DNA of 64,000 bases from an uncultured Acidimicrobiaceae bacterium (GTDB lineage: Bacteria; Actinomycetota; Acidimicrobiia; Acidimicrobiales; RAAP-2): contig CAVUYE010000003.1 in NCBI GenBank assembly GCA_963745665.1, positions 466,492 through 530,491 on the forward strand. Reading direction: 5' to 3'. This document shows positions 1 through 64,000 of this stretch, in pieces. The notes beneath the pieces are model-generated. The model was not told where the DNA came from. It saw nothing but the letters and a program-made list of their open reading frames with translations, and did no database searches. A program made the position numbers and the translations under genes. The stretch's first letter is position 1. The number at the start of each line of letters is the position of its first letter.

Positions 1-1
1 C

Positions 2-325
2 ATCGCCCAGCTCAACGACTGCACCGTCTGCCTTGGTTTCCGGGCGGACGCCGTCAAGGCGCAGGGCCTGAACGAGGACTTCTACTGCGCCGTCGGAACG
101 CCCGACGAAGCAGGGCTCAGCGACCAGGAGCGCCTGGCGGTGGAATATGCCGAGCGTTTCACCCTCGACCACACCAGCATCGACGACGAGTTCATCGAGC
201 GTCTGCGAGGCTCCTTCACGGACCCCGAGATCTTCGATCTCACCGTCTGCCTGTCGGCCTTCCTCGGCCTCGGGCGGACACTGCGGGCGCTCGGTATCAC
301 GCAGACGTCGTTGACCGACGTCTAG
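2..325 (+). CDS. carboxymuconolactone decarboxylase / AhpD-like family protein, 5' end cut by window edge
   Basis: The frame is open from nt 2 (IAQLNDCTVC..., CxxC-type motif) and continuous with ORF 140..325. It resembles the second AhpD-like gene at 4906..5253. Confidence 0.55.
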   Translation: MAQLNDCTVCLGFRADAVKAQGLNEDFYCAVGTPDEAGLSDQERLAVEYAERFTLDHTSIDDEFIERLRGSFTDPEIFDLTVCLSAFLGLGRTLRALGITQTSLTDV

Positions 326-1173
326 ACCGCGTCGTCGGAACCCGGTCGGGGTGCGTCGAAGGCCGCGTCCCGGTCCTTGATCGCCCGGCGCAGTCCTACC
401 TCGGCGATCTGCTTCGAGAAAGCCTTGGCTTCGGGGGCCCGGTGGCCGATGGCGTCGTTCAGCGCCGCGAAGCGCTGCAGCTGGGAGCGTCCCATCAGCT
501 CCACTCCCATGTTGACGACTCTCTTGTTCGCCACTAGGAGGTCGCGGCCGATCAGCGCCATCCGCTCGGCCAGATCGAGCACCACACCGTCGAGCGTGTC
601 GGCAAGCGCCGTTGCCACGACGAGGCCGATCTCACGGGCTTCGATGCCGGTGAGGGTGTCGCCCGTGAGCACGAGCCGCTTGGTCCACTGCGGCCCCAGG
701 TGGTACAGCCACATGTTGGTGGGCGGGACGCCCATGGAACGCACGGGTGGGAAGCCGATCCGGGCGTCGTCAGCGGCCACGACGAGGTCGCAGTGCAGCG
801 CCAGATCGGTGCCGCCGGCCAGGCAATTCCCCTGGACCTGGGCGATCACGGGCAGCGCACAGTTCCAGATCCGCGCCCAGCCGTCCCCGAGGGCCAGCAT
901 CGCCGTCACGTCACCCTCCATCGCGGTGTGCTGCGGGAAGTCGCCGGGCTCGGCGTCCTCCGCGATGTAGCCGTACCCCGAGGAGAACGATCGCCCGGTG
1001 CTCCGGATGATGATGACGCGCGCGTCGGCATCCGCTTCGGCCTCCTCCACCGCGGCCAGGAGCTCACGGATGCAGCGAGGCGTGAGCGGGTTGTGCTGGT
1101 CCGGGCGGTTGAGCGTCAGGCGCCGCACGCGGCCTATCTCCTCCACCGTCAACGTGCTGAGACTCGCTGTCAC
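322..1173 (-). CDS. enoyl-CoA hydratase/isomerase (crotonase) family protein
   Basis: 283-aa ORF with a crotonase-like layout (RLTLNRPDQHNPL..., IIIRSTGRSFSSGYG, NCLAGGTDLALHCD). Its start overlaps the stop of the upstream ligase gene by 4 nt. Confidence 0.85.
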   Translation of the reverse strand: MTASLSTLTVEEIGRVRRLTLNRPDQHNPLTPRCIRELLAAVEEAEADADARVIIIRSTGRSFSSGYGYIAEDAEPGDFPQHTAMEGDVTAMLALGDGWARIWNCALPVIAQVQGNCLAGGTDLALHCDLVVAADDARIGFPPVRSMGVPPTNMWLYHLGPQWTKRLVLTGDTLTGIEAREIGLVVATALADTLDGVVLDLAERMALIGRDLLVANKRVVNMGVELMGRSQLQRFAALNDAIGHRAPEAKAFSKQIAEVGLRRAIKDRDAAFDAPRPGSDDAV

Positions 1174-2654
1174 TCCGGGTCGACTCCAGACTCGAGGCGG
1201 GACTTCATGACCTTGCCGCTTTCGTTGCGCGGGAGCGCGTCGACCACGGTAATGCGGCGCGGGACCTTGAAGTCCGCCAGTCTGGCCAGGAGGAAGGCGC
1301 GCAGGTCACCGGGAGCGGTGTCGTCGCGCAGGACGACCCACGCCGCCACGTCCTCGCCCAGGACGGGATGCGGCACGCCCGACACGGCCGCCTCCATCAC
1401 CGCGGGATGCTCGAAGAGGGCGGCTTCCACCTCCCCGGGCACCACATTGTGTCCGCCGCGAATAATGATCTCCTTCTGCCGGCCCACGATCCAGAGGTGG
1501 CCGTCGGGGTCGACATAGCCGAGGTCACCGCTGCGCAGCCATCCGTCGATCCAGCGGTCGTCGGCGCTCTCGGCGTCGTTGAGGTAGGAGCGGACGGGAC
1601 GAGTCCCACCGATGGACACCTGGCCGACCTCTCCGGTCGGGAGCGTCGCATCGCCCGGGCCGACGATCCGGACCTCGACACCGGGCAGCGGCACGCCGAC
1701 CGACCCCAGGTGGCGCCCCTCGTCACCCAGCGGCATGGCCGTGACGGCGCCGAACTCGGTCATGCCATAGCCACAGAGGACCTCGGTCGTCGGCAGCCCC
1801 GTCCCGAAGCGACGCAGGGTTGCCGCGGCGATGGGCGCGCTCCCCACGGTGACCACGGCCAGGCTCGAGAGATCGGCCGTCCCGAACCGCGGCGAGCCGA
1901 CGATGAGCTCCACCATGGCCGGCACCAGGAAGCCCGAGACCGGACGCTCGCGCTCGACCGCGGTGATCCAGGCGTCCGCGCTGAAGTGCGGCAGGAACCA
2001 CCCGCTCAACCCGCCGCGCAGGGGACCGGAGACGAGGAGCGACCCGCTGGTGGTTGCGAAGGGCGACGAGGTGAGGAAGCCGAGCTCCAGCCAGGTCGAC
2101 GGCACCCGATCGGTTGTCGAGAGGCCGCCGTGTCGGACGACGACCCCCTTCGGCCGACCCGTCGTCCCCGACGTGTACATGATGTCGGCCACATCATCAG
2201 GGCCGTACGCCGGCTGCAGGTCCCCGTCGTCGGGAGCCAGCAGGTCGGTCCATCGCATGTCCCCGCCCGATCCGGTGCTCACCACCGTACGGACCGCGGC
2301 CTCGACGTCCGCGATGGCCTCGCTGCACAGGGTCACGGACGCGCCCGCGTCCTGCAGAATGCTGGCCAGCTCGCCCGGGCCGAGCCGAGCCAGCAGTGGC
2401 ACCGCGACTGCGCCCGCCTTGTGAATGGCGAGATACGAAATGAGCCACTCCAGCGGCTCCTCGTTGCCGATGCACAGACCGACCCGCTCGCCCCGGTCGA
2501 GGCCGAGTTCCTGCAGTCCCCGGGCGAGCCGATTGGAGCGGCGATGCCAGTCGCCCAACGTGAGCACAGCGCCGTCGGCCAGGTTCCGCCACGCCACCGC
2601 ATCGGGGAACGTGGCGGCCAGCCGGGCCACCAGCTCCGGCTGGAGCACCGTCAT
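1170..2654 (-). CDS. AMP-dependent acyl-CoA synthetase/ligase
   Basis: ORF 1170..2900 trimmed to the ATG at 2654 (MTVLQPEL...). AMP-binding motifs are present: MYTSGTTGRPKGVV, GYGMTE, SGDLGYVD, PRNESGKVMK. The upstream 82 codons are Pro/Arg/Ser-rich and look non-coding. Confidence 0.85.
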   Translation of the reverse strand: MTVLQPELVARLAATFPDAVAWRNLADGAVLTLGDWHRRSNRLARGLQELGLDRGERVGLCIGNEEPLEWLISYLAIHKAGAVAVPLLARLGPGELASILQDAGASVTLCSEAIADVEAAVRTVVSTGSGGDMRWTDLLAPDDGDLQPAYGPDDVADIMYTSGTTGRPKGVVVRHGGLSTTDRVPSTWLELGFLTSSPFATTSGSLLVSGPLRGGLSGWFLPHFSADAWITAVERERPVSGFLVPAMVELIVGSPRFGTADLSSLAVVTVGSAPIAAATLRRFGTGLPTTEVLCGYGMTEFGAVTAMPLGDEGRHLGSVGVPLPGVEVRIVGPGDATLPTGEVGQVSIGGTRPVRSYLNDAESADDRWIDGWLRSGDLGYVDPDGHLWIVGRQKEIIIRGGHNVVPGEVEAALFEHPAVMEAAVSGVPHPVLGEDVAAWVVLRDDTAPGDLRAFLLARLADFKVPRRITVVDALPRNESGKVMKSRLESGVDPE

Positions 2655-2676
2655 GCCCGTGCAGCCCGTCGGTGCA

Positions 2677-3654
2677 TCAGTACGGTGCGCCGCCCTCAAG
2701 GATGATGCGGGCGTTGTCGACCAGCATGGTCGTGATGTCGGCGTCGCTGATGCCGCGGGCGCGCATGGCCGGAAGCACTTCGTCGGAGATGTAGGTCCAG
2801 CGCCAATTGCTCGACGCGTCCATGACGGAGCGGGGGAACCAGTCGACAAAACACATCGCGTCGTGGGACAGGACGATCCGCTCGGCGTAGCCCCGGGCAC
2901 ACAGGCGCCCCACCGCGTCGACGCGTTCCTCCAGCGTGATGCCGGGCAGGCCGAAGTGATCGAAGCCGAGATACGACCCGTTGTCGATCAGGCTCAGGTG
3001 ATAGTCCGTGTTCACCGTTCCCCCGCTGTGGCCGATGACCACCCGTGCCAGGTCGACGCCCTCTTCCCTGAAGATGCGCTGCTGCTCGAGACCCCAGGGC
3101 TCCGGGGGCGTAGGCGTGTGTGTGGTGATGGGGACCCCGGTGGCCCGGTGCGCCTGCGCCACGGCCCGGAGCACGCGCTCGACGCCGGGCGTGATGCCCG
3201 GACGATCCGACGCGCACTTCAGGATCCCGGCCCGCACCTGTGTCTCGCCGATCCCCTCGCGTATCTCGCGGACGAACATGTCCACCATCGGCTCGGGCCC
3301 TCCCAGAATGGTGCCCGGGCCCTGGAAGTGGAAGAACATGGGGACCTCGTTGTAGGTGTACACCCCCGTCGCCACCACGACGTTGATCTCCGGAACCAGC
3401 GCGGCAATGGCCGCAACCCGGGGGATGTAGCGGCCCAGTCCCACCACGGTGAGGTCGACGAGGGTGTCGATGCCGCGCTGCTTGAGCTCGCGCAGCTTCG
3501 TCACCGCGCGCGCCTGTTGGGCCACTTCGTCCCATTCGTCCGCCGTCTTCTCGATCTCCGGGCTCAACACGAAGATGTGCTCGTGCATCAGCGTGCGCCC
3601 CAGGCCGCTTCCGTCGACCGGGCCTCGCACGGTGTTGACCTGCGCCATCGCCAC
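2677..3654 (-). CDS. phosphotriesterase-family (PTER/Php-like) amidohydrolase
   Basis: 325-aa ORF. The N-terminal GRTLMHEHIF metal-binding HxH motif and the overall length are typical of the phosphotriesterase family. Confidence 0.8.
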   Translation of the reverse strand: MAMAQVNTVRGPVDGSGLGRTLMHEHIFVLSPEIEKTADEWDEVAQQARAVTKLRELKQRGIDTLVDLTVVGLGRYIPRVAAIAALVPEINVVVATGVYTYNEVPMFFHFQGPGTILGGPEPMVDMFVREIREGIGETQVRAGILKCASDRPGITPGVERVLRAVAQAHRATGVPITTHTPTPPEPWGLEQQRIFREEGVDLARVVIGHSGGTVNTDYHLSLIDNGSYLGFDHFGLPGITLEERVDAVGRLCARGYAERIVLSHDAMCFVDWFPRSVMDASSNWRWTYISDEVLPAMRARGISDADITTMLVDNARIILEGGAPY

Positions 3655-3761
3655 CCCCTGTCTGTCGTTCCGCCCGGCGGACGCCGGGCGATCGTAGCGG
3701 GGAGCGGCGCTGTGAACCGCGAGACCGGCGCCACAATGGGCGGCATGGCAAAGGGCCCGGC

Positions 3762-4229
3762 GTGACGCACGAAGGGCTCGTCATCCGGCCCGCGGAGGAG
3801 GCCGACCTTGCTCGCATCGTCGAGCTGCTGGCGCTCGGGACGATCCCCGGGGGGCCGCCGAGCACGGAGGATCCCGGCGACCCTCGTCCCTACCGTGCCG
3901 CGTTGCGCGCCATCGGGGACAGCGGCGGGGTCGTGCTCGTGGCGGACCTGTCGGGCCTGGTGGTGGGCACCTGCCAGCTGATCGTGTTCCGGCATCTGCA
4001 GGCCCATGGCGGGTTGTGCGCTGAAATCGAATCGGTCCATGTGCACCCGGACCACCGGGGCGGGGGGGTGGGAGGCGAGCTCATCCGCCTTGCGGTCGCC
4101 CGGGCCCGAGCGCTCGGCTGCTACCGGGTGCAGCTCACGTCCAACGCCGCCCGCCCCGACGCCCACCGTTTCTACGAGCGGTTGGGGTTCGTGCCTTCCC
4201 ATGTCGGCTTCAAGATGCGCCTGGAGTGA
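3762..4229 (+). CDS. GNAT family N-acetyltransferase
   Basis: 155-aa ORF with an acetyl-CoA binding motif (VHVHPDHRGGGVGGELI) and a C-terminal RFYERLGF. Confidence 0.8.
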   Translation: MTHEGLVIRPAEEADLARIVELLALGTIPGGPPSTEDPGDPRPYRAALRAIGDSGGVVLVADLSGLVVGTCQLIVFRHLQAHGGLCAEIESVHVHPDHRGGGVGGELIRLAVARARALGCYRVQLTSNAARPDAHRFYERLGFVPSHVGFKMRLE

Positions 4230-4252
4230 CGGACCCCCCTTGTGTCCTGCGT

Positions 4253-4276
4253 TGTAATCGTGTAATCTCGTAATAT
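4253..4276 (+). promoter_or_regulatory. three tandem 8-bp GTAAT repeats containing a TANNNT -10-like hexamer, abutting the ATG of 4275..4880
   Basis: The sequence reads TGTAATCG TGTAATCT CGTAATAT. TAATCT (4263-4268) ends 7 nt before the A of ATG 4275, which is leaderless geometry. There is no SD. Confidence 0.3.
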
Positions 4277-4880
4277 GACGGAAACGAGCAGGGACAGCGG
4301 GAGAGGCCAGCAGCGGGGGAGGCGGCGCTCCGCCGGCCCACCCCCCTCCGGGCCCGAGCAGGAGCGGTTGATCGGAGCCTGGTTCGCCGGGCGGGTGCCG
4401 GACGCGTGGTTCGCCGGCAGCCCGACGATCGCCATCGACGGGGACGAGATTCAGGTAGTTGGCACGCTCACCCCGCCCGAGCTCCCCGAGGGAGCGGGGG
4501 AGGACGAGGTCAGGGTCGCCGAGCAGGCGCGTATCAGCGGATACCGCGAAGAGAGCCGCGCCGCCCGCATGCGCATCGCCGACGAGGCGCAGCCGGCCTT
4601 CCGCCGCACCGTGTCCTGGGGTGTCGTATGCGGGGGTTCCCGCGTGCTCTTCACGACGGCCGGGGTGCCGGTGATGACGCGGCTGCGCATGGACGACCGC
4701 CGGACCCTCGATACCCTGATCGATGCCGGCGTGGCGCGCAGCCGCAGCGAGGCGCTGGCCTGGTGCGTTCGCCTGGTGTCCCAGCACGAAGCCGAGTGGA
4801 TCCGCGAACTGCGCGACGCCATGTCCGCGGTGGAGGAAGTCCGAAACAAGGGGCCGAGGAGCGCCGCCGGCCCGAGTTGA
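4275..4880 (+). CDS. hypothetical protein with C-terminal ribbon-helix-helix-like segment
   Basis: 201-aa ORF with high GC3. The C-terminal segment VMTRLRMDDRRTLDTLIDAGVARSRSEALAWCVRLV resembles a beta-alpha-alpha RHH unit. Confidence 0.6.
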   Translation: MTETSRDSGRGQQRGRRRSAGPPPSGPEQERLIGAWFAGRVPDAWFAGSPTIAIDGDEIQVVGTLTPPELPEGAGEDEVRVAEQARISGYREESRAARMRIADEAQPAFRRTVSWGVVCGGSRVLFTTAGVPVMTRLRMDDRRTLDTLIDAGVARSRSEALAWCVRLVSQHEAEWIRELRDAMSAVEEVRNKGPRSAAGPS

Positions 4881-4905
4881 GTGCGGCGGCGTGCCAGCAT
4901 TGGCC

Positions 4906-5253
4906 ATGCCACACGCACACTTCCACCAGGTCCAGGCCGACCTCCGCGAGTCGTACCACGCACTCACGGACGCCATCCCCGACGTGATGTCGGGCTACGG
5001 CGCACTCCACGACGCAGCATTCGTCGAGGGAGCGCTGGACGTCAAGACCAAGGAGCTGATCGCCCTCTCCATCTCCATCACCCGCGAGTGCGACGGGTGC
5101 ATTGCCGCCCACGGCCGGAACTTGGCACGCCTGGAGGCCACCACCGAAGAGGTCGCCGAGATGATCGGCGTCGCCATCACGATGAACGGCGGCCCCGGAC
5201 TGGTGTGGGGGCCGCGCGCCCTGGAAGCCTTCCTCGAGTACAAGAAGAGCTGA
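4906..5253 (+). CDS. carboxymuconolactone decarboxylase / AhpD-like family protein
   Basis: ORF 4723..5253 trimmed to the ATG at 4906 (MPHAHFHQVQ...). It carries a CxxC-H motif (ECDGCIAAH) typical of the AhpD-like fold. Confidence 0.8.
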   Translation: MPHAHFHQVQADLRESYHALTDAIPDVMSGYGALHDAAFVEGALDVKTKELIALSISITRECDGCIAAHGRNLARLEATTEEVAEMIGVAITMNGGPGLVWGPRALEAFLEYKKS

Positions 5254-5266
5254 AGGCCGGCGGCGG

Positions 5267-6553
5267 TCAGCGCGCCGGGACCGGCGTGAAGCTGCAGTCG
5301 AGGTGCTTGATGCCGTTGATGAACGGCGACAAGAGTCGGTCCGGCTCGCCCACTGCCTGAATGTCGGGCAGCCGCTCGAACAGGTGGCGGAACATGACGT
5401 CGATCTCCTGGCGGGCCAGGTGCGCGCCCAGGCAGAAGTGCGGACCGGCCGCCCCGAACCCGATGTGCGGGTTGGGGTCTCGCCGGACGTCGAAGGTGAA
5501 GGGATCGGCGAAGATGTCCTCGTCCCGGTTGGCCGAGTTGTAGAACATGATCACCTTGTCGCCCTCGACGAGCTCGGTGTCACCGAGCACGGTGTCGGAC
5601 GCCACGGTACGGCGCATCCAGATGACGGGGGAACCCCAGCGCACGACCTCATCGACGCCGGTGGCGGCGATGCCCGCCGGGTCCGCCTGCCACAGCGCCC
5701 GCTGCTCGGGGTAGGTGGTCATGGCCAGCAATCCGTGGCTGATGGCGTTGCGCGTCGTCTCGTTGCCCGCCACCACGAGAAGGATGAAGAAGGCGGCCAC
5801 CTCGATGTCAGTGAGCGCCTCGCCGTCGACGTTGGTGTTGACGAGTGCTGAGGTGACGTCCTCGGTCGGATGCTCCCGGCGGTAGGTGGCCAGGTCGATC
5901 ATCAGCAGGTTGAGCTGCTGCGCCGCGTTCATGAAGGCGACCATCGGGTCCTCGCCCGGCGTGACGTACTCGGTGTCCCCGGCGGAGAGGATGACGTTCG
6001 AGGCGTTGAACACGGTGTCGTAGTCAGCCGCGGCGATGCCCATCATGTCGCAGATGATCTCGAGCGGGAGCCGCGACGCAACCTCGACCACGAAGTCACA
6101 GCCGCCCTTCTCCGCCACGCGGTCGATCACGTCGTCGGCCACCAGCTCGATCCCGTCCTCGATCGACTTGATCATGCGCGGGTTGAACGCAGCCGACACG
6201 ATGCGCCGCAGGCGGGCGTGCCGTGGGTTGTCCATGTTGATCATGGAGCCGAAGAAGTCGAGCATCTCCTCGGGCATGTCGATGATGGAGGTGGCGCCGC
6301 GCCCGGATTGGAATATCTCCGGGTGCCGGCTGGCCTCGGCGATGTGGGCGTGACGCGTCAGCGCGTAGTAGCCGTTGCCCTTGGGGATCACGAAGCTCAG
6401 CGCCTCGGGGATCTGGGGTTCTTCGTAGAACGGCATCGGGCGCTCACGCCGGAGGGTCTGGAAGGCGCCCTCCCGCTCGTCCCAGGGTCGGGCCCAGAAC
6501 TCGGTGTCGGAGAGGTCGATCTCGTCGACGGTCAGGACGGTGCGCGGTTCCAC
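5267..6553 (-). CDS. cytochrome P450 (CYP124/125/142-like lipid/steroid hydroxylase type)
   Basis: Heme-Cys loop FGAAGPHFCLGAHLAR, I-helix AGNETT and an EVVRW (ExxR) motif. The start is set at the GTG at 6553 (VEPRTVLTVDEIDLSDTEFW...). Further upstream is antisense to the next gene. Confidence 0.85.
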   Translation of the reverse strand: MEPRTVLTVDEIDLSDTEFWARPWDEREGAFQTLRRERPMPFYEEPQIPEALSFVIPKGNGYYALTRHAHIAEASRHPEIFQSGRGATSIIDMPEEMLDFFGSMINMDNPRHARLRRIVSAAFNPRMIKSIEDGIELVADDVIDRVAEKGGCDFVVEVASRLPLEIICDMMGIAAADYDTVFNASNVILSAGDTEYVTPGEDPMVAFMNAAQQLNLLMIDLATYRREHPTEDVTSALVNTNVDGEALTDIEVAAFFILLVVAGNETTRNAISHGLLAMTTYPEQRALWQADPAGIAATGVDEVVRWGSPVIWMRRTVASDTVLGDTELVEGDKVIMFYNSANRDEDIFADPFTFDVRRDPNPHIGFGAAGPHFCLGAHLARQEIDVMFRHLFERLPDIQAVGEPDRLLSPFINGIKHLDCSFTPVPAR

Positions 6554-6589
6554 GAACGGCCACCCTATCCACCTCTCTACACTGCGACC

Positions 6590-7810
6590 ATGTGCGACAC
6601 CCTCTGCGCCCCTGGGCCGCGCGGCATGGTGTTCGCCAAGAACTCGGACCGGCCGCCCGGCGAAGTCCAGATCGCCTGGCCCTTCGGCCGCCGTTCGTCG
6701 GCCGGATGCACGCTGCGCACGCAGTACCTCTCCATCGGTGACACAGGTGCGCACGCCGCGTTGCTCTCCTGTCCGACCTGGCTCTGGGGCGCCGAGCACG
6801 GCGTGAACGAGCACGGCGTCGCCATCGGAAACGAGCGTGTCAGCACGACCCACGACGCCGCGGCGGCCCCTCCGGCACTCATCGGCATGGACCTGGTCCG
6901 CCTCGGTCTCGAGCGTGCCCGTAGCGCGCCCGAGGCCGTCGACGTGCTGACCGGCCTCCTCGAGACGTACGGGCAGGGCGGCATCGCCGACGCCGCTCGC
7001 CAGGAGGCCTACGACTCCTCCTTCCTCATCGCTGACCCCTCACAGGCCTTCGTGCTCGAGACGTCGGGCTCGGCCTACGCCGTCGCCCCGTTCCCCGCCG
7101 GCGTGGCGATCTCCAACCGGATCACGCTCGGCACCGCGTGGACGCGCGCGTCGGCCGGTCTCAGCGCGGGCGATGACTTCGACCGCTTCCGCGACGCCGA
7201 GGAGGACACGGCCTACGCCGACGTCCGCCTGGCGGCCAGCCGGCGTTTTCTCGCCGCGACCGGTTCCGGCGGCCTCACATCGGCCGCCACCGCCGCCCAT
7301 CTGCGCGACCACGGGACCGGTCCCTGGGGTGCGCCGGGTGCCGACGGCCCGGTGCACATACCACCGGCCCGGCTCGGCGCGGATTGCAGCGGTGTCACCG
7401 TCTGCATGCATGTCCGTGGGCGCAGCATCACCGCCGCCTCCATGATCGCCGAGCTGCCGGCGGAGGTGGCCGACGGGGCGCCGCTGCGCGTCTTCGTGGC
7501 GCTGGGCAGCCCGTGCACCAGCATCTACGTGCCCACCTTCCCGCGCTCGGCGGCCGGCCCACCTCCGTTCGTCCCCTTCGAGCTCTCGGGCCAGGACCTG
7601 TGGCACGCCGCCGATGCCCTGCGTCAGCTGGTCGAGACCGACCCCGACGCACTGCCGATCGTGCGCCAGACGCTCAAACCGGTAGAGGACGAGTTGTGGG
7701 CCGAGGCCGACGACGTGCTCGAACAGCCGGCTCGTTGGGCCGAAGTGGGCGGCTCGTGGGGCAGCAGGGCCCTCGACGCGCTGCGGGCGTGCATCCCTTC
7801 GCCGGCCTGA
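6590..7810 (+). CDS. Ntn-hydrolase, peptidase C69 / secernin-like
   Basis: ORF 5870..7810 trimmed to the ATG at 6590. The protein starts MCDTLCA..., with Cys2 as the presumed N-terminal nucleophile, followed by FAKNSDR and GVNEHGVAIGNE. Confidence 0.7.
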   Translation: MCDTLCAPGPRGMVFAKNSDRPPGEVQIAWPFGRRSSAGCTLRTQYLSIGDTGAHAALLSCPTWLWGAEHGVNEHGVAIGNERVSTTHDAAAAPPALIGMDLVRLGLERARSAPEAVDVLTGLLETYGQGGIADAARQEAYDSSFLIADPSQAFVLETSGSAYAVAPFPAGVAISNRITLGTAWTRASAGLSAGDDFDRFRDAEEDTAYADVRLAASRRFLAATGSGGLTSAATAAHLRDHGTGPWGAPGADGPVHIPPARLGADCSGVTVCMHVRGRSITAASMIAELPAEVADGAPLRVFVALGSPCTSIYVPTFPRSAAGPPPFVPFELSGQDLWHAADALRQLVETDPDALPIVRQTLKPVEDELWAEADDVLEQPARWAEVGGSWGSRALDALRACIPSPA

Positions 7811-7872
7811 GCGCGGCGGTACGCTGCGACGACACATGCTTGTGTGTGCTCTTACTCGCCTAGGGGGATGCC

Positions 7873-8472
7873 ATGACAAACGTACTCACCGACGACGAGA
7901 TCGCAGTCGGCGATGTCGTCAGCACCCAGCTCGAGAAGATGTGGGGCTGGTACCTGGCCGGGGGCATCATCGCGATGATCTTCGGCTTCTTCGTCATCAG
8001 CTACCGGCACGCCAGCGTGTACGCCGTGATCTATCTGGCCAGCGGGTTCTTCATCGCAGTCGGGCTCTTCGAGATCGTGGCCGGCATCCGGGCGGCGCGT
8101 CAACGCTGGCCGCTTCTCATCTTCGGTGTGATCTGGGTGGGGGCTGGCGTCGTCGGCTTCGTGTGGCCGCACATCACCATCTTCATCGTGGCGGTGCTCG
8201 TCGGCTGGGCCTTCTTGGTGCTCGGGATCTTCGACATCATCAACTCCATCCGCTATCACTACCTCCCCTACTGGTGGGCGTACCTGATCCGCGGCATCAT
8301 CGCGGTCGCGCTGGGCTTCCTCTGCATCCGGCACCCCGGTGCGCCGTTGACGGCGCTGGTCGTGCTGATCGGCATCGGAGCCATCTTGTTCGGCGCCGTC
8401 GAGCTCATCGGCGCCTTCTCCGCCCGGCACGCCACCAAGCATTGGGAGGCCTTCAAAGCACAGGCGCACTGA
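7873..8472 (+). CDS. HdeD/DUF308 family membrane protein
   Basis: 199-aa ORF with six regularly spaced hydrophobic helices carrying the G/W-rich pattern typical of DUF308. GGGGGA lies upstream of the ATG. Confidence 0.7.
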   Translation: MTNVLTDDEIAVGDVVSTQLEKMWGWYLAGGIIAMIFGFFVISYRHASVYAVIYLASGFFIAVGLFEIVAGIRAARQRWPLLIFGVIWVGAGVVGFVWPHITIFIVAVLVGWAFLVLGIFDIINSIRYHYLPYWWAYLIRGIIAVALGFLCIRHPGAPLTALVVLIGIGAILFGAVELIGAFSARHATKHWEAFKAQAH

Positions 8473-8491
8473 GCATGGCGCGGGCCCGGCA

Positions 8492-9376
8492 GTGCGCCTG
8501 ATCAGCTTCTCGCTCGCGGGCGGCCCGCCTCGGCCCGGTCTGATCGTCGGGGAGGAGGTCCTCGACCTCAGCGACGCCGCCGCCGGGTTGCCGGCGACCA
8601 TGGCCGAGGTGCTCGCGCTTGGCGCCGCGGGCCTGGAGCGGGTCGGCGCCGCAGCGGCCGGTCCGGCCGCCCGCCACGCCCTGGTTTCGGTCCGGCGTCA
8701 CGCGCCGGTGCCCGACCCGCCCGCCATCCTCGCCATCGGCATGAACTACCGGGCCCACGTGGCCGAAATGGGCCGAGAGCCTCCCGAGTGGCAGTACTGG
8801 TTCAACAAGCAGCGCACCTCCATCGCGGGCCCAGGCGATCCCATCGTGTTGCCATCCGTGTCCGACATGGTCGATTACGAAGGGGAGTTGGCACTCGTCA
8901 TCGGCCCGCGCTGTCAGCACGTGCCGGCGGAGCGGGCGTTCGAGGTGGTGGCGGGCTTCACCGTCATCAACGACGTGAGTACACGCGACTGGCAGTGGCG
9001 TTCTCCCACGTTCACGATGGGCAAGTCCTTCGACACGCACGCCCCGTGCGGTCCCGAGCTGGTGACCGGTGACGAGGTCGGCGATCCGGGGTCGCTGGCC
9101 ATCCGCACCTGGGTCAACGACGAGCTGCGCCAGGACTCGACCACGGCCGACCTGATCTTCGGCTGCGCCGACATGATCGAGTACCTGACCACGGCCTTCC
9201 CGCTCGAGCCCGGGACCATCCTCGCCACGGGCACGCCCGCCGGCGTCGGCGCCGGCTTCGACCCGCCGCGCTACCTGCAGGCCGGCGACACCGTGCGCAT
9301 CAGCATCGAGGGGATCGGTGAGCTGTCCAATCCCGTCGTGCAGGGCGGGCCGCCCGAGCCCGTCGGGCTCGCCTGA
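8492..9376 (+). CDS. fumarylacetoacetate hydrolase (FAH) family protein
   Basis: 294-aa ORF with FAH-domain motifs (GMNYRAH, DYEGELALVIG, INDVSTRDWQ, TGTPAGVG). Confidence 0.85.
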   Translation: MRLISFSLAGGPPRPGLIVGEEVLDLSDAAAGLPATMAEVLALGAAGLERVGAAAAGPAARHALVSVRRHAPVPDPPAILAIGMNYRAHVAEMGREPPEWQYWFNKQRTSIAGPGDPIVLPSVSDMVDYEGELALVIGPRCQHVPAERAFEVVAGFTVINDVSTRDWQWRSPTFTMGKSFDTHAPCGPELVTGDEVGDPGSLAIRTWVNDELRQDSTTADLIFGCADMIEYLTTAFPLEPGTILATGTPAGVGAGFDPPRYLQAGDTVRISIEGIGELSNPVVQGGPPEPVGLA

Positions 9377-9382
9377 ATCGCT

Positions 9383-9853
9383 TCAGCCCTCCGCCTGCGA
9401 GCTCCGCAGGCGCTCGGCCAGGCTCGCCATGACCTGCAGTGCGAAGGTCGGAGTCTCGCCGACCAGGAACAGGAACCTGTGCTTGTCGATGACGGCGATC
9501 GTCGAGTCCTCTGCGGCCACCGCGGTGGCACTGCGGGCTGAACCGTCGACGACGGCCATCTCCCCGAAGGTGTCATCGGGGCCGAGGCTGAAGGAATGGC
9601 CGTTGGTCATCTGGAGATCGACCCGGCCGGTGATGATCCCGAACATCTCCTGTCCGCTGGCGCCTTCCTCGAAGATCACCGTTCCCGCGGGAACTTCCCG
9701 TGTCTCCTTGGCGTTCTTGAACACTCCCAGAACCCTCACGCTCACAGGCTCATCCCCTTCGATCGTCCCGGCAAGACCCGTGCGGATCGCCTGGCCCTCG
9801 ATGGTAACGCCCGGCGCGACATGTTTGCCGGTGCACGGGCACCCGCCGGGCAC
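9383..9853 (-). CDS. cyclic-nucleotide-binding domain protein (no DNA-binding domain)
   Basis: cNMP-binding beta-roll (GTVIFEEGASGQEMFGIITGRVDL ... FGEMAVVDGSARSATAVA). The maximal ORF is given. Alternative GTG starts at 9745 and 9739 would leave a more normal divergent intergenic region. Confidence 0.7.
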   Translation of the reverse strand: MPGGCPCTGKHVAPGVTIEGQAIRTGLAGTIEGDEPVSVRVLGVFKNAKETREVPAGTVIFEEGASGQEMFGIITGRVDLQMTNGHSFSLGPDDTFGEMAVVDGSARSATAVAAEDSTIAVIDKHRFLFLVGETPTFALQVMASLAERLRSSQAEG

Positions 9854-9867
9854 GGCACAATAGAGGG

Positions 9868-10203
9868 GTGACGGACACCCAGCCTGAGTTGAGCGACGCC
9901 GAACGGGCCGATCGTCTGGGCAAGCTTCAGGGGATCATGGACCTGATGCGCCCGGCCGTGCAGGCCGACGGCGGTGACCTCGTCCTCGTCCGGGCCGATG
10001 TCGAGGCCGGGGTGATCGAGGTCCAGCTCCAAGGAGCCTGCAGCTCCTGCGCCATCAGCTCTGCGACCCTGTCCGGCGGGGTGGAGCGGATCCTGCGGGA
10101 GCGCCTGCCCTGGGTCACCGAGGTCGTGGGTGGCATCGACGACTCCCTCAGCGTCGACGAGAGCGCCGCGTTGGGCTCGGGCGGCTACGTCCCGAGCTTC
10201 TGA
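9868..10203 (+). CDS. NifU-like (Nfu C-terminal domain) Fe-S assembly protein
   Basis: 111-aa ORF with the motifs ADGGDLVLV ... GACSSC. Confidence 0.8.
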   Translation: MTDTQPELSDAERADRLGKLQGIMDLMRPAVQADGGDLVLVRADVEAGVIEVQLQGACSSCAISSATLSGGVERILRERLPWVTEVVGGIDDSLSVDESAALGSGGYVPSF

Positions 10204-10263
10204 GCCGCTCCCTCGCCTCCTTCTGACCCGAACGGTGGTCCGGGCTGCGCCGAGCTGATTGAT

Positions 10264-10286
10264 TAGTTAGCTCAACTAACTATACT
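10264..10286 (+). promoter_or_regulatory. AT-rich inverted repeat plus -10-like TATACT directly upstream of marR-type gene
   Basis: TAGTTAG (10264-10270) and CTAACTA (10276-10282) form a 7-bp inverted repeat with a 5-nt spacer. TATACT (10281-10286) ends 7 nt before ATG 10293. Confidence 0.35.
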
Positions 10287-10292
10287 GGAGGC

Positions 10293-10733
10293 ATGGCATC
10301 ACAGCGCGCCCAGGTGACCAACGAAGAGGTCTCCAGCCGCCTGCGCATCGCCGTGAACCGGCTGCAGCGCCGCCTTCGCCAGGAGTCGCTCGGCGGCCTC
10401 TCCCCGGCGCAGGCCTCTGCGCTTGGTTCGGTGGGCCGGCACGGGAGCCCCACCCTTGGTGAGCTGGCCGCCCTCGAACAGGTACAGCCTCCGACCATCA
10501 CGAGGATCGTCGCCAGCCTGACCGATGCGGGGATGGTGACCCGGGTGGCCGATCCCAACGACCGGCGCAGCGCCCGGGTCCGCATCACGCCGGCCGGCGA
10601 GCGCGCCCTTGAGCAGATGCGCACCCGCAAGAACGCCTTTTTGCTGCGCCGTCTCGACGACCTCACCCCCGAAGAGCAGCAGCGCGCCACCGATTTGGTC
10701 GAATTGCTCGAGCAGCTCTTGGTGGAACCGTGA
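10293..10733 (+). CDS. MarR family transcriptional regulator
   Basis: 146-aa ORF with a winged-HTH pattern (LSPAQASALGSVGRHGSPTLGELAALEQVQPPTITRIVASL...DRRSARV). It overlaps the MFS gene by 4 nt. Confidence 0.85.
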   Translation: MASQRAQVTNEEVSSRLRIAVNRLQRRLRQESLGGLSPAQASALGSVGRHGSPTLGELAALEQVQPPTITRIVASLTDAGMVTRVADPNDRRSARVRITPAGERALEQMRTRKNAFLLRRLDDLTPEEQQRATDLVELLEQLLVEP

Positions 10734-12061
10734 GGCGCCGCGTGCGCGCCGCGGGCCGCCGCACTTTTCGCGCCATTGCAGTCCGCAACTACCGCCTGTA
10801 CTTCACGGGCCAGGTGATCTCGGTGTCCGGGACGTGGATGCAGACGGTGGCGCAGGCCTACCTGATCCTCTTCCCGCTCCACGGCACAGGACTGGACGTC
10901 GCCATCGCCACCAGCCTCCAGTTCCTGCCCCTGCTGCTGTTCGGTCCCTTCGGCGGCCTGGTCGCCGACCGGGTCGACAAGCGCAAGGTGCTGTATGCCA
11001 CGCAGTCCACGGCAGGAGTTCTGGCCCTGATTCTGGGCACCTTGGTGGTGCTGCACTCGGCCGACCTGTGGGAGGTCTACGTGCTGGCGGCCGGCCTCGG
11101 GTTCGTCAACCTGTTCGACAACCCGGCGCGCCAGACCTTCGTCTCCGAGATGGTCGGGCTCGACCTGCTGCCCAATGCGGTCAGCCTCAACAGCGTCCTG
11201 ATGAACTCGGCTCGGGTGATCGGGCCGGCCATCGGCGGTGTGCTCATCGTCGTGTTCGGCGTCGCCGCCTGCTTCTACATCAATGCTGCGTCCTACGCCG
11301 CGGTGATCGTCGCGCTTGCCATGATGCGGGCCGCCGAGCTCTACCGCCGCCCCGGCGTGGTGCGGGCCAAGGGTCAGGTCCGGGAGGGCCTGCGCTATGT
11401 CTGGGCCACGCCCGACCTGAAGGTTCCGCTCATCTCCATGGCCGTGGTCGGCGTCTTCGCCTTCAACTTCACCGTGACTCTGCCGCTCCTGGCCAAGTTC
11501 ACCTTCCATGGCGGCGCCGGCCTCTACAGCTGGCTCCTGGCCGCCATGGGCGTGGGAGCGGTTGCCGGCGGTCTCGCCACGGCCTTCAGGAGCCGGCCGT
11601 CCACCCGGCTGCTGGCCGGCATCGGCCTGGTCTTCGGTGTCGCGATCCTGGCGGTGGCACTCGCTCCGACCGAGACCTGGGCCATCGTTCTGCTCGTCCC
11701 GATGGGAGCGGCGAGCATCTCGTTCGTCGCCACCAACAACGCCACCCTGCAGTTGCGGGCCGACCCCGCCATGCGGGGCCGGGTCATGTCACTCAACGCG
11801 ATCGCCTTCCTGGGCAGCACGCCGATCGGGGCGCCGCTCCTCGGCTACCTCAGCGACGCCACGAACCCGCGTGTCGCCCTTTCCGTCGGCGCGGTGGCGA
11901 CGCTCGTGGCCAGCGTCCCACTCTTCGTGCTCGGCGCCCGCCAGCGCCGCCAGGGCACCGAAGGCTTGGTCATGGGTCCTTCCGGCCCGGCATCCACGAA
12001 CGTGGTCGCCCTCCCGCTCCCGGCGACCGACGATGGCGAAGCAGTGAGCCGCAGTAGCTGA
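10730..12061 (+). CDS. MFS transporter (EntS/MFS_3-like efflux type)
   Basis: 443-aa ORF with about 12 hydrophobic helices and the motif GGLVADRVDKRKV after TM2. It is coupled to marR. Confidence 0.85.
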   Translation: MRRRVRAAGRRTFRAIAVRNYRLYFTGQVISVSGTWMQTVAQAYLILFPLHGTGLDVAIATSLQFLPLLLFGPFGGLVADRVDKRKVLYATQSTAGVLALILGTLVVLHSADLWEVYVLAAGLGFVNLFDNPARQTFVSEMVGLDLLPNAVSLNSVLMNSARVIGPAIGGVLIVVFGVAACFYINAASYAAVIVALAMMRAAELYRRPGVVRAKGQVREGLRYVWATPDLKVPLISMAVVGVFAFNFTVTLPLLAKFTFHGGAGLYSWLLAAMGVGAVAGGLATAFRSRPSTRLLAGIGLVFGVAILAVALAPTETWAIVLLVPMGAASISFVATNNATLQLRADPAMRGRVMSLNAIAFLGSTPIGAPLLGYLSDATNPRVALSVGAVATLVASVPLFVLGARQRRQGTEGLVMGPSGPASTNVVALPLPATDDGEAVSRSS

Positions 12062-12075
12062 GCAACGGAGGCCGC

Positions 12076-12495
12076 TCAGGCCGGGTGCACCAGTTCCTGG
12101 GCGACCGGCGACATCACGGCACCGAACTCGGCGACGAGTGACAGCAAGAGGTCGTCCACCGAGATGATCCCGGCGATCTCCTTGTCCTCGAGCACCGGAA
12201 GGCGCCTGGCCCCGGCTGTCTTGAACACCGTGAACGCGTCGAAGACGTCAGCCGAGCCCTGAATGGTGCGGGGGCCTGCAGTCATGACTGACTCCACTGG
12301 GGTCGAACAGGGCTTTCCCTCACCAACGCCGCGCACGGTGATGTCGCGGTCGGTCACGATCCCCACCAGACGACCACCGTCGACCACCAGGAGCGAGCCG
12401 ATGCCGTGGCTCCCCATTAGCCGCCCGGCCTCCTCGAGGGTGCATCCCGGAGGGACGGACACCGGCGCCGTCCGCAGGCACTCTCTCACCAGCAT
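12076..12495 (-). CDS. CBS-pair domain protein
   Basis: 139-aa ORF with two CBS repeats (HGIGSLLVVDGGRLVGIVTDRDI; RRLPVLEDKEIAGIISVDDL). Confidence 0.85.
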   Translation of the reverse strand: MLVRECLRTAPVSVPPGCTLEEAGRLMGSHGIGSLLVVDGGRLVGIVTDRDITVRGVGEGKPCSTPVESVMTAGPRTIQGSADVFDAFTVFKTAGARRLPVLEDKEIAGIISVDDLLLSLVAEFGAVMSPVAQELVHPA

Positions 12496-12532
12496 GGCTG
12501 TTCACCCCGTTCGCTGTGTCCGACCAGTCGTC

Positions 12533-13807
12533 CTACCCCCGCCCACAGTAGGGGAAACGGCGGTCTTGGCCCGTGCTCAGGTGGGCTTCGGCTCCTTGGG
12601 CGAGACCGAGCACACGCTCTCCCACGATGTTGCGCTGGATCTCGGCCGAGCCGCCCCAGATGGTCTCCGACCGCGAGAAGAAGAAGAGCGACTGCAGGTT
12701 GCTGACGGGGTAGCTCGCCTTGGCCCGGCGGGCTCCGGGCAGCAGCGTGTCCCCGCCGTCGTCGCCCTGCAGGATCTGACCGTCCATGCCCATGATGTCG
12801 ATCGCCAGCAGCATTGTCTCCTGGTGCGCTTCGGACCAGAACATCTTGTTGCACGCACCGAGCGCGGCCGTCGTGTGGGTGCCGTTGAGGACGTCGGTGA
12901 GCGTGCGGTAGCCGTTGATCTGCATGATCTTGATGTTCGACCACGAACGCGCCAGGCGCTGGCGGATCGAGGGATCATGGGAGCGGCCTCGCCGACGCGC
13001 CTCGCCCAGGATCTCGTCGAACTCCTTTTGGAAGCGCCGGTGGCCGGTGGTCGACGAGGTGCCCCGCTCGAAGCCGAGCGTCGTCATGGCGACCTTCCAT
13101 CCGTTGTTCACGCCGCCGATGACGTTGTCCTTCGGGCACCGCACGTTGGTGAAGAAGACCTCGTTGAACTCCGCCGAGCCGTCCACCTGTTCGATGGGCC
13201 GCACCTCCACGCCGGGCTGCTTCATGGGAACGAGGAGGTAGGAGATGCCGGCATGCTTCGGGGCGTCGGGGTCGGTGCGGGCAAGGAGGAAGATGTAGTC
13301 GGCGTACTGGGCCTGGGTCGTCCACACCTTCTGCCCGTTGACCACCCACTCGTCGCCGTCGAGCTCGGCCCGCGTCTTGAGGCTGGCCAGGTCCGAGCCG
13401 GCGTCGGGCTCGCTGAAGCCCTGGCACCACGCGATCTCGCCTTTCAAGATCCCAGGGATGAACTTGCTTCTTCTGTTCCTCGGTGCCCCACTGCAGGATC
13501 GTCGGGCCGACAAGGGTGTCGCCGAAGAAGTCGGCGCGCAAGGGTGCACCGGCGCGGGCGAACTCCTCGTTGAGCACGACCTGTTGCAGGAGGCTCAGGC
13601 CCTTGCCGCCGTATTCCGTCGGCCAGCTGGCGCAGATCCACTCACCCCCGTAGAGCTTGGCCGTCCACTCTTCGTTGAAGGCCTTGCGCTCGTCGGGTGT
13701 CATGGACGAAGCCGGGCTCGCCCCAGCGGTCGGGCAGATTCTGCTTCAGCCATGCCGGCGATCTCCGCCCTGAACTCGTCGGCTTCGGGCGGGTAGGCGA
13801 GGTCCAT
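12533..13807 (-). pseudogene. acyl-CoA dehydrogenase (FadE type), interrupted by three frameshifts as given
   Basis: The protein reads across four frames: MDLAYPPEADEFRAEIAG | WLKQNLPDRWGEPGFV | MTPDERKAFNEEW...GPTILQWGTEEQKK | KFIPGILKGEIAWCQGFSEPDAGSDLASL...GGSAEIQRNIVGERVLGL. The junctions lie near 13751, 13702 and 13468. Confidence 0.75.
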
Positions 13808-14148
13808 GGAGGGCACGGTACCCGTCCCCTTGCCCCCTCTGCGACCGATTGCGATCCGAATGCCCGGTGGGCAGCCCGGTAAGCTCTCGGCGGGAAACAT
13901 TGCGTCATCCCTCCCGCACAGGGACACGGAGAAGGAGGTGCGGCCATGTCGAGGGGCGAACCCCCCAGTAGAAAAGCCGGCGGATGCCACACTCCGTGCC
14001 GGCGCTGAGGCTCGCCCGACGCGTGCCCTGAGTCGGGAACACGCGGGAGCGCACAGAGGCAGACGCCGTTCGCTGATCCTCCGGTGCCGGTCGCGGCCAC
14101 CGGACATCCGATCCGAACCCATCTGAGGAAGCCACGGGAGGGAGCTCC

Positions 14149-15559
14149 ATGGCCACGCCACCGTCGACGAGCGCGCCGAGCCGCTCACGTTTGATCCCCG
14201 GTCGTTCCCGCGATCCGGAACGCCAACCCCACCAGCGCCGTCGGCGCACGCGTCGCATCCTCGCGTCCGAAGGCGTCTTCGACTCCATCGTGTCGCTGGC
14301 CGGCCTTCTGGGTCGACCGGTGCGGAACCAGACCGGCCAGGAGATCGGCCGGCTCGACGACGTCGTGGCCCGCTGGGCCGATGGGCAGATGTACCCGCCG
14401 GTCAGCGGTCTGGTCATCCGGGTCGGTCGACGTCTCGCCTTCGTCCCGGCCTCCGCCATCGACCGGATCGGCCATGCCGAGGTGGTCCTCCGCTCGGCCC
14501 GTCTCGACCTGCGCGACGTCATCCGCCGTTCCGGCGAGGTGCTGCTGGCCAAGGACGTCCTCGACCATCAGCTGGTCGACGTCGAGGGGGTCCAGGTCAT
14601 TCGCGCCGCCGACCTGTACTTGGCCGAGGTGATCGGCCGCATCCGGCTGGTGGGTGCCGATGTCTCCAACGCCACGCTCCTGCGCCGGCTCGGCCCGCGT
14701 CGGTGGCGCCCGCGCCCGACGCCCGATCGTGTGATCGACTGGGCCGCCATTCAGCCCTTCGCCGAGTCGGGCATGGATGCCGGCGGCGCGGCAACCCAGG
14801 TGCGCCTGAAGACGACCAACGAGGGTCTGCACCGGCTGAGACCCGGGGAGCTGGCCGACCTGCTGGAGGACCTGCGGCGCGATGAGCGGCGCGAGCTCCT
14901 GGCCGCACTGGGCCCCGACGAGGCCGCGGATGCCCTCGAGGAGATGCAGCCCGAGGACCTCGAGCAGCTCCTGCGGGAGTCGGACCCGGTCGAGGCGGCG
15001 CGGCTCCTGGCCGCCATGGAGCCGGACGAGGCGGTCGACGCGTTGCGAGACCTACCGGTGGCGCTGCGGGGCGAGGTCTTGCGTCACATCCCGGCCGTCG
15101 ACCGCGCTCGCGCTCCGCGAGTTGCTCGGCTACGAGGAGGACGAGGCGGGCGGCATCATGACGACCGCATTGGTCACGGCCAAGTCGGGAGAGAAGGTGA
15201 AGAAGGTCGTCGACCGCCTCTCCGAGGCCCGGGCGCACGGCGCCGACCTCGATGCGGTGGCGGTGGTCGACGACGACGGCCGGCTGCTCGATGACGTCTC
15301 CGTGCTCGATGTCCTGCTCGCGTTGCGAGCGTCGACCGATACACGCATGTCCGCGCTCGTCGGCGACGAGGACGTGGTGACGGTGCGCCCGCACACGTCG
15401 GCCGACGAAGCGGCCGGGCAGCTGATCGAAGCGCGACGCCACTCGATGGTCGTGGTCGACGACGAGGGACGCCCCATCGGGCGCATCCTGGCCGACGACC
15501 TCCTTGACGCGCTCGTCCCAACGAAGGGCCGCTTCCACTTTCCGCGCCTTCTGTCATGA
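14149..15559 (+). pseudogene. PRC-barrel + MgtE N-domain + CBS-pair protein without membrane domain; one frameshift as given
   Basis: ORF 14149..15294 joins ORF 14882..15559 near 15105 (...VLRHIPAVDRA | LALRELLGYEEDEAGGIMTT...). It has MgtE-N helical repeats and two CBS motifs, and ends ...FHFPRLLS with no TM helices. GGAGGGAG lies upstream of ATG 14149. Confidence 0.75.
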
Positions 15560-16797
15560 GGGTGCGGTCCATGAGGCGGTGGTGGATCTATGTCGCCGCC
15601 GCCGGGCCGGGGCTCATCGCCGCGGCCGCCGGCAACGACGCGGGCGGCATCGTCACCTACTCGTCCGCGGGTGCCCAATTCGTCTACCGCACGCTCTTCC
15701 TGATGGTGCTCATCACGGTGGCCTACGTGATCGTCCAGGAAATGGTGGCCCGTCTGGCCACCTACACCGGCAAAGGTCTGGCTGCGCTCATCAGAGAGGA
15801 ATTCGACCTCCGCCTGACGGCGTTCGCCATCATCGCCTTCGCCATCGCCAACATCGGCCTCATGGTGACCGAGTTCGGCGGCATCGCCACATCATTCGAG
15901 TTGTTCAGCGTCTCGCGCTACATCTCGGTGCCGATCGCCGCGGTGGCCATCTGGTCGCTGGTGCTCTTCGGTTCCTACCGCTACGCCGAGCGCATCTTTC
16001 TCCTGCTGACCCTCGTGTTCGTCGCCTACCCCATTGCCGCGGTTCTCGCCCACCCCAACTGGCACCAGGTCGCGGCCAATACCGTGTGGCCTCACTTCGT
16101 CGGCTCGAAATCGTTTCTCCTCCTCTCCGTTGCCCTGATCGGCACCACGATCACGCCCTACATCCAGTTGTACGAGGCGGGTGCGGTTGTCGACAAGGGT
16201 GTCAAGCCGGAGGACTACCGCTTTCAACGTGTCGACGCGATCACCGGCGCGGTCCTCGCCGCAATCGTGGCGATGTCGATCATCATCGCCACGGGGGCCA
16301 CCATCGGAGGCACCGGGCCCCTCACGTCGGCCACCACGGCTGCAGAGGGGCTCAAGCCCGTCGCCGGCGCCTTCGCCACCACGCTCTTTGGCATCGGGCT
16401 GCTCGGCGCCTCGGCTCTGGCTGCCGCGGTCGTCCCCTTGTCGACGTCGTACGCCGTGGCCGAAGCCATCGGCGTCGAGCGCTCGGTCTCGTCGAGCTTC
16501 CGCCAGGCTCCAGTCTTCCTCGGCATCTTCACCTTCCAGATCGTCATTGGCGCCGCCGTGGTGCTTGTCCCGGGCAACCTCATCACGCTCATCTTGAACA
16601 CCCAGGTGCTCGAGGGGGTCATCACGCCGATGACGCTGATCCTGATCCTGATCCTGGCCAACCGGCGTTCCTTGCTCGGGTCGGCGGCCAACGGGCCGGT
16701 GGCCCGCTGGGTGGGGGGATTGGCCATCGTCTCGGTCGCCATCGTGGCGGCCGTCTACGTCGTGTTGACGGTCCTCGGCTGGTTCGGCCTCGCCTGA
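15556..16797 (+). CDS. NRAMP (SLC11) family transporter, non-canonical metal site (NRMT-like)
   Basis: 413-aa ORF with an NRAMP-like start (GPGLIAAAAGNDAGGIVTYS) and about 11 TM helices. TM1 reads DAGG where DPGN is expected. TM6 reads GTTITPY where GAxxMPH is expected. An ATGA overlap links it to the upstream gene. Confidence 0.85.
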   Translation: MRVRSMRRWWIYVAAAGPGLIAAAAGNDAGGIVTYSSAGAQFVYRTLFLMVLITVAYVIVQEMVARLATYTGKGLAALIREEFDLRLTAFAIIAFAIANIGLMVTEFGGIATSFELFSVSRYISVPIAAVAIWSLVLFGSYRYAERIFLLLTLVFVAYPIAAVLAHPNWHQVAANTVWPHFVGSKSFLLLSVALIGTTITPYIQLYEAGAVVDKGVKPEDYRFQRVDAITGAVLAAIVAMSIIIATGATIGGTGPLTSATTAAEGLKPVAGAFATTLFGIGLLGASALAAAVVPLSTSYAVAEAIGVERSVSSSFRQAPVFLGIFTFQIVIGAAVVLVPGNLITLILNTQVLEGVITPMTLILILILANRRSLLGSAANGPVARWVGGLAIVSVAIVAAVYVVLTVLGWFGLA

Positions 16798-16894
16798 ACG
16801 GGGGCTCGACGGACCCCCAGGTGGACGCCGTTTGCGCAGTACCAGGGGGTTCGGGGAGGCTAGAGGGTCATGGTGAGCCGAGTCGGGACATCCG

Positions 16895-18305
16895 TTGCCT
16901 AAAACGCCTCGCCAGAAGTGGATCGAGACAAAGGAATCCTGGGAGCGCTCCCGCCACATCGAGTTGCCCGCCCCGGTGGCTGCCGCACCGCCGCAGCCTG
17001 GGGGTTTGCGTGTCGCCTTCCTGATCTATCGGGGCAATCCGCGCTGTGGGGGGCAGGGCGTCTACACGCGTCACCTGACCCGTGAGCTCCTCGCCCTGGG
17101 CCACTCCGTCGAGGTCTTCGCCGGTCCGCCGTGGCCCGAGCTCGACGAGGGGGTGGGATTCACACCGGTCCGCGGCCTCGACCTCTACCGCCAGCCGGAC
17201 CCCTTCCGTATCCCGCACCGCAGCGAGTTCACCTCCCGGGAGGACTGGACCGAGTTCGCCATCATGTGCACGGCCGGCTTCGGGGAGCCACTGGCCTATT
17301 CGTTGCGGGCCCGGCAACTCCTGGCGGAGCGCCGCGACGAATTCGATGTCGTGCACGACAACCAGTGCCTCGGCAACGGGATGCTGGGCATGGTCGAGGA
17401 CGGGTGGCCGCTCCTCACGACGTTGCACCACCCCATCACGGTCGACCGCCAGCTCGCGCTGTCGCACACGACGAATCCCTGGCAGCGGCTGACGACGCGC
17501 CGGTGGTTCGGGTTCCTCGGCATGCAGGTCCGGGTGGCGCGGGCGCTTCCCGCGGTGCTCACCGTGTCGCAGAATTCGCGTCAGGACATCGCGGCGCAGA
17601 TGGATGTCCGACCCGAACGGATGACAGTGGTCCCCGTCGGGGTCGATCAAACCGTGTTCCGGCCCTTCGACGACGTCACCCCGGTGCCGGGGCGGATCAT
17701 GGTCACCTCCAGCAGCGACGTCCCGATGAAGGGCCTGGTTCCTCTGCTTGAGGCGGTGGCCAAGTTGCGGACAGAGCGCGATGTCGAGCTGACCGTGATC
17801 GGCCGTCCCAACGAGGGGGGCCGGGTCGAGAAGGCCATCGCTCGCCTGGGGCTGGCCGACGCCGTGCACTGCGTGAGCGGTATTTCCGACGACGCGCTGG
17901 CCCACCTCTACGGCGAGGCTCAGGTGGCGGTCGTGCCCTCGCTCTACGAAGGGTTTTCGCTCCCCGCCATCGAGGCCATGTCGTGCGGCGTCGCCCTGGT
18001 CGCCACGACCGGTGGCGCGCTCCCGGAGGTCGTGGGCACCGATGGGGAGACGGGCCTGCTCGTGCCACCGGACGATCCCGGGCGCGCTGGCCGGTGCCAT
18101 CGGCCGTCTGCTCGACGACCCTGATCTGCGCGCCCGTCTCGGTGCCGCGGGACGCGAGCGGGTGGTGAGCCGGTTCACCTGGCAGGTCACGGCGGCCGGA
18201 ACGGCCGCCTGCTATCAGGCTGTCGTTGCCGGGCAGCCCCTCCCGGGAGCGCCGCCGCCCCGGGGCGGCGGACTGGAGACGTCGCTGGCCCGAGGAGCAG
18301 CCTGA
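16895..18305 (+). pseudogene. glycosyltransferase family 4 (GT-B), one frameshift as given
   Basis: ORF 16895..18124 joins ORF 18012..18305 near 18077, inside CCCGGG (...GLLVPPDDPG | ALAGAIGRLLDDPDLRARLG...). Motifs present: GGQGVYTRHL and the EX7E region YEGFSLPAIEAMSCG. The start is uncertain (TTG 16895, or in-frame 16964, 16976 or 17006). Confidence 0.75.
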
Positions 18306-19115
18306 TGCTGACGGTCGACTACGACCGGCTCGGGGTCGGACCGGGGGATCTGGTCCTCGACCTCGGGTGTGGATTCGGACGCCATGCCTTCGAGGCCGCC
18401 CGCCGGGGTGCGTCGGTGGTCGCCCTGGACGCCGGTCCCGAGGAAGTGGCGCAGGTCCGCGGCACGTTCGCCGCCATGATCGAACTGGGAGAGATCGCTC
18501 CGGGTCACCCTGCGACGGCAGTGCAGGGGGACGCCCTCGCACTGCCTTTCGCCGACGGCACCTTCGACCGGGTGATCGCGTCCGAGGTGCTCGAGCACAT
18601 TCCGGACGACTCCGCCGCCATGCGCGAGCTGTCCCGCGTCCTGCGCCCAGGCGGTGCGATGGCCGTGACGGTGCCGCGCTGCGGACCGGAGGTCATCAAC
18701 TGGGCCCTGTCGGACGAGTACCACGACACACCCGGGGGACATGTGCGCATCTACCGGCGCTCCACGCTGGAACGCCGTCTCGAGCTCGGCCGGGCTCGAG
18801 CCCACGGGCCACCACTTCGCCCATGGCCTGCACTCGCCGTACTGGTGGCTGCGTTGCCTCGTCGGTCCGTCGAACGATTCGCACCCTGCGGTCGAGGCGT
18901 ACCACAAGGTGCTGGTCTGGGACATCGTCAAGGCACCGTTCGTGACGCGCACCGCCGACCGGGTGTTGAGTCCCGTCATCGGCAAGAGCCTGGTGCTGTA
19001 CCTCACCAAGCCCGTCGCCGGCGTGGCGGACCTGACCGACTCGCGCCCCACCTTGCCCCGCGGCGTGCCCGGACGGCGCGGGCCGACCACACCGAGCCAG
19101 GGAGCTGCGGCATGA
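18305..19115 (+). pseudogene. class I SAM-dependent methyltransferase, one frameshift as given
   Basis: Motif I is VLDLGCGFGRH. ORF 18305.. joins ORF 18741..19115 near 18787 (...IYRRSTLERRLE | AGLEPTGHHFAHGLHSPYWW...). A TGATG overlap links it to the GT4 gene and an ATGA overlap links it to the next gene. Confidence 0.7.
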
Positions 19116-20246
19116 CCACTGAAGAGATCCGTTCCGACACCCTGCCGGAGGTCCCCGGCAGTCCTGACGAGTGCCGACGTGCTGGCCACCGGCCACGCCA
19201 TCGCGGCGGTGCAGCGCCACGACGGGCAGATCCCGTGGTTCGAGGGCGGCCACTGCGACCCGTGGAACCACGTCGAGGCGGCCATGGCATTGACCGTGTG
19301 CGGCCTGGTGGACGAGGCGGTCGACGCGTACCGCTGGCTGGCCCGCCGTCAGCTGCCCGACGGGAGCTGGTTCAACTACTACCAGGGCGACACGGTCAAG
19401 GATCTCCGGCTGGACACGAACGTGTGCGGCTACCTGGCGGCCGGCGCCTGGCACCATCATCTGATCACCGGCGACGTCGAGTTCCTCGGGGAGCTCTGGC
19501 CGACGATTGAGAAGGGGATCGACTTCATCCTGCGCTCACAGCAGCCCGACGGCTCTGTGCTGTGGTCCCTCGACTCGACCGGCCGGCCGGAGCGCTACGC
19601 GTTGCTCACCGGGCTCGTCTTCGATCTACCACTCCATGCGGTGCGCCGTCGCCGTCGCGGAGTGTCTGGCCAAGGACCGCCCGGACTGGGAGTTGGCGGC
19701 CGGACGACTCGGCCACGCGGTGGCCCATCACCCGGGTGCCTTCGCCCCCAAGGTCGAGTTCGCCATGGACTGGTACTACCCCATGCTGTCCGGCGCACTC
19801 GAGGGCGAGGCCGGGGCGGCGCCGCATTGCCGACGGGTGGTCGACCTTCGTCATGGAGGGTCTGGGCGTGCGCTGTGTCTCGACGGGCGACTGGGTCACG
19901 GCGGCCGAGACGGCGGAATGCGTGCTGACGCTCGACGCACTCGGCATGGACGGTCCGGCCCTGGAGCTGTTCACGGCCGGGCAGAACCTGCGGCTGCCGG
20001 ACGGGTCCTACTGGACCGGCATGGTGTTCCCCGAGCGGGAGACGTTCCCCAAGGACGAGCGGACGACGTACACGTTCGGGGCCATGGTGCTGGCGGCCGA
20101 CGCGCTCTCGAACACGCAGTCCGGCCGCCGGCTTGTTCCGGGGCGAGGGTCTGCCGGCCGCGCTCGATCTGGCCGAGCCGCACTGCGGCGACGCCATTGA
20201 GGGGTGCACCGTCGCCGATCCACCACATCGGTTCTCGCGCGGCTGA
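19112..20246 (+). pseudogene. prenyltransferase / squalene-cyclase-repeat ((alpha/alpha)6 toroid) family protein, at least three frameshifts as given
   Basis: Segments in three frames read as one protein: ...HDGQIPWFEGGHCDPWNHVEAAMAL...RRQLPDGSWFNYY...RSQQPDGSVLWSL...ERYALLTG | SSSIYHSMRCAVAVAECLAKD...DWYYPMLSGALEGEAGAA | RIADGWSTFVMEGLGVRCV...NLRLPDGSYWTGMVF.... The junctions lie near 19615, 19818 and probably 19170 and 20122. The 3' end is uncertain. Confidence 0.6.
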
Positions 20247-20306
20247 GCGCTTCACTCGGGCCGACGGCGCCCGGGCGCTGGCCGGCTCACGCCGCCCGGT
20301 GCGCTG

Positions 20307-21001
20307 TCAGCCCGGGAGCGAGATGCGGCGCAACACGCGCAGGCTGCCGCAAGCGCCGTCGTCGGTGAACTCGCCCGACTCGAGCGCGGCACGATAGAGC
20401 TCGTAGGGCGGGCGCCCCCCGTCAGCGGGGTCGGGGAAGACGTCGTGGATGGCCAGCCAGCCCCCGAGCGGCGACGTGCGGAGGACCAGCCGCGGAAGTC
20501 GGCCCACGCCGGATCCTCACCGTGCCCACCGTCGATGAAGCAGAAGGCGAGCGGGCGGTCCCACCGCGCCGCCAGCGTCGGGGAGTCACCGACGATGCCC
20601 ATGACGGACGACTCGAGACCGGCTCCGGTGATGGTCCGGCGCCAGTGCGGCAGCGTGTCGAGGCGACCGACCTCGGGATCGACCAGGTCGGCCTCGTGAT
20701 ATTCCCATCCGGGCTGGTTCTCCTCCGAGCCGCGGTGATGGTCGATGGAGAGCAGGGCAGCGCCTGTGGCCTCCGCGGCGGCCCCCAGGTAGACCGTCGA
20801 CTTCCCACACCAGGCACCGATCTCGACGAAGGTCGTGGGGGCTTGCGCCGCCATGTCAGCCCAGCCGGCCCGCAGGGCGGCGGCGAACAGCGCCTCGCCT
20901 TCGTCGTCGGGCATGAAGCCCCGCGTGTGGCGCGCCGTCTCGAAGAGGGACTGCACGCGTGCCGACCCGAGGATCTCGTTCCCGGGCACGGACCCCGCCA
21001 T
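20307..21001 (-). pseudogene. class I SAM-dependent methyltransferase (O-methyltransferase-like), one frameshift as given
   Basis: Starts at the ATG at 21001 (MAGSVPGNEIL...). Motif I is FVEIGAWCGKSTVYLG, followed by FCFIDGGH. It joins ORF 20307..20507 near 20475 (...DPAWADFRGW | ...LGGWLAIHDVFPDP...). Confidence 0.65.
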
Positions 21002-23612
21002 CAAGCGACGGATACGCCGGCGGCGCGCAGCGACTGCGGCCAGCCCGGCTCGCTCGCGGGAGCCGTACGCCACGTTCACCCCGAGGCGCTCTATCGACTG
21101 GGCCACCCGGCGGGGTCCCGACGCGATCGGATGGTCGTCGAGGAAGGCGATGGCGCCCTCGGCGAAACGGGTGTCGCCGCACAGGGCGGGAATGGACTCG
21201 ATGATGCGCGGCGGCGCGTTCTTCGGGAAGCGGTCGAGCACGCTGGTCCACTGCTCGGTCACTCGTGTCCACACCGCCTGGTTGCCGACGGGGTTGGCCA
21301 ACAGTGCGCCGATGACCGCGAACCCGTTCTGGGTGCGCACCTCCGTCATGGCCAGGTCGAACGTGCGCAGGCACAGGTCGACGTCCGGGAACCCGGCCAG
21401 GGCACCGAGTGAACGTATCTCCTCTTGCGGTGTCGACGCCGATCGGTAGCGCTCCAACGAGCGCGTCGTAGTCCCCGGTCCGCAGGAGCTGCGACACCAC
21501 CGCCAGCGTGGCCGACTCGATGTCCGGTGGGATCGGGTCGCCGGAGCCACCGCCGATCGGCGAGGCGTCGAAGCGCCGGGCCGCCTCTGCCCGCACCGCG
21601 GGGTCGGCGCCCACGGTTCCCATGAGGGTGATGGCCAGCGCCCGCAACGTCGGCGTGCGGTCGCCTTCCCCTGGGGTGGCGTCGAACCCCAGCCGGCGAT
21701 GGGTCGCCCCGAACAGCGCCGTCACGGCCCGGTGCAGTGCCTCTTGGTCCCCGTCGGGCGCGATGCGATTGGTCAGCATCAAGGCGGACGCGACGGGGGC
21801 CCACGCAGCGGGGTCGGGCTCCTCGTCCAGCCGCGCCGCGAGCTCCAGGAACTCGTGCAGCGTAGTGAGGCCGGCGAGGGTGGTCGCCCAACTGTCGGCC
21901 AACAGGTTGGCCCGCTCCAGTGGGGTGAGCTCAGAGAGGTGCTCGGCCAACGCTGTCCGGTGCGCCGCCTCGTAGCCGACCCGGAACATGCCCCAGCCGC
22001 CGGCGTTCACGACGGCGAGCCCCTGCTCGGCCTCGGCGATCGGCTCCGGCTCGGCATCGAGGACCAGATGGCGCACCGGCGCGCCGGGCGCGCCACCGGC
22101 AGGGAGCGCCCGCACCGCGAGCGGGACACGCCACTCCTTCCCGATGGACGATGTCGCGCCGGCCGGCACGGGCCCGAGCGCGAAAGGCTGTTGGCTCAGT
22201 ACGAACCCGTGCAACGAGACGAGCGGATGCCCACCCTGCAGGATGAACGTATCCATCACGTCGCGCACCGGAGCGCCGCTGGCGTCCTCGAGCGCATCCC
22301 AGAGATCGCTGGTCACCGTGTTGGCGTAGGCGTGGGCCTTGAGATAGGTCCGGACGCCGTCACGGAACACATCGGGACCGATGTGCTGCTCGAGCATGCG
22401 CAGGACCCCGCAGCCCTTTTCGTAGGTCAAGACGTCGAACATGCCCTCGGCCTCTTTGGGCGGTCCCACCGGATACTCGATTGGACGGGTGAGGTGCAGG
22501 GCGTCCACGGCCAAGGCCGCCTCGCGGGATGGCGCATAGCCGATCCAGCGGTCCCACGAAGGCCGGAAGGCGTCGACGCACAGCGTCTCCATGAAGGTGG
22601 CGAAGGCCTCGTTCAGCCAGATGCCCTCCCACCAGCCCATGGTCACGAGGTCGCCGAACCACATGTGGGCGAGCTCGTGGGCGATGACGTCGGCGACACG
22701 CTCCAGCTCGGCGCGGGCCGCCTCGTTCTTGTTCACCAGGAGTGCCGTGTCGCGGAAGGTGATGCACCCCAGGTTCTCCATCGCGCCGGCGGCGAAGTCC
22801 GGTATGGCGACGAGGTCGACCTTGTCGCCCGGATACGGGATGTTGAAGTACTCCGTGAAGAAGCGCAGGGCGAACGCGCCCACTTCCAGGGCGAATTCGG
22901 CGAGGGGGAGCTTCCCCGGGGTGCAGACCACCCGCAGTGGCACGCCGTCAACGTCGACCGCCTCGGTCATCTCGAGCTTGCCGATAACGAAGGCCACCAG
23001 GTAGGTCGACATCTTCATGGTGGGGGCGAAATGGATGCGCTGCTTGTGACCGACCTGGTCGATCGCGACAACGGGCGAGTTCGAGATGGCGTCGACGTCG
23101 GGTTCCACGATGAGGGTGATCTCGAAGACCGCCTTGCGGTCGGGCTCGTCGAAGCAGGGGAAGGATCGCCGGGCGTCGACGGATTCGAACTGGGTGGTGG
23201 CCATGGTCTGGGTCTCGCCGTCCGGTCCGGTGTACGTGGACCGGTAGAAGCCGCGCAGCTTGTCGTTGAGGGTGCCGCTGAACCGGCAGCTGATGGTGCT
23301 GGCGCCGGGGGGCAGCAGGTCGGCCGGCTGGAAGGTCACCTGCTCGAGCTCGTCGTCGAAGCTCACGCTGCACATGACGGTGACGCCGTCGGCGGTGAGG
23401 ACCTCGACGTCGCTGATCGCCAGCTCGGCCGCGTTGAGCACGATCTGGCCGACCGTCTCCAGGATGTTGACGTCGATCCGTACGGTGCCCGAGAAGGTGG
23501 CGGACGCCACGTCCGGCTCGATCTCGATGTGGTAGATCTCCGGCTCGATCGTCCGCGGCAAGCGGAAGGACTCGGAGCCGGGCGCGACGGCTGACCTGGG
23601 AGCTGAAGGCAT
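21001..23612 (-). pseudogene. pepN: aminopeptidase N (M1 family), frameshifted as given
   Basis: GAMEN and HELAHMWFGD...WLNEAF zinc motifs are present. The frame changes near 21460 (...LLRTGDYDAL | LERYRSASTPQEEIRSLGAL...). As given, the C-terminal frame runs without a stop into the next gene. A TGATG junction exists in the third frame at 20999-21003. Confidence 0.8.
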
Positions 23613-23630
23613 CCATGCAGGCTACCCGCG

Positions 23631-24701
23631 GTGCCGCGGGTAGGTTCTCGCTCCGTGCCCGATCAGGAAGCCCCGACCGCCGACGAAGCCGACAACCACG
23701 ACCTCGACGTGGTGGCCATCGGCAACCCGCTGCTCGATGTCATTCAGCTGGCCAGCGACGAACAGCTGGCTCAGGTCGGCCTCGAGAAAGGGTCGATGAC
23801 CCTTGTCGACCTCGCCACCGCCCGCGCCGTGCAGGAGACCATGCCCGCCCCCCGTTTCGTCTCGGGCGGGTCGGTGGCCAACACGACCGCAGGGATCGCG
23901 GTGCTCGGTGGTACCGCCGGTTTCGTAGGGGCGGTGGCAGACGACGAGGTGGGCCGGACCTACGCCGAGAACCTCCGGGCGGCCGGCGTCGAGTTCGAGC
24001 CGCATCTGAGCGAGACGGCGGTGGGAGACGGACTGGGCACCGGGCGCTGCATGGTGCTCATCACCGAGGACGCCGAACGCACCATGGGGACCTATCTAGG
24101 GGCCGCCTCGACATTGTCGCCCGCAGGGGTCCCGGAGGGGTTCGTCGCCCGTGCCTCCATCGTGCTGCTCGAGGGCTACCTGTGGGATGTGCCGTCGGCC
24201 AAAGAGGCCATGCGCCACGCGGCGGCCACCGCCCACGCCGGCGAGGGCTCGGTGGCGCTCTCCTTGTCAGACCCGTTCTGCGTGGACCGCCACCAGCGCG
24301 AGTTCCTCGACCTGCTCATCGACGACGTGGACATCCTGCTCGGCAACGAGGAGGAGATCACCATGTTGTTCGGGGTGCACTCGTACACGGACGCGTTGGC
24401 GGCGGCCGAGGAGACGGGCCTCCTGGTCGTCATGACACGTGGCGCGCAAGGCGCCACTGTTCTGACGGCCCGGGGCCCCGAGGATGTCCCGGCGGCCACC
24501 GTCGGGCAGGTGGTCGATACCACGGGCGCCGGGGATCTGTTCGCAGCAGGCCTCCTCTTCGGGCTCACGCACAGCATGGGCCCGGCCGAGAGCACCGGCC
24601 TCGGCGCCCTGTGCGCCGCCGAGGTCATCTCGCACACGGGCGCCCGGCCCGAGGCGGACCTCCGGGCGCTGGCCCTCGCCGCCGGCTTCATCGGGAGCTA
24701 G
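23631..24701 (+). CDS. PfkB-family carbohydrate/adenosine kinase
   Basis: 356-aa ORF with the motifs VVAIGNPLLD, GGSVANT and DTTGAGDLFAAG. The start is uncertain (GTG 23631 or the in-frame GTG at 23655). Confidence 0.8.
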   Translation: MPRVGSRSVPDQEAPTADEADNHDLDVVAIGNPLLDVIQLASDEQLAQVGLEKGSMTLVDLATARAVQETMPAPRFVSGGSVANTTAGIAVLGGTAGFVGAVADDEVGRTYAENLRAAGVEFEPHLSETAVGDGLGTGRCMVLITEDAERTMGTYLGAASTLSPAGVPEGFVARASIVLLEGYLWDVPSAKEAMRHAAATAHAGEGSVALSLSDPFCVDRHQREFLDLLIDDVDILLGNEEEITMLFGVHSYTDALAAAEETGLLVVMTRGAQGATVLTARGPEDVPAATVGQVVDTTGAGDLFAAGLLFGLTHSMGPAESTGLGALCAAEVISHTGARPEADLRALALAAGFIGS

Positions 24702-24713
24702 GCGACCGACAGC

Positions 24714-25799
24714 ATGAGCCTCTCCATCGGCATCGTCGGTCTGCCCAATGTGGGTAAGTCCACATTGTTCAACGCGCTGACCAACAATGAGGTGCTGGCG
24801 GCCAACTACCCATTCGCCACCATTGAGCCCAATGTCGGCGTGGTGGCGGTGCCCGACCCGCGGTTGCAACGACTGGCGGATCTCTACGACGGCGCGCCGG
24901 TAGTCCCGGCGACCGTGACCTTCGTCGACATCGCGGGCCTCGTCCGAGGCGCGTCGCAAGGGGAAGGCCTGGGCAACCAGTTCCTGGCGGCCATCCGCGA
25001 CACGGACGCCATCTGCCAGGTGGTGCGCGCCTTTCACGACGACGACGTCGTGCACGTCGACGCGCGGGTGGATCCGGCGGGAGACATCGAAACGGTCAAC
25101 ACCGAGCTGATCCTGGCGGACCTGCAGACCGTCGAGCAGCGCCTGCCGCGCCTGGCGCGGGAGGCAAAGGGCGACGCGGCATTGCGACCGACCGTCGACG
25201 CCGTGACCGTGGCCGAGGGCGTTCTCGGTGGCGGCCGGACCATCACGGAGGCTGCCGCGAGGGGCGAAGTCGACGCCGCCCTCCTGCGCGATCTGCATCT
25301 GCTGACGGCCAAGCCCTTCATCTACGTGTTTAACGTCGACGACGCCGCCCTGAGCGATGCCGACCTTGTCGCCCGCCTGGCCGAGAGCGTCCGGCCCGCC
25401 CGGGCCATCGTCCTGTGCGCACAGATCGAGGCCGAGGTGGCGGGCCTCGACGCCGCCGATGCGGCCGAGCTGTTACGCAGCTACGGGCAGGAGGAGTCGG
25501 GGCTCGAGCAACTGGTCCACGTGGGATTCGCCACCCTCGGGCTGCAGACGTTCCTGACGGCGGGACCGAAGGAAGCGCGCGCATGGACCATCCACATCGG
25601 CGACACCGCCCCCAAGGCGGCCGGCGTCATCCATACCGACTTCGAGCGTGGCTTCATCAAGGCGGAGGTCATCAGCTTCGACGACCTCATGGAGGCGGGT
25701 TCGGTCGCCGCCGCACGCACTGCCGGACGGGCCCGGATGGAAGGGAAGGACTACGTCATGCGCGACGGCGACGTGGTGGAGTTCCGCTTCAATACCTGA
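24714..25799 (+). CDS. ychF: redox-regulated ATPase YchF
   Basis: 361-aa ORF with [18 protein letters not shown], a TGS-like C-terminus and ...[10 protein letters not shown]. Confidence 0.9.
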
Positions 25800-25840
25800 T
25801 GCAGACAAATTCCCGAGCGAATGGGCGATGAGAAGCGGTT

Positions 25841-25966
25841 CTACAGGAGCATCCAGATCGTCCACCCGACCAGAGCCCAGGGCACAATGACAAGAGCGAG
25901 TGCCAGGGCAGCCCAGGCGGCGTAGTTCGTGTCGCCGCCGAGCGCGACAGGACGTACTGTGCTCAC
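25841..25966 (-). CDS. candidate 41-aa hydrophobic small protein
   Basis: Below the ORF-track cutoff. GTG at 25966 is preceded by GGAGG about 9 nt upstream. The translation is VSTVRPVALGGDTNYAAWAALALALVIVPWALVGWTIWMLL, with one predicted TM helix. Confidence 0.25.
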   Translation of the reverse strand: MSTVRPVALGGDTNYAAWAALALALVIVPWALVGWTIWMLL

Positions 25967-26673
25967 AGATTCCTACCTCCCCCACGAGGACCCCGTTGCG
26001 TGCCAAACAGTACCGAATTTCGCGGGGTTGAACAACGGATACACAACAAATCTACTGGAAACCCCTAGTGGCGATCCTCGCGAGCCGCGCAAACCCGCAG
26101 ATCGGCGCGGCGAGACTGGCGAAGTGGAGCAGGATGCCCTCGTGAGATCACCCCACAACCCCAGAGTCATGCAACGCCCCACCGGGCCGTGGATCGTCGA
26201 GTGTCGTGAATGCCTCGACGATGGAGAATCGTCGGTGCCGATCGGTATCGGAATGCCTCTCTCGGACAGGGTGACGGCCCAGCGGCTCGCCGAAAACCAC
26301 GCGGGACCGGGGCTCGGAGTGCGCAAAGCAAGTGAGGCCGCATACGGCTGATGCTCGCTGAGCCACCTCCCTAAAAAGGCGGGGTCACCGTTGGAAGAGA
26401 CCACGGCCCCGGCTCAACCCGACGGGGGGAAGACGGGGAGCGGGGCCGTGGGCTGCGCCCCCCGTCCTACCAGCGTCTTATGACAACTTCGTCGCGACGG
26501 TGCCAGGTTTCGGTGAACGCTCCGGTGTTTTCTCCTCCCGGTCACGGCCGGGCAACCCATTCGTCGCCGAACGCGAAGCGACCCCGAGCGAAGAGCCCAG
26601 GGTCGCAACGCAGGCCGGCCTATCCCCCCGCCGGGCGCAGACTCTAGGCAACGCGGTGGTCGGATTCCGGTCA

Positions 26674-26690
26674 GGCCCTCTCACAGGGCC
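26674..26690 (-). terminator. short GC hairpin 14 nt downstream of lipoprotein gene stop
   Basis: GGCCCT-ctcac-AGGGCC forms a 6-bp stem. There is no U-tract. Confidence 0.2.
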
Positions 26691-26704
26691 GACGCCGCAG
26701 CCGG

Positions 26705-27238
26705 TCACCCGCCGGCGTTCCCATTGACATTCGGCGGCGTGACGCTGAACGAGGTCGTGATCTGCTTCCCCTGCGCGTCGAGCACGTACCACGGGCCGCC
26801 GTCCTGGTCGATTCCCTGCCCCATGATGACGCCGGGCGAAACGTCGCCGTTGTAGAGGTAGAGAGGGTGGCCCCCGTAGGAGAGCTGCGTCGCGCCGTCC
26901 GGCCGCTGCAGCGTGGCGACGAGAGAGGGATCGACACCTTTGCCGACGCGCACGGTGCCGTCCTGAATCAGTGGCGGCCATTGGAAGACGCAGCCGTCGT
27001 TGATGCAGGCGCTGCGGGTCGGCGTGTCGGGGACGAAGTCGTAGAGCGTGTCGCCGCCCCCGGTGGCGAGGATCGGCCCGACGGGGGAGTGCTGCAGCGT
27101 CAAGGTGAGCGAGTTGTCCGTCGTGGGCGGCGACGAGAGCGTTGTCACGCCGGCACCGGCACAGGCGCTGAGCAGCAGCGCGCATCCGGCCAGGGCTGCC
27201 GGAACGACCAGGGCGGGACGGCGCAGCCGGCTTCCCAT
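26705..27238 (-). CDS. secreted-repeat lipoprotein (Lipoprotein_15 / COG4315-type)
   Basis: Lipobox LSAC after a basic/hydrophobic signal. Two repeats are present (DTLYDFVPD...CINDGCVFQWPPL; GHPLYLYNGD). A TGATG overlap links it to the SCO gene. Confidence 0.75.
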   Translation of the reverse strand: MGSRLRRPALVVPAALAGCALLLSACAGAGVTTLSSPPTTDNSLTLTLQHSPVGPILATGGGDTLYDFVPDTPTRSACINDGCVFQWPPLIQDGTVRVGKGVDPSLVATLQRPDGATQLSYGGHPLYLYNGDVSPGVIMGQGIDQDGGPWYVLDAQGKQITTSFSVTPPNVNGNAGG

Positions 27239-27939
27239 CAGGTGCTCGGCGCCGGGACGTTGGTGCCCAGCAGCCAGCTGATGGCGGCCAGGGCGTCGGA
27301 CGTCGTCCAGTCGGGCGCCTGGGGGTGCTGCAGGTCGTGTAGTCCGCCGCCGTCGAGGAGCCCCTGCAGCTTGGGGTTCAAGGCGCCCTTCTGGTTCGGT
27401 GCGGACGCGTCGACGAAGCGCTCGCGTCCGGCGGCGTCGAGAAGGATGTAGCCGTCCGTGTGGTTGACGTCGTAGGTCAACCCCAGTCCGGTGTACCAGT
27501 CCGTCTTCGGGGGCTGTTCCTCGGGCACTATCTGGTACGAGACGCCGAAGGGCTTCCAGAAGGCGGCGATGTTCGCCGGCGTGCCCGTCCAGAGGTCCCA
27601 GTCGGCCCCGAACTCCTCTTGGTAGGCGGTCAGACGGGCCACCGTGTCACGGCCCGGGTCCACGGTGGCCTCGACGAAGACGACGCGGTGCGCCAGCCCG
27701 GCGGCCTGCAGGTCGCGCTGCAAGGAGATGAAGGCACCGGTGACGAGAGGGCACTCGTCCTGGCACAGGGTCAGGAACGGCGCCAGGACGACCACCTTGC
27801 CGCGCAGGCCGGCCAGTGACACGGCCTTGCCGTCTTCGTTGACCAGGGGCACGTCCTGCGGCGTCGGCCGGTCGAGGACCAGGCCCTGGTTCGCCGGCGG
27901 GGCGGCGGGCGCGGAGGAGCCGCAGGCGGCGAGCAGCAC
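27238..27939 (-). CDS. SCO1/SenC family copper chaperone (thioredoxin fold)
   Basis: CxxxC motif TLCQDECP and a conserved His region (VNHTDGYILLD). The only canonical start (GTG 27939) cuts into an evident lipoprotein signal peptide (see finding). Confidence 0.8.
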   Translation of the reverse strand: MLLAACGSSAPAAPPANQGLVLDRPTPQDVPLVNEDGKAVSLAGLRGKVVVLAPFLTLCQDECPLVTGAFISLQRDLQAAGLAHRVVFVEATVDPGRDTVARLTAYQEEFGADWDLWTGTPANIAAFWKPFGVSYQIVPEEQPPKTDWYTGLGLTYDVNHTDGYILLDAAGRERFVDASAPNQKGALNPKLQGLLDGGGLHDLQHPQAPDWTTSDALAAISWLLGTNVPAPST

Positions 27940-27998
27940 GCCGAGGGCGACGGCAAGGGGGACAACTGCGCCGTGGGCTCGGCGGGGTGCAGAGCGGG

Positions 27999-28610
27999 TC
28001 AGGCGTCGTCCTCCCCGGGGGGCAGGAACGTGAAGGGCAGGTCGGCCAGCGCGATCAGCCTCGAGGCGATCCAGCGGGTCAGCTCGTCGAAGACCGGGAC
28101 GAGGGTGGACGGCTCCTCGAGCTGCTGCTCGCTGAAGCGCAACGAGCCCTCGTAGGTCGCCTCGGCGGCCCAGCGCAGGCCGTCTTCCACGTCGTCCGCT
28201 TCGGTGCGCACCTGTTCGATGGTGGTGGCGGTGCGGACCAGGTCCGCGGGTTCGCCCAACGGCCCCGTGGCGGGCAGGGCCGTCATGACCTTCTCCGTGT
28301 CGGGCGCCTCGGCCATGCGCTGCACGCGCAGCGCCACCTCGATCACGACCTCGGGCAGCTCGTCGGGCGGCTCACCGATCGACCAGCTGCGGTAGGAGGT
28401 CTGGCTCCACGTGGGCCAGTCCACGGACACGTCGGCCCGTACCCGGGGCGGTTGCTCCTCTCCGGGCAGGCTGTAGGAGGTCTCCCAGGAGAGGTCACCC
28501 AGGAAGACGTCGACCTGGAAGCGCTCCTCGACCGCCTGGCGCTGCAGGAGCGCCCGGTCGAAGGAGGAACGGATGGTGCCGATGAGGTCGACGAGGAGAT
28601 GGTCGAGCAC
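27999..28610 (-). CDS. hypothetical acidic protein
   Basis: This is the C-terminal 203 codons of ORF 27999..29426, taken from the GTG at 28610. The part upstream is antisense to the GDPD gene. No family was recognised. Confidence 0.4.
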   Translation of the reverse strand: MLDHLLVDLIGTIRSSFDRALLQRQAVEERFQVDVFLGDLSWETSYSLPGEEQPPRVRADVSVDWPTWSQTSYRSWSIGEPPDELPEVVIEVALRVQRMAEAPDTEKVMTALPATGPLGEPADLVRTATTIEQVRTEADDVEDGLRWAAEATYEGSLRFSEQQLEEPSTLVPVFDELTRWIASRLIALADLPFTFLPPGEDDA

Positions 28611-28697
28611 GCCGCACGAGGATAGGCCCGCCACGGCCGCCCCCGGCTTCGCCCACGAAGCCGGATCCCGACCGGCGACGCTGTTACCGTCGAGCGC

Positions 28698-29558
28698 ATG
28701 GCTGATGCGTCGGTATGGCTCGAGCGCAGGGTGATCGCCTATGCGCATCAAGGCGGGGCATGGGAGGCGCCTTCCTCCACCTTGCACGCCATCGGCCACG
28801 CGCTCGAGGCGGGCGCCACGGGGGTCGAGCTCGACGTCCACGCCACGGCCGACGGCGAGCTGGTGGTCTGCCACGACGCCACGGTCGACCGCACCACCGC
28901 GGCCCGGGGCAGCATCTCGTCGTTCACCCTGGCCGAGCTCCGCGCCATGGACTTCTCCTACTGGTGGATCCCCGGGGCCGACGTCACGCCGGGGCACCCC
29001 GAGGCCGACTACCCGTTCCGCGGGAGGGCGCCGGCCGATCCGTCGTTCGGCATCGCCACCCTGCGCGAGGTCCTCGAGCGGTTCCCCGGGGTGGTCCTGA
29101 ACCTCGATATCAAGCAGACGGCCCCTGTGGTCGCCCCCTACGAGGAGTCGCTGGCCCGTCTCCTGGCCGAGTTCGGCCGCACGGACGACGTGATCGTGGC
29201 CTCCTTCCTCGACCCGGCCACCGACGCCTTCCGTGCGGTCGCGCCGGCGGTGCCGACCTCGGCCGGCACCATGGCGACGGCCGAGGCCTGGCGGGCGGCG
29301 CAGGCCGGCGAGGTCCTGCCAGACATCCCGGCGGTCGCCTTCCAGGTGCCCGAGCGCCAGGGGGACCTGGTCGTGGTCGACGAGCGGTTCGTGGCCGCGG
29401 CCCACCGGGCGGGCAAGGCGGTCCACGTGTGGACGGTCAACGACGCCGAGTCGATGGAGCGCCTGCTCGACCTCGGCGTGGACGGGATCATCTCGGACGT
29501 GCCGACCACGCTGCGTGGCGTGCTGGGCGCAAGAGGAGCCGACTGGAACGGATTGTGA
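28698..29558 (+). CDS. glycerophosphodiester phosphodiesterase
   Basis: 286-aa ORF with GDPD motifs (YAHQGG...STLHA, GVELDVHATADGELVVCHD, VHVWTVND). Confidence 0.85.
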   Translation: MADASVWLERRVIAYAHQGGAWEAPSSTLHAIGHALEAGATGVELDVHATADGELVVCHDATVDRTTAARGSISSFTLAELRAMDFSYWWIPGADVTPGHPEADYPFRGRAPADPSFGIATLREVLERFPGVVLNLDIKQTAPVVAPYEESLARLLAEFGRTDDVIVASFLDPATDAFRAVAPAVPTSAGTMATAEAWRAAQAGEVLPDIPAVAFQVPERQGDLVVVDERFVAAAHRAGKAVHVWTVNDAESMERLLDLGVDGIISDVPTTLRGVLGARGADWNGL

Positions 29559-29593
29559 GGTCCCGGCGGACCGGCCGGGCCGTCAGGGCGTGG

Positions 29594-29677
29594 TCAGCCG
29601 CGGCCGCAGTTCGGCTTCTTGCCGTGGTTGGCCTTCTTCTTCTTCCTGAGCTTGCGCTTCACCGTTCGCTTCGACAT
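29594..29677 (-). CDS. candidate 50S ribosomal protein bL37 (27 aa)
   Basis: Below the ORF-track cutoff. Runs from the ATG at 29677 to the TGA at 29594 and translates as MSKRTVKRKLRKKKKANHGKKPNCGRG. The ANHGK(R/K)PN signature is recalled from actinobacterial bL37. Confidence 0.6.
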   Translation of the reverse strand: MSKRTVKRKLRKKKKANHGKKPNCGRG

Positions 29678-29728
29678 GAGGCGAAGAGCTTAGACGGAAT
29701 GCACCAGGCCGTCCGGTAGCCTCGTCGG

Positions 29729-30100
29729 ATGCGGTCCGGATGGCTGCTGCGGGACGGCGATGTGGTGTGTGCGCTCGAGCTGGCCGAATCGCCGGCCGAG
29801 CGTGGCGCGTTGCGCGGACGGCCGGGCTGCGACGGCGCCCTGCACGTGGGCGGCGCCCGGACCGTGCACACGGCCGGCATGAAATTCCCCATCGACGTGG
29901 CTTTCCTGTCGACTGATCTCACCGTGGTGCGGGTGGCCAGGCTCAAGCCGTGGCGGGTGGCCACGGGCGGGCGGGCGGCCCGCAGCGCCGTGCAGACCGA
30001 GGCCGGATCGCTCGAGCGCTGGGGCGTGCGGGTGGGCGATCAGCTCGAGGTGCGCGAGGTGCCCGTCGGCCCCGACGGTGCCGCAAGCGGCTTGCCGTGA
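29729..30100 (+). CDS. DUF192 domain protein
   Basis: 123-aa ORF with the core HTAGMKFPIDVAFL...E typical of DUF192. A GTGA overlap links it to rsmI. Confidence 0.65.
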   Translation: MRSGWLLRDGDVVCALELAESPAERGALRGRPGCDGALHVGGARTVHTAGMKFPIDVAFLSTDLTVVRVARLKPWRVATGGRAARSAVQTEAGSLERWGVRVGDQLEVREVPVGPDGAASGLP

Positions 30101-30969
30101 GCGACGAGCGGCGGGGCCGGCTCGTGCTGGTGGCCACGCCGATCGGGAACCTGGGTGATCTGTCGCCCCGGGCGCACGAGGTGCTGGCGACGGCGGACCT
30201 GATCTGCTGCGAGGACACGCGGCGCACGCGCGCCCTCCTGTCCGCCCGCGGCATCTCGGCCAAGGGGCCCACCGGCGACCGGTTGCTTTCGCTGCACGGG
30301 CACAACGAAGCGGCCCGGTTGGACCGGGTGGCCGCTGCCGTCGCCGGCGGTGCGGTGGTGGCCGTCGTCAGCGACGCCGGCACACCGGGGATCTCGGACC
30401 CGGGTGCGTGGCTGGCGGCGCAGCTCGCCGCCGCGGGCGAGATCGTGAGCACCGTGCCCGGCCCGTCGTCCGTCCTGGGCGCGCTGGTCGTCAGCGGCCT
30501 GCCGACCGACCGCTTCTGCGTCGAGGGCTTCCTGCCCCGCAAGGGCCCCGAGCGCCGGCGCCGCATCGGCGCGCTCATGGCCGATGCCCGCACCACGGTG
30601 CTGCTGGAGGCCCCGAGCCGGGTGGCGGCCACGCTGACCGAGCTGGCGGTCGGTGACGCCGGGCGTCCGGTCGCCGTCGTGCGCGAGCTGACCAAGCTGC
30701 ACGAGGAGGTCTGGCGCGGGACGCTGGGTGAGGCGGCGGAGGTGTTCGCGGCACGGGAGGTCCGTGGCGAGGTGACGCTCGTGGTGGGTGGGGCGCCCGC
30801 GGCTCCGCCCGCCCGCGAGGAGGAGGTCGAGGCGGCCGTGCGCGCCGCATGGGGCGACGACCCGTCGGCGGGCCCGCGCCAGGTGGCCGAGCTCGTGGCA
30901 GCGTCATTCGGCGTGCCCCGCCGGCGCGCCTACGAGGCGGCCCTGCGCGTGCGCGACGAACCGGGTTGA
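30097..30969 (+). CDS. rsmI: 16S rRNA (cytidine1402-2'-O)-methyltransferase
   Basis: ORF 29950..30969 trimmed to the GTG at 30097 (VSDERRGRLVLVATPIGNLGDLSPRA...CEDTRRT...SDAGTPGISDPG). Confidence 0.85.
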   Translation: MSDERRGRLVLVATPIGNLGDLSPRAHEVLATADLICCEDTRRTRALLSARGISAKGPTGDRLLSLHGHNEAARLDRVAAAVAGGAVVAVVSDAGTPGISDPGAWLAAQLAAAGEIVSTVPGPSSVLGALVVSGLPTDRFCVEGFLPRKGPERRRRIGALMADARTTVLLEAPSRVAATLTELAVGDAGRPVAVVRELTKLHEEVWRGTLGEAAEVFAAREVRGEVTLVVGGAPAAPPAREEEVEAAVRAAWGDDPSAGPRQVAELVAASFGVPRRRAYEAALRVRDEPG

Positions 30970-31018
30970 GGCGAGGCCCCGTCCTTCCCCGTCCGAGGGC
31001 GCCGGTACGCTACCGGCG

Positions 31019-32570
31019 GTGCCCCCCTACTACCTGACGACACCGATCTACTACGTCAACGACGCGCCGCACGTCGGCACGGCGTACACCACGGTCAACG
31101 CCGACGCGCTGGCCCGCTGGCACCGCCTCCTTGGCGACGACGTCTGGTTCATGACGGGCACCGACGAGCACGGGGCCAAAATCGTGGAGGCGGCCGAGGC
31201 GAGCGGCATGACGCCCAAGGAGTGGACCGACCGCACCTCGGCCCGCTTCGTGGAGGCGTGGGAGCGCCTCGACATCTCGAACGACGACTTCATCCGCACC
31301 ACCGAGCCGCGCCATTACGAGGTGGTGCAGCAGTTCCTGCAGCGCATTTACGACAACGGGTTCATCGAGCTCGGCTCCTATTCGGGCCTCTACTGCGTCT
31401 CGTGCGAGGACTACTACACCGAGGACCAGTTAGTCGACGGCAAGTGCCCGATCCACGGCCGTGCCGTCGTGGAGATGAAGGAGGACAACTACTTCTTCAA
31501 GTTGAGCCAGTTCGAAGAGCGCCTGCTCGACTACTACGACAGCCACCCCGAGTTCGTGCGGCCGACGTCCAAGCGCAACGAGGCGCTCGGCTTCATCCGC
31601 GGGGGCCTGCGCGACGTGTCGATCACGCGCACCTCGTTCACGTGGGGCGTGCCCGTGCCCTGGGACGGCGGGCATGTCTTCTACGTCTGGTACGACGCGC
31701 TCATCAACTACCTGACTGTGGCCGGCTACGGCCGCGATCACGCCGCCTTCGCGGCACGCTGGGGCGCCGCCCACCACCTGATCGGCAAGGACATACTCAA
31801 GTTCCACTGCGTCTGGTGGCCGGCCATGTGCATGGCGGCCGGCATAGAGCCGCCGGCCGAGATCTTCGTGCACGGCTACCTGCTGATGGGGGGTCAGAAG
31901 CTGGGCAAGTCGATGATCGCCTCGGGGCTGGCCGGTGGCGAGGGCGCGGCGCCGCTCAACATCACCGACGTGTCGCCGCTTGCGCTGGCCGACGACTTCG
32001 GCGTCGACCCGCTGCGCTACCACCTCCTACGCGAGGTGGCGCTGGGCGGTGACGGCGATTTCTCCTACGAGGGCATCGTGGCGCGCTACAACGCCGACCT
32101 GGCCAACAACCTCGGCAACCTCGTGTCGCGGGTCACGACGGTCGTGCACTCCAAGAGCGGCGGCGTCGGCCCGGGCTCCAACCCCGCCAGCGCGCTCGGC
32201 CCCCGTGGCAGAGGTCGTGTTGGATGCCGCCACGTCGGCCTGGTCCCGCTGGGCGCCGCAGGAGGCGCTCGAGGAGACGTGGCGGCTCATCGGCGCCGCC
32301 AACGCCGAGCTCGAGTCGGCCGAGCCGTGGAAGATGGAGCCGGGGCCCGACGTCGACGCCGTGCTCGGTGACGCTCTCGAGGTGCTGCGCATCGTGGCCA
32401 TCCTGATTGCGCCCGCTATGCCGTCGACCGCAGCCGAGGTGTGGCGCCGGATCGGCGTGGGCGGCGATCCCTCGGCGGCCCGTGTCCCGGAGGACGCCCG
32501 CTGGGGCGGGTACCGCGGCGGCGTGGCCGTGGTGAAGGGGGATCCGCTCTTCCCGCGGCGGAAGGCGTGA
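31019..32570 (+). pseudogene. metG: methionine--tRNA ligase, one frameshift as given (almost certainly a sequence error)
   Basis: Starts at the GTG at 31019 (VPPYYLTTPIYYVNDAPHVGTAYT...). The KMSKS-like motif is KLGKS. ORF ..32371 joins ORF 31935..32570 at the C-run near 32200-32204 (...GSNPASAL | APVAEVVLDAATSAWSRW...). Confidence 0.85.
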
Positions 32571-33388
32571 CTTTGGCAGGTTGGTTCGACTCCCACTGCC
32601 ACGTCCAGGAGGAGTACCTCCCCGAGGATGCGGCCGGCGGGGCGGACCTCGAGCCCGTGCTGAGCCGGGCCGCCGAGGCTGGCGTGGCGCGGCTGGTCTG
32701 CATCGGGACCGGGGCGGCCACCTCGGCCCAGGCGGTGGCACTGGCCCGGGCGACGGCCCGGGAGGGGACGGTCCCCCGAGCCTGGGCCTCCGTCGGCCTG
32801 CATCCTCATGAGGCGAGCGAAGGCGTGGACGAGGTGGCGGACCTGTTGGCGCGCGAGCTGGCGGCGGACGACGGAGCGGTGGTGGCGGTCGGGGAGTGCG
32901 GGCTCGACTACTTCTACGAGCATTCGCCGCGCCACGCGCAGCGCACCGCCTTCGCGGCGCAGATCGCGTTGGCGCACGCGCACGAGCTGGCGCTGGTGAT
33001 CCACGCCCGCGACGCCTGGCGCGATCTCTTCGACGTGTTGGCGGCCGAAGGCGTGCCCGATCGCACCGTGTTGCACTGCTTCACCGGTGGTCCCGACGAG
33101 GTCGAGCAGTGCCTGCGCGCCGGCATGTACGTGTCGTTCAGCGGGATCGTGACGTTCAAGAACGCAACGGATGTCAGGGAAGCCGCGGCGCGTTGTCCGC
33201 TCGACCGTCTACTGGTGGAAACGGACAGCCCGTTCCTCGCGCCGGTACCGCACCGGGGCCGCGGCAACGAGCCGTCATACCTTCCGTTCGTGGGCGAGGC
33301 CATCGCCGCCGTCAAGGGGTGCACGGTCGACGAGGTGCGGGAGCGCAGCGCCGCCGCGGCCGCCATGGTGTTTTCCACAGGAAGCTAA
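32567..33388 (+). CDS. tatD: TatD family metal-dependent hydrolase
   Basis: Trimmed to the GTG at 32567, which overlaps the metG stop. Motifs present: DSHCH, GECGLDY, HCFTG, ETDSPFL. Confidence 0.85.
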   Translation: MTLAGWFDSHCHVQEEYLPEDAAGGADLEPVLSRAAEAGVARLVCIGTGAATSAQAVALARATAREGTVPRAWASVGLHPHEASEGVDEVADLLARELAADDGAVVAVGECGLDYFYEHSPRHAQRTAFAAQIALAHAHELALVIHARDAWRDLFDVLAAEGVPDRTVLHCFTGGPDEVEQCLRAGMYVSFSGIVTFKNATDVREAAARCPLDRLLVETDSPFLAPVPHRGRGNEPSYLPFVGEAIAAVKGCTVDEVRERSAAAAAMVFSTGS

Positions 33389-33625
33389 TCCACGCGCTGT
33401 TGTGCGTAATACGAGAACCTTGTGACCTGGGTGTTTGACGTTGAATTCAACGAAAAACGGCATGTGAGCAGGGAGTTCATGTAAATATCGGGGGCGACGG
33501 GGTACGTGACCAGGGAAAAGAGCGCGCGAAAACCTTTCCCTCGTTTTCGGGTTTGCGCGGCCTGCGTTTGGTTATCTAACTTCTCCAGAAACCCCTCGCC
33601 ACCCGTATGTCGGCGCGGGTGCACT
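33389..33625 (+). promoter_or_regulatory. about 240-nt lower-GC 5' leader with a perfect 14-bp palindrome; weak candidate c-di-AMP (ydaO-type) riboswitch
   Basis: CGTTGAATTCAACG lies at 33439-33452. ACGGGG and CUAAC elements are present, but I could not fit the full ydaO consensus by eye. Confidence 0.2.
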
Positions 33626-34267
33626 GTGTCCCCGGAGAAGGGTGGAGCCCTGCGGAACCAGAGCACTGGGGGGAGGCGCCTCGGCGTTGCTGCAGTCATT
33701 TGCGGCGCGTTGTTCGGCGCGCCTCTCCTGTTGTTGCAAAGCGCGTCAGCGCACACGCCGCGGTCACAAGCCGCGGGCCGAAGCGCGCACGACGAGCGGT
33801 CAGATGTCGTGCATCGGGCGACACACCCTGATGGTGTGAACCTGCCGTCGAACCTCGTCGCCTATCAGGCGCCGGCGACGACGTCGACGACCGCGCCAGC
33901 GCCCACCACGACGACGGCACCGCCCACCACGACGACGCAACCGCCGCCGCCCGCCACGACGACGACGCAACCACCACCGCCGACGACGACGACAACGACG
34001 GCACCACCGCCACCCGTGCCGACGCACAGCGAGGACGGCGATGCCACGTGGTATGCCGCCGCACCGGCGGGCTACTGCGCCAGCCCGACGCTCCCGTTCG
34101 GCACGGAGCTGACGGTGGTGAACGAGGCCAACGGTGCGTCGACGGTCTGCACGGTGGACGACCGTGAGGCAGCGGGCTACCCGCACGTTGTCGACCTGTC
34201 GCCCGAAGGCTTCGCGCAGATCGCTGACACGAGCCAGGGAGTGGTGGACGTCACAATCTCCTGGTGA
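33626..34267 (+). CDS. secreted RlpA-like double-psi beta-barrel (DPBB) protein with Pro/Thr linker
   Basis: Signal peptide RRLGVAAVICGALFGAPLLLLQSASA. The linker is TTSTTAPAPTTTTAPPTTTTQPPPP.... The C-terminal domain GDATWYAA...CASPTLPFGTELTVVN...VCTVDDRE...VVDLSPEGF is DPBB-like. The start is uncertain (GTG 33626 within ORF 33506..34267). Confidence 0.65.
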   Translation: MSPEKGGALRNQSTGGRRLGVAAVICGALFGAPLLLLQSASAHTPRSQAAGRSAHDERSDVVHRATHPDGVNLPSNLVAYQAPATTSTTAPAPTTTTAPPTTTTQPPPPATTTTQPPPPTTTTTTAPPPPVPTHSEDGDATWYAAAPAGYCASPTLPFGTELTVVNEANGASTVCTVDDREAAGYPHVVDLSPEGFAQIADTSQGVVDVTISW

Positions 34268-35085
34268 CCCTTTCCGGCGCCGACATCGCACACCTGCTCT
34301 CGGCGCACGGGCTACGGCCCAGCCGTGCCCTCGGTCAGAACTTCGTCGCTGACCCCAACACCGTCCGCCGCATCGCCCGTCTGTCCGGAGCGGGGCCCGG
34401 CTCACGGGTGCTCGAGATCGGGGCGGGCCTGGGGTCCTTGACCCTCGCCCTCGCCGAGACCGGGGCCGTGGTGGTGGCCGTCGAGGCGGATCGGCATCTC
34501 GTCCCCGTCCTGCGCACCGTCGTGAAGGCCGCGGGGGTGGAGACGGTGCAGGGGGACGCCCTGGAGCTCGACCTGTCTGCGCTCCTGGCCGAGCGGGCCC
34601 CGGCTCCCTGGAGCCTGGTGGCCAACCTCCCCTACAACGTGGCCACCCCTCTGGTGCTCAAGACGCTGGTCGAAGTGCCGGCGGTGACCCGCCTGCTGGT
34701 CATGGTGCAAAGGGAGGCGGGGGAGCGCATGGCGGCGGCGGCGGGTGATGACGCCTACGGGGCGGTCTCGGTGCGGGTCGCCTACTTCGCCCGGGCCGAG
34801 GTGGTGGGGCGGGTCCCGGCCTCGGTCTTCATCCCCCGGCCGCGGGTCGAGTCGGTCCTGGTCCGGCTGGAGCGCCGGCCCGAGCCCGCGGTCGATCCGG
34901 CACTGGTCTCCTACGAGCGGCTCAACACCGTCGTGCGGGCCGGCTTCGCCCAGAGGCGCAAGATGCTGCGGCGTTCCCTGGCCGGCGTCGTCGACCCGGC
35001 CTCCTTCGAACGGGCCGGTGTGCGGCCCGACGCCCGGGCCGAGGAGCTCGACGTGGCGGCCTGGGGCAGGCTGGCGGCCCTGTGA
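34264..35085 (+). CDS. rsmA: 16S rRNA (adenine1518/1519-N6)-dimethyltransferase
   Basis: 273-aa ORF with the motifs LGQNFV, VLEIGAGLGSLT and NLPYNV. Confidence 0.9.
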   Translation: MTLSGADIAHLLSAHGLRPSRALGQNFVADPNTVRRIARLSGAGPGSRVLEIGAGLGSLTLALAETGAVVVAVEADRHLVPVLRTVVKAAGVETVQGDALELDLSALLAERAPAPWSLVANLPYNVATPLVLKTLVEVPAVTRLLVMVQREAGERMAAAAGDDAYGAVSVRVAYFARAEVVGRVPASVFIPRPRVESVLVRLERRPEPAVDPALVSYERLNTVVRAGFAQRRKMLRRSLAGVVDPASFERAGVRPDARAEELDVAAWGRLAAL

Positions 35086-35897
35086 GCGACCTCCCCGAGA
35101 CCGAGGGTCCCGCCAGCGGCGGCGGCGTGCGCCGGCTGCTGGCCCCGGCCAAGCTGACCTTGTCGCTGCAGGTGACCGGCCGGCGGCCCGACGGCTATCA
35201 CGAGCTGGAAGCCGAGATGGTGACGCTCAGCCTGGCCGACGAGCTCGAGATGGACCCAGGGGGGTCCGGGCTCGCTGTGGCCGTCGCGCCGGGGGTGCGG
35301 GCCGATGGGCTGCCGGGCCCGGGGCAGAACCTGGTCGAGCGGGCCCTGGCCGCCTGTGGCCGCAATGCCGCCGTGCGCCTGACCAAGCGGATCCCCGCCG
35401 GCGGGGGGTTGGGCGGCGGTTCGGCCGACGCCGCCGCCGTGCTGCGCTGGGCCGGCTGCGCCGACCCCGAGGTGGCGGTCCGCCTCGGTGCCGATGTGCC
35501 GTTCTGCCTACTCGGAGGGAGGGCCCGGGTCGAAGGGGCGGGGGAGGAGGTCACCGCGCTGCCCTTCGAGCCCCGCCGGTACCTGCTCGTCCTGCCGCCC
35601 TTCGGCGTGGAGACGGCCCGGGTCTACCGGGCCTGGGACGAGAAGCCCCGGCACGAGGGCGCCAATGCGCTCACCTGGGCGGCGCTGGCCGTCGAGCCCC
35701 GCCTGGCCGTGTGGCGAGACGCCCTGGGCGAGCTGACCGGGTACGAGCCGGTGCTGGCCGGCAGTGGGTCGACGTGGTTCGTCGAGGACGGCGAACAGAA
35801 CGAAGCGGGCGACGTGCCGGTGCAGCTGCGCGTCGGCGCGGAGACGGCGCCGCTGGTGCGCGCCCGGACGGTGCCGGCGGGCTGGGATGGGGACTAG
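35082..35897 (+). CDS. ispE: 4-(cytidine 5'-diphospho)-2-C-methyl-D-erythritol kinase
   Basis: 271-aa ORF with the motifs PAKLTLSL and IPAGGGLGGGSADAAA. It overlaps rsmA by 4 nt. Confidence 0.9.
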   Translation: MSDLPETEGPASGGGVRRLLAPAKLTLSLQVTGRRPDGYHELEAEMVTLSLADELEMDPGGSGLAVAVAPGVRADGLPGPGQNLVERALAACGRNAAVRLTKRIPAGGGLGGGSADAAAVLRWAGCADPEVAVRLGADVPFCLLGGRARVEGAGEEVTALPFEPRRYLLVLPPFGVETARVYRAWDEKPRHEGANALTWAALAVEPRLAVWRDALGELTGYEPVLAGSGSTWFVEDGEQNEAGDVPVQLRVGAETAPLVRARTVPAGWDGD

Positions 35898-35923
35898 GGA
35901 GGGGTGGGATCGGGCGGCGGAAG

Positions 35924-36022
35924 TTACTTGCCGGCCCGGCGCTGCCACCGGGTGGCCTTCAGCATCTTCTTGTGCTTCTTCTTGCGCATGCGCTTCCGGC
36001 GCTTCTTGATCAATGATCCCAT
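35924..36022 (-). CDS. candidate 30S ribosomal protein bS22 (32 aa)
   Basis: This is the C-terminal 32 codons of ORF 35924..36304, from the ATG at 36022. The translation MGSLIKKRRKRMRKKKHKKMLKATRWQRRAGK closely resembles the mycobacterial bS22 sequence as I recall it. Confidence 0.7.
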   Translation of the reverse strand: MGSLIKKRRKRMRKKKHKKMLKATRWQRRAGK

Positions 36023-36088
36023 GTCGTGCGGCAGGCTAGCGGTCTGCGGGGCCGACTGCCAGGTCGGTCCCCGGGTCAGGAGGGTGTG

Positions 36089-36457
36089 ATGGGCTTCGAG
36101 ATCGTCCGGCTCGACCACGTGCAATTGGCGATGCCCCCGGGCCGGGAGGCCGAGGCGGAGGCGTTCTACTCGGGGCTCCTCGGGCTGGCGCGTCGGCCCA
36201 AGCCCGAACCTCTGGCCGGGCGCGGGGGGTGCTGGTTCGGCGCCGGGCCGGTGGCCGTGCACCTCGGCGTCGAGGAGGACTTCCGCCCGGCCCGCAAGGC
36301 CCACCCTGCCCTGGCGGTCCGCGACCTACCCGCCTTGGAGGCCGCCCTGGTGGCCGCCGGCGTGGAGGTCCGGCCGAACCCCGACGCGGCCCCGGGCGCC
36401 GGCGCCTACGTCGACGACCCTTTCGGTAACCGGATCGAGCTCGTCGCCGAGGCCTGA
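36089..36457 (+). CDS. VOC/glyoxalase family protein
   Basis: Trimmed to the ATG at 36089, after AGGAGGGTG. It reads MGFEIVRLDHVQLAMPPGRE...DPFGNRIELV. Confidence 0.8.
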   Translation: MGFEIVRLDHVQLAMPPGREAEAEAFYSGLLGLARRPKPEPLAGRGGCWFGAGPVAVHLGVEEDFRPARKAHPALAVRDLPALEAALVAAGVEVRPNPDAAPGAGAYVDDPFGNRIELVAEA

Positions 36458-36669
36458 GGCCCGGAGCCTGAGGCCTGGGGAAAGGAGGGGGGAGGCGCCG
36501 GCAGGGACGGAGGCGGACCGCCCCTACCGGCGACACCGGTGGCCGAAGAGGTACTCCACACGAGGCGGAGAGTGGGATTTCGCACCACCGGGTTAATCGA
36601 AGGACAGTGTGCGCCCCGAACCTTGGGACGTGGTGGGCGCTCTCTAAGAAGACGAGAAGAAATGCGCCG

Positions 36670-38076
36670 TCAGCCCGTGCCCGTGACGGCGTCGGGATCG
36701 GGAGCGAGCTCCGGGTCCCGTTCGGGGGCGGTGTCGCGTGCCGGCTCGACAGGGCCGGTCACGGTCGGGAGGCGCATGGTCATGCGTGCTCCGCCATAGG
36801 GGTCGTTCTCGGCCGCGATGCTCCCGCCCTCGGCTTTGACGACCTGGGCCACGATGGCCAGGCCCAGGCCCGATCCCGGCAGGCCGCGGGCCGCCGGAGA
36901 GCGGTAGAAGCGGTCGAAGATGTGCGGCAGATCCGCCTCGGCGATGCCGGGGCCGTGATCGCGCACGACCACCGTGCCCTCCCGGCACTCCACCGCGACC
37001 GGCTGGCCCGGTGGGCTCCATTTGCGGGCGTTGTCGAGCAGGTTGCCCACGGCCCGGCGCAGGCCGGCGTCGCTCGCCACGACCCAGCACGGGGCGGCAT
37101 CGAGCTCGAAGTGCACGTCCTTGGTCCGCCCGTGCGTGTTCTGGACGGCGACCTCGTCCCGGACGAGCAGATCGAGCCGCAGCGGCTCTTTATTGGCCGG
37201 CCCGCTGTCACCGCGGGCCAGCTCGGCCAGATCGCCCACAATGTCGGTGAGCTCCTGCAGCTGCACGAGCACGTCGTCGACCAGCACGGTCCGGTCCTCC
37301 GCGCTCAGTTCGTCGACGCGGCGGATGACCTCCAGGTTGGTGCGCAGACTCGTGAGCGGTGTGCGCAGCTCGTGCGAGGCATCGAGGACCAGCTGGCTCT
37401 GGGCCCGGCGCGACGACTCGAGCGCTTCGAGCAGGCGGTTGAAGGTCCGGCGCAGGCGGCCCAGCTCGTCGGGGCGGCCCGGCGAGAGCCGGCGCGTGAC
37501 ATCGGTCGTCTCGGCCAGGTCCTCGACCGTGTCGGTGAGCGAGTTGAGCGGCACCAGAGCCGTGCGGGCCACCAGCCAGCCGAGCACGACCGCGAGCAGC
37601 ACGCCGGCGAAGGCCACCGCTCCGAGCAGCAGCGCCAGCTTCTTCAGCTGCGAGTCGACGTTGAGCAGGGTGGCGATCTGCAGCGCGCCGCCCCTCGTCA
37701 GGTAGGCGCTACCTGCGTCGAACGAGGTCCCCGGAGGGAGGTGCTCGACCAGCTCGCGCATCTCGTTCCCGTCGACGGTGACGGTGGTGAAGAAGTTCGG
37801 GGCAAGGCCATTGGCCACCAGCCGCACCTGCCCGGTCACGGGGAGGCCGCCCCCCGAGACGACGGCGCCGGTGGGGACGATCACCTGCCCCAGGGTGGCG
37901 GTGGTCGACCCGATCTCCTGGCCGGCGATGATCTTCTGCGCCGCCGTCTGCAGCGAGCTGTCCGCCGCCTCCACCAGCGTGTGGCGGGCCACCAGGAAGG
38001 AGCCGAACGAAGCGGCGAGCACTGCGACCACGACGGCGACCGTCGTCGCCAGCACGAGCCGGGTGCGGAAGGTCAC
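36670..38076 (-). CDS. two-component sensor histidine kinase
   Basis: Trimmed to the GTG at 38076, with a GTGA overlap with the regulator gene. It has two TM helices plus a HAMP domain, H-box [11 protein letters not shown]-box NLLDNARKW and G-boxes DHGPGI and GSGLGLAIV. Confidence 0.85.
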
Positions 38077-38744
38077 GAGTCCCGCAGCACGTAGCCCACC
38101 CCGCGCACCGTCTGGATGCAGCGGGGCTCGCCTCCTTCCTCCAGCTTGCGCCGCAGGTACCCGACGTAGACGGCGAGCGAGTTGGTTCCCGAATCGAAGT
38201 CGAAGCCCCACACCCGGTTGAGCAGCACCTCGCGGGTCAGCACCTGCCGCGGGTGGCGCAGGAACATCTCGAGGAGGTCGAACTCAATCCGGGTGAGCGT
38301 GAAGGCCCGTGCACCACGCTGCCCTTCGCGCGTCGAGAGGTCGAGCGTCAGCTCGCCGACGCGCAACAGGCCGCCCTCGCCCTCGAAGCGGCGCCGCAGC
38401 AGGGCGCGCAGGCGGGCCAGGAGCTCGGCCAGCGCGTAGGGCTTGACCAGATAGTCGTCGGCGCCCGCATCGAGCCCCTGCACGCGGTCGTCCACGGCGT
38501 CGCGCGCCGTGAGCATGAGCACCGGGGTGTCGTCGCCCGCGCTGCGCATGCGCCGGCACACGGTCAGGCCGTCGAGGTCGGGCAGTCCGAGATCGAGGAT
38601 CAGCGCATCGGGCGGGGCTTGCGCCAGGGCCTCGAGGGCCTCGCCGCCGGAGGGGACCGTGACCACGTCGTAGCCCTCGAGGCGCAGCGCACGGTCGATC
38701 GACCGGCGGACCGCAGGGTCGTCGTCCACCACCAGGATGCGCAC
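38073..38744 (-). CDS. OmpR/PhoB-family response regulator
   Basis: [12 protein letters not shown]...receiver domain, followed by a winged-helix C-terminus (...[25 protein letters not shown]). The start is GTG 38744 or 38750. Confidence 0.85.
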
Positions 38745-38822
38745 GACCACAGAACCTATCGCCGCACCTCGGCCGGGCACGTTGCAGCGGCCTGTCTAAC
38801 CTTGAGGCGGCGCCCGCCACAT

Positions 38823-38895
38823 TCCGGGGTAGTTCAATCGGCAGAACGTCGGCCTTTGGAGCCGGATGTTGGAGGTTCGAGCCCTCCCCCCGGAG
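38823..38895 (+). tRNA. tRNA-Gln (anticodon TTG)
   Basis: 73-nt cloverleaf. Acceptor stem TCCGGGG/CCCCGGA. D arm GTTC-AATCGGCA-GAAC. Anticodon arm TCGGC-CTTTGGA-GCCGG. Variable loop ATGTT. T arm GGAGG-TTCGAGC-CCTCC. Discriminator G. CCA is not encoded. Confidence 0.85.
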
Positions 38896-38916
38896 CCCCT
38901 GCCCCGGAACACCCTG

Positions 38917-39303
38917 TCAACGGCCGGTCGCCTTGTCCCGCTCCGCCAACTGGGCCAGGTAGTCGTTGTAGGCCGCCATTTCGACGTCCTCCTCCTTCTC
39001 CTGCGCCGTCTCCGGCACCGGCGTGGTGTCCCCGGAGGCCGCCGCGTCCGGCCCGCCGGGATCGGCTGCGGCGGTGTCGCCCGGCGGCCCGTCCGGAGCC
39101 GCCTCGTGGACGAAGCGCCACCACATGTAGACGGCATAGGCCGCGAAGAGGGGCCACTCGAACACGTAGGCCCAACTGAGGCTGTTGCCGCTGAGGGCTC
39201 GGTCGATCTGCCAGAGGCAGAGCCCGAGGAAGGCCGGCACCACGATCAGGATGACGACGTGGAGCTTGATGGCACGGCCCGAGAGCCAGACCTTCTTGTC
39301 CAT
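38917..39303 (-). CDS. small membrane protein (2 TM) with acidic C-terminal tail
   Basis: This is the C-terminal 128 codons of ORF 38917..40251, from the ATG at 39303. It reads MDKKVWLSGRAIKLHVVILIVVPAFLGLCLWQI...WPLFAAYAVYMWWRF.... Confidence 0.55.
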   Translation of the reverse strand: MDKKVWLSGRAIKLHVVILIVVPAFLGLCLWQIDRALSGNSLSWAYVFEWPLFAAYAVYMWWRFVHEAAPDGPPGDTAAADPGGPDAAASGDTTPVPETAQEKEEDVEMAAYNDYLAQLAERDKATGR

Positions 39304-39319
39304 CAGGCCCCGTCGTCCA

Positions 39320-40234
39320 TCAGGCGTCTGCGAAGAGGAAGTCGGCGAGGATGGCGGCCAGCTCGAGCGGCCGGTCGCCCTGCACGCTGTGGCCGGCCCC
39401 CTCCACGCCGACGACCGTGGCGGTCGGCTGGCGCCGCAGGAGCTCGGCGACGTCGGCGTCGTCGACCACCGACCAGGCCAGGCCGCGCACCAGCAGCAGC
39501 GGCATGGTGAGGCCCGAGACGACGTCCCACAGGTCGCCGAAGTCGGGGTGGGTGGCCGGGCCGGAGGCATCGGTGCGGAAGCGGAGATAGCGCCAGACCC
39601 AGCTGCCGTCCTCGCGCTGGACGGCATTGTGCAGGATGCCCCGGCGCAGCGACGACTCGGACCGGCCGGGGTTGTGCTCGATGGTGCGCGCCAGCAAGTC
39701 GTCGAAGCTGTCGAAGCTGGCCGGCCCGTTGATGAAGTTGGTGATGGGCGCCGCCTTCTCGGGGTTGACGCCCGGTGTGACGTCGACGAGCACCAGCGCG
39801 CGCACGAGCTCGGGTGCAGAGGCGGCCAGCGCGAGGGAGGAGATGCCGCCGAGCGACATGCCGACCACGCCGCGGGCCCCGGGCGCGAGCGCGCGGATGA
39901 CGATCGCCAGGTCGCGCCCGTTGCTGGCCGGCGAGATGGAGCCGTCGGGCCCGCCGTCGGAGTGGCCGTGCCCCGGCAGGTCGATGGCCAGCAGGGGCCG
40001 TCGCAGGGCCAGGGCCACCGTGTCCCAGGTGTGGGCGTTCTGCGCCCCGCCGTGCACCAGCACGACTTCGGGGGGCCCGCTGCCCCAGACCAGGCTCGAG
40101 ACGGCCCGGCCGGGCGAGACCTCGACGTCGACGCGCCGCACCTCGGGGGGCCCGTCGTAGGGCAGGCCGTATTCGACTGCGTTCTCGTGGAACAGCCCGA
40201 ACTCGTCGTAGGGCACCAATTCCGGCACGCCCAC
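39320..40234 (-). CDS. alpha/beta hydrolase
   Basis: This is the C-terminal about 300 codons of the 1156-aa ORF. Motifs present: HGGAQNAHTWD, nucleophile elbow GMSLGG and C-terminal GAGHSV. The start is GTG 40234 or 40228. Confidence 0.8.
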   Translation of the reverse strand: MGVPELVPYDEFGLFHENAVEYGLPYDGPPEVRRVDVEVSPGRAVSSLVWGSGPPEVVLVHGGAQNAHTWDTVALALRRPLLAIDLPGHGHSDGGPDGSISPASNGRDLAIVIRALAPGARGVVGMSLGGISSLALAASAPELVRALVLVDVTPGVNPEKAAPITNFINGPASFDSFDDLLARTIEHNPGRSESSLRRGILHNAVQREDGSWVWRYLRFRTDASGPATHPDFGDLWDVVSGLTMPLLLVRGLAWSVVDDADVAELLRRQPTATVVGVEGAGHSVQGDRPLELAAILADFLFADA

Positions 40235-40282
40235 GAGTGTCCCATACGCACGCCGGGCAGTTCTGCGGGCTATGAATGCGCG

Positions 40283-41386
40283 ATGCCTGAACGCCGTCTC
40301 TCCGCCGTCGTCCTGGCCGCCGGGGAGGGGACCCGGATGCGGTCCGAGCGCCCCAAGCCGCTGCACCTCCTGTGTGGGCGCCCCATGATCCTCCACGTGC
40401 TCGACGCCATGGCCGAGGTCGACGTGCGCCGGGTCGTCGTCGTGGTGGGGCACCGGGGCGAGTGGGTCACCAAGACGCTGGTGCAACACGCGCCGCCCAC
40501 CATGGAGATCGAGTTCGTCGAGCAGCTGACCCGCACCGGCACCGGCGACGCGCTGGCCGTGGGGCTGACCGGGTTGCCCGACGATGATGACGACGAGACC
40601 GATGACGTGGTCGTCCTCCCCGGGGACACGCCGCTGCTGCGCCCGCAGACGCTGGCCGCGCTGGTACGGGCCCACCGGACGGAGGACGCCGGGGCCACCC
40701 TGCTGACCGCCGTGGTCGAGAACCCGCTCGGCTACGGCCGGGTCGTGCACGGCAAGGACGGGGACGTGACCCGGGTGGTGGAGGAGGCAGACGCCACCGA
40801 AGAGGAGAAGCTCATCGACGAGGTCAACACCTCCATCTACTGCTTCCGGCGCAGCATCTTGGCGCCGACACTGCGCCGGCTCAGCCCGGCCAATGCCCAG
40901 GGTGAGTACTACCTGACCGATGCCATCGGCGTCCTCAGCAGCGCGGGGTACGCCGTGCGGTCCCTGGTCCTGCCCGACTCCATGGAGGCGGCGGGGGTCA
41001 ACGACCGGGCCCAGCTGGCCGTGGCCGAGGCCGAGCTGCGCGATCGCATCAACGAGCGCTGGATGCGCCGGGGCGTCACCATGTGGGACCCCGAGCGCAC
41101 CTACGTCGACGCCGAGGTCCACCTGGAGGCCGACGTCTCCCTGCTGCCCGGGGTGATCCTGCGGGGCAACTGCGTCGTGGGCGCCGGGGCCGAGATCGGG
41201 CCTAACAGCGTGCTGACCGACACCACGGTCGGTGACGGCGCCGTGGTGGCGGCCTGCGTCTGCACCCTGGCCACCATCGGCGCCGGGGCGCGCATCGGGC
41301 CGTACAGCGTGCTGGCGCCCGGGGCCGAGGTGGCGCCCGGCACCGAGCTGGGGCCGCATTCGGTGGTGGCGGGGCCCGAGGGCTGA
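40283..41386 (+). CDS. glmU: GlmU-like UDP-N-acetylglucosamine diphosphorylase with truncated left-handed beta-helix domain (367 aa)
   Basis: Starts at the ATG at 40283 (MPERRLSAVVLAAGEGTRMRS...GEYYLTD...). The LbH hexapeptide repeats stop at ...ELGPHSVVAGPEG*. prs begins 45 nt later. Confidence 0.75.
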   Translation: MPERRLSAVVLAAGEGTRMRSERPKPLHLLCGRPMILHVLDAMAEVDVRRVVVVVGHRGEWVTKTLVQHAPPTMEIEFVEQLTRTGTGDALAVGLTGLPDDDDDETDDVVVLPGDTPLLRPQTLAALVRAHRTEDAGATLLTAVVENPLGYGRVVHGKDGDVTRVVEEADATEEEKLIDEVNTSIYCFRRSILAPTLRRLSPANAQGEYYLTDAIGVLSSAGYAVRSLVLPDSMEAAGVNDRAQLAVAEAELRDRINERWMRRGVTMWDPERTYVDAEVHLEADVSLLPGVILRGNCVVGAGAEIGPNSVLTDTTVGDGAVVAACVCTLATIGAGARIGPYSVLAPGAEVAPGTELGPHSVVAGPEG

Positions 41387-41431
41387 GCGGGCCGGCGGCG
41401 CGGCACACTGCGGCGCAGTAGCGTTGTCGGT

Positions 41432-42403
41432 GTGGAGTTGATCCCGCGGCGTCGCCTCGAGTTGATCTCCGGGCGGGCGCATCCCACCTTGGCCCGTGAC
41501 ATCGCCGGGCATCTCGGCGTCGAGCTGGGCGAGGCGAACCTGCGCGAGTTCGCCAACGGGGAGATCTACTGCAAGTACGGCATCTCCATCCGCGGCTGCG
41601 ACGTCTTCATCGTGCAGACCCACGCCAGCCCGGTCAACGACTCGCTGATGGAGCATCTGATCATGATCGACGCGGCCAAGCGGGCGTCGGCCAAGCGCAT
41701 CACCGCGGTCTGTCCCTACTACGGCTACTCGCGCCAGGACCGGAAGTCGACCGGGCGCGAGCCGATCACGGCCAAGCTGGTGGCCGACATGCTCTCGGCG
41801 GCGGGTGCCGACCGGGTGATCAGCGTGGACCTGCACTCGGGGCAGATCCAAGGCTTCTTCGACACGCCCTTCGACCACCTGGTGGCGGCGCCGGTGCTCG
41901 AGTCGTACATGCGCGAGAACCTCGAAGGCGACGTCGTCGTGGTGGCGCCGGACGCCGGACGGGTGAAGGTGGCCGAGCGCTACAGCCAGCATCTCGGCTT
42001 CGACCTGGCCCTGATCCACAAGACGCGGCCGCGCGGCACCTACAACGAGGTCAAGGCCCGCCACGTCGTCGGTGACGTCGAGGGCCGCCACTGCGTCCTG
42101 ATCGACGACATGATCGACACCGCCGGGACCATTTGCGCCGCCGCCGAGCTGCTGTCCGAAGCCGGCGCCTCGGAGATCTCGGTCATGGCCACGCACGCCA
42201 TCCTGTCCGACCCCGCCGTGGACCGGCTCAAGGCGGCGCCCATCTCCCGGGTGGTGGTGACCGACACCCTGCCGGTGGCCGACGACCGGATCTTCGACAA
42301 GCTCGAGGTCCTGTCCGTGGCCAAGATCATCGCCGACGCCATCGACGCCGTCTTCGAGGACACCTCGGTCTCCGAGCTCTTCGGCGGGGACAACCTGGTC
42401 TAG
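41432..42403 (+). CDS. prs: ribose-phosphate diphosphokinase
   Basis: 323-aa ORF with the motifs YYGYSRQDRK, VSVDLHS and DDMIDTAGT. Confidence 0.9.
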   Translation: MELIPRRRLELISGRAHPTLARDIAGHLGVELGEANLREFANGEIYCKYGISIRGCDVFIVQTHASPVNDSLMEHLIMIDAAKRASAKRITAVCPYYGYSRQDRKSTGREPITAKLVADMLSAAGADRVISVDLHSGQIQGFFDTPFDHLVAAPVLESYMRENLEGDVVVVAPDAGRVKVAERYSQHLGFDLALIHKTRPRGTYNEVKARHVVGDVEGRHCVLIDDMIDTAGTICAAAELLSEAGASEISVMATHAILSDPAVDRLKAAPISRVVVTDTLPVADDRIFDKLEVLSVAKIIADAIDAVFEDTSVSELFGGDNLV

Positions 42404-42436
42404 GTCCCGTTCCTCGGGTGCAGGAACCGAAGATGG

Positions 42437-44089
42437 ATGGCTCCCACGCCACCTAAGCACATGCGATCGCGGTGGCTTGCCGTGACGGACGCTGTGCTGG
42501 CGGACCTGCGCAAGGTCTTCGCCGCGGCGTTTGTCCCGATCTTCCTTCTCATTGCGGGGTGGAGTCTGGCCACCCCACTCTTTGCGGCTCCGGATGAGCC
42601 GAGCCAGATTGTGCACACGGTCGCTCTCGATCGCGGCGAGCTGATCGGAAAGGCCTACCAGGGGCCCGGGAGCGCCTACACGGAGGTCACCGTTCCCGCA
42701 CTGTTCGCCGACGGCAATCACTTCCCGTGCTACGCGTTCAAACCGAAGGTGCCCGCTTCGTGTGCCCGACCGCTCACGTCGAGCACGCAACCCGTTTTGA
42801 CGACGACCTACGTTGGTCGCTATCCGCCGCTCTACTACGCGTTGACGGGCCTGCCGTCACTCCTGACGGTGTCGACCACCGGCATCTATCTCATGCGGCT
42901 GGTCAGCTCCCTGATCGGTGCCACCCTGCTGGCGCTCGCCGTTATGACCGTCGTGGCCTGGTCGAGACGGTCGTTCATGCTCGTCGGAGTGTTGTTGGCG
43001 GCGACACCCATGACATTGTTCCTCAGCGGCGTCGTCAACCCGAGCGGCATGGAGATCTGCGCCGCGATCTGCATGTGGACATCGGGTCTCGTCCTGGTGG
43101 TCGAGCGAGCGGAGCATCCTCCCGGAGGGCTCGTCGCGGTCTTCGTCGTGGCGACAACGGTGTTGGTGTTGAGTCGTGGCTTGTCGGTGTTGTGGGCCGC
43201 CATGATCCTCGCCCTCCTTGCGGTCCTCGGCCGCGGCGGGACCTTCGCGCTGCTCCGAAACCGGTCGATGCGACTCCCCCTTGTGGTCATCGCAGTCGCC
43301 TCGGTCGCCGTCATTGCATGGATCGTTGCCGCGCACTCGAACGACCTGGTCTCGATCGGCTACCAGTTCCCGAAGAACGAAGCCGATTCGGGCATCTTCT
43401 TGAGGATCCTCGGGCATACCGGTCCATGGATCCAGCAAATGGTCGGAGTGTTCGGGTGGCTCGATACCGGGTCGCCATGGGTCACCTGTGCGATCTGGTA
43501 TGTCGCAATCGGATTCGTCGTCATCCTGGCCCTCGGCGTTGCGGACGCCCGATGGATCCTCACCATGCTGGTCTTGATCGCCGTGGTGCTGCTGGTCCCC
43601 GTGGCGATCGTCTACGCCCAGGTGCATCGTCTCGGGGTTGACTGGCAGGGCCGCTACATCATGCCGATGGCGGTCGGGGTTCCTCTTCTCGCAACGGCGC
43701 TCATCGACGGGACCGGCATCATGCGGCGGGTCCGGTCAAGAGTGTCAACGCTCCTCTGTGCCGGTGTCGGCGTGGCCGGCTTTGCCGCCTTTTTCTGGGC
43801 ACTCCGGCGCTATGCCGGCGGCATCGCCGGTCCGTTCGATCCCGACCACGGGACGTGGAGAGCGCCCTTCGGGAACGGCGTCATGCTGGCGTGGTACCTC
43901 GTGGGAACCGTTGCGCTCGTGGGAGGGGTGGCGTTGGCCACCTGGCGCCTCGGCTCGAGAGGCGGAACGCAAGAACCTCAGGAGACGCTGGGTGTCCGGT
44001 CCTTCTCGACGGCGACCGACTCCTCGAATACCGACTCCTCGGCGACCGACTCCTCGGCGACCGAGAGCGTGCCGTTGACCTGGAGGTAG
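42437..44089 (+). CDS. DUF2142-type polytopic membrane protein (glycan assembly, GT-C-like)
   Basis: 550-aa ORF. The PDEPSQIVH motif follows TM1, and there are more than 10 hydrophobic helices. The C-terminal tail reads through a 15-bp tandem repeat. Confidence 0.65.
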   Translation: MAPTPPKHMRSRWLAVTDAVLADLRKVFAAAFVPIFLLIAGWSLATPLFAAPDEPSQIVHTVALDRGELIGKAYQGPGSAYTEVTVPALFADGNHFPCYAFKPKVPASCARPLTSSTQPVLTTTYVGRYPPLYYALTGLPSLLTVSTTGIYLMRLVSSLIGATLLALAVMTVVAWSRRSFMLVGVLLAATPMTLFLSGVVNPSGMEICAAICMWTSGLVLVVERAEHPPGGLVAVFVVATTVLVLSRGLSVLWAAMILALLAVLGRGGTFALLRNRSMRLPLVVIAVASVAVIAWIVAAHSNDLVSIGYQFPKNEADSGIFLRILGHTGPWIQQMVGVFGWLDTGSPWVTCAIWYVAIGFVVILALGVADARWILTMLVLIAVVLLVPVAIVYAQVHRLGVDWQGRYIMPMAVGVPLLATALIDGTGIMRRVRSRVSTLLCAGVGVAGFAAFFWALRRYAGGIAGPFDPDHGTWRAPFGNGVMLAWYLVGTVALVGGVALATWRLGSRGGTQEPQETLGVRSFSTATDSSNTDSSATDSSATESVPLTWR

Positions 44090-44814
44090 GGGTAGCGACG
44101 GAGGCCGGTCTTGTTCGACCGGTACTCCAGGGACGTCTTGAGCACCCCCAGGCCGTAGCGCATGCTTCTGCGAAAATTGATGGAGGAAGCATCTGCGTGA
44201 TAGCTGGTCGGACAGGAGAGCTCTCCGATGCGCGCACCGGCCGCCAGCGCCTGCACGATGATCTGATTGTCAAAGATGAAGTCGTCGGAGTTGCACTCCA
44301 AGTTGAGGGCGGTGAGCACCTCCTTGCTGAAGGCGCGCAGGCCCGTGTGATACTCCGACAGCTTGTACTGCACCAGGATGTTCTCGAACATCGTCAGCGC
44401 CCGGTTGGCGACGTACTTGTAGCGGGGCATCCCGTTCCTCACCGCACTTTGCGAGAGGATCCGTGACCCGAGGGCGACGTCATATTCGCCGTACGCGATC
44501 AGCCCGGCCAGTGGCACCACGAGACGAGGCGAGTACTGGTAATCGGGGTGGAGCATGACGACAACGTCAGCGCCACGTCCGAGAGCCGCCGCGTAGCAGG
44601 TCTTCTGATTCCCGCCGTACCCTCGATTGCGATCATGCACAATGGGCTCGAGTCCGAGGGCCTTGGCGACCGTGACGGTCTCGTCGGTGCTCGCGTCGTC
44701 CACAATGAGGACGTCGTCGACGACGGTCCGATCGATCTCTTCGATGGTTCGGCCGAGGGTGACTGCGGCGTTATAGGCCGGCAGGACGACGGCGATCCGC
44801 TTGCCGTTCAACAT
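43978..44814 (-). CDS. glycosyltransferase family 2
   Basis: 278-aa ORF with the motifs VVLPAYNAA, VDDASTDET and a DxD-type region HPDYQY. Confidence 0.85.
   Translation of the reverse strand: MLNGKRIAVVLPAYNAAVTLGRTIEEIDRTVVDDVLIVDDASTDETVTVAKALGLEPIVHDRNRGYGGNQKTCYAAALGRGADVVVMLHPDYQYSPRLVVPLAGLIAYGEYDVALGSRILSQSAVRNGMPRYKYVANRALTMFENILVQYKLSEYHTGLRAFSKEVLTALNLECNSDDFIFDNQIIVQALAAGARIGELSCPTSYHADASSINFRRSMRYGLGVLKTSLEYRSNKTGLRRYPYLQVNGTLSVAEESVAEESVFEESVAVEKDRTPSVS
44011..44064. repeat. 15-bp tandem repeat, about 3.6 copies
   Basis: The copies are ggcgaccgactcctc / gaataccgactcctc / ggcgaccgactcctc / ggcgaccga. They encode ATDSS-NTDSS-ATDSS on the + strand and VAEES-VAEES-VFEES on the - strand. 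Confidence 0.85.
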
Positions 44815-44838
44815 GGAAGAGCCCGAGCCGAGGCGTCA

Positions 44839-46863
44839 TCACCCGGCATTGCGCTCGTAGAGGACCAGCCGGTCCTGCGGGAATCTCCAGACCTCGTGAT
44901 AGTTGGAAGGGACCTGGGGGTCGCTGATGCTCGGATCCTCATAGTGGAGAATGTAGCGATAAGACAGGGCGAGGGCAGATTCGATGGATTTGGCGTCTGT
45001 GGGCCCGAAGGTCCCCGTGAAAAAAAGCCCGTCGATGGTGATCTCACGACCGGAAAGGAAGCTCGCGGCGGCCACGAGATCCTGCGTCTTCGTCACCGTC
45101 GAGTACCCGTTGGAGCCGTCTGAGGCGTACATGAGGACGGTGGCCCCCTGGGGCACGACGGAAGAGATCTGCGCGAGCTTCAGGTTCGTCGGCGACAGCA
45201 TTCCCGGCTGATGGATGAAGAAGGCTTCGTCCGTCGCCGTTGCACCGAGTTGAAAGAGGAGTATGAGGCCGACCGCGCACGACAGTCCCAGCGTCCCGAG
45301 TGTCAGGAACCTCGTGCGGCCCGAAGCGGCGTGTCGTGCCGGTGGGCGGACCTTGGCGCGCGACCAGAGCTGGTCGATTCCGTAGGTTGCCAGAACGCAC
45401 GCGATCGGTAGCAGGTACATGACCGAGAGCACGGAGCCGAAACCGCCACGATTGTCGATGAACACACCCACGCCGTAGAGCAGGGGAACGATCAGGCAGG
45501 CGGCGGGCAGCAGCCTCCGCAGAGTCACCAGGCGCACCGCCCCGAAGACAGCCAGAGCGATGGCGGCCAGCGCGATGACAATGGCCAGATCGCTCAAGAC
45601 CGAGGTCCAGAAGAGCGGCTTCACTGCGGCGAAGGGTGCGATGCCGGCCATCCGGTACGCGTACTGGACCGGCGCGAGGCCGGCCAGGTACTCAAACGGG
45701 TACTGGATGAAGAAGAGAGATCGCCCGTATCCCGTCTGCAGCACCCAGGCATGCAGTCCGCCGTCGAAGAGCAGCCATCGGATGTTCTGGATCCCGAAGA
45801 CGATGCCGCTCGCGGCGAAGGCACCCACGACCCGCCAGGGGACCGAGGAACGGTCGCGGACAGCCGGGGCCAGCACGACGATGGCACCCCCGGCGACTGC
45901 GGCCACCGTGATCAGAAAGGCCGGCATGTACACGCCCGCCAACACTGCGGTGACGGCCCCGGCGAGGATTGCCGTGCCCACGCTGCGTTTCGTGAAGGCG
46001 AGGATGAACAGGAGGATGGCCGCCAGCATCAACGCCGTACCCCGCGCCGCCTGGGCCAACCCGAACCCGGAGAGAAAGAAGCGGGACTGGTTGGTCCCGA
46101 CCAGGAGAAGGCCGAGTACGGCGATGATCCGAGAAGTCCCCAACGCCGAGCGCAGCAAGAGGTAGACCACGCAGGAACCGAGCGAGAGGCAGACCGCCGT
46201 GAGCACGTCGACGAGCTGGTATGCGTGCAACCCGAAGATCGTGAGGAGCCCTCCGTCGACCGTTCCCGCGCTACCGGGGTAGACGTTCGTCGGCAACAGC
46301 CACAGGAGGGGTGAGACATACGCGGTGGCGTGGGGGGCCGCGTAGGCATGGCCCTGCATGTAGGCGGCCGTGGGAGCCCACGTAAACAGATCGTCGCCGC
46401 TGAAGTTGGCCAGCGTCAGGGTCCCGATGTGGAGGACCGGGAGTTGGAGGACCAGGGCGACCACGAGGCCGAAGGCCAGCAGGATGGCGATGTCCACGCG
46501 GGCGGCCGAGACCTTCGCGATCGTCGAGCGCCATCTGAGGCCGACGACGACGAGGGAGAAGCAACCGAATACCGCGCAGGTGGTGACGATCACCGGGCCG
46601 CTGGCGAAATGCGGCGAGAGCCACTGCGAGGCCAAGTACAAGATCGCCAGACCGACGAACGGTGCGAGGAGCAACTCGGTGCCGCCACAGTCCGGGGCCA
46701 GCAGGACGACGGCTCCGAGACCCACGATGGTCAACAGCGCGGTGATGCCGACCACCAGCAGGAGGACCTCGAGAACAATCAATGGGGGCGGCCTCCCTAC
46801 CCTCGGTCGATCCGGACACGGCGTGGCGGGCGACGCGTGCCCAGAAGACTGGGACCGCAGCAT
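44839..46863 (-). CDS. large polytopic membrane protein with C-terminal extracytoplasmic domain (polymerase or GT-C-like candidate)
   Basis: 674-aa ORF with at least 12 hydrophobic helices, then an about 150-aa soluble tail. No family was recognised. An alternative TTG start at 46782 follows GGGAGG. Confidence 0.6.
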   Translation of the reverse strand: MLRSQSSGHASPATPCPDRPRVGRPPPLIVLEVLLLVVGITALLTIVGLGAVVLLAPDCGGTELLLAPFVGLAILYLASQWLSPHFASGPVIVTTCAVFGCFSLVVVGLRWRSTIAKVSAARVDIAILLAFGLVVALVLQLPVLHIGTLTLANFSGDDLFTWAPTAAYMQGHAYAAPHATAYVSPLLWLLPTNVYPGSAGTVDGGLLTIFGLHAYQLVDVLTAVCLSLGSCVVYLLLRSALGTSRIIAVLGLLLVGTNQSRFFLSGFGLAQAARGTALMLAAILLFILAFTKRSVGTAILAGAVTAVLAGVYMPAFLITVAAVAGGAIVVLAPAVRDRSSVPWRVVGAFAASGIVFGIQNIRWLLFDGGLHAWVLQTGYGRSLFFIQYPFEYLAGLAPVQYAYRMAGIAPFAAVKPLFWTSVLSDLAIVIALAAIALAVFGAVRLVTLRRLLPAACLIVPLLYGVGVFIDNRGGFGSVLSVMYLLPIACVLATYGIDQLWSRAKVRPPARHAASGRTRFLTLGTLGLSCAVGLILLFQLGATATDEAFFIHQPGMLSPTNLKLAQISSVVPQGATVLMYASDGSNGYSTVTKTQDLVAAASFLSGREITIDGLFFTGTFGPTDAKSIESALALSYRYILHYEDPSISDPQVPSNYHEVWRFPQDRLVLYERNAG

Positions 46864-47010
46864 AAGGCAGGGCCGCCGACGGTTCGGAGCAGTCCGGGGC
46901 CCGGATTCCCGGCCCCGAGGGAGCGCCGGGATGTCTCGTGGCCGGACAGGGACGCTGCCCTCGCGTCCCGCCCCTTCGGGTCACGAGAAGCGGCGAACCC
47001 AAGGGATATA

Positions 47011-48078
47011 GTGTCGCCGTCAGCCGAGGAAGTGCCGGCGAGCGCGCCACTTCCGGGAGCAGGGAAATTGTCCTTCATCTATGAAACTGCAGTCGATCCT
47101 GACGCCGACAACAACAGCCATGCCTTCGCTCTCTCGCTGATCGGCTACAACAAGTCCGTTCTGGAGGTCGGCTGCTCCACCGGCTACCTCACGAAGGTGT
47201 TGACCGAGCGGGGCTGCAACGTCGTGGGGATCGAGATCGACCCGGAGGCGGCCGAGGTCGCCGAGCAGTGGGCCGAGCGGGTCGTGGTGGGCAACATCGA
47301 CGAGGGCGACGTCTGGAACTACGTCAAGGATGAGGCATTCGACGTGGTCGTGCTCGGTGATGTGCTCGAGCATCTGCGTGACCCGCTCGGCTCGCTGAGG
47401 CAGGCCGTTCGGAAGATCAAGTCGACCGGCTTCGTGGTCACTTCGCTTCCCAACATTGCGCACGGTGACGTACGCATTGCACTGCTGCAGGGTCGGTTCC
47501 GCTACTCGGAGACCGGGCTCCTGGACCGGACGCACATGCGCTTCTTCACCCTCGAGACGATCCGTGAACTGATGAGCCAGGCGGGGCTCGTGGTCGTGGA
47601 CACGAGGCGCGTCGTGATGCCGCTGTTCCATTCAGAGCTCGGGGTCAAGCGGAGCGATGTGAATCACAAGACGCTCGATGAGCTGCACGCGGACCCCGAA
47701 GTCGAGTCCTACCAGTTCGTGATGAAGTCAGTTCGTGACAACGGCGACGTGGCCGTGGCCGAGCTGGCTGGTCGGGTCCAGGAACTGACGGACCGTGTGC
47801 ACAATCAGCGGATGCGCATCGCCCTGATCAGGAAGGCGCTCCGGGACAACAGGATCCTCGACGAGCACCTCGACGAGCACAAACGGTACATCGAGGCGTT
47901 GGAAGGTCACGTCTCCGGCCTGGAGCACAACATCGCGGTCCTGAACGACGGGTACGCGGCATCCGAGGCGAGGTATCAGGCCCTCCTCGCCACAAGCCCG
48001 TCGGCGTCGGCGGGCGTCACCTCCCGGGCCAAGGGCGTCTATCGCCGGATGTTCCGCGGCTCGAAGAACGCGGGCTGA
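47011..48078 (+). CDS. class I SAM-dependent methyltransferase with C-terminal coiled-coil
   Basis: ORF 46330..48078 trimmed to the GTG at 47011. Motif I is VLEVGCSTGYLT. The C-terminal about 100 aa are heptad-like (ELAGRVQELTDRVHNQRMRIALIRKAL...). Confidence 0.75.
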   Translation: MSPSAEEVPASAPLPGAGKLSFIYETAVDPDADNNSHAFALSLIGYNKSVLEVGCSTGYLTKVLTERGCNVVGIEIDPEAAEVAEQWAERVVVGNIDEGDVWNYVKDEAFDVVVLGDVLEHLRDPLGSLRQAVRKIKSTGFVVTSLPNIAHGDVRIALLQGRFRYSETGLLDRTHMRFFTLETIRELMSQAGLVVVDTRRVVMPLFHSELGVKRSDVNHKTLDELHADPEVESYQFVMKSVRDNGDVAVAELAGRVQELTDRVHNQRMRIALIRKALRDNRILDEHLDEHKRYIEALEGHVSGLEHNIAVLNDGYAASEARYQALLATSPSASAGVTSRAKGVYRRMFRGSKNAG

Positions 48079-48085
48079 GGGATCG

Positions 48086-49708
48086 GTGCCCGAGCCCTCA
48101 CCGCCTGCCACCCAACAGGCCCCGCAGGTCCTCGCCTTCTACTTGCCGCAGTTCCACCATGTGCCGGAGAACGATGCGTGGCACGGTCGGGGCTTCACCG
48201 AGTGGAACGTCGTGGCCCAGAGCAAGCCGCTCTATCCCGGGCACCGTCAGCCCGATCTTCCGGGTGAACTCGGCTTCTACGACCTGCGTGTCCCCGAGAC
48301 CCGCTACCTGCAGGCCCGGCTGGCCCGAGAGCACGGGGTCACCGGCTTCCTGTACTACCACTACTGGTTCAACGGCCGCCGCATGTTGGGCCGGCCGTTC
48401 CAGGAGGTGCTCGAATCCGGCCATCCCGATTTCCCGTTCGCGCTGTGCTGGGCCAATGAGAGCTGGTACAGAAGATGGCAGGGAACGCTCGACGAGATGA
48501 TTCTGGAGCAGTCGTTCAGCGACGAGGACGACATCGCACACATCCGGTGGCTCATCACGTGCTTCAAGGACCCTCGCTACATTCGCGTCCACGGGCGACC
48601 GCTGCTCGCCGTCTATCGGCCTTTCAACCTGCCCGATGCGTGGCGTACCGCCGAGCTCTGGCGGCGGGAATGCGAGCAGGCGGGCATGGAGGCTCCATGG
48701 CTCGTCATGTTCGAAACAGGTGACGAACTCGATGACCCGGCCACCTTGGGGTTCGACGCCAGCGCTGAATTCGTGCCACACCATCTCCCGCAGCTGGTCG
48801 GCAAAGAGCCCCACCGCTTCGGCCTCGAGAAGTCGCACCGCATCTACGAGTACGAGCAGGTGGCATCGGCCTATCTCAACCGTCCCGCTGTCGGCTGGCA
48901 GCGCTACCCCTGCGTGCCGACGGCTTGGGACAACGCGCCCCGTCGGCAAAACGGCGAAGCCTTGATCCTGCACGATTCGACACCCGAACGCTACGCGCGG
49001 TGGTTGGACGAAGCAGTGGCACGGCAGAGTCGTGCGGCAGGGCGCGACGGCATCGTCTTCATCAATGCGTGGAACGAATGGGCCGAGGGTGCGCACCTGG
49101 AGCCGGACAACTTCTGGGGGAGGGCATACCTCGAAGCCACGCGGGAGGTCCTGCGGGATCGCTTCGGCGTGGGAGCGGACATCTCGGAACTGCCCGAGCC
49201 GGTTCATCCACAGGCGGTGGCCAGCGAGGACCTCTATCACGCCCTGTACGAGCAATTCGTCGGGCTGCAACAAGGAGCGAGCAGCATCCTGTCGTTTGCG
49301 GATCGCCGGGTCCAAGAACAGAGGAGGCACTACGAGTCGAAGCTGGGATGGGCGCGCTACGAAGCCGATCAGATCGTGGAAATGAACGAGTGGCTGGTCG
49401 ATCAGCTCGAACTGCAGTCGGACCGCTTGCGGGACCTCGCCGTACCCGACGTGCCATCGACGGATTGGCTGACCGGCCGGACGGCGGTCCCCGGATCTCA
49501 CGGTCAGGGCGTCGTCGACGTCGATGCGGACGATGAGGCCTCGGTTGCCGAGCAGCTCGACGGCGTGGACCCCGACGAGGATGACGAGGATGACGAGAAG
49601 GCAATTGCGGCGCGCGCCAAGGACGATCTTCGACGCGACGAGGGGTTCGACGACCCACCCGGTGAGAGCATGCCCTTGTGGATGCTCGACGTCCACGCGT
49701 CCGACTGA
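48086..49708 (+). CDS. WbsX-family glycosyl transferase/hydrolase-like protein with coiled-coil and acidic tail
   Basis: 540-aa ORF with the motifs AFYLPQFHHVPENDAWHGRGFTEWN, CWANESW and INAWNEWAEGAHLEP. The tail is rich in D/E (DPDEDDEDDE). Confidence 0.75.
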   Translation: MPEPSPPATQQAPQVLAFYLPQFHHVPENDAWHGRGFTEWNVVAQSKPLYPGHRQPDLPGELGFYDLRVPETRYLQARLAREHGVTGFLYYHYWFNGRRMLGRPFQEVLESGHPDFPFALCWANESWYRRWQGTLDEMILEQSFSDEDDIAHIRWLITCFKDPRYIRVHGRPLLAVYRPFNLPDAWRTAELWRRECEQAGMEAPWLVMFETGDELDDPATLGFDASAEFVPHHLPQLVGKEPHRFGLEKSHRIYEYEQVASAYLNRPAVGWQRYPCVPTAWDNAPRRQNGEALILHDSTPERYARWLDEAVARQSRAAGRDGIVFINAWNEWAEGAHLEPDNFWGRAYLEATREVLRDRFGVGADISELPEPVHPQAVASEDLYHALYEQFVGLQQGASSILSFADRRVQEQRRHYESKLGWARYEADQIVEMNEWLVDQLELQSDRLRDLAVPDVPSTDWLTGRTAVPGSHGQGVVDVDADDEASVAEQLDGVDPDEDDEDDEKAIAARAKDDLRRDEGFDDPPGESMPLWMLDVHASD

Positions 49709-49726
49709 CCCCCATCTTTTTCGGGC

Positions 49727-50653
49727 GTGGCAGGATTGACCATGGCAATGAGCACAAGCACCGACTCCAGACGGGCTGCGGCTTGCCCTTGGTGCGGAGC
49801 CTCGATGTCCGCCGCGGTTTCCGAGGGCTTCTCGGTGGCGCGCTGTGGAGAGTGCGCCACGGCCTTCACCTGGCCGGTTCCGAGTGATGCAGAACTCGAT
49901 GCGGCCTATGGGAAGTGGTATCGCCCGAAGCAGGGCCGCTTCAGTGGCCCGGGCGACCGTCTCCTACGATGGACCCGGTCGACCCTGGCCCGCCGCATCG
50001 ACAAAGCGGCTCCCCCCGGTCGAATCCTCGACGTGGGCGCCGGTGACGGCACCTTGGTGGCCGCCCTCCGGTCGACCGGGCGCGATGCCATAGGCCTGGA
50101 GCGCTCGGCGTCCGGTCCGTATGTCCGGAGCGGGGAGGTCAGCAATGTCGGCGGCCGATGGGCAGCCATCGTGTTCTGGCACTCGCTGGAGCACCTGCGC
50201 AGGCCCGCCGCGACGATTGCCGATGCGATTGCCCTGCTGGAACCCCGGGGCCTTCTCGTCGTGGCTGTGCCCAACTACGACAGCCTGCAGGCCCGCCTGT
50301 TCGGTGACCGGTGGTTCGCTCTGGATCTGCCTCGGCATCTCGTCCACTTCGACGCTCCGGCCCTCGTCTCGGGCTTGGAGGACCTCGGCCTGCGAGTCGA
50401 GAGGCAGAGCTACGTGCGAGGAGGCCAGCTGTTCTTCGGGTGGGTCAACGGCCTCGTGGGCTGCCTTCCCGGCCGGCCGGATCTCTATGCCGCCATCCGG
50501 CGCCCTGCGGCCCGGGACCAGGCGCTGAGCGACAGGAAGCGGATGTGGGCGTTCCTCGCCGCCCTGTGCATGTCCCCGTTGGCGCTCCTGGCCTCCGCCG
50601 TCGAAATGGCCCTGCGTCGAGGTGGGACGCTGTATGTGGAGGCGCGGAACTGA
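49727..50653 (+). CDS. class I SAM-dependent methyltransferase with N-terminal zinc-ribbon
   Basis: CPWCG...CGEC zinc ribbon and motif I ILDVGAGDGTLV. There is a C-terminal hydrophobic helix. The start is GTG 49727 or ATG 49742. Confidence 0.75.
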   Translation: MAGLTMAMSTSTDSRRAAACPWCGASMSAAVSEGFSVARCGECATAFTWPVPSDAELDAAYGKWYRPKQGRFSGPGDRLLRWTRSTLARRIDKAAPPGRILDVGAGDGTLVAALRSTGRDAIGLERSASGPYVRSGEVSNVGGRWAAIVFWHSLEHLRRPAATIADAIALLEPRGLLVVAVPNYDSLQARLFGDRWFALDLPRHLVHFDAPALVSGLEDLGLRVERQSYVRGGQLFFGWVNGLVGCLPGRPDLYAAIRRPAARDQALSDRKRMWAFLAALCMSPLALLASAVEMALRRGGTLYVEARN

Positions 50654-50666
50654 TCCTCGGACCTGG

Positions 50667-50697
50667 CCTCTGAGCCCGTCGGGCGTCGCCTCAGAGG
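50667..50697 (+). terminator. 8-bp GC-rich hairpin after the glycan island
   Basis: CCTCTGAG-(15 nt)-CTCAGAGG begins 14 nt after the stop at 50653. There is no U-tract. Confidence 0.25.
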
Positions 50698-50806
50698 GGG
50701 CGCCGCGGTTGGGAAGGACGGGTAGGAGCGGCTACGCTGGTGGGCCGTTCGCCGGAGGCCTCGCGCCGTCCGCGACCGCCGCGCTCGCCACCTGAGGAGA
50801 TCCACA

Positions 50807-51478
50807 ATGGCCGAAGTCGTACTCGCCGCCGAAGTCGGGCGCCCCACGGGCTCGCGCGCCGTGCGCCGCCTGCGGCGTGAGGGGAAGATCCCCGCCGTCA
50901 TCTACGGCCACGGGACCGACCCGTTGCCGGTGGCGATCGTGGCCCGCGAGCTCCGCATCGCGCTCAACAGCGAGGCCGGGGCCAACCAGCTCCTGTCCAT
51001 CGACACGGGCTCGGGCACATATCTCGCCCTGGCCCGCGAAATGCAGCGCCACCCCGTCGCCCAGACGGTGACGCATGTGGACTTCATCATCGTGCGCCGC
51101 GACGAGGTCATCAGCGCCGACGTGCCGATCGTCCTCGTGGGCGAGGCGCTCGAGGTGAGCCACGGCGACGGGTTGGTCGAACAGCAGATGTTCACGCTGG
51201 CCATCAACGCGCTGCCGACCGCCATCCCCTCCGCCATTGAGGCGGACATCAGCGAGCTCGTCATTGGTGGGCAGGTGCGGGTCTCCGACCTGTCGCTGCC
51301 GACCGGTGTGACGACCGATATCGACCCCGAGACGGCGGTCGCCATCGGGCAGCCGCCGCGTGTCATCGTCGAGGAAGAGGCGGCGGAAGGCGAGGGCGGC
51401 GAAGAGGGTGCCGAGGCCGGCGCCGGCGCGGAGTCGGCCGGGGACGCATCGGCCGAGGCGGGCAGCGAAGAGAGCTAG
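50807..51478 (+). CDS. rplY: 50S ribosomal protein L25 / general stress protein Ctc
   Basis: 223-aa ORF with the motifs RRLRREGKIPAVIYGHG and HVDF. It has an acidic Ala/Glu tail. GAGGAG lies upstream. Confidence 0.9.
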   Translation: MAEVVLAAEVGRPTGSRAVRRLRREGKIPAVIYGHGTDPLPVAIVARELRIALNSEAGANQLLSIDTGSGTYLALAREMQRHPVAQTVTHVDFIIVRRDEVISADVPIVLVGEALEVSHGDGLVEQQMFTLAINALPTAIPSAIEADISELVIGGQVRVSDLSLPTGVTTDIDPETAVAIGQPPRVIVEEEAAEGEGGEEGAEAGAGAESAGDASAEAGSEES

Positions 51479-51538
51479 GCCCTGCGCCGCCCTTTTGCCC
51501 GGTCCGAGCACCGGGGGACACCGGCGGACCTGCTCGTC

Positions 51539-52102
51539 GTGGGGCTGGGAAACCCTGGAGCGGAATTCGCCGGGAGCCTGCACAATGCCGGGTCCGACAC
51601 GGTCGAGCTGCTGGCGGAGCGCCACGGCGCATCGTTGCGGGCCGAGAAGGGCGTCCAGGCGCGGGCCGCCGTGGTGACGCTCGCCGGCCAGCGGGTGGTG
51701 CTGGGTATTCCGACGACGTACATGAACGACTCGGGGTCGCCCGTCCGCGCGCTGGCTACGCGCTTCGGGATCGACGAGCCGGCGTCCATCGTGATCGTCC
51801 ATGACGAGCTCGACCTGCCGCCCGGCACCGTACGACTGAAGGCGGGAGGTGGCCTGGCCGGCCATAACGGGCTGCGCTCGGTGCAGTCGCACCTGCGCTC
51901 CGCGGATTTCCTGCGGGTGCGCATCGGGGTGGGGAAGCCGCCCAGCGCGGCCCAGGGCGCGTCGCACGTGTTGCGCCGGCCACCCAAGGCGGTGCGCGAG
52001 CTGCTGGCCGCGTCTGTGCAGATCGCGGCCGACGCCGTCGAGCACATCGCCGCCGACGGGATGGACGCCGCCATGCTGTGGTGCCACTCGCTGCCCACCT
52101 GA
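51539..52102 (+). CDS. pth: peptidyl-tRNA hydrolase
   Basis: Motifs present: GLGNPG, HNAG, MNDSG and GGLAGHNGLRS. GTG 51539 lies inside the conserved LVVGLGNPG segment, so the true start may be an upstream non-canonical codon. Confidence 0.9.
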   Translation: MGLGNPGAEFAGSLHNAGSDTVELLAERHGASLRAEKGVQARAAVVTLAGQRVVLGIPTTYMNDSGSPVRALATRFGIDEPASIVIVHDELDLPPGTVRLKAGGGLAGHNGLRSVQSHLRSADFLRVRIGVGKPPSAAQGASHVLRRPPKAVRELLAASVQIAADAVEHIAADGMDAAMLWCHSLPT

Positions 52103-52105
52103 TCG

Positions 52106-55100
52106 ATGACGACCGTCCCCCCGAGCCCTTTGCCGGCCCCTGACGGGCCTGCCGCCCCTCCGTCGGCCACCGCCGCCAGCCTGGCCGCAGTGCCGCGGCT
52201 GCTGCGCGGCGACCCCGCGCTGGCGGTGCTCATCGGGGCGGCCGACGGCACCGTCGCCGTCCCCGAAGCGGCGCAGGCGGTCGTCGTGGCGGCGCTCGCC
52301 GCCTTCACCCAGCGCACCCCACTTCTGGTGGTGACCGCCACCGGCCTGGACGCCGAGCGGTTGGGCGACGACCTCTCCTGTCTGATCGCACCCGCAGGTG
52401 ACGAGACCGCGGAAACCGGCACCGGGCCGGTGGTCGGCGCGCTGGCGGGATCGGTCACGGTGCTACCGGCATGGGAGACCCTGCCCTTCGAACGGGTCAG
52501 CCCCGAGATCGAGACGATGGGTCGTCGCCTCGCCGTGCTGCACGCGCTGACCGGAACGCCCGACCCCGCCCTTCCCCCACCACCACGGGTCATCGTGGCG
52601 CCGGTACGCGCACTCCTGCAGCGGCTGGGGCCGCTGCAGGGGACGGCGCCCATCGTCGTCCACCCGGGGCAGCAGGTCGATGTGGCGGAGCTGCTGCCGG
52701 CGCTGGTGGCCATGGGCTACCGGCGCGAGCACCAGGTGGAGCACCGCGGCGAGTTCGCCGTGCGCGGCGGCATCGTCGACGTCTTCCCTTCCACGGCCGA
52801 CGTGCCCGTCCGCATCGACCTGTGGGGCGACGAGGTCGACCGGCTGACCGCGTTCTCCGTCAGCGACCAGCGCTCGTCGCACGACCTGCGCGCCGTCGCG
52901 CTGTACGGCAGTCGCGAGCTGGTCGTTACGCCGGCGCTGCGCGATGCCGCCCGCGTGCTCGAGACACGCCGGCCCTGGGGGGCGGCGGTGTGGGCGCACC
53001 TGGCCGAGGGCGAGCAGTTCGACGGCATGGAGTCGTGGCTCCCGTTCCTCGACGGCGCCGCACGGGTCCTGCCCGACCTGCTGCCGGCCGGAGCACAGGT
53101 CGTGCTGGTGGAGCCGCGCCGGATCAGAGACCGCGGCATGCAGCTGCTCGACGAGGAGGCCGCGCTGGCGGAGACGCTAGCGAGCACGTGGGGGGCGAAG
53201 GAGGGCGAGGAGGAGAGCTTCCCGCGCCTGCACGTGCCCTTCGATCGCCTGCTCCGCGAGAGCGCCGCCGGCGTCACCGCCCTGCCACCGGTCCCCGAGG
53301 GGCCCGACACGGCGGCGCTCACGGTGCGCCGGTTCGACCCGGTGGCAGGAGACCCCGCCCGGCTGGCCGCCGGGGTGACGGCCCTGGCCGGCCGGGGCTA
53401 TGCCGTCACCCTGTGCGCCGCCACGGCAGCCGGGGCGGGACGGCTCTCCGCCGGGCTGGCGGCCGAGGGCGTGCACGCACCGGTGCTGGCGGCGGCGCCC
53501 GGCAGCCCGGGGGTCTGCGTGGTGGCGGCCCCGCTCACAAGCGGGTTCATCCTCCCTGAGGCCAAGGTGGCGGTGCTCTCCGAGACCGACGTGACCGGAA
53601 GACGGGTGCCCCACCGGCGGGCACGCCCGCGGGCCCGGGCGGCCGACGGCTTCTTCGACGACCTGGAGGCCGGGAGCTTCGTGGTGCACCGCCAGCACGG
53701 GGTGGCGCGCTTCGAGGGTGTGACCACGCGGACGATGGGCGGGACCACCCGCGACTATCTGATCCTGCAGTACCGGGGGTCGGACCGTCTCTACCTGCCC
53801 GTCGAGCAGATCGAGGCCATCACCCCCTACACCGGAGGCGAGTCCCCGACGCTGTCGAAGATGGGCGGCGCCGACTGGCAACGCACCCGGGCCAAGGCCC
53901 GCGCCGCGGCCAGTGAGGTGGCGGCCGAGCTGGTCGAGCTGTATCGCCGCCGCCTGGCTGTCGAGGGCAGGGCGTTCGGCCCGGACACGCCCTGGCAGAC
54001 CGAGATGGAGGCGTCCTTCGGGTTCGTCGAGACCGAGGACCAGCTGAAGGCCATCGCGGACGTGAAGGCCGACATGGAAGAGCCGCGGCCGATGGACCGT
54101 CTGGTGTGCGGCGACGTCGGTTTCGGCAAGACGGAGGTGGCGCTGCGGGCCGCCTTCAAGGCGGTGCAGGACGGGACCCAGGCCGCCGTGCTGGCGCCGA
54201 CCACGCTGCTGGCCAGCCAGCACGCCCAGACCTTCGCCGACCGCTTCGCCCCATACCCGGTCCGGGTCGAGCTGCTCAGCCGATTCCTCTCATCGGCGCA
54301 ACAGCGCCAGGTCGTGCAGGGCCTGGCCGACGGGAGCGTGGACGTCGTCGTCGGGACCCACCGCCTGCTGGCCCAGGACGTGCAATTCAAGGACCTCGGC
54401 CTCCTGGTCGTCGACGAGGAGCAGCGCTTCGGGGTGTCGCACAAGGAAGCGGTCAAGCGCATGACCGAGGGCGTCGACGTGCTCACGTTGACGGCCAGCC
54501 CGATCCCGCGCACGCTGGAGATGGCGCTGACCGGCATCCGCGACCTCTCGATGGTCAACACGCCACCCGCCGACCGTCGGCCGATCCTCACCTATGTCGG
54601 GGAGCAGGATCCCTCCGCCATCAGCGAGGCCCTCCGGCGCGAGATGCTGCGCGAGGGGCAGGCCTTCTATGTCCACAACCGCGTGTCGGACATCGACCGG
54701 GTCGCCCGCGACATCCGCGCCATGGTGCCCGAGGCCAGGGTGGCGGTGGCCCACGGCCAAATGGACGAAGGAACCCTTGAGACCGTCGTGCTCGACTTCT
54801 GGGAGCGGCGCTATGACGTGCTGGTGTGCACCACCATCATTGAGTCGGGCATCGACATGCCTTCGGTCAACACGCTCATTGTGGACCGGGCCGACCTGCT
54901 CGGACTGGGCCAGCTGCACCAGATCAGGGGCCGCGTGGGACGGAGCGGCCAGCGGGCCTACGCCTACCTGTTCCACCCGGTGGACCGGGTGCTCTCCGAG
55001 CAGGCTTACGAGCGACTGCGCACGATCGGCGAGCACACGGAGCTGGGCTCGGGGTTCAAGATCGCCATGCGTGACCTCGAGATCCGGGGCGCCGGGAACC

Positions 55101-55690
55101 TCCTGGGCTCGGACCAGTCGGGGCACATCGCCGCCGTCGGGTACGACCTGTACGTGCAGCTGGTGGCCGAGGCGGTGGCGGAGGCCCGGGGTGAGCCCCG
55201 GCCGACGCCGTCCACCGTCTCCATCGACGTGCCGGGCGACGCCCACCTGCCCAAGGACTACGTGGCGGCCGAGGACGCCCGCCTGGAGGCATACCGCCGC
55301 CTGGCCGCTGCCACCACCATCACCGATGTGGACGACATCGGAACCGAATGGGCCGACCGCTACGGGCCGCTCCCGGTTGCGGCCGACGGCCTGCTGGCCC
55401 TGGCCCGGCTGCGGGCAACTGCACTGGCGCGCGGCATCAGCGAGGTGGCGATGAGCTCGGTGCGCGCGGTGAGCGGGCGCCCGCCGACAGTGCGGGTCTC
55501 CCCGGTGGCACTGCCGGCCAGCGCGCAGGTGCGGCTCCGCCGCCTGGTGCCGGGGGCCGCGTACCGGGAGGACCTGGCCCAGCTGCTCGTTCCCATCACC
55601 AACGGGGATTCCGCGCCCGACATGGTGCGAAGCCTCATCGAAGAGTTGCTCCCGTTGGCCGATGTGAGGCCCGGCGGGGACACCTTGTAG
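52106..55690 (+). CDS. mfd: transcription-repair coupling factor
   Basis: Intact 1194-aa ORF with CarD-like and superfamily 2 helicase motifs (GDVGFGKTEVA, DEEQRFG, TATPIPRTL-like TASPIPRTL) and a TRG motif region. Confidence 0.95.
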   Translation: MTTVPPSPLPAPDGPAAPPSATAASLAAVPRLLRGDPALAVLIGAADGTVAVPEAAQAVVVAALAAFTQRTPLLVVTATGLDAERLGDDLSCLIAPAGDETAETGTGPVVGALAGSVTVLPAWETLPFERVSPEIETMGRRLAVLHALTGTPDPALPPPPRVIVAPVRALLQRLGPLQGTAPIVVHPGQQVDVAELLPALVAMGYRREHQVEHRGEFAVRGGIVDVFPSTADVPVRIDLWGDEVDRLTAFSVSDQRSSHDLRAVALYGSRELVVTPALRDAARVLETRRPWGAAVWAHLAEGEQFDGMESWLPFLDGAARVLPDLLPAGAQVVLVEPRRIRDRGMQLLDEEAALAETLASTWGAKEGEEESFPRLHVPFDRLLRESAAGVTALPPVPEGPDTAALTVRRFDPVAGDPARLAAGVTALAGRGYAVTLCAATAAGAGRLSAGLAAEGVHAPVLAAAPGSPGVCVVAAPLTSGFILPEAKVAVLSETDVTGRRVPHRRARPRARAADGFFDDLEAGSFVVHRQHGVARFEGVTTRTMGGTTRDYLILQYRGSDRLYLPVEQIEAITPYTGGESPTLSKMGGADWQRTRAKARAAASEVAAELVELYRRRLAVEGRAFGPDTPWQTEMEASFGFVETEDQLKAIADVKADMEEPRPMDRLVCGDVGFGKTEVALRAAFKAVQDGTQAAVLAPTTLLASQHAQTFADRFAPYPVRVELLSRFLSSAQQRQVVQGLADGSVDVVVGTHRLLAQDVQFKDLGLLVVDEEQRFGVSHKEAVKRMTEGVDVLTLTASPIPRTLEMALTGIRDLSMVNTPPADRRPILTYVGEQDPSAISEALRREMLREGQAFYVHNRVSDIDRVARDIRAMVPEARVAVAHGQMDEGTLETVVLDFWERRYDVLVCTTIIESGIDMPSVNTLIVDRADLLGLGQLHQIRGRVGRSGQRAYAYLFHPVDRVLSEQAYERLRTIGEHTELGSGFKIAMRDLEIRGAGNLLGSDQSGHIAAVGYDLYVQLVAEAVAEARGEPRPTPSTVSIDVPGDAHLPKDYVAAEDARLEAYRRLAAATTITDVDDIGTEWADRYGPLPVAADGLLALARLRATALARGISEVAMSSVRAVSGRPPTVRVSPVALPASAQVRLRRLVPGAAYREDLAQLLVPITNGDSAPDMVRSLIEELLPLADVRPGGDTL

Positions 55691-55702
55691 AGTGCGCGGC
55701 GC

Positions 55703-56884
55703 GTGAAGCGACTCATCGCCCTCCTCGTCGTCATGTGCGGTGGCCTCGCCGCGGCCGCCTTCCTCGTGCCGTCGGACGCGGCGACCGTCAACGGCACCAG
55801 CATCAGCCAGCAAGACCTCAACTCGGACCTGCACGCCATCGCCAGCAGCGCGTACTACCAGTGCTACCTCAACTCCCAGGCCTACCTGTCGTCGAGCGGG
55901 ACCGAGCAGCTGGCGCCGGTCGTCGGTGCCGGCACGGGGCAGTACGCCGGGGACCACCCCACCACCACCAGCGCCTTCACGGCCAGCTACCTCTCGACCG
56001 AGATCGGCCACCAGCTCTTGCTACAGGTCGCCGACGAGCGCCACGCCACGGTGACGCAGGCCGACCTGGTGACGGCCCGCTCCGACCTGACCCAGCAGAT
56101 CTCGAGCGTGATGTCGCAGATCCTCCAGACCCAGCAGGGCCAGGACGTGAGCTACGGCTGCAGCCTCACGGGCCAGGCGCTCACCGGGACGCAGGTCCTC
56201 GACTCCTTGCCGTCCTCGTTCGTGGACGAGCAGGTCCAGTTCGTGGCCACGGCAACAGTGCTGCAGGAGGACCTGTCGGGCGTCGGTTCGAGCGACGCGG
56301 ACTTGGAGCGCTACTACGCGGCGCACCACGCCGAATTCGACACGGTGTGCCTCAGCGCGGCCGTCTTCTCGAGCGAGAGCGCGGCCCAGGACGCCGCCGC
56401 CCAGGTGGCCTTCGGCACCCCGTTCGCCACCGTGGCGTCGAACACCGCCAGTGCCGGCGGCGGCGCGCAGGGTTGTCACGTGCTGACCGAGCTGGAGTCG
56501 GCGTTGCCCTCGAGCGCCGATCTCACGACACTGGCAACCGGCGCGGTCTCCGCGCCGGTCGAGGACAACGGCATGTACGTGTTGCTGCAGATCACGTCGC
56601 GCACGCCCACGCCCTACAGCAACGCGAAGGCGGACGTGGCCAACGCCGTGCAGCAGAAGGGCTCATCGGCGATTGAGAAGGTGCTGACGGCCGACGAGCG
56701 CCGTTCCTCGGTCAGCGTCAACCCGCAGTACGGCGTCTGGGTGCCGGTCAACGCGACCGTGCTCACACCCTTCTCTCCGGACCCGGCCGACGTGCTCAAC
56801 GCCACGGCCAACGTGGGCCGGACGGCGCCGGCGTCGGTGTCCGGCTCGGCGGCGACCGGGTCGTCTCTCCCGTCCGGCGGCTGA
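55703..56884 (+). CDS. secreted SurA-N/parvulin-like chaperone-type protein
   Basis: Signal or anchor sequence MKRLIALLVVMCGGLAAAAFL. It sits after mfd, where actinobacteria commonly carry a SurA-like/PPIase gene. The domain call is tentative. Confidence 0.5.
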   Translation: MKRLIALLVVMCGGLAAAAFLVPSDAATVNGTSISQQDLNSDLHAIASSAYYQCYLNSQAYLSSSGTEQLAPVVGAGTGQYAGDHPTTTSAFTASYLSTEIGHQLLLQVADERHATVTQADLVTARSDLTQQISSVMSQILQTQQGQDVSYGCSLTGQALTGTQVLDSLPSSFVDEQVQFVATATVLQEDLSGVGSSDADLERYYAAHHAEFDTVCLSAAVFSSESAAQDAAAQVAFGTPFATVASNTASAGGGAQGCHVLTELESALPSSADLTTLATGAVSAPVEDNGMYVLLQITSRTPTPYSNAKADVANAVQQKGSSAIEKVLTADERRSSVSVNPQYGVWVPVNATVLTPFSPDPADVLNATANVGRTAPASVSGSAATGSSLPSGG

Positions 56885-56886
56885 GC

Positions 56887-58332
56887 GTGCCGGGCCGCCC
56901 CCACGTCACGGTGGTGGGCCTCGGGCCGGCCGGTGGCGACCTGGTGGGAGACAACGCCGCCGTGTTGCTGGGGGAGGCGCAAGGGGAGGGGCGGGCGTAC
57001 CTGCGCACGGCCCGCCATCCGGCGGCCGCCGGGTTCGAGGGCCTGCCCGCCTTCGACGACCTCTACGAGTCCGCCGCCACGTTCGACGAGGTCTACAGCG
57101 GCATCGTCGAGGCCCTCGTCGCGGCAGCGCGGGCGGCGGCGCCCGCCGGCGTCGTCTACGCCGTGCCCGGATCGCCACTGGTGGCCGAGCGCACCGTCGA
57201 TCTCCTGCGCGCCGACGACCGTGTCGAGCTGTCCGTCCTCCCGGCCCTCTCCTTCTTGGACCTGGCCTGGGCGGCCCTCGGGATCGACCCCCTGGCCGAA
57301 GGCGTGCGCCTGGTCGACGCCGGCGTGTTCGAGGCGGCGGCCGGAGGGGGCGGCCCTCTCCTGGTGGCCCAGTGCTGGTCGCGCCACCTGCTCTCCGAGG
57401 TCAAGCTGGCGGTCCCCGACGACGGGCGGGAGCTGCCGCGGCCGGTCCTCTTGCACCATCTCGGGCTCGAGGACGAGGTGGTGGTGGGGGTCGACTGGTG
57501 GGAGCTCGACCGCACGCTGGAGCCCGACCACCTGACCTCGCTCTACCTTCCGGCCCTCGTGGTGGCCGACGGCCGTGCCGCCGGCGCCGAAGTGGCACGG
57601 CTGGTCGCCCTCATGGACACGCTGCGCGCCCGCTGCCCGTGGGACTCGGCCCAGACCCACGCGTCCCTGATGCCCCACCTCGTCGAGGAGAGCTACGAGG
57701 TGCTCGACGCCCTGGCCGGCCTCACCGAGGGTCAGGCCGGCGCGGCTGCGTTCCTGCACCTGCAAGAGGAGTTGGGCGATCTGTTGTTCCAGATCGTCTT
57801 CCACGCCCGCCTGGCCGACGAAGCCGGGCAGTTCGACCTGGCCGATGTGGCGCGTGGCGTGCACGACAAGCTCGTGCACCGGCACCCGCACGTGTTCGGC
57901 GACGTCGACGCCGACACCGCGGAACAGGTCGTCAACAACTGGGAGGCGATCAAGAAGAGCGAGAAGGGCCGGAGCAGCGTCACTGAGGGCATTCCGGCGG
58001 CGCTTCCCGCACTCATGCTCACGACCAAACTGGCGCGCAAGGCGCGGGCCGTAGGCCTGGAGCCCGGCGACACGAGCGCCGAGCAGATCGCGACGACGCT
58101 GGCCGAGCTGACCCGGCGCGCCGAGGCGGCCGAACCGCAGTCCGACGATCCGCTGGCGGGCGAGGGCGGCGAGCTGCAGGTGGCGTTGGGGGACGTGCTC
58201 TTCGCCGTGGCCACCCTGGCCCAGCGGCTCGGTGTCGACGCGGAACAGGCGCTGCGCGAGCGCGCGTTGTCCTTGCGGGCGGACATCCTCGACGCGGAAG
58301 GCGTCCCCGAAGACGAGGTGGGCAACCGCTAA
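56887..58332 (+). CDS. mazG: MazG nucleoside-triphosphate pyrophosphohydrolase fused to N-terminal tetrapyrrole-methylase-like domain (YabN type)
   Basis: 481-aa ORF. The N-terminus reads VTVVGLGPAG...AVPGSPLVAERT. The MazG repeats are CPWDSAQTHASL...EESYEV and EELGDLLFQ. Confidence 0.8.
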   Translation: MPGRPHVTVVGLGPAGGDLVGDNAAVLLGEAQGEGRAYLRTARHPAAAGFEGLPAFDDLYESAATFDEVYSGIVEALVAAARAAAPAGVVYAVPGSPLVAERTVDLLRADDRVELSVLPALSFLDLAWAALGIDPLAEGVRLVDAGVFEAAAGGGGPLLVAQCWSRHLLSEVKLAVPDDGRELPRPVLLHHLGLEDEVVVGVDWWELDRTLEPDHLTSLYLPALVVADGRAAGAEVARLVALMDTLRARCPWDSAQTHASLMPHLVEESYEVLDALAGLTEGQAGAAAFLHLQEELGDLLFQIVFHARLADEAGQFDLADVARGVHDKLVHRHPHVFGDVDADTAEQVVNNWEAIKKSEKGRSSVTEGIPAALPALMLTTKLARKARAVGLEPGDTSAEQIATTLAELTRRAEAAEPQSDDPLAGEGGELQVALGDVLFAVATLAQRLGVDAEQALRERALSLRADILDAEGVPEDEVGNR

Positions 58333-60246
<1,914 letters not shown>

Positions 60247-60250
<4 letters not shown>

Positions 60251-60738
60251 GCCGAGTGGAGGATGCCCGGGCGACGTCGCCGGGAGCCGGCGCCGATGCG
60301 GCCGCCGTCGCGCAGCTTCTCGGCCGCGACCCCGGGGGGGCCTTCACGGTGGTGGTGCGCGCCGACGACGGCCGCCCCGTGGTGATCGCCAACGAGCCCT
60401 TCCTGCGCGACGGGACACCCATGCCGACGCGGTACTGGTTGGTCGACCCCGAGTTGCGCGTCCTCGTCGGCCGGCTCGAAGCGGCCGGTGGGGTGCGGGA
60501 GGCCGAGGAACAGGTGGACGCCACGGCCCTGGCCGAGGCCCATCGCCGCTATGCCGCCGAACGCGATGCCCTGATTCCGGGCGACTGGACCGGGCCACGC
60601 CCGAGCGGGGGGGTAGGAGGCACGCGCCAGGGAGTCAAGTGCCTGCATGCCCACGTGGCCTGGTGGCTGGCCGGCGGGGACGATGTCGTCGGGGCGTGGG
60701 CGGCGGAGCGGCTGGGCCTGACCCGGCGGGAGGCCTGA
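60247..60738 (+). CDS. DUF501 domain protein
   Basis: 163-aa ORF with the motifs PMPTRYWLV and GVKCLHAHVAWWLAGG. It holds the conserved position between ftsB and ppx. Confidence 0.75.
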
Positions 60739-60751
60739 GCGCGCACGCTCT

Positions 60752-61720
60752 GTGATACTCGGCGGGGTGAAAGGGCACGACGCGCTCGCTGCGCTCGACT
60801 GCGGCACGAACTCCACCCGTCTGCTCGTGGTGGGCGCGTCAGGCGACGTGCGCGCCCGGGAGATGACGATCACCCGCCTCGGTGAGGGCGTCGACGCCAC
60901 CCATCGACTGCGGCCGGAAGCCATTGAGCGCACGTTTGCCGCGCTGCGCGCCTATCGCGGCATCATGGATGCCGAGGGGGTCGGACCCGCCCGCCTCGTG
61001 GCGACGTCGGCCGTGCGGGACGCGACCAACGGAGAGGAGTTTCTTCTCCCGGCCGGCGACATCGTCGGCGCGCCGGCTGAGCTGCTGTCCGGACAGGAGG
61101 AGGGCCGGCTCTCCTACGCGGGAGCGACCGCCGACCTGCCGGACCGAGGTGGCCGTGTCGTCGTGGTCGACATCGGCGGGGGGTCGACCGAGCTGGCCAC
61201 CGATACGGGCGGCGAGGTCCGCTCGTTCTCCATGGAGATCGGCTGTGTGCGCCTCACCGAACGTTTCTTGCGCAGTGACCCGCCGACCGCACCCGAGGTG
61301 GCCGATGCCGTCCGCGCCATCGGGGCTGCGCTGGCGGCGGCGGAGCAGAAGATCCCCCAGCTGGCCAACCTCGGCCCGGCGACCCTCGTGGGGCTGGCGG
61401 GCACCGTGTCGACGTTGGCATCGCTGGAGCTGGGCCTGGTGGCGTACGACCGGGAGCGGATCCACCACGCGGTCCTCACGTTGGAGGCCGTGGAGCGCTG
61501 GTGTGACCTCCTAGGCGCAGAACCGATCGTGGTGCGGTCGCGCCGGACGGGCCTCCCCGAGGGGCGACAAGACGTCATTTTCGCCGGCGCACTGGTGTTC
61601 CGCGAGGTGATGCGCCGGCTCGGATTGGGGGAGTGCATCGTGTCGGAATCCGACATCCTCGACGGCCTGGTCCAGTCCCTGCGCGCGACCGTGGACGAAG
61701 AGCCTGGCTCGCCGGGGTGA
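60752..61720 (+). CDS. Ppx/GppA family phosphatase
   Basis: 322-aa ORF with the motifs LDCGTNSTRLLV, VDIGGGSTE and GLAGT. Confidence 0.85.
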   Translation: MILGGVKGHDALAALDCGTNSTRLLVVGASGDVRAREMTITRLGEGVDATHRLRPEAIERTFAALRAYRGIMDAEGVGPARLVATSAVRDATNGEEFLLPAGDIVGAPAELLSGQEEGRLSYAGATADLPDRGGRVVVVDIGGGSTELATDTGGEVRSFSMEIGCVRLTERFLRSDPPTAPEVADAVRAIGAALAAAEQKIPQLANLGPATLVGLAGTVSTLASLELGLVAYDRERIHHAVLTLEAVERWCDLLGAEPIVVRSRRTGLPEGRQDVIFAGALVFREVMRRLGLGECIVSESDILDGLVQSLRATVDEEPGSPG

Positions 61721-61731
61721 CAGGTTCGCTC

Positions 61732-62895
61732 TCACCGCCTCGAAGGCGAATCCGATCGATCGTGCGCTCGCCGCACGGCAGAAGCCACGGCCGCGAGACG
61801 GCTATCGCCACGATCGACATCAGGTTCCAGCTGCGCGCCCTCTCCCCATTCGTTCCATGAATTGATGAAAACAAGGCGCGCTTCTGGATCTCCGAACCGG
61901 TACGTGTGGTCCACGAGTGCGTCGAGCCAGCGACGAAACTCCTGAGCGGTGTCGTTGACATAGACGGTCGAGCGGGCACCACGACGGGGTGAGTTGTCCC
62001 ACCCCGGCATCGCAGTGCGGAACCAACGGAAGTCGGGCTTTGGCTTTGACAGCGCCCAATTCACCGTTCGCTCGTAGTCGACCAGTGTCCCATTCCATGA
62101 CGTCGGGTCATACAGATCGGGCGGCCCGGGACTGGAGGGATCGATGCTGTTCGTCGGCTCGACCGACCCGTGGGGCGGGAATTCCACCGCTGAGTCGAAT
62201 CCGTAGGGCCCGGGATCAAAGAGATTGAAACTCTGCACCATCGACAGATGGAGGTCGCCGATCCCAATCGTGTGCGCTCGTTCACGGAGCGCGTCAACGG
62301 TTCGGCTCGGCTCATCGAGCAGGTCTGCCCGGTAGATCAGGAGGAGCGGCTTACCGTTGATCTTCACGTATCTCGGATCCGAGAAGTGCTCCGCCAAGTC
62401 GTCGACGATGCGAGGATCACTTTTCGCCGAGTGCCGCTGCTCCATCAGCAGCTCGTCATTTCCACCGTCCCAGACCCGAGACCAGCTCTCATTGGCCCAA
62501 CAGAGGAAATAGCGCACGTTGAGGTCGGACGCTTCCAGCAGAAGCCGGAGGGGCCTCTCCAGCAGACGCCGGCCTCCGAACCAATAGGCGTAGACACAGA
62601 ACGCCGTGATCCCGTGTTGCGATGCCAGGGAATATTGACGTTGCAGCACTTCTGGCCGGTCCAGCGTGTAGTACCCATCGCGTGGAATCTGCGGTTGCAA
62701 ATGGCCTGGATACAGGGGCAGCGCCCGTTGGACCTTCGTCCACTCCGTGAATCCCGTTCCCCACCACTCATTGTTCTCGGCGGTCTCGTAGAACTGGGGC
62801 AGGTAGAAGGCGGCGACTTCGAGATCCGGCGGGGGCGAGGCATGGAGGCCGACCCCAGGCTTCCCCGCCGGAGTGTCTCGTACCGACACGGTCAC
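61732..62895 (-). CDS. WbsX-family protein (paralogue of 48086..49708)
   Basis: ORF 61732..63048 trimmed to the GTG at 62895, with a GTGA overlap with the upstream GT gene. Motifs present: AAFYLPQFYETAENNEWWGTGFTEW, CWANESW and INSWNEWGEGAQLEP. Confidence 0.7.
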   Translation of the reverse strand: MTVSVRDTPAGKPGVGLHASPPPDLEVAAFYLPQFYETAENNEWWGTGFTEWTKVQRALPLYPGHLQPQIPRDGYYTLDRPEVLQRQYSLASQHGITAFCVYAYWFGGRRLLERPLRLLLEASDLNVRYFLCWANESWSRVWDGGNDELLMEQRHSAKSDPRIVDDLAEHFSDPRYVKINGKPLLLIYRADLLDEPSRTVDALRERAHTIGIGDLHLSMVQSFNLFDPGPYGFDSAVEFPPHGSVEPTNSIDPSSPGPPDLYDPTSWNGTLVDYERTVNWALSKPKPDFRWFRTAMPGWDNSPRRGARSTVYVNDTAQEFRRWLDALVDHTYRFGDPEARLVFINSWNEWGEGAQLEPDVDRGDSRLAAVASAVRRAHDRSDSPSRR

Positions 62896-64000
62896 GACGG
62901 CAGCGTGAGACCCATCTCTTCGATGGCCTGCGCGATCCGCAAATGGAATTGTTCGGCGGAGAACTGGTCGGAGCTGTCCATGATGCTCTGACTCAGCGCC
63001 GTGGAACCGCGCGGATCCTCGAAGAGGGATTCGACGATGTCCACACATTCGTCGAGCGTGCGAAAACCTGTGTCACAGCCGAGCTGGGCGACTACGTCCT
63101 TCGGCCCACCACCGGCGAAGACCACCGGGATGCAGCCGAAGCTGGCGGCTTCCACCGGAGTGATGCCGAAGTGCTCCATCTGCTCGGGGAACTCGAGCTC
63201 GTCCACTCCCATTCCGGCGGCGTGAATGAGGACGGCTGCACTCGCATAGAGATCGGCCAAACTGTCGCGGCTTATGTTCGGGTAGAACGAGCAGTCGAGG
63301 CCTTCCGCCATGTCCTGCAGATCCTTGAATCGCTCTCTTCCCTCGGCGGTTGGATGAATCGATCCCGCCAATGCGAGCTCGAGGCCCGGTCGTCGCTCGT
63401 CCAGAGTGCGAAAGGCGTTGATGACCGCGTCCTGCCGCTTGTTGTGTCCTCCGGCGAAAAAGCGGCCGACGGTCAGGATCTTTCTCCTGTCCTTCCATGG
63501 CGGCCCGCTCCGGGCTCCGGCCCATTGGGCCGGGGGCGGGACGATCCGGATGGGAGGAGCCGGGAGGTCGTAGAGACGGATCAGGCCGTTGACATGTCTA
63601 CGAACGAATGGCGAGTAGACCCAGATCTCACTGAAATCGCCGAGCAGGTGCCCGTATCGTTCCACCTCCTCGTCGGGCACCGAGAAGGGGAACTGGAGGA
63701 GGTAGACACTCCGAAGTCCGAAGGGCTCCGTGGGGGGCACAATCGAATTGCCGAGAATCACCGCGAACTGACAGTCCGATCGATCGACCTCGGCGAATGG
63801 TTGGGGCGTGGCCACCGACCGCGTGAAGCCGAACGTCGAGGAGATCTGGGCCATCCGAACGGAGCTGTACGGGTGCGGCGTGCCGAAGACGACTGCGTCC
63901 ACTCCAGCCCTGGACGTCAGGAAGGAGGCCAACTCGAACATGACCCGCTCCCCACCGCCGGGCACAAGGGGATACGGCGAGTAGAGAACGTAGGGCGGTC
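62892..64000 (-). CDS. glycosyltransferase family 4/1 (GT-B), 5' end beyond window
   Basis: The frame is open to the window edge (...YSPYPLVPGGGERVMFELASFL...). The C-terminal E-x7-E region is EHFGITPVEAASFGCIPVV. Confidence 0.75.
   Translation of the reverse strand, partial: PPYVLYSPYPLVPGGGERVMFELASFLTSRAGVDAVVFGTPHPYSSVRMAQISSTFGFTRSVATPQPFAEVDRSDCQFAVILGNSIVPPTEPFGLRSVYLLQFPFSVPDEEVERYGHLLGDFSEIWVYSPFVRRHVNGLIRLYDLPAPPIRIVPPPAQWAGARSGPPWKDRRKILTVGRFFAGGHNKRQDAVINAFRTLDERRPGLELALAGSIHPTAEGRERFKDLQDMAEGLDCSFYPNISRDSLADLYASAAVLIHAAGMGVDELEFPEQMEHFGITPVEAASFGCIPVVFAGGGPKDVVAQLGCDTGFRTLDECVDIVESLFEDPRGSTALSQSIMDSSDQFSAEQFHLRIAQAIEEMGLTLPS

What the first reader, a model, noticed from the sequence alone, without database searches (positions are those of the whole stretch)
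14149..16797. Pore-less MgtE-type sensor protein translationally coupled to an NRAMP lacking the Asn/Met metal ligands
Seen in the sequence:
- The upstream gene encodes PRC-barrel-like repeats.
- It then has the MgtE N-domain helical repeats (ELADLLEDL..., EAADALEEM, EAARLLAAM, EAVDALRDL).
- It then has a CBS pair (GGIMTT...VVDDDGRLLD...VVDDEGRPIGRI).
- It ends at ...FHFPRLLS with no transmembrane segment.
- Its stop overlaps the NRAMP start (ATGA at 15556-15559).
- In the NRAMP, the TM1 motif DPGN is DAGG (residues 28-31, nt 15637-15648).
- The TM6 motif AxxMPH is TTITPY (residues 196-201, nt 16141-16158). The Asn and Met ligands are therefore absent.

Established knowledge:
- In MgtE the N and CBS domains are the cytosolic Mg2+ sensor that gates MgtE's own pore.
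- The NRAMP Met selects transition metals over Mg2+ and Ca2+.
- An NRAMP-related Mg2+ transporter clade (NRMT, characterised from Eggerthella lenta) has lost these ligands.

Inference: this is a two-protein Mg2+ uptake system in which an MgtE-type sensor regulates an SLC11 transporter in trans. I do not know of a characterised example.

Caveat: the sensor gene carries one frameshift (about 15105) in this sequence.
Basis: partly seen in the sequence, partly recalled or inferred. Interest (0 to 1): 0.7.

Follow-up and report, generated by a model that had tools for sequence, protein, structure and literature searches.

The report
Known NRMT magnesium transporter–sensor operon
This is a two-gene operon already described in 2014, a magnesium-type NRAMP transporter preceded by a soluble MgtE-like sensor protein, but it sits behind a short, apparently undescribed proline-containing leader peptide that also precedes unrelated magnesium transporter genes in other Actinomycetota.

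Summary
- Window 14149-15559 encodes a 469-aa soluble protein: tandem PRC barrels, MgtE_N, a CBS pair and no membrane segment.
- Its stop overlaps (ATGA) the start of a 413-aa NRAMP (15556-16797) with DAGG and TTIT at the metal site.

The NRAMP belongs to the NRMT clade. It scores 339 bits against E. lenta NRMT (7QIA) and 66 bits against MntH.

The pairing is not new. Shin et al. 2014 reported that most NrmT genes follow an "MgtE cytoplasmic-domain" gene and proposed feedback regulation. That proposal remains untested. I found the partner upstream in 75 of 78 informative genome loci.

The frameshift is one extra G at 15100. Seven of 18 syntenic genes in this window carry such +1 insertions, and relatives assembled from short reads are intact. 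It is therefore most likely an assembly error, not a pseudogene.

There is no M-box. Instead, a conserved upstream ORF (13946-14008, MSRGEPPS...) precedes the operon. A DNA-pattern scan found the same SD-ATG-x(2-4)-[E/D]PPS leader upstream of corA (23 loci), full-length mgtE (2) and lone NRMT genes (6). This suggests a Mg2+-linked leader peptide that I found no paper describing.

The parts
13934..13940 (+). Shine-Dalgarno sequence GGAGGTG of the leader uORF
   Evidence: Invariant block in the upstream alignment of the window and 8 relatives. It lies 6-8 nt before the ATG in 120 metagenome matches. Coordinates checked.
13946..14008 (+). Leader uORF of 20 codons, MSRGEPPSRKAGGCHTPCRR*. Candidate regulatory leader peptide.
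   Evidence: An ORF of 18-26 codons (one of 35) with the [E/D/Q]PPS core is kept in the window and 25 Acidimicrobiia loci. ATG-to-motif spacing is 6, 9 or 12 nt in 118 of 120 pattern matches. The same leader precedes corA, mgtE and lone NRMT genes.
13958..13969 (+). Core codons GAA CCC CCC AGT (E-P-P-S) of the uORF. Contains an anti-SD-like CCNCC.
   Evidence: The only match to GAVCCYCCNAGT in the 64-kb window. Wobble positions vary while the peptide is kept. Ser is always AGT and the first Pro is never CCG or CCA.
14149..15559 (+). Gene for the soluble PRC-PRC-MgtE_N-CBS-CBS protein (469 aa after removing one base). This is the 'MgtE-like fragment' partner of NRMT.
   Evidence: Pfam. Hundreds of intact 460-476 aa homologues at 78-93% identity cover 100% of the corrected protein. 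Present upstream of NRMT in 75 of 78 informative genome loci.
14317..14490 (+). First PRC-barrel domain (about aa 57-114)
   Evidence: AlphaFold pLDDT 86-96. Foldseek match to 8qzo and other PRC barrels. Pfam PRC in 15 of 15 relatives. The window's own hit is E 0.007-0.0085.
14536..14757 (+). Second beta-barrel, PRC-like (about aa 130-203)
   Evidence: AlphaFold pLDDT 52-85. The whole N-terminal region aligns over about 195 columns with two-barrel CdpB chains. Weaker than barrel 1.
14836..15142 (+). MgtE_N helical domain (aa 230-331), acidic: 30 D/E in the 111 residues aa 222-332
   Evidence: Pfam PF03448 E 4.5e-21. pLDDT 76-93. Best PDB matches are MgtE cytosolic domains. Composition.
15100..15100 (+). 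Extra G that breaks the reading frame. Most likely an assembly error.
   Evidence: Absent from all homologues. It is the only uncompensated indel in this gene against L001. Seven of 18 syntenic genes in the window have similar +1 insertions.
15155..15517 (+). CBS pair (Bateman module), aa 336-456
   Evidence: Pfam CBS, 2 stretches, E 1.1e-16. pLDDT 76-87. PDB matches to MgtE cytosolic domains, 8gps E 6e-19 and 2yvy E 1.2e-18.
15518..15556 (+). Conserved C-terminal tail PTKGRFHFPRLLS. It replaces the MgtE plug helix and pore. Candidate docking motif (inference).
   Evidence: Invariant in 36 relatives. The pattern P..x(R)..(F/L)PR(L/F)(L/F)(S/G)-COOH recurs in most partners from Actinomycetota, Saccharimonadales and Acidobacteriota; some tails diverge.
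15556..16797 (+). NRMT-type SLC11 transporter gene (413 aa). Its ATG overlaps the sensor's TGA.
   Evidence: Pfam Nramp E 2.9e-77. EleNRMT 7qia E 4.5e-100 and 339 bits, against 66 bits for DraNramp. 44.6% identity to EleNRMT over 404 aa.
15637..15648 (+). TM1 metal-site motif D28-A-G-G31 (DxxG; Asn ligand replaced by Gly)
   Evidence: Aligns with EleNRMT D55/G58. N-D-A-G-G is conserved across 50%-identity cluster representatives.
16144..16161 (+). TM6 motif T197-T-I-T200-P-Y202 (TxxT). Met is replaced by Thr, and the first TM6b His by Tyr.
   Evidence: T197 aligns with EleNRMT T224, whose T224A mutation abolished Mg2+ transport. Consensus is GTTI[TAS]P[YW]. The NRMT signature is DxxG-TxxA/T.

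Best explanation
The locus is a bicistronic operon of an Acidimicrobiales bacterium.

Gene 2 is an NRMT, the Mg2+-transporting branch of the SLC11/NRAMP family. By analogy with E. lenta NRMT it should import Mg2+ (and Mn2+) without H+ coupling.

Gene 1 is a soluble cytoplasmic protein: two PRC barrels, the MgtE N-domain, a CBS pair and a short conserved basic-hydrophobic tail. The two genes are made in fixed proportion through a 4-nt stop/start overlap.

The most likely function of gene 1 (inferred, not shown) is a cytosolic Mg2+ sensor, possibly also sensing nucleotide. It would use the same acidic N/CBS module that closes the MgtE pore when Mg2+ is replete. Here it would act in trans, docking on the cytoplasmic face of the uncoupled transporter as a brake.

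The broken reading frame of gene 1 in this sequence is an assembly error.

Expression is probably controlled by a translated 20-codon leader ORF with an E-P-P-S core rather than by an M-box riboswitch.
For: Shown:
- Domain content and lack of a TM segment.
- NRMT membership: 339 bits to 7qia against 66 bits to MntH. D28, G31, E106, T197 and Q350 align with EleNRMT D55, G58, E133, T224 and Q379, of which D55, G58, T224 and Q379 were mutated there. Both TM6b histidines are absent, replaced by Y202 and E207.
- The clade signature DxxG-TxxA/T.
- The partner lies directly upstream on the same strand in 75 of 78 informative genome loci from Acidimicrobiia, Mycobacterium, Streptosporangiaceae, Pseudonocardiales, Saccharimonadales, Chloroflexia and Acidobacteriota. 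A 4-nt overlap is present in 23.
- A published precedent for the pairing and for the regulatory hypothesis.
- Frameshift as artefact: +1 insertions in 7 of 18 syntenic genes. Other long-read 'MFD' MAGs break this gene at other positions (L004, L032, L068). Short-read assemblies are intact.
- Link to Mg2+: the same leader uORF precedes corA, mgtE and lone NRMT genes.
Against: - No physical interaction or regulation has been shown for any member.
- In the only experiment (A. capsulatum), co-expressing the partner did not change the Mg2+ rescue. That transporter rescued a Mn2+ defect fully and a Mg2+ defect only partly.
- Four loci have partners without a CBS pair (L020, L023, L041, L043). Lone NRMT genes also exist. 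So the partner is not obligatory.
- Mg2+-ligand residues of the MgtE cytosolic domain were not checked position by position.
- The role of the PRC barrels is unexplained.
Confidence: 0.6

Rival explanations
1. The partner is not a gate of the transporter. It could be a cytosolic metal chaperone or buffer. Alternatively it could be a signalling protein that reports Mg2+/Mn2+ or nucleotide status to other targets through its PRC barrels, and is merely co-expressed with NRMT.
For: Shin et al. raise metal-chaperone activity as an alternative and saw no effect of the partner on transport rescue. The tandem PRC barrels are an extra module with no counterpart in MgtE. Their closest structural matches are protein-protein interaction modules such as CdpB1/B2 and CdvA.
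Against: Gene order is near-universal and adjacency is tight, often with a 4-nt overlap, across seven lineages. That favours a stoichiometric complex with the transporter. A conserved C-terminal tail sits exactly where MgtE continues into its pore.
Confidence: 0.2
2. The transporter's physiological substrate in this organism is Mn2+ (or another transition metal), not Mg2+. The partner would then sense that metal.
For: EleNRMT transports both Mn2+ and Mg2+. The A. capsulatum NrmT-group protein with an adjacent partner and no M-box rescued a Mn2+ defect fully and a Mg2+ defect only partly. This window also has no M-box. TM6 is TxxT rather than the TxxA of EleNRMT.
Against: T197, equivalent to the T224 needed for Mg2+ transport in EleNRMT, is kept. 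The operon's leader uORF is shared with corA and mgtE, two Mg2+ channel families. The partner is built from the Mg2+-sensing module of MgtE.
Confidence: 0.2
3. The sensor gene is a genuine pseudogene in this strain, so the NRMT works alone.
For: The sequence as given has a +1 frameshift at 15100 that would truncate the protein before the CBS pair.
Against: Both halves are otherwise intact, at 93% amino-acid identity to P0121 over 100% of the corrected protein and with no stops. At least 15 similar net insertions (14 of +1, one of +2) hit 7 of 18 neighbouring genes, including housekeeping ones. Related long-read MAGs carry breaks at different sites while short-read contigs are intact.
Confidence: 0.08

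Closest known systems
NrmT/NRMT operons with an 'MgtE cytoplasmic-domain' gene (Shin et al. 2014, PLoS Genet, PMC4072509): C. acetobutylicum Ca_c0685, A. capsulatum Acp2976/2977
   Same: Same two components in the same order, an MgtE N/CBS-like soluble protein followed by an Nramp-related transporter of the Mg2+-associated outgroup. The same regulatory hypothesis was proposed.
   Different: No M-box riboswitch here; a uORF leader is present instead. The partner carries about 200 extra N-terminal residues forming tandem PRC barrels, and the word PRC does not occur in that paper. The genes overlap by 4 nt.
EleNRMT, Eggerthella lenta (PDB 7QIA/7QIC; Ramanadane et al. 2022, eLife, PMC8806188)
   Same: Full-length homologue (E 4.5e-100; 44.6% identity). 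Identical G-N-D-A-G-G-I in TM1. T197, Q350 and E106 are equivalent to T224, Q379 and E133. The H+-pathway histidines are lost.
   Different: TM6 is TTIT, not TTIA. Both fall within the clade signature TxxA/T. No transport data exist for this protein.
MgtE Mg2+ channel (T. thermophilus, PDB 2YVX/2YVY/2ZY9)
   Same: The N-domain plus CBS pair are homologous (E about 1e-18 by sequence; Foldseek E 1e-14 to 1e-16). This is the module that senses cytosolic Mg2+ and closes the pore.
   Different: There is no plug helix and no transmembrane MgtE domain. A 13-residue conserved tail is present instead, and two PRC barrels are added at the N-terminus. It cannot be a channel itself.
Proline-codon leader peptides of enterobacterial Mg2+ transporter genes (Salmonella mgtL upstream of mgtA; a similar corA leader in E. 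coli, PMC11552253)
   Same: A short translated ORF with proline codons in the 5' leader of Mg2+ transporter genes.
   Different: Unrelated sequence and phylum. The core is a fixed [E/D]-P-P-S at codons 4-8 with unusual codon choice (GAA CCY CCN AGT). It is shared by three transporter families. No conserved attenuator structure was detected.
Tandem PRC-barrel proteins CdpB1/CdpB2 (A. fulgidus, PDB 8QZO)
   Same: Best structural match to the N-terminal 200 residues (E 3.9e-06, about 195 aligned columns).
   Different: 12-13% identity. These are archaeal cell-division proteins with no link to metal transport. The match is a fold resemblance only.

Membership tests
NRMT clade of SLC11/NRAMP | Nramp (LeuT-type) fold, Pfam PF01566 | tested here: met
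   E 2.9e-77, covering model positions 2-356 of 357.
NRMT clade of SLC11/NRAMP | TM1 DxxG instead of DxxN | tested here: met
   D28-A-G-G31, aligned to EleNRMT D55/G58.
NRMT clade of SLC11/NRAMP | TM6 TxxA/T instead of AxxM | tested here: met
   T197-T-I-T200, aligned to EleNRMT T224/A227.
NRMT clade of SLC11/NRAMP | Closer to characterised NRMT than to MntH/DMT | tested here: met
   339 bits to 7qia against 66 bits or less to DraNramp and 43 bits or less to NRAT, EcoDMT and ScaDMT. The NCBIfam MntH model scores 115.5 bits, far below its 430-bit cutoff.
NRMT clade of SLC11/NRAMP | Loss of H+-coupling residues (TM6b histidines) | tested here: met
   The His positions are Y202 and E207.
NRMT clade of SLC11/NRAMP | Mg2+ transport activity | not testable with these tools
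   Needs liposome or complementation assays.
MgtE Mg2+ channel | MgtE_N domain plus CBS pair | tested here: met
   PF03448 E 4.5e-21 and PF00571 E 1.1e-16. PDB and Foldseek matches to MgtE cytosolic domains.
MgtE Mg2+ channel | C-terminal transmembrane MgtE domain (PF01769) | tested here: not met
   No hit. The protein ends 13 residues after CBS2. Maximum hydropathy is 1.49. TIGR00400 scores 78.8 bits against a cutoff of 232.75. It is not an MgtE channel but an MgtE-like soluble fragment.
NrmT-associated MgtE-like fragment (Shin et al. 2014) | Gene for an MgtE cytoplasmic-domain homologue immediately adjacent to an NrmT-group gene | tested here: met
   4-nt overlap in the window. The arrangement is conserved in 75 of 78 informative loci.
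PRC-barrel domain (PF05239) | Profile match and PRC beta-barrel fold | tested here: met
   The window protein is sub-threshold (16.5 bits against 21.2). However, 15 of 15 relatives match, best E 4.3e-09, and the confident model matches PRC barrels. The second barrel is less certain.
M-box (ykoK) Mg2+ riboswitch regulation | RF00380 match in the 5' leader | tested here: not met
   No relevant Rfam hit at E up to 1 in 12400-17200.
mgtL-type proline leader-peptide attenuator | Short translated ORF with Pro codons in the leader of a Mg2+ transporter gene | tested here: met
   uORF at 13946-14008. The frame is kept in 118 of 120 matches. Downstream genes are the PRC-MgtE_N-CBS/NRMT operon, corA, mgtE and NRMT alone.
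mgtL-type proline leader-peptide attenuator | Alternative RNA structures or a terminator coupled to uORF translation | tested here: inconclusive
   The SD/AUG region pairs with the distal uORF more than shuffles do (mean z -1.36, n=125). But there is no RNAalifold consensus, the window leader has z -1.06, and there is no terminator consensus.
mgtL-type proline leader-peptide attenuator | Sequence homology to MgtL | not tested
   No comparison with the MgtL sequence was run. From memory MgtL reads [17 protein letters not shown], which shows no evident similarity. Any resemblance is of principle only.

The most novel reading that the evidence does not exclude
The 20-codon leader ORF (13946-14008) belongs to an undescribed class of actinobacterial cis-regulatory leader peptides. 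The pattern is SD, then ATG, then 2-4 codons, then [E/D]-P-P-S, with fixed unusual codons. It would place three unrelated Mg2+ uptake families (CorA, MgtE and NRMT with or without its sensor) under one translation-based control that responds to Mg2+ or to EF-P/proline supply. This would be a functional analogue of enterobacterial MgtL that takes the place of the M-box in these lineages.
Probability: 0.5. Interest if true: 0.75.

Novelty: new member of a known kind. Interest (0 to 1): 0.5.

Why it matters
The gene pair itself adds another, well-conserved example to an association published in 2014, whose mechanism is still open. It confirms that the partner is nearly universal across distant phyla. 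It also shows two features that any docking model must explain: tandem PRC barrels, and a conserved C-terminal tail at the point where MgtE enters the membrane.

The more useful outcome is the leader peptide. If it is a Mg2+-responsive attenuator, it gives independent genomic evidence that these NRMT operons serve Mg2+ homeostasis, as the M-box did for Clostridium. It would also define a Mg2+ regulon marker for Actinomycetota, including cultured Geodermatophilaceae in which it can be tested.

Tried and rejected
- **M-box or other known RNA family upstream:** none at E up to 1.
- **Sigma-70 promoter and intrinsic-terminator consensus scans of 13650-14250:** none.
- **Structured-leader hypothesis:** the window leader folds no better than shuffles (z -1.06). 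RNAalifold on 23 leaders gave no consensus pairs. Only a modest excess of SD-to-distal-uORF complementarity was seen. I therefore do not claim a riboswitch-like structure.
- **First AlphaFold run with a shallow alignment:** it left the N-terminal 225 residues unmodelled. A profile search of PDB sequences for the N-terminus gave only E 0.28. A deeper alignment was needed.
- **Programmed frameshifting at 15100:** rejected. There is no slippery sequence, and the extra base is absent from all homologues.
- **Apparent CBS-NRAMP fusion proteins (P0003, L002):** rejected as real fusions. P0003 carries out-of-frame stretches typical of indel errors. L002 is a long-read MAG in which both genes fall in one stop-to-stop frame.
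- **SD/anti-SD covariation between GGAGG and the CCNCC of the Pro codons:** no convincing compensatory pattern on inspection.
Full report
**1. What is in the sequence**

Window 14149-15559 (+) reads as one gene in two frames. Frame 1 runs to about 15099 and frame 2 from 15101.

After joining the frames, the 469-aa protein has these features:
- It hits Pfam MgtE_N (aa 230-332, E 4.5e-21) and two CBS domains (E 1.1e-16). It has no MgtE transmembrane domain.
- Its maximum 19-residue hydropathy is 1.49, so no membrane segment is predicted. The MgtE_N and CBS parts are strongly acidic.
- The downstream ORF, 15556-16797, is a 413-aa Nramp-family protein (E 2.9e-77).
- The TGA of the first gene overlaps the ATG of the second (ATGA, 15556-15559).
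- DAGG is at aa 28-31.

**2. The frameshift**

Homologues read ...HIPAVTALALRELLGY..., while the window has an extra G at 15100.
- Hundreds of intact 460-476 aa homologues from Acidimicrobiales match the corrected protein over 100% of its length at 78-93% identity.
- I compared the window with a syntenic short-read contig (L001, 86% DNA identity). The window carries net frameshifting insertions in 7 of 18 shared genes: acyl-CoA dehydrogenase, this gene, a glycosyltransferase, two methyltransferases, a hypothetical gene and an M1 peptidase.
- In other long-read 'MFD' MAGs the same gene is broken at different positions (L004, L032, L068) or falls in one stop-to-stop frame with the next gene (L002).
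- Two database proteins (P0238, P0003) show out-of-frame stretches at yet other sites.

This is the pattern of consensus indel errors, not of a strain-specific pseudogene.

**3. The transporter is an NRMT**
- Against all PDB sequences the best match is E. lenta NRMT (7qia: E 4.5e-100, 339 bits, residues 6-408). D. radiodurans MntH scores 66 bits, and NRAT, EcoDMT and ScaDMT score 43 bits or less. Pairwise identity to EleNRMT is 44.6%.
- Ramanadane et al. define the clade by DxxG-TxxA/T in place of DxxN-AxxM. The window has D28xxG31 and T197xxT200.
- Residues that paper highlights are conserved. D55, G58, T224 and Q379, which it mutated, correspond to D28, G31, T197 and Q350. E133 corresponds to E106. 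T224A abolished Mg2+ transport. The two TM6b histidines of H+-coupled NRAMPs are Y202 and E207 here.
- Among 59 full-length representatives of 50%-identity clusters, N-D-A-G-G and G-T-T-I-[TAS]-P-[YW] recur.

**4. The partner protein**
- Sequence and fold searches place aa 222-456 with the cytosolic domains of MgtE. By sequence, 8gps gives E 6e-19 and 2yvy gives E 1.2e-18. Foldseek gives E 1e-14 to 1e-16.
- The N-terminal 200 residues were not modelled with a shallow alignment.
- With 50 more diverse sequences, the first barrel reached pLDDT 86-96 and the second 52-85.
- The best PDB matches of that model were the two-barrel proteins CdpB1/CdpB2 (8qzo, E 3.9e-06). Other PRC barrels followed: MTH1859, the reaction-centre H subunit, CdvA and RimM.
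- The window's own Pfam PRC hit is sub-threshold. All 15 diverse N-terminal homologues match PRC, best E 4.3e-09.
- Directly after CBS2, where MgtE continues with its plug helix and pore, the protein ends in a 13-residue tail, PTKGRFHFPRLLS. The tail is invariant among close relatives. It is recognisable as ...(F/L)PR(L/F)(L/F)(S/G) in most partners from Saccharimonadales and Acidobacteriota, though some tails diverge.
- I infer, without test, that the tail is a contact element.

**5. Is the pairing conserved, and is it new?**

A scan of one genome per GTDB species returned 80 loci encoding close NRMT relatives.
- 78 of them have upstream DNA.
- 75 of those carry the partner on the same strand directly upstream. 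The lineages are Acidimicrobiia, Mycobacterium, Streptosporangiaceae, Pseudonocardiales, Saccharimonadales, Chloroflexia and Acidobacteriota.
- 23 loci have the 4-nt A/G/TTGA overlap. Acidobacteriota have gaps of about 50-250 nt.

Variants:
- Four loci have partners without a CBS pair (L020, L023, L041, L043).
- Two loci have no partner (L062, L063).
- One locus has a full-length MgtE downstream of the NRMT instead (L077).

The association is published. Shin et al. [quoted passage not shown] They speculate that it provides cytoplasmic feedback regulation or chaperone activity. They also report that co-expressing A. capsulatum Acp2976 with Acp2977 did not improve Mg2+ rescue, and that Acp2977 rescued a Mn2+ defect. 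The word PRC does not occur in that paper. I found no later paper characterising the partner.

**6. Regulation: a leader peptide, noticed while looking for an M-box**

No Rfam family matches 12400-17200 at E up to 1.

*In the window and its relatives.* Aligning the 400 nt upstream of the sensor gene in the window and eight relatives showed one strongly conserved block: GGAGGTG, then 6 nt, then an ATG opening a 19-20 codon ORF (window 13946-14008, MSRGEPPSRKAGGCHTPCRR).
- The window and 25 Acidimicrobiia loci, whose NRMT proteins are about 60-88% identical to the window's, carry an ORF with [E/D/Q]-P-P-S at codons 4-8. It is 18-26 codons long in all but one (35 in L033).
- None of the loci from the other phyla does.
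- The core codons are GA[A>G,C] CC[C/T] CC[C/G/A] AGT. Wobble positions vary while the peptide is kept. Ser is always the rare AGT and the first Pro is never CCG or CCA. There is therefore also a nucleotide-level constraint.

*In metagenomes.* I scanned metagenome contigs with GGAGGTG-N6-8-ATG-N6-12-GAVCCYCCNAGT.
- The ATG-to-motif spacing was 6, 9 or 12 nt in 118 of the 120. This supports a reading frame.
- 107 matches had a downstream ORF of at least 60 aa.
- Of these, 56 precede the PRC-MgtE_N-CBS/NRMT operon, 23 precede corA (Pfam CorA E 1e-56 to 1e-64), 6 precede a lone NRMT and 2 precede a full-length mgtE.
- The remaining 20 are too short, unclear or evident chance hits.
- One of the CorA proteins is identical to a CorA of Geodermatophilus sp. 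Leaf369, and its cluster includes Klenkia species. So the element also occurs in cultured Actinomycetes.
- The NRMT-operon hits are expected by homology with the query pattern. The corA and mgtE hits are independent.

*RNA structure.* Evidence for an attenuator structure is weak.
- The SD/AUG region pairs with the distal uORF more than shuffled controls do (mean z -1.36, n = 125). In the window the arms are CACGGAG 13925-13931 and CTCCGTG 13992-13998.
- There is no alignment-wide consensus structure. The window leader has z -1.06. No terminator-like site was found.

*Precedent.* The closest precedent in principle is the proline-codon leader peptide MgtL of Salmonella mgtA, together with the similar corA leader of E. 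coli. I found no paper describing the actinobacterial element. The M-box-associated uORF2 of mycobacteria is a different peptide.

**7. Most likely mechanism**

Shown:
- the operon structure;
- NRMT identity;
- the MgtE-type N/CBS module without a pore;
- the PRC barrels;
- the conserved adjacency of the two genes;
- a conserved translated leader shared with other Mg2+ transporter genes.

Inferred:
- The NRMT imports Mg2+ (and Mn2+) down the membrane potential.
- The partner binds Mg2+, and perhaps nucleotide, in its acidic N/CBS module, and then restrains the transporter from the cytoplasmic side. This supplies in trans the brake that MgtE and CorA carry in cis.
- Ribosome progress through the E-P-P-S codons tunes operon expression to Mg2+ or translation status.

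**8. Verdict**

The interpretation re-derives a published but still unproven hypothesis. The pair is a new member of a known kind. The leader peptide is the part that may be new and is directly testable.

Noticed in passing
window 13934-14008 (+); also L001-L044 and L082-L201: Conserved SD plus a 20-codon uORF with an [E/D]PPS core, upstream of the sensor/NRMT operon. The same leader lies upstream of corA (23 loci), full-length mgtE (2) and lone NRMT genes (6) in metagenome contigs. One carrier is a Geodermatophilus/Klenkia CorA. No description was found in the paper library.
   Followed up: partly
window 12600-21500: At least 15 uncompensated net insertions (14 of +1, one of +2) relative to a syntenic short-read contig. 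They break 7 of 18 shared genes, for example acyl-CoA dehydrogenase 12533-13703 (-) and glycosyltransferase 16895-18305 (+). There are none in 5282-12016. The pattern looks like long-read consensus errors, so any 'pseudogene' call in this window needs caution.
   Followed up: yes
window 15518-15556 (+); partners in L003-L081: The C-terminal tail of the partner, (L)xP..x(R)..(F/L)PR(L/F)(L/F)(S/G)-COOH, recurs in most partners from Actinomycetota, Saccharimonadales and Acidobacteriota. It lies exactly where MgtE would enter the membrane. Possible docking motif.
   Followed up: partly
window 12076-12495 (-): A stand-alone 139-aa CBS-pair protein lies two genes upstream on the opposite strand. 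It is syntenic in L001 (7920-8339). Any relation to the operon is unknown.
   Followed up: no
L020, L023, L041, L043: In these loci (two labelled Mycobacterium, two Acidimicrobiia MAGs) the gene upstream of NRMT is about 310 aa. It has the PRC region and a weak or undetected MgtE_N, and no CBS pair. The 4-nt overlap is kept. This is a shortened partner variant.
   Followed up: no
L077 1724-4412; L062, L063: L077 is a Chloroflexia locus with the NRMT followed by a full-length MgtE (with pore domain) and no upstream partner. L062 and L063 are Acidobacteriota loci with no partner within 4 kb.
   Followed up: no
L110 (EPPS uORF MPTSEPPSPGR, then an ORF about 235 nt downstream): One EPPS leader precedes a small membrane protein (...FLGFQTILVVIWIGLNI...PYPFILLNLAFSTQAAYAAPFILLAQNRQ...) rather than a known Mg2+ transporter. 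From memory it resembles DUF1003, but this was not scanned. It is a candidate additional member of the regulon.
   Followed up: no
P0003 (577 aa) and L002 2513-5242: Apparent CBS-NRAMP or whole partner-NRAMP fusion ORFs in databases. P0003 contains out-of-frame stretches, and both are most likely indel artefacts of long-read MAGs. They are not real fusions.
   Followed up: partly
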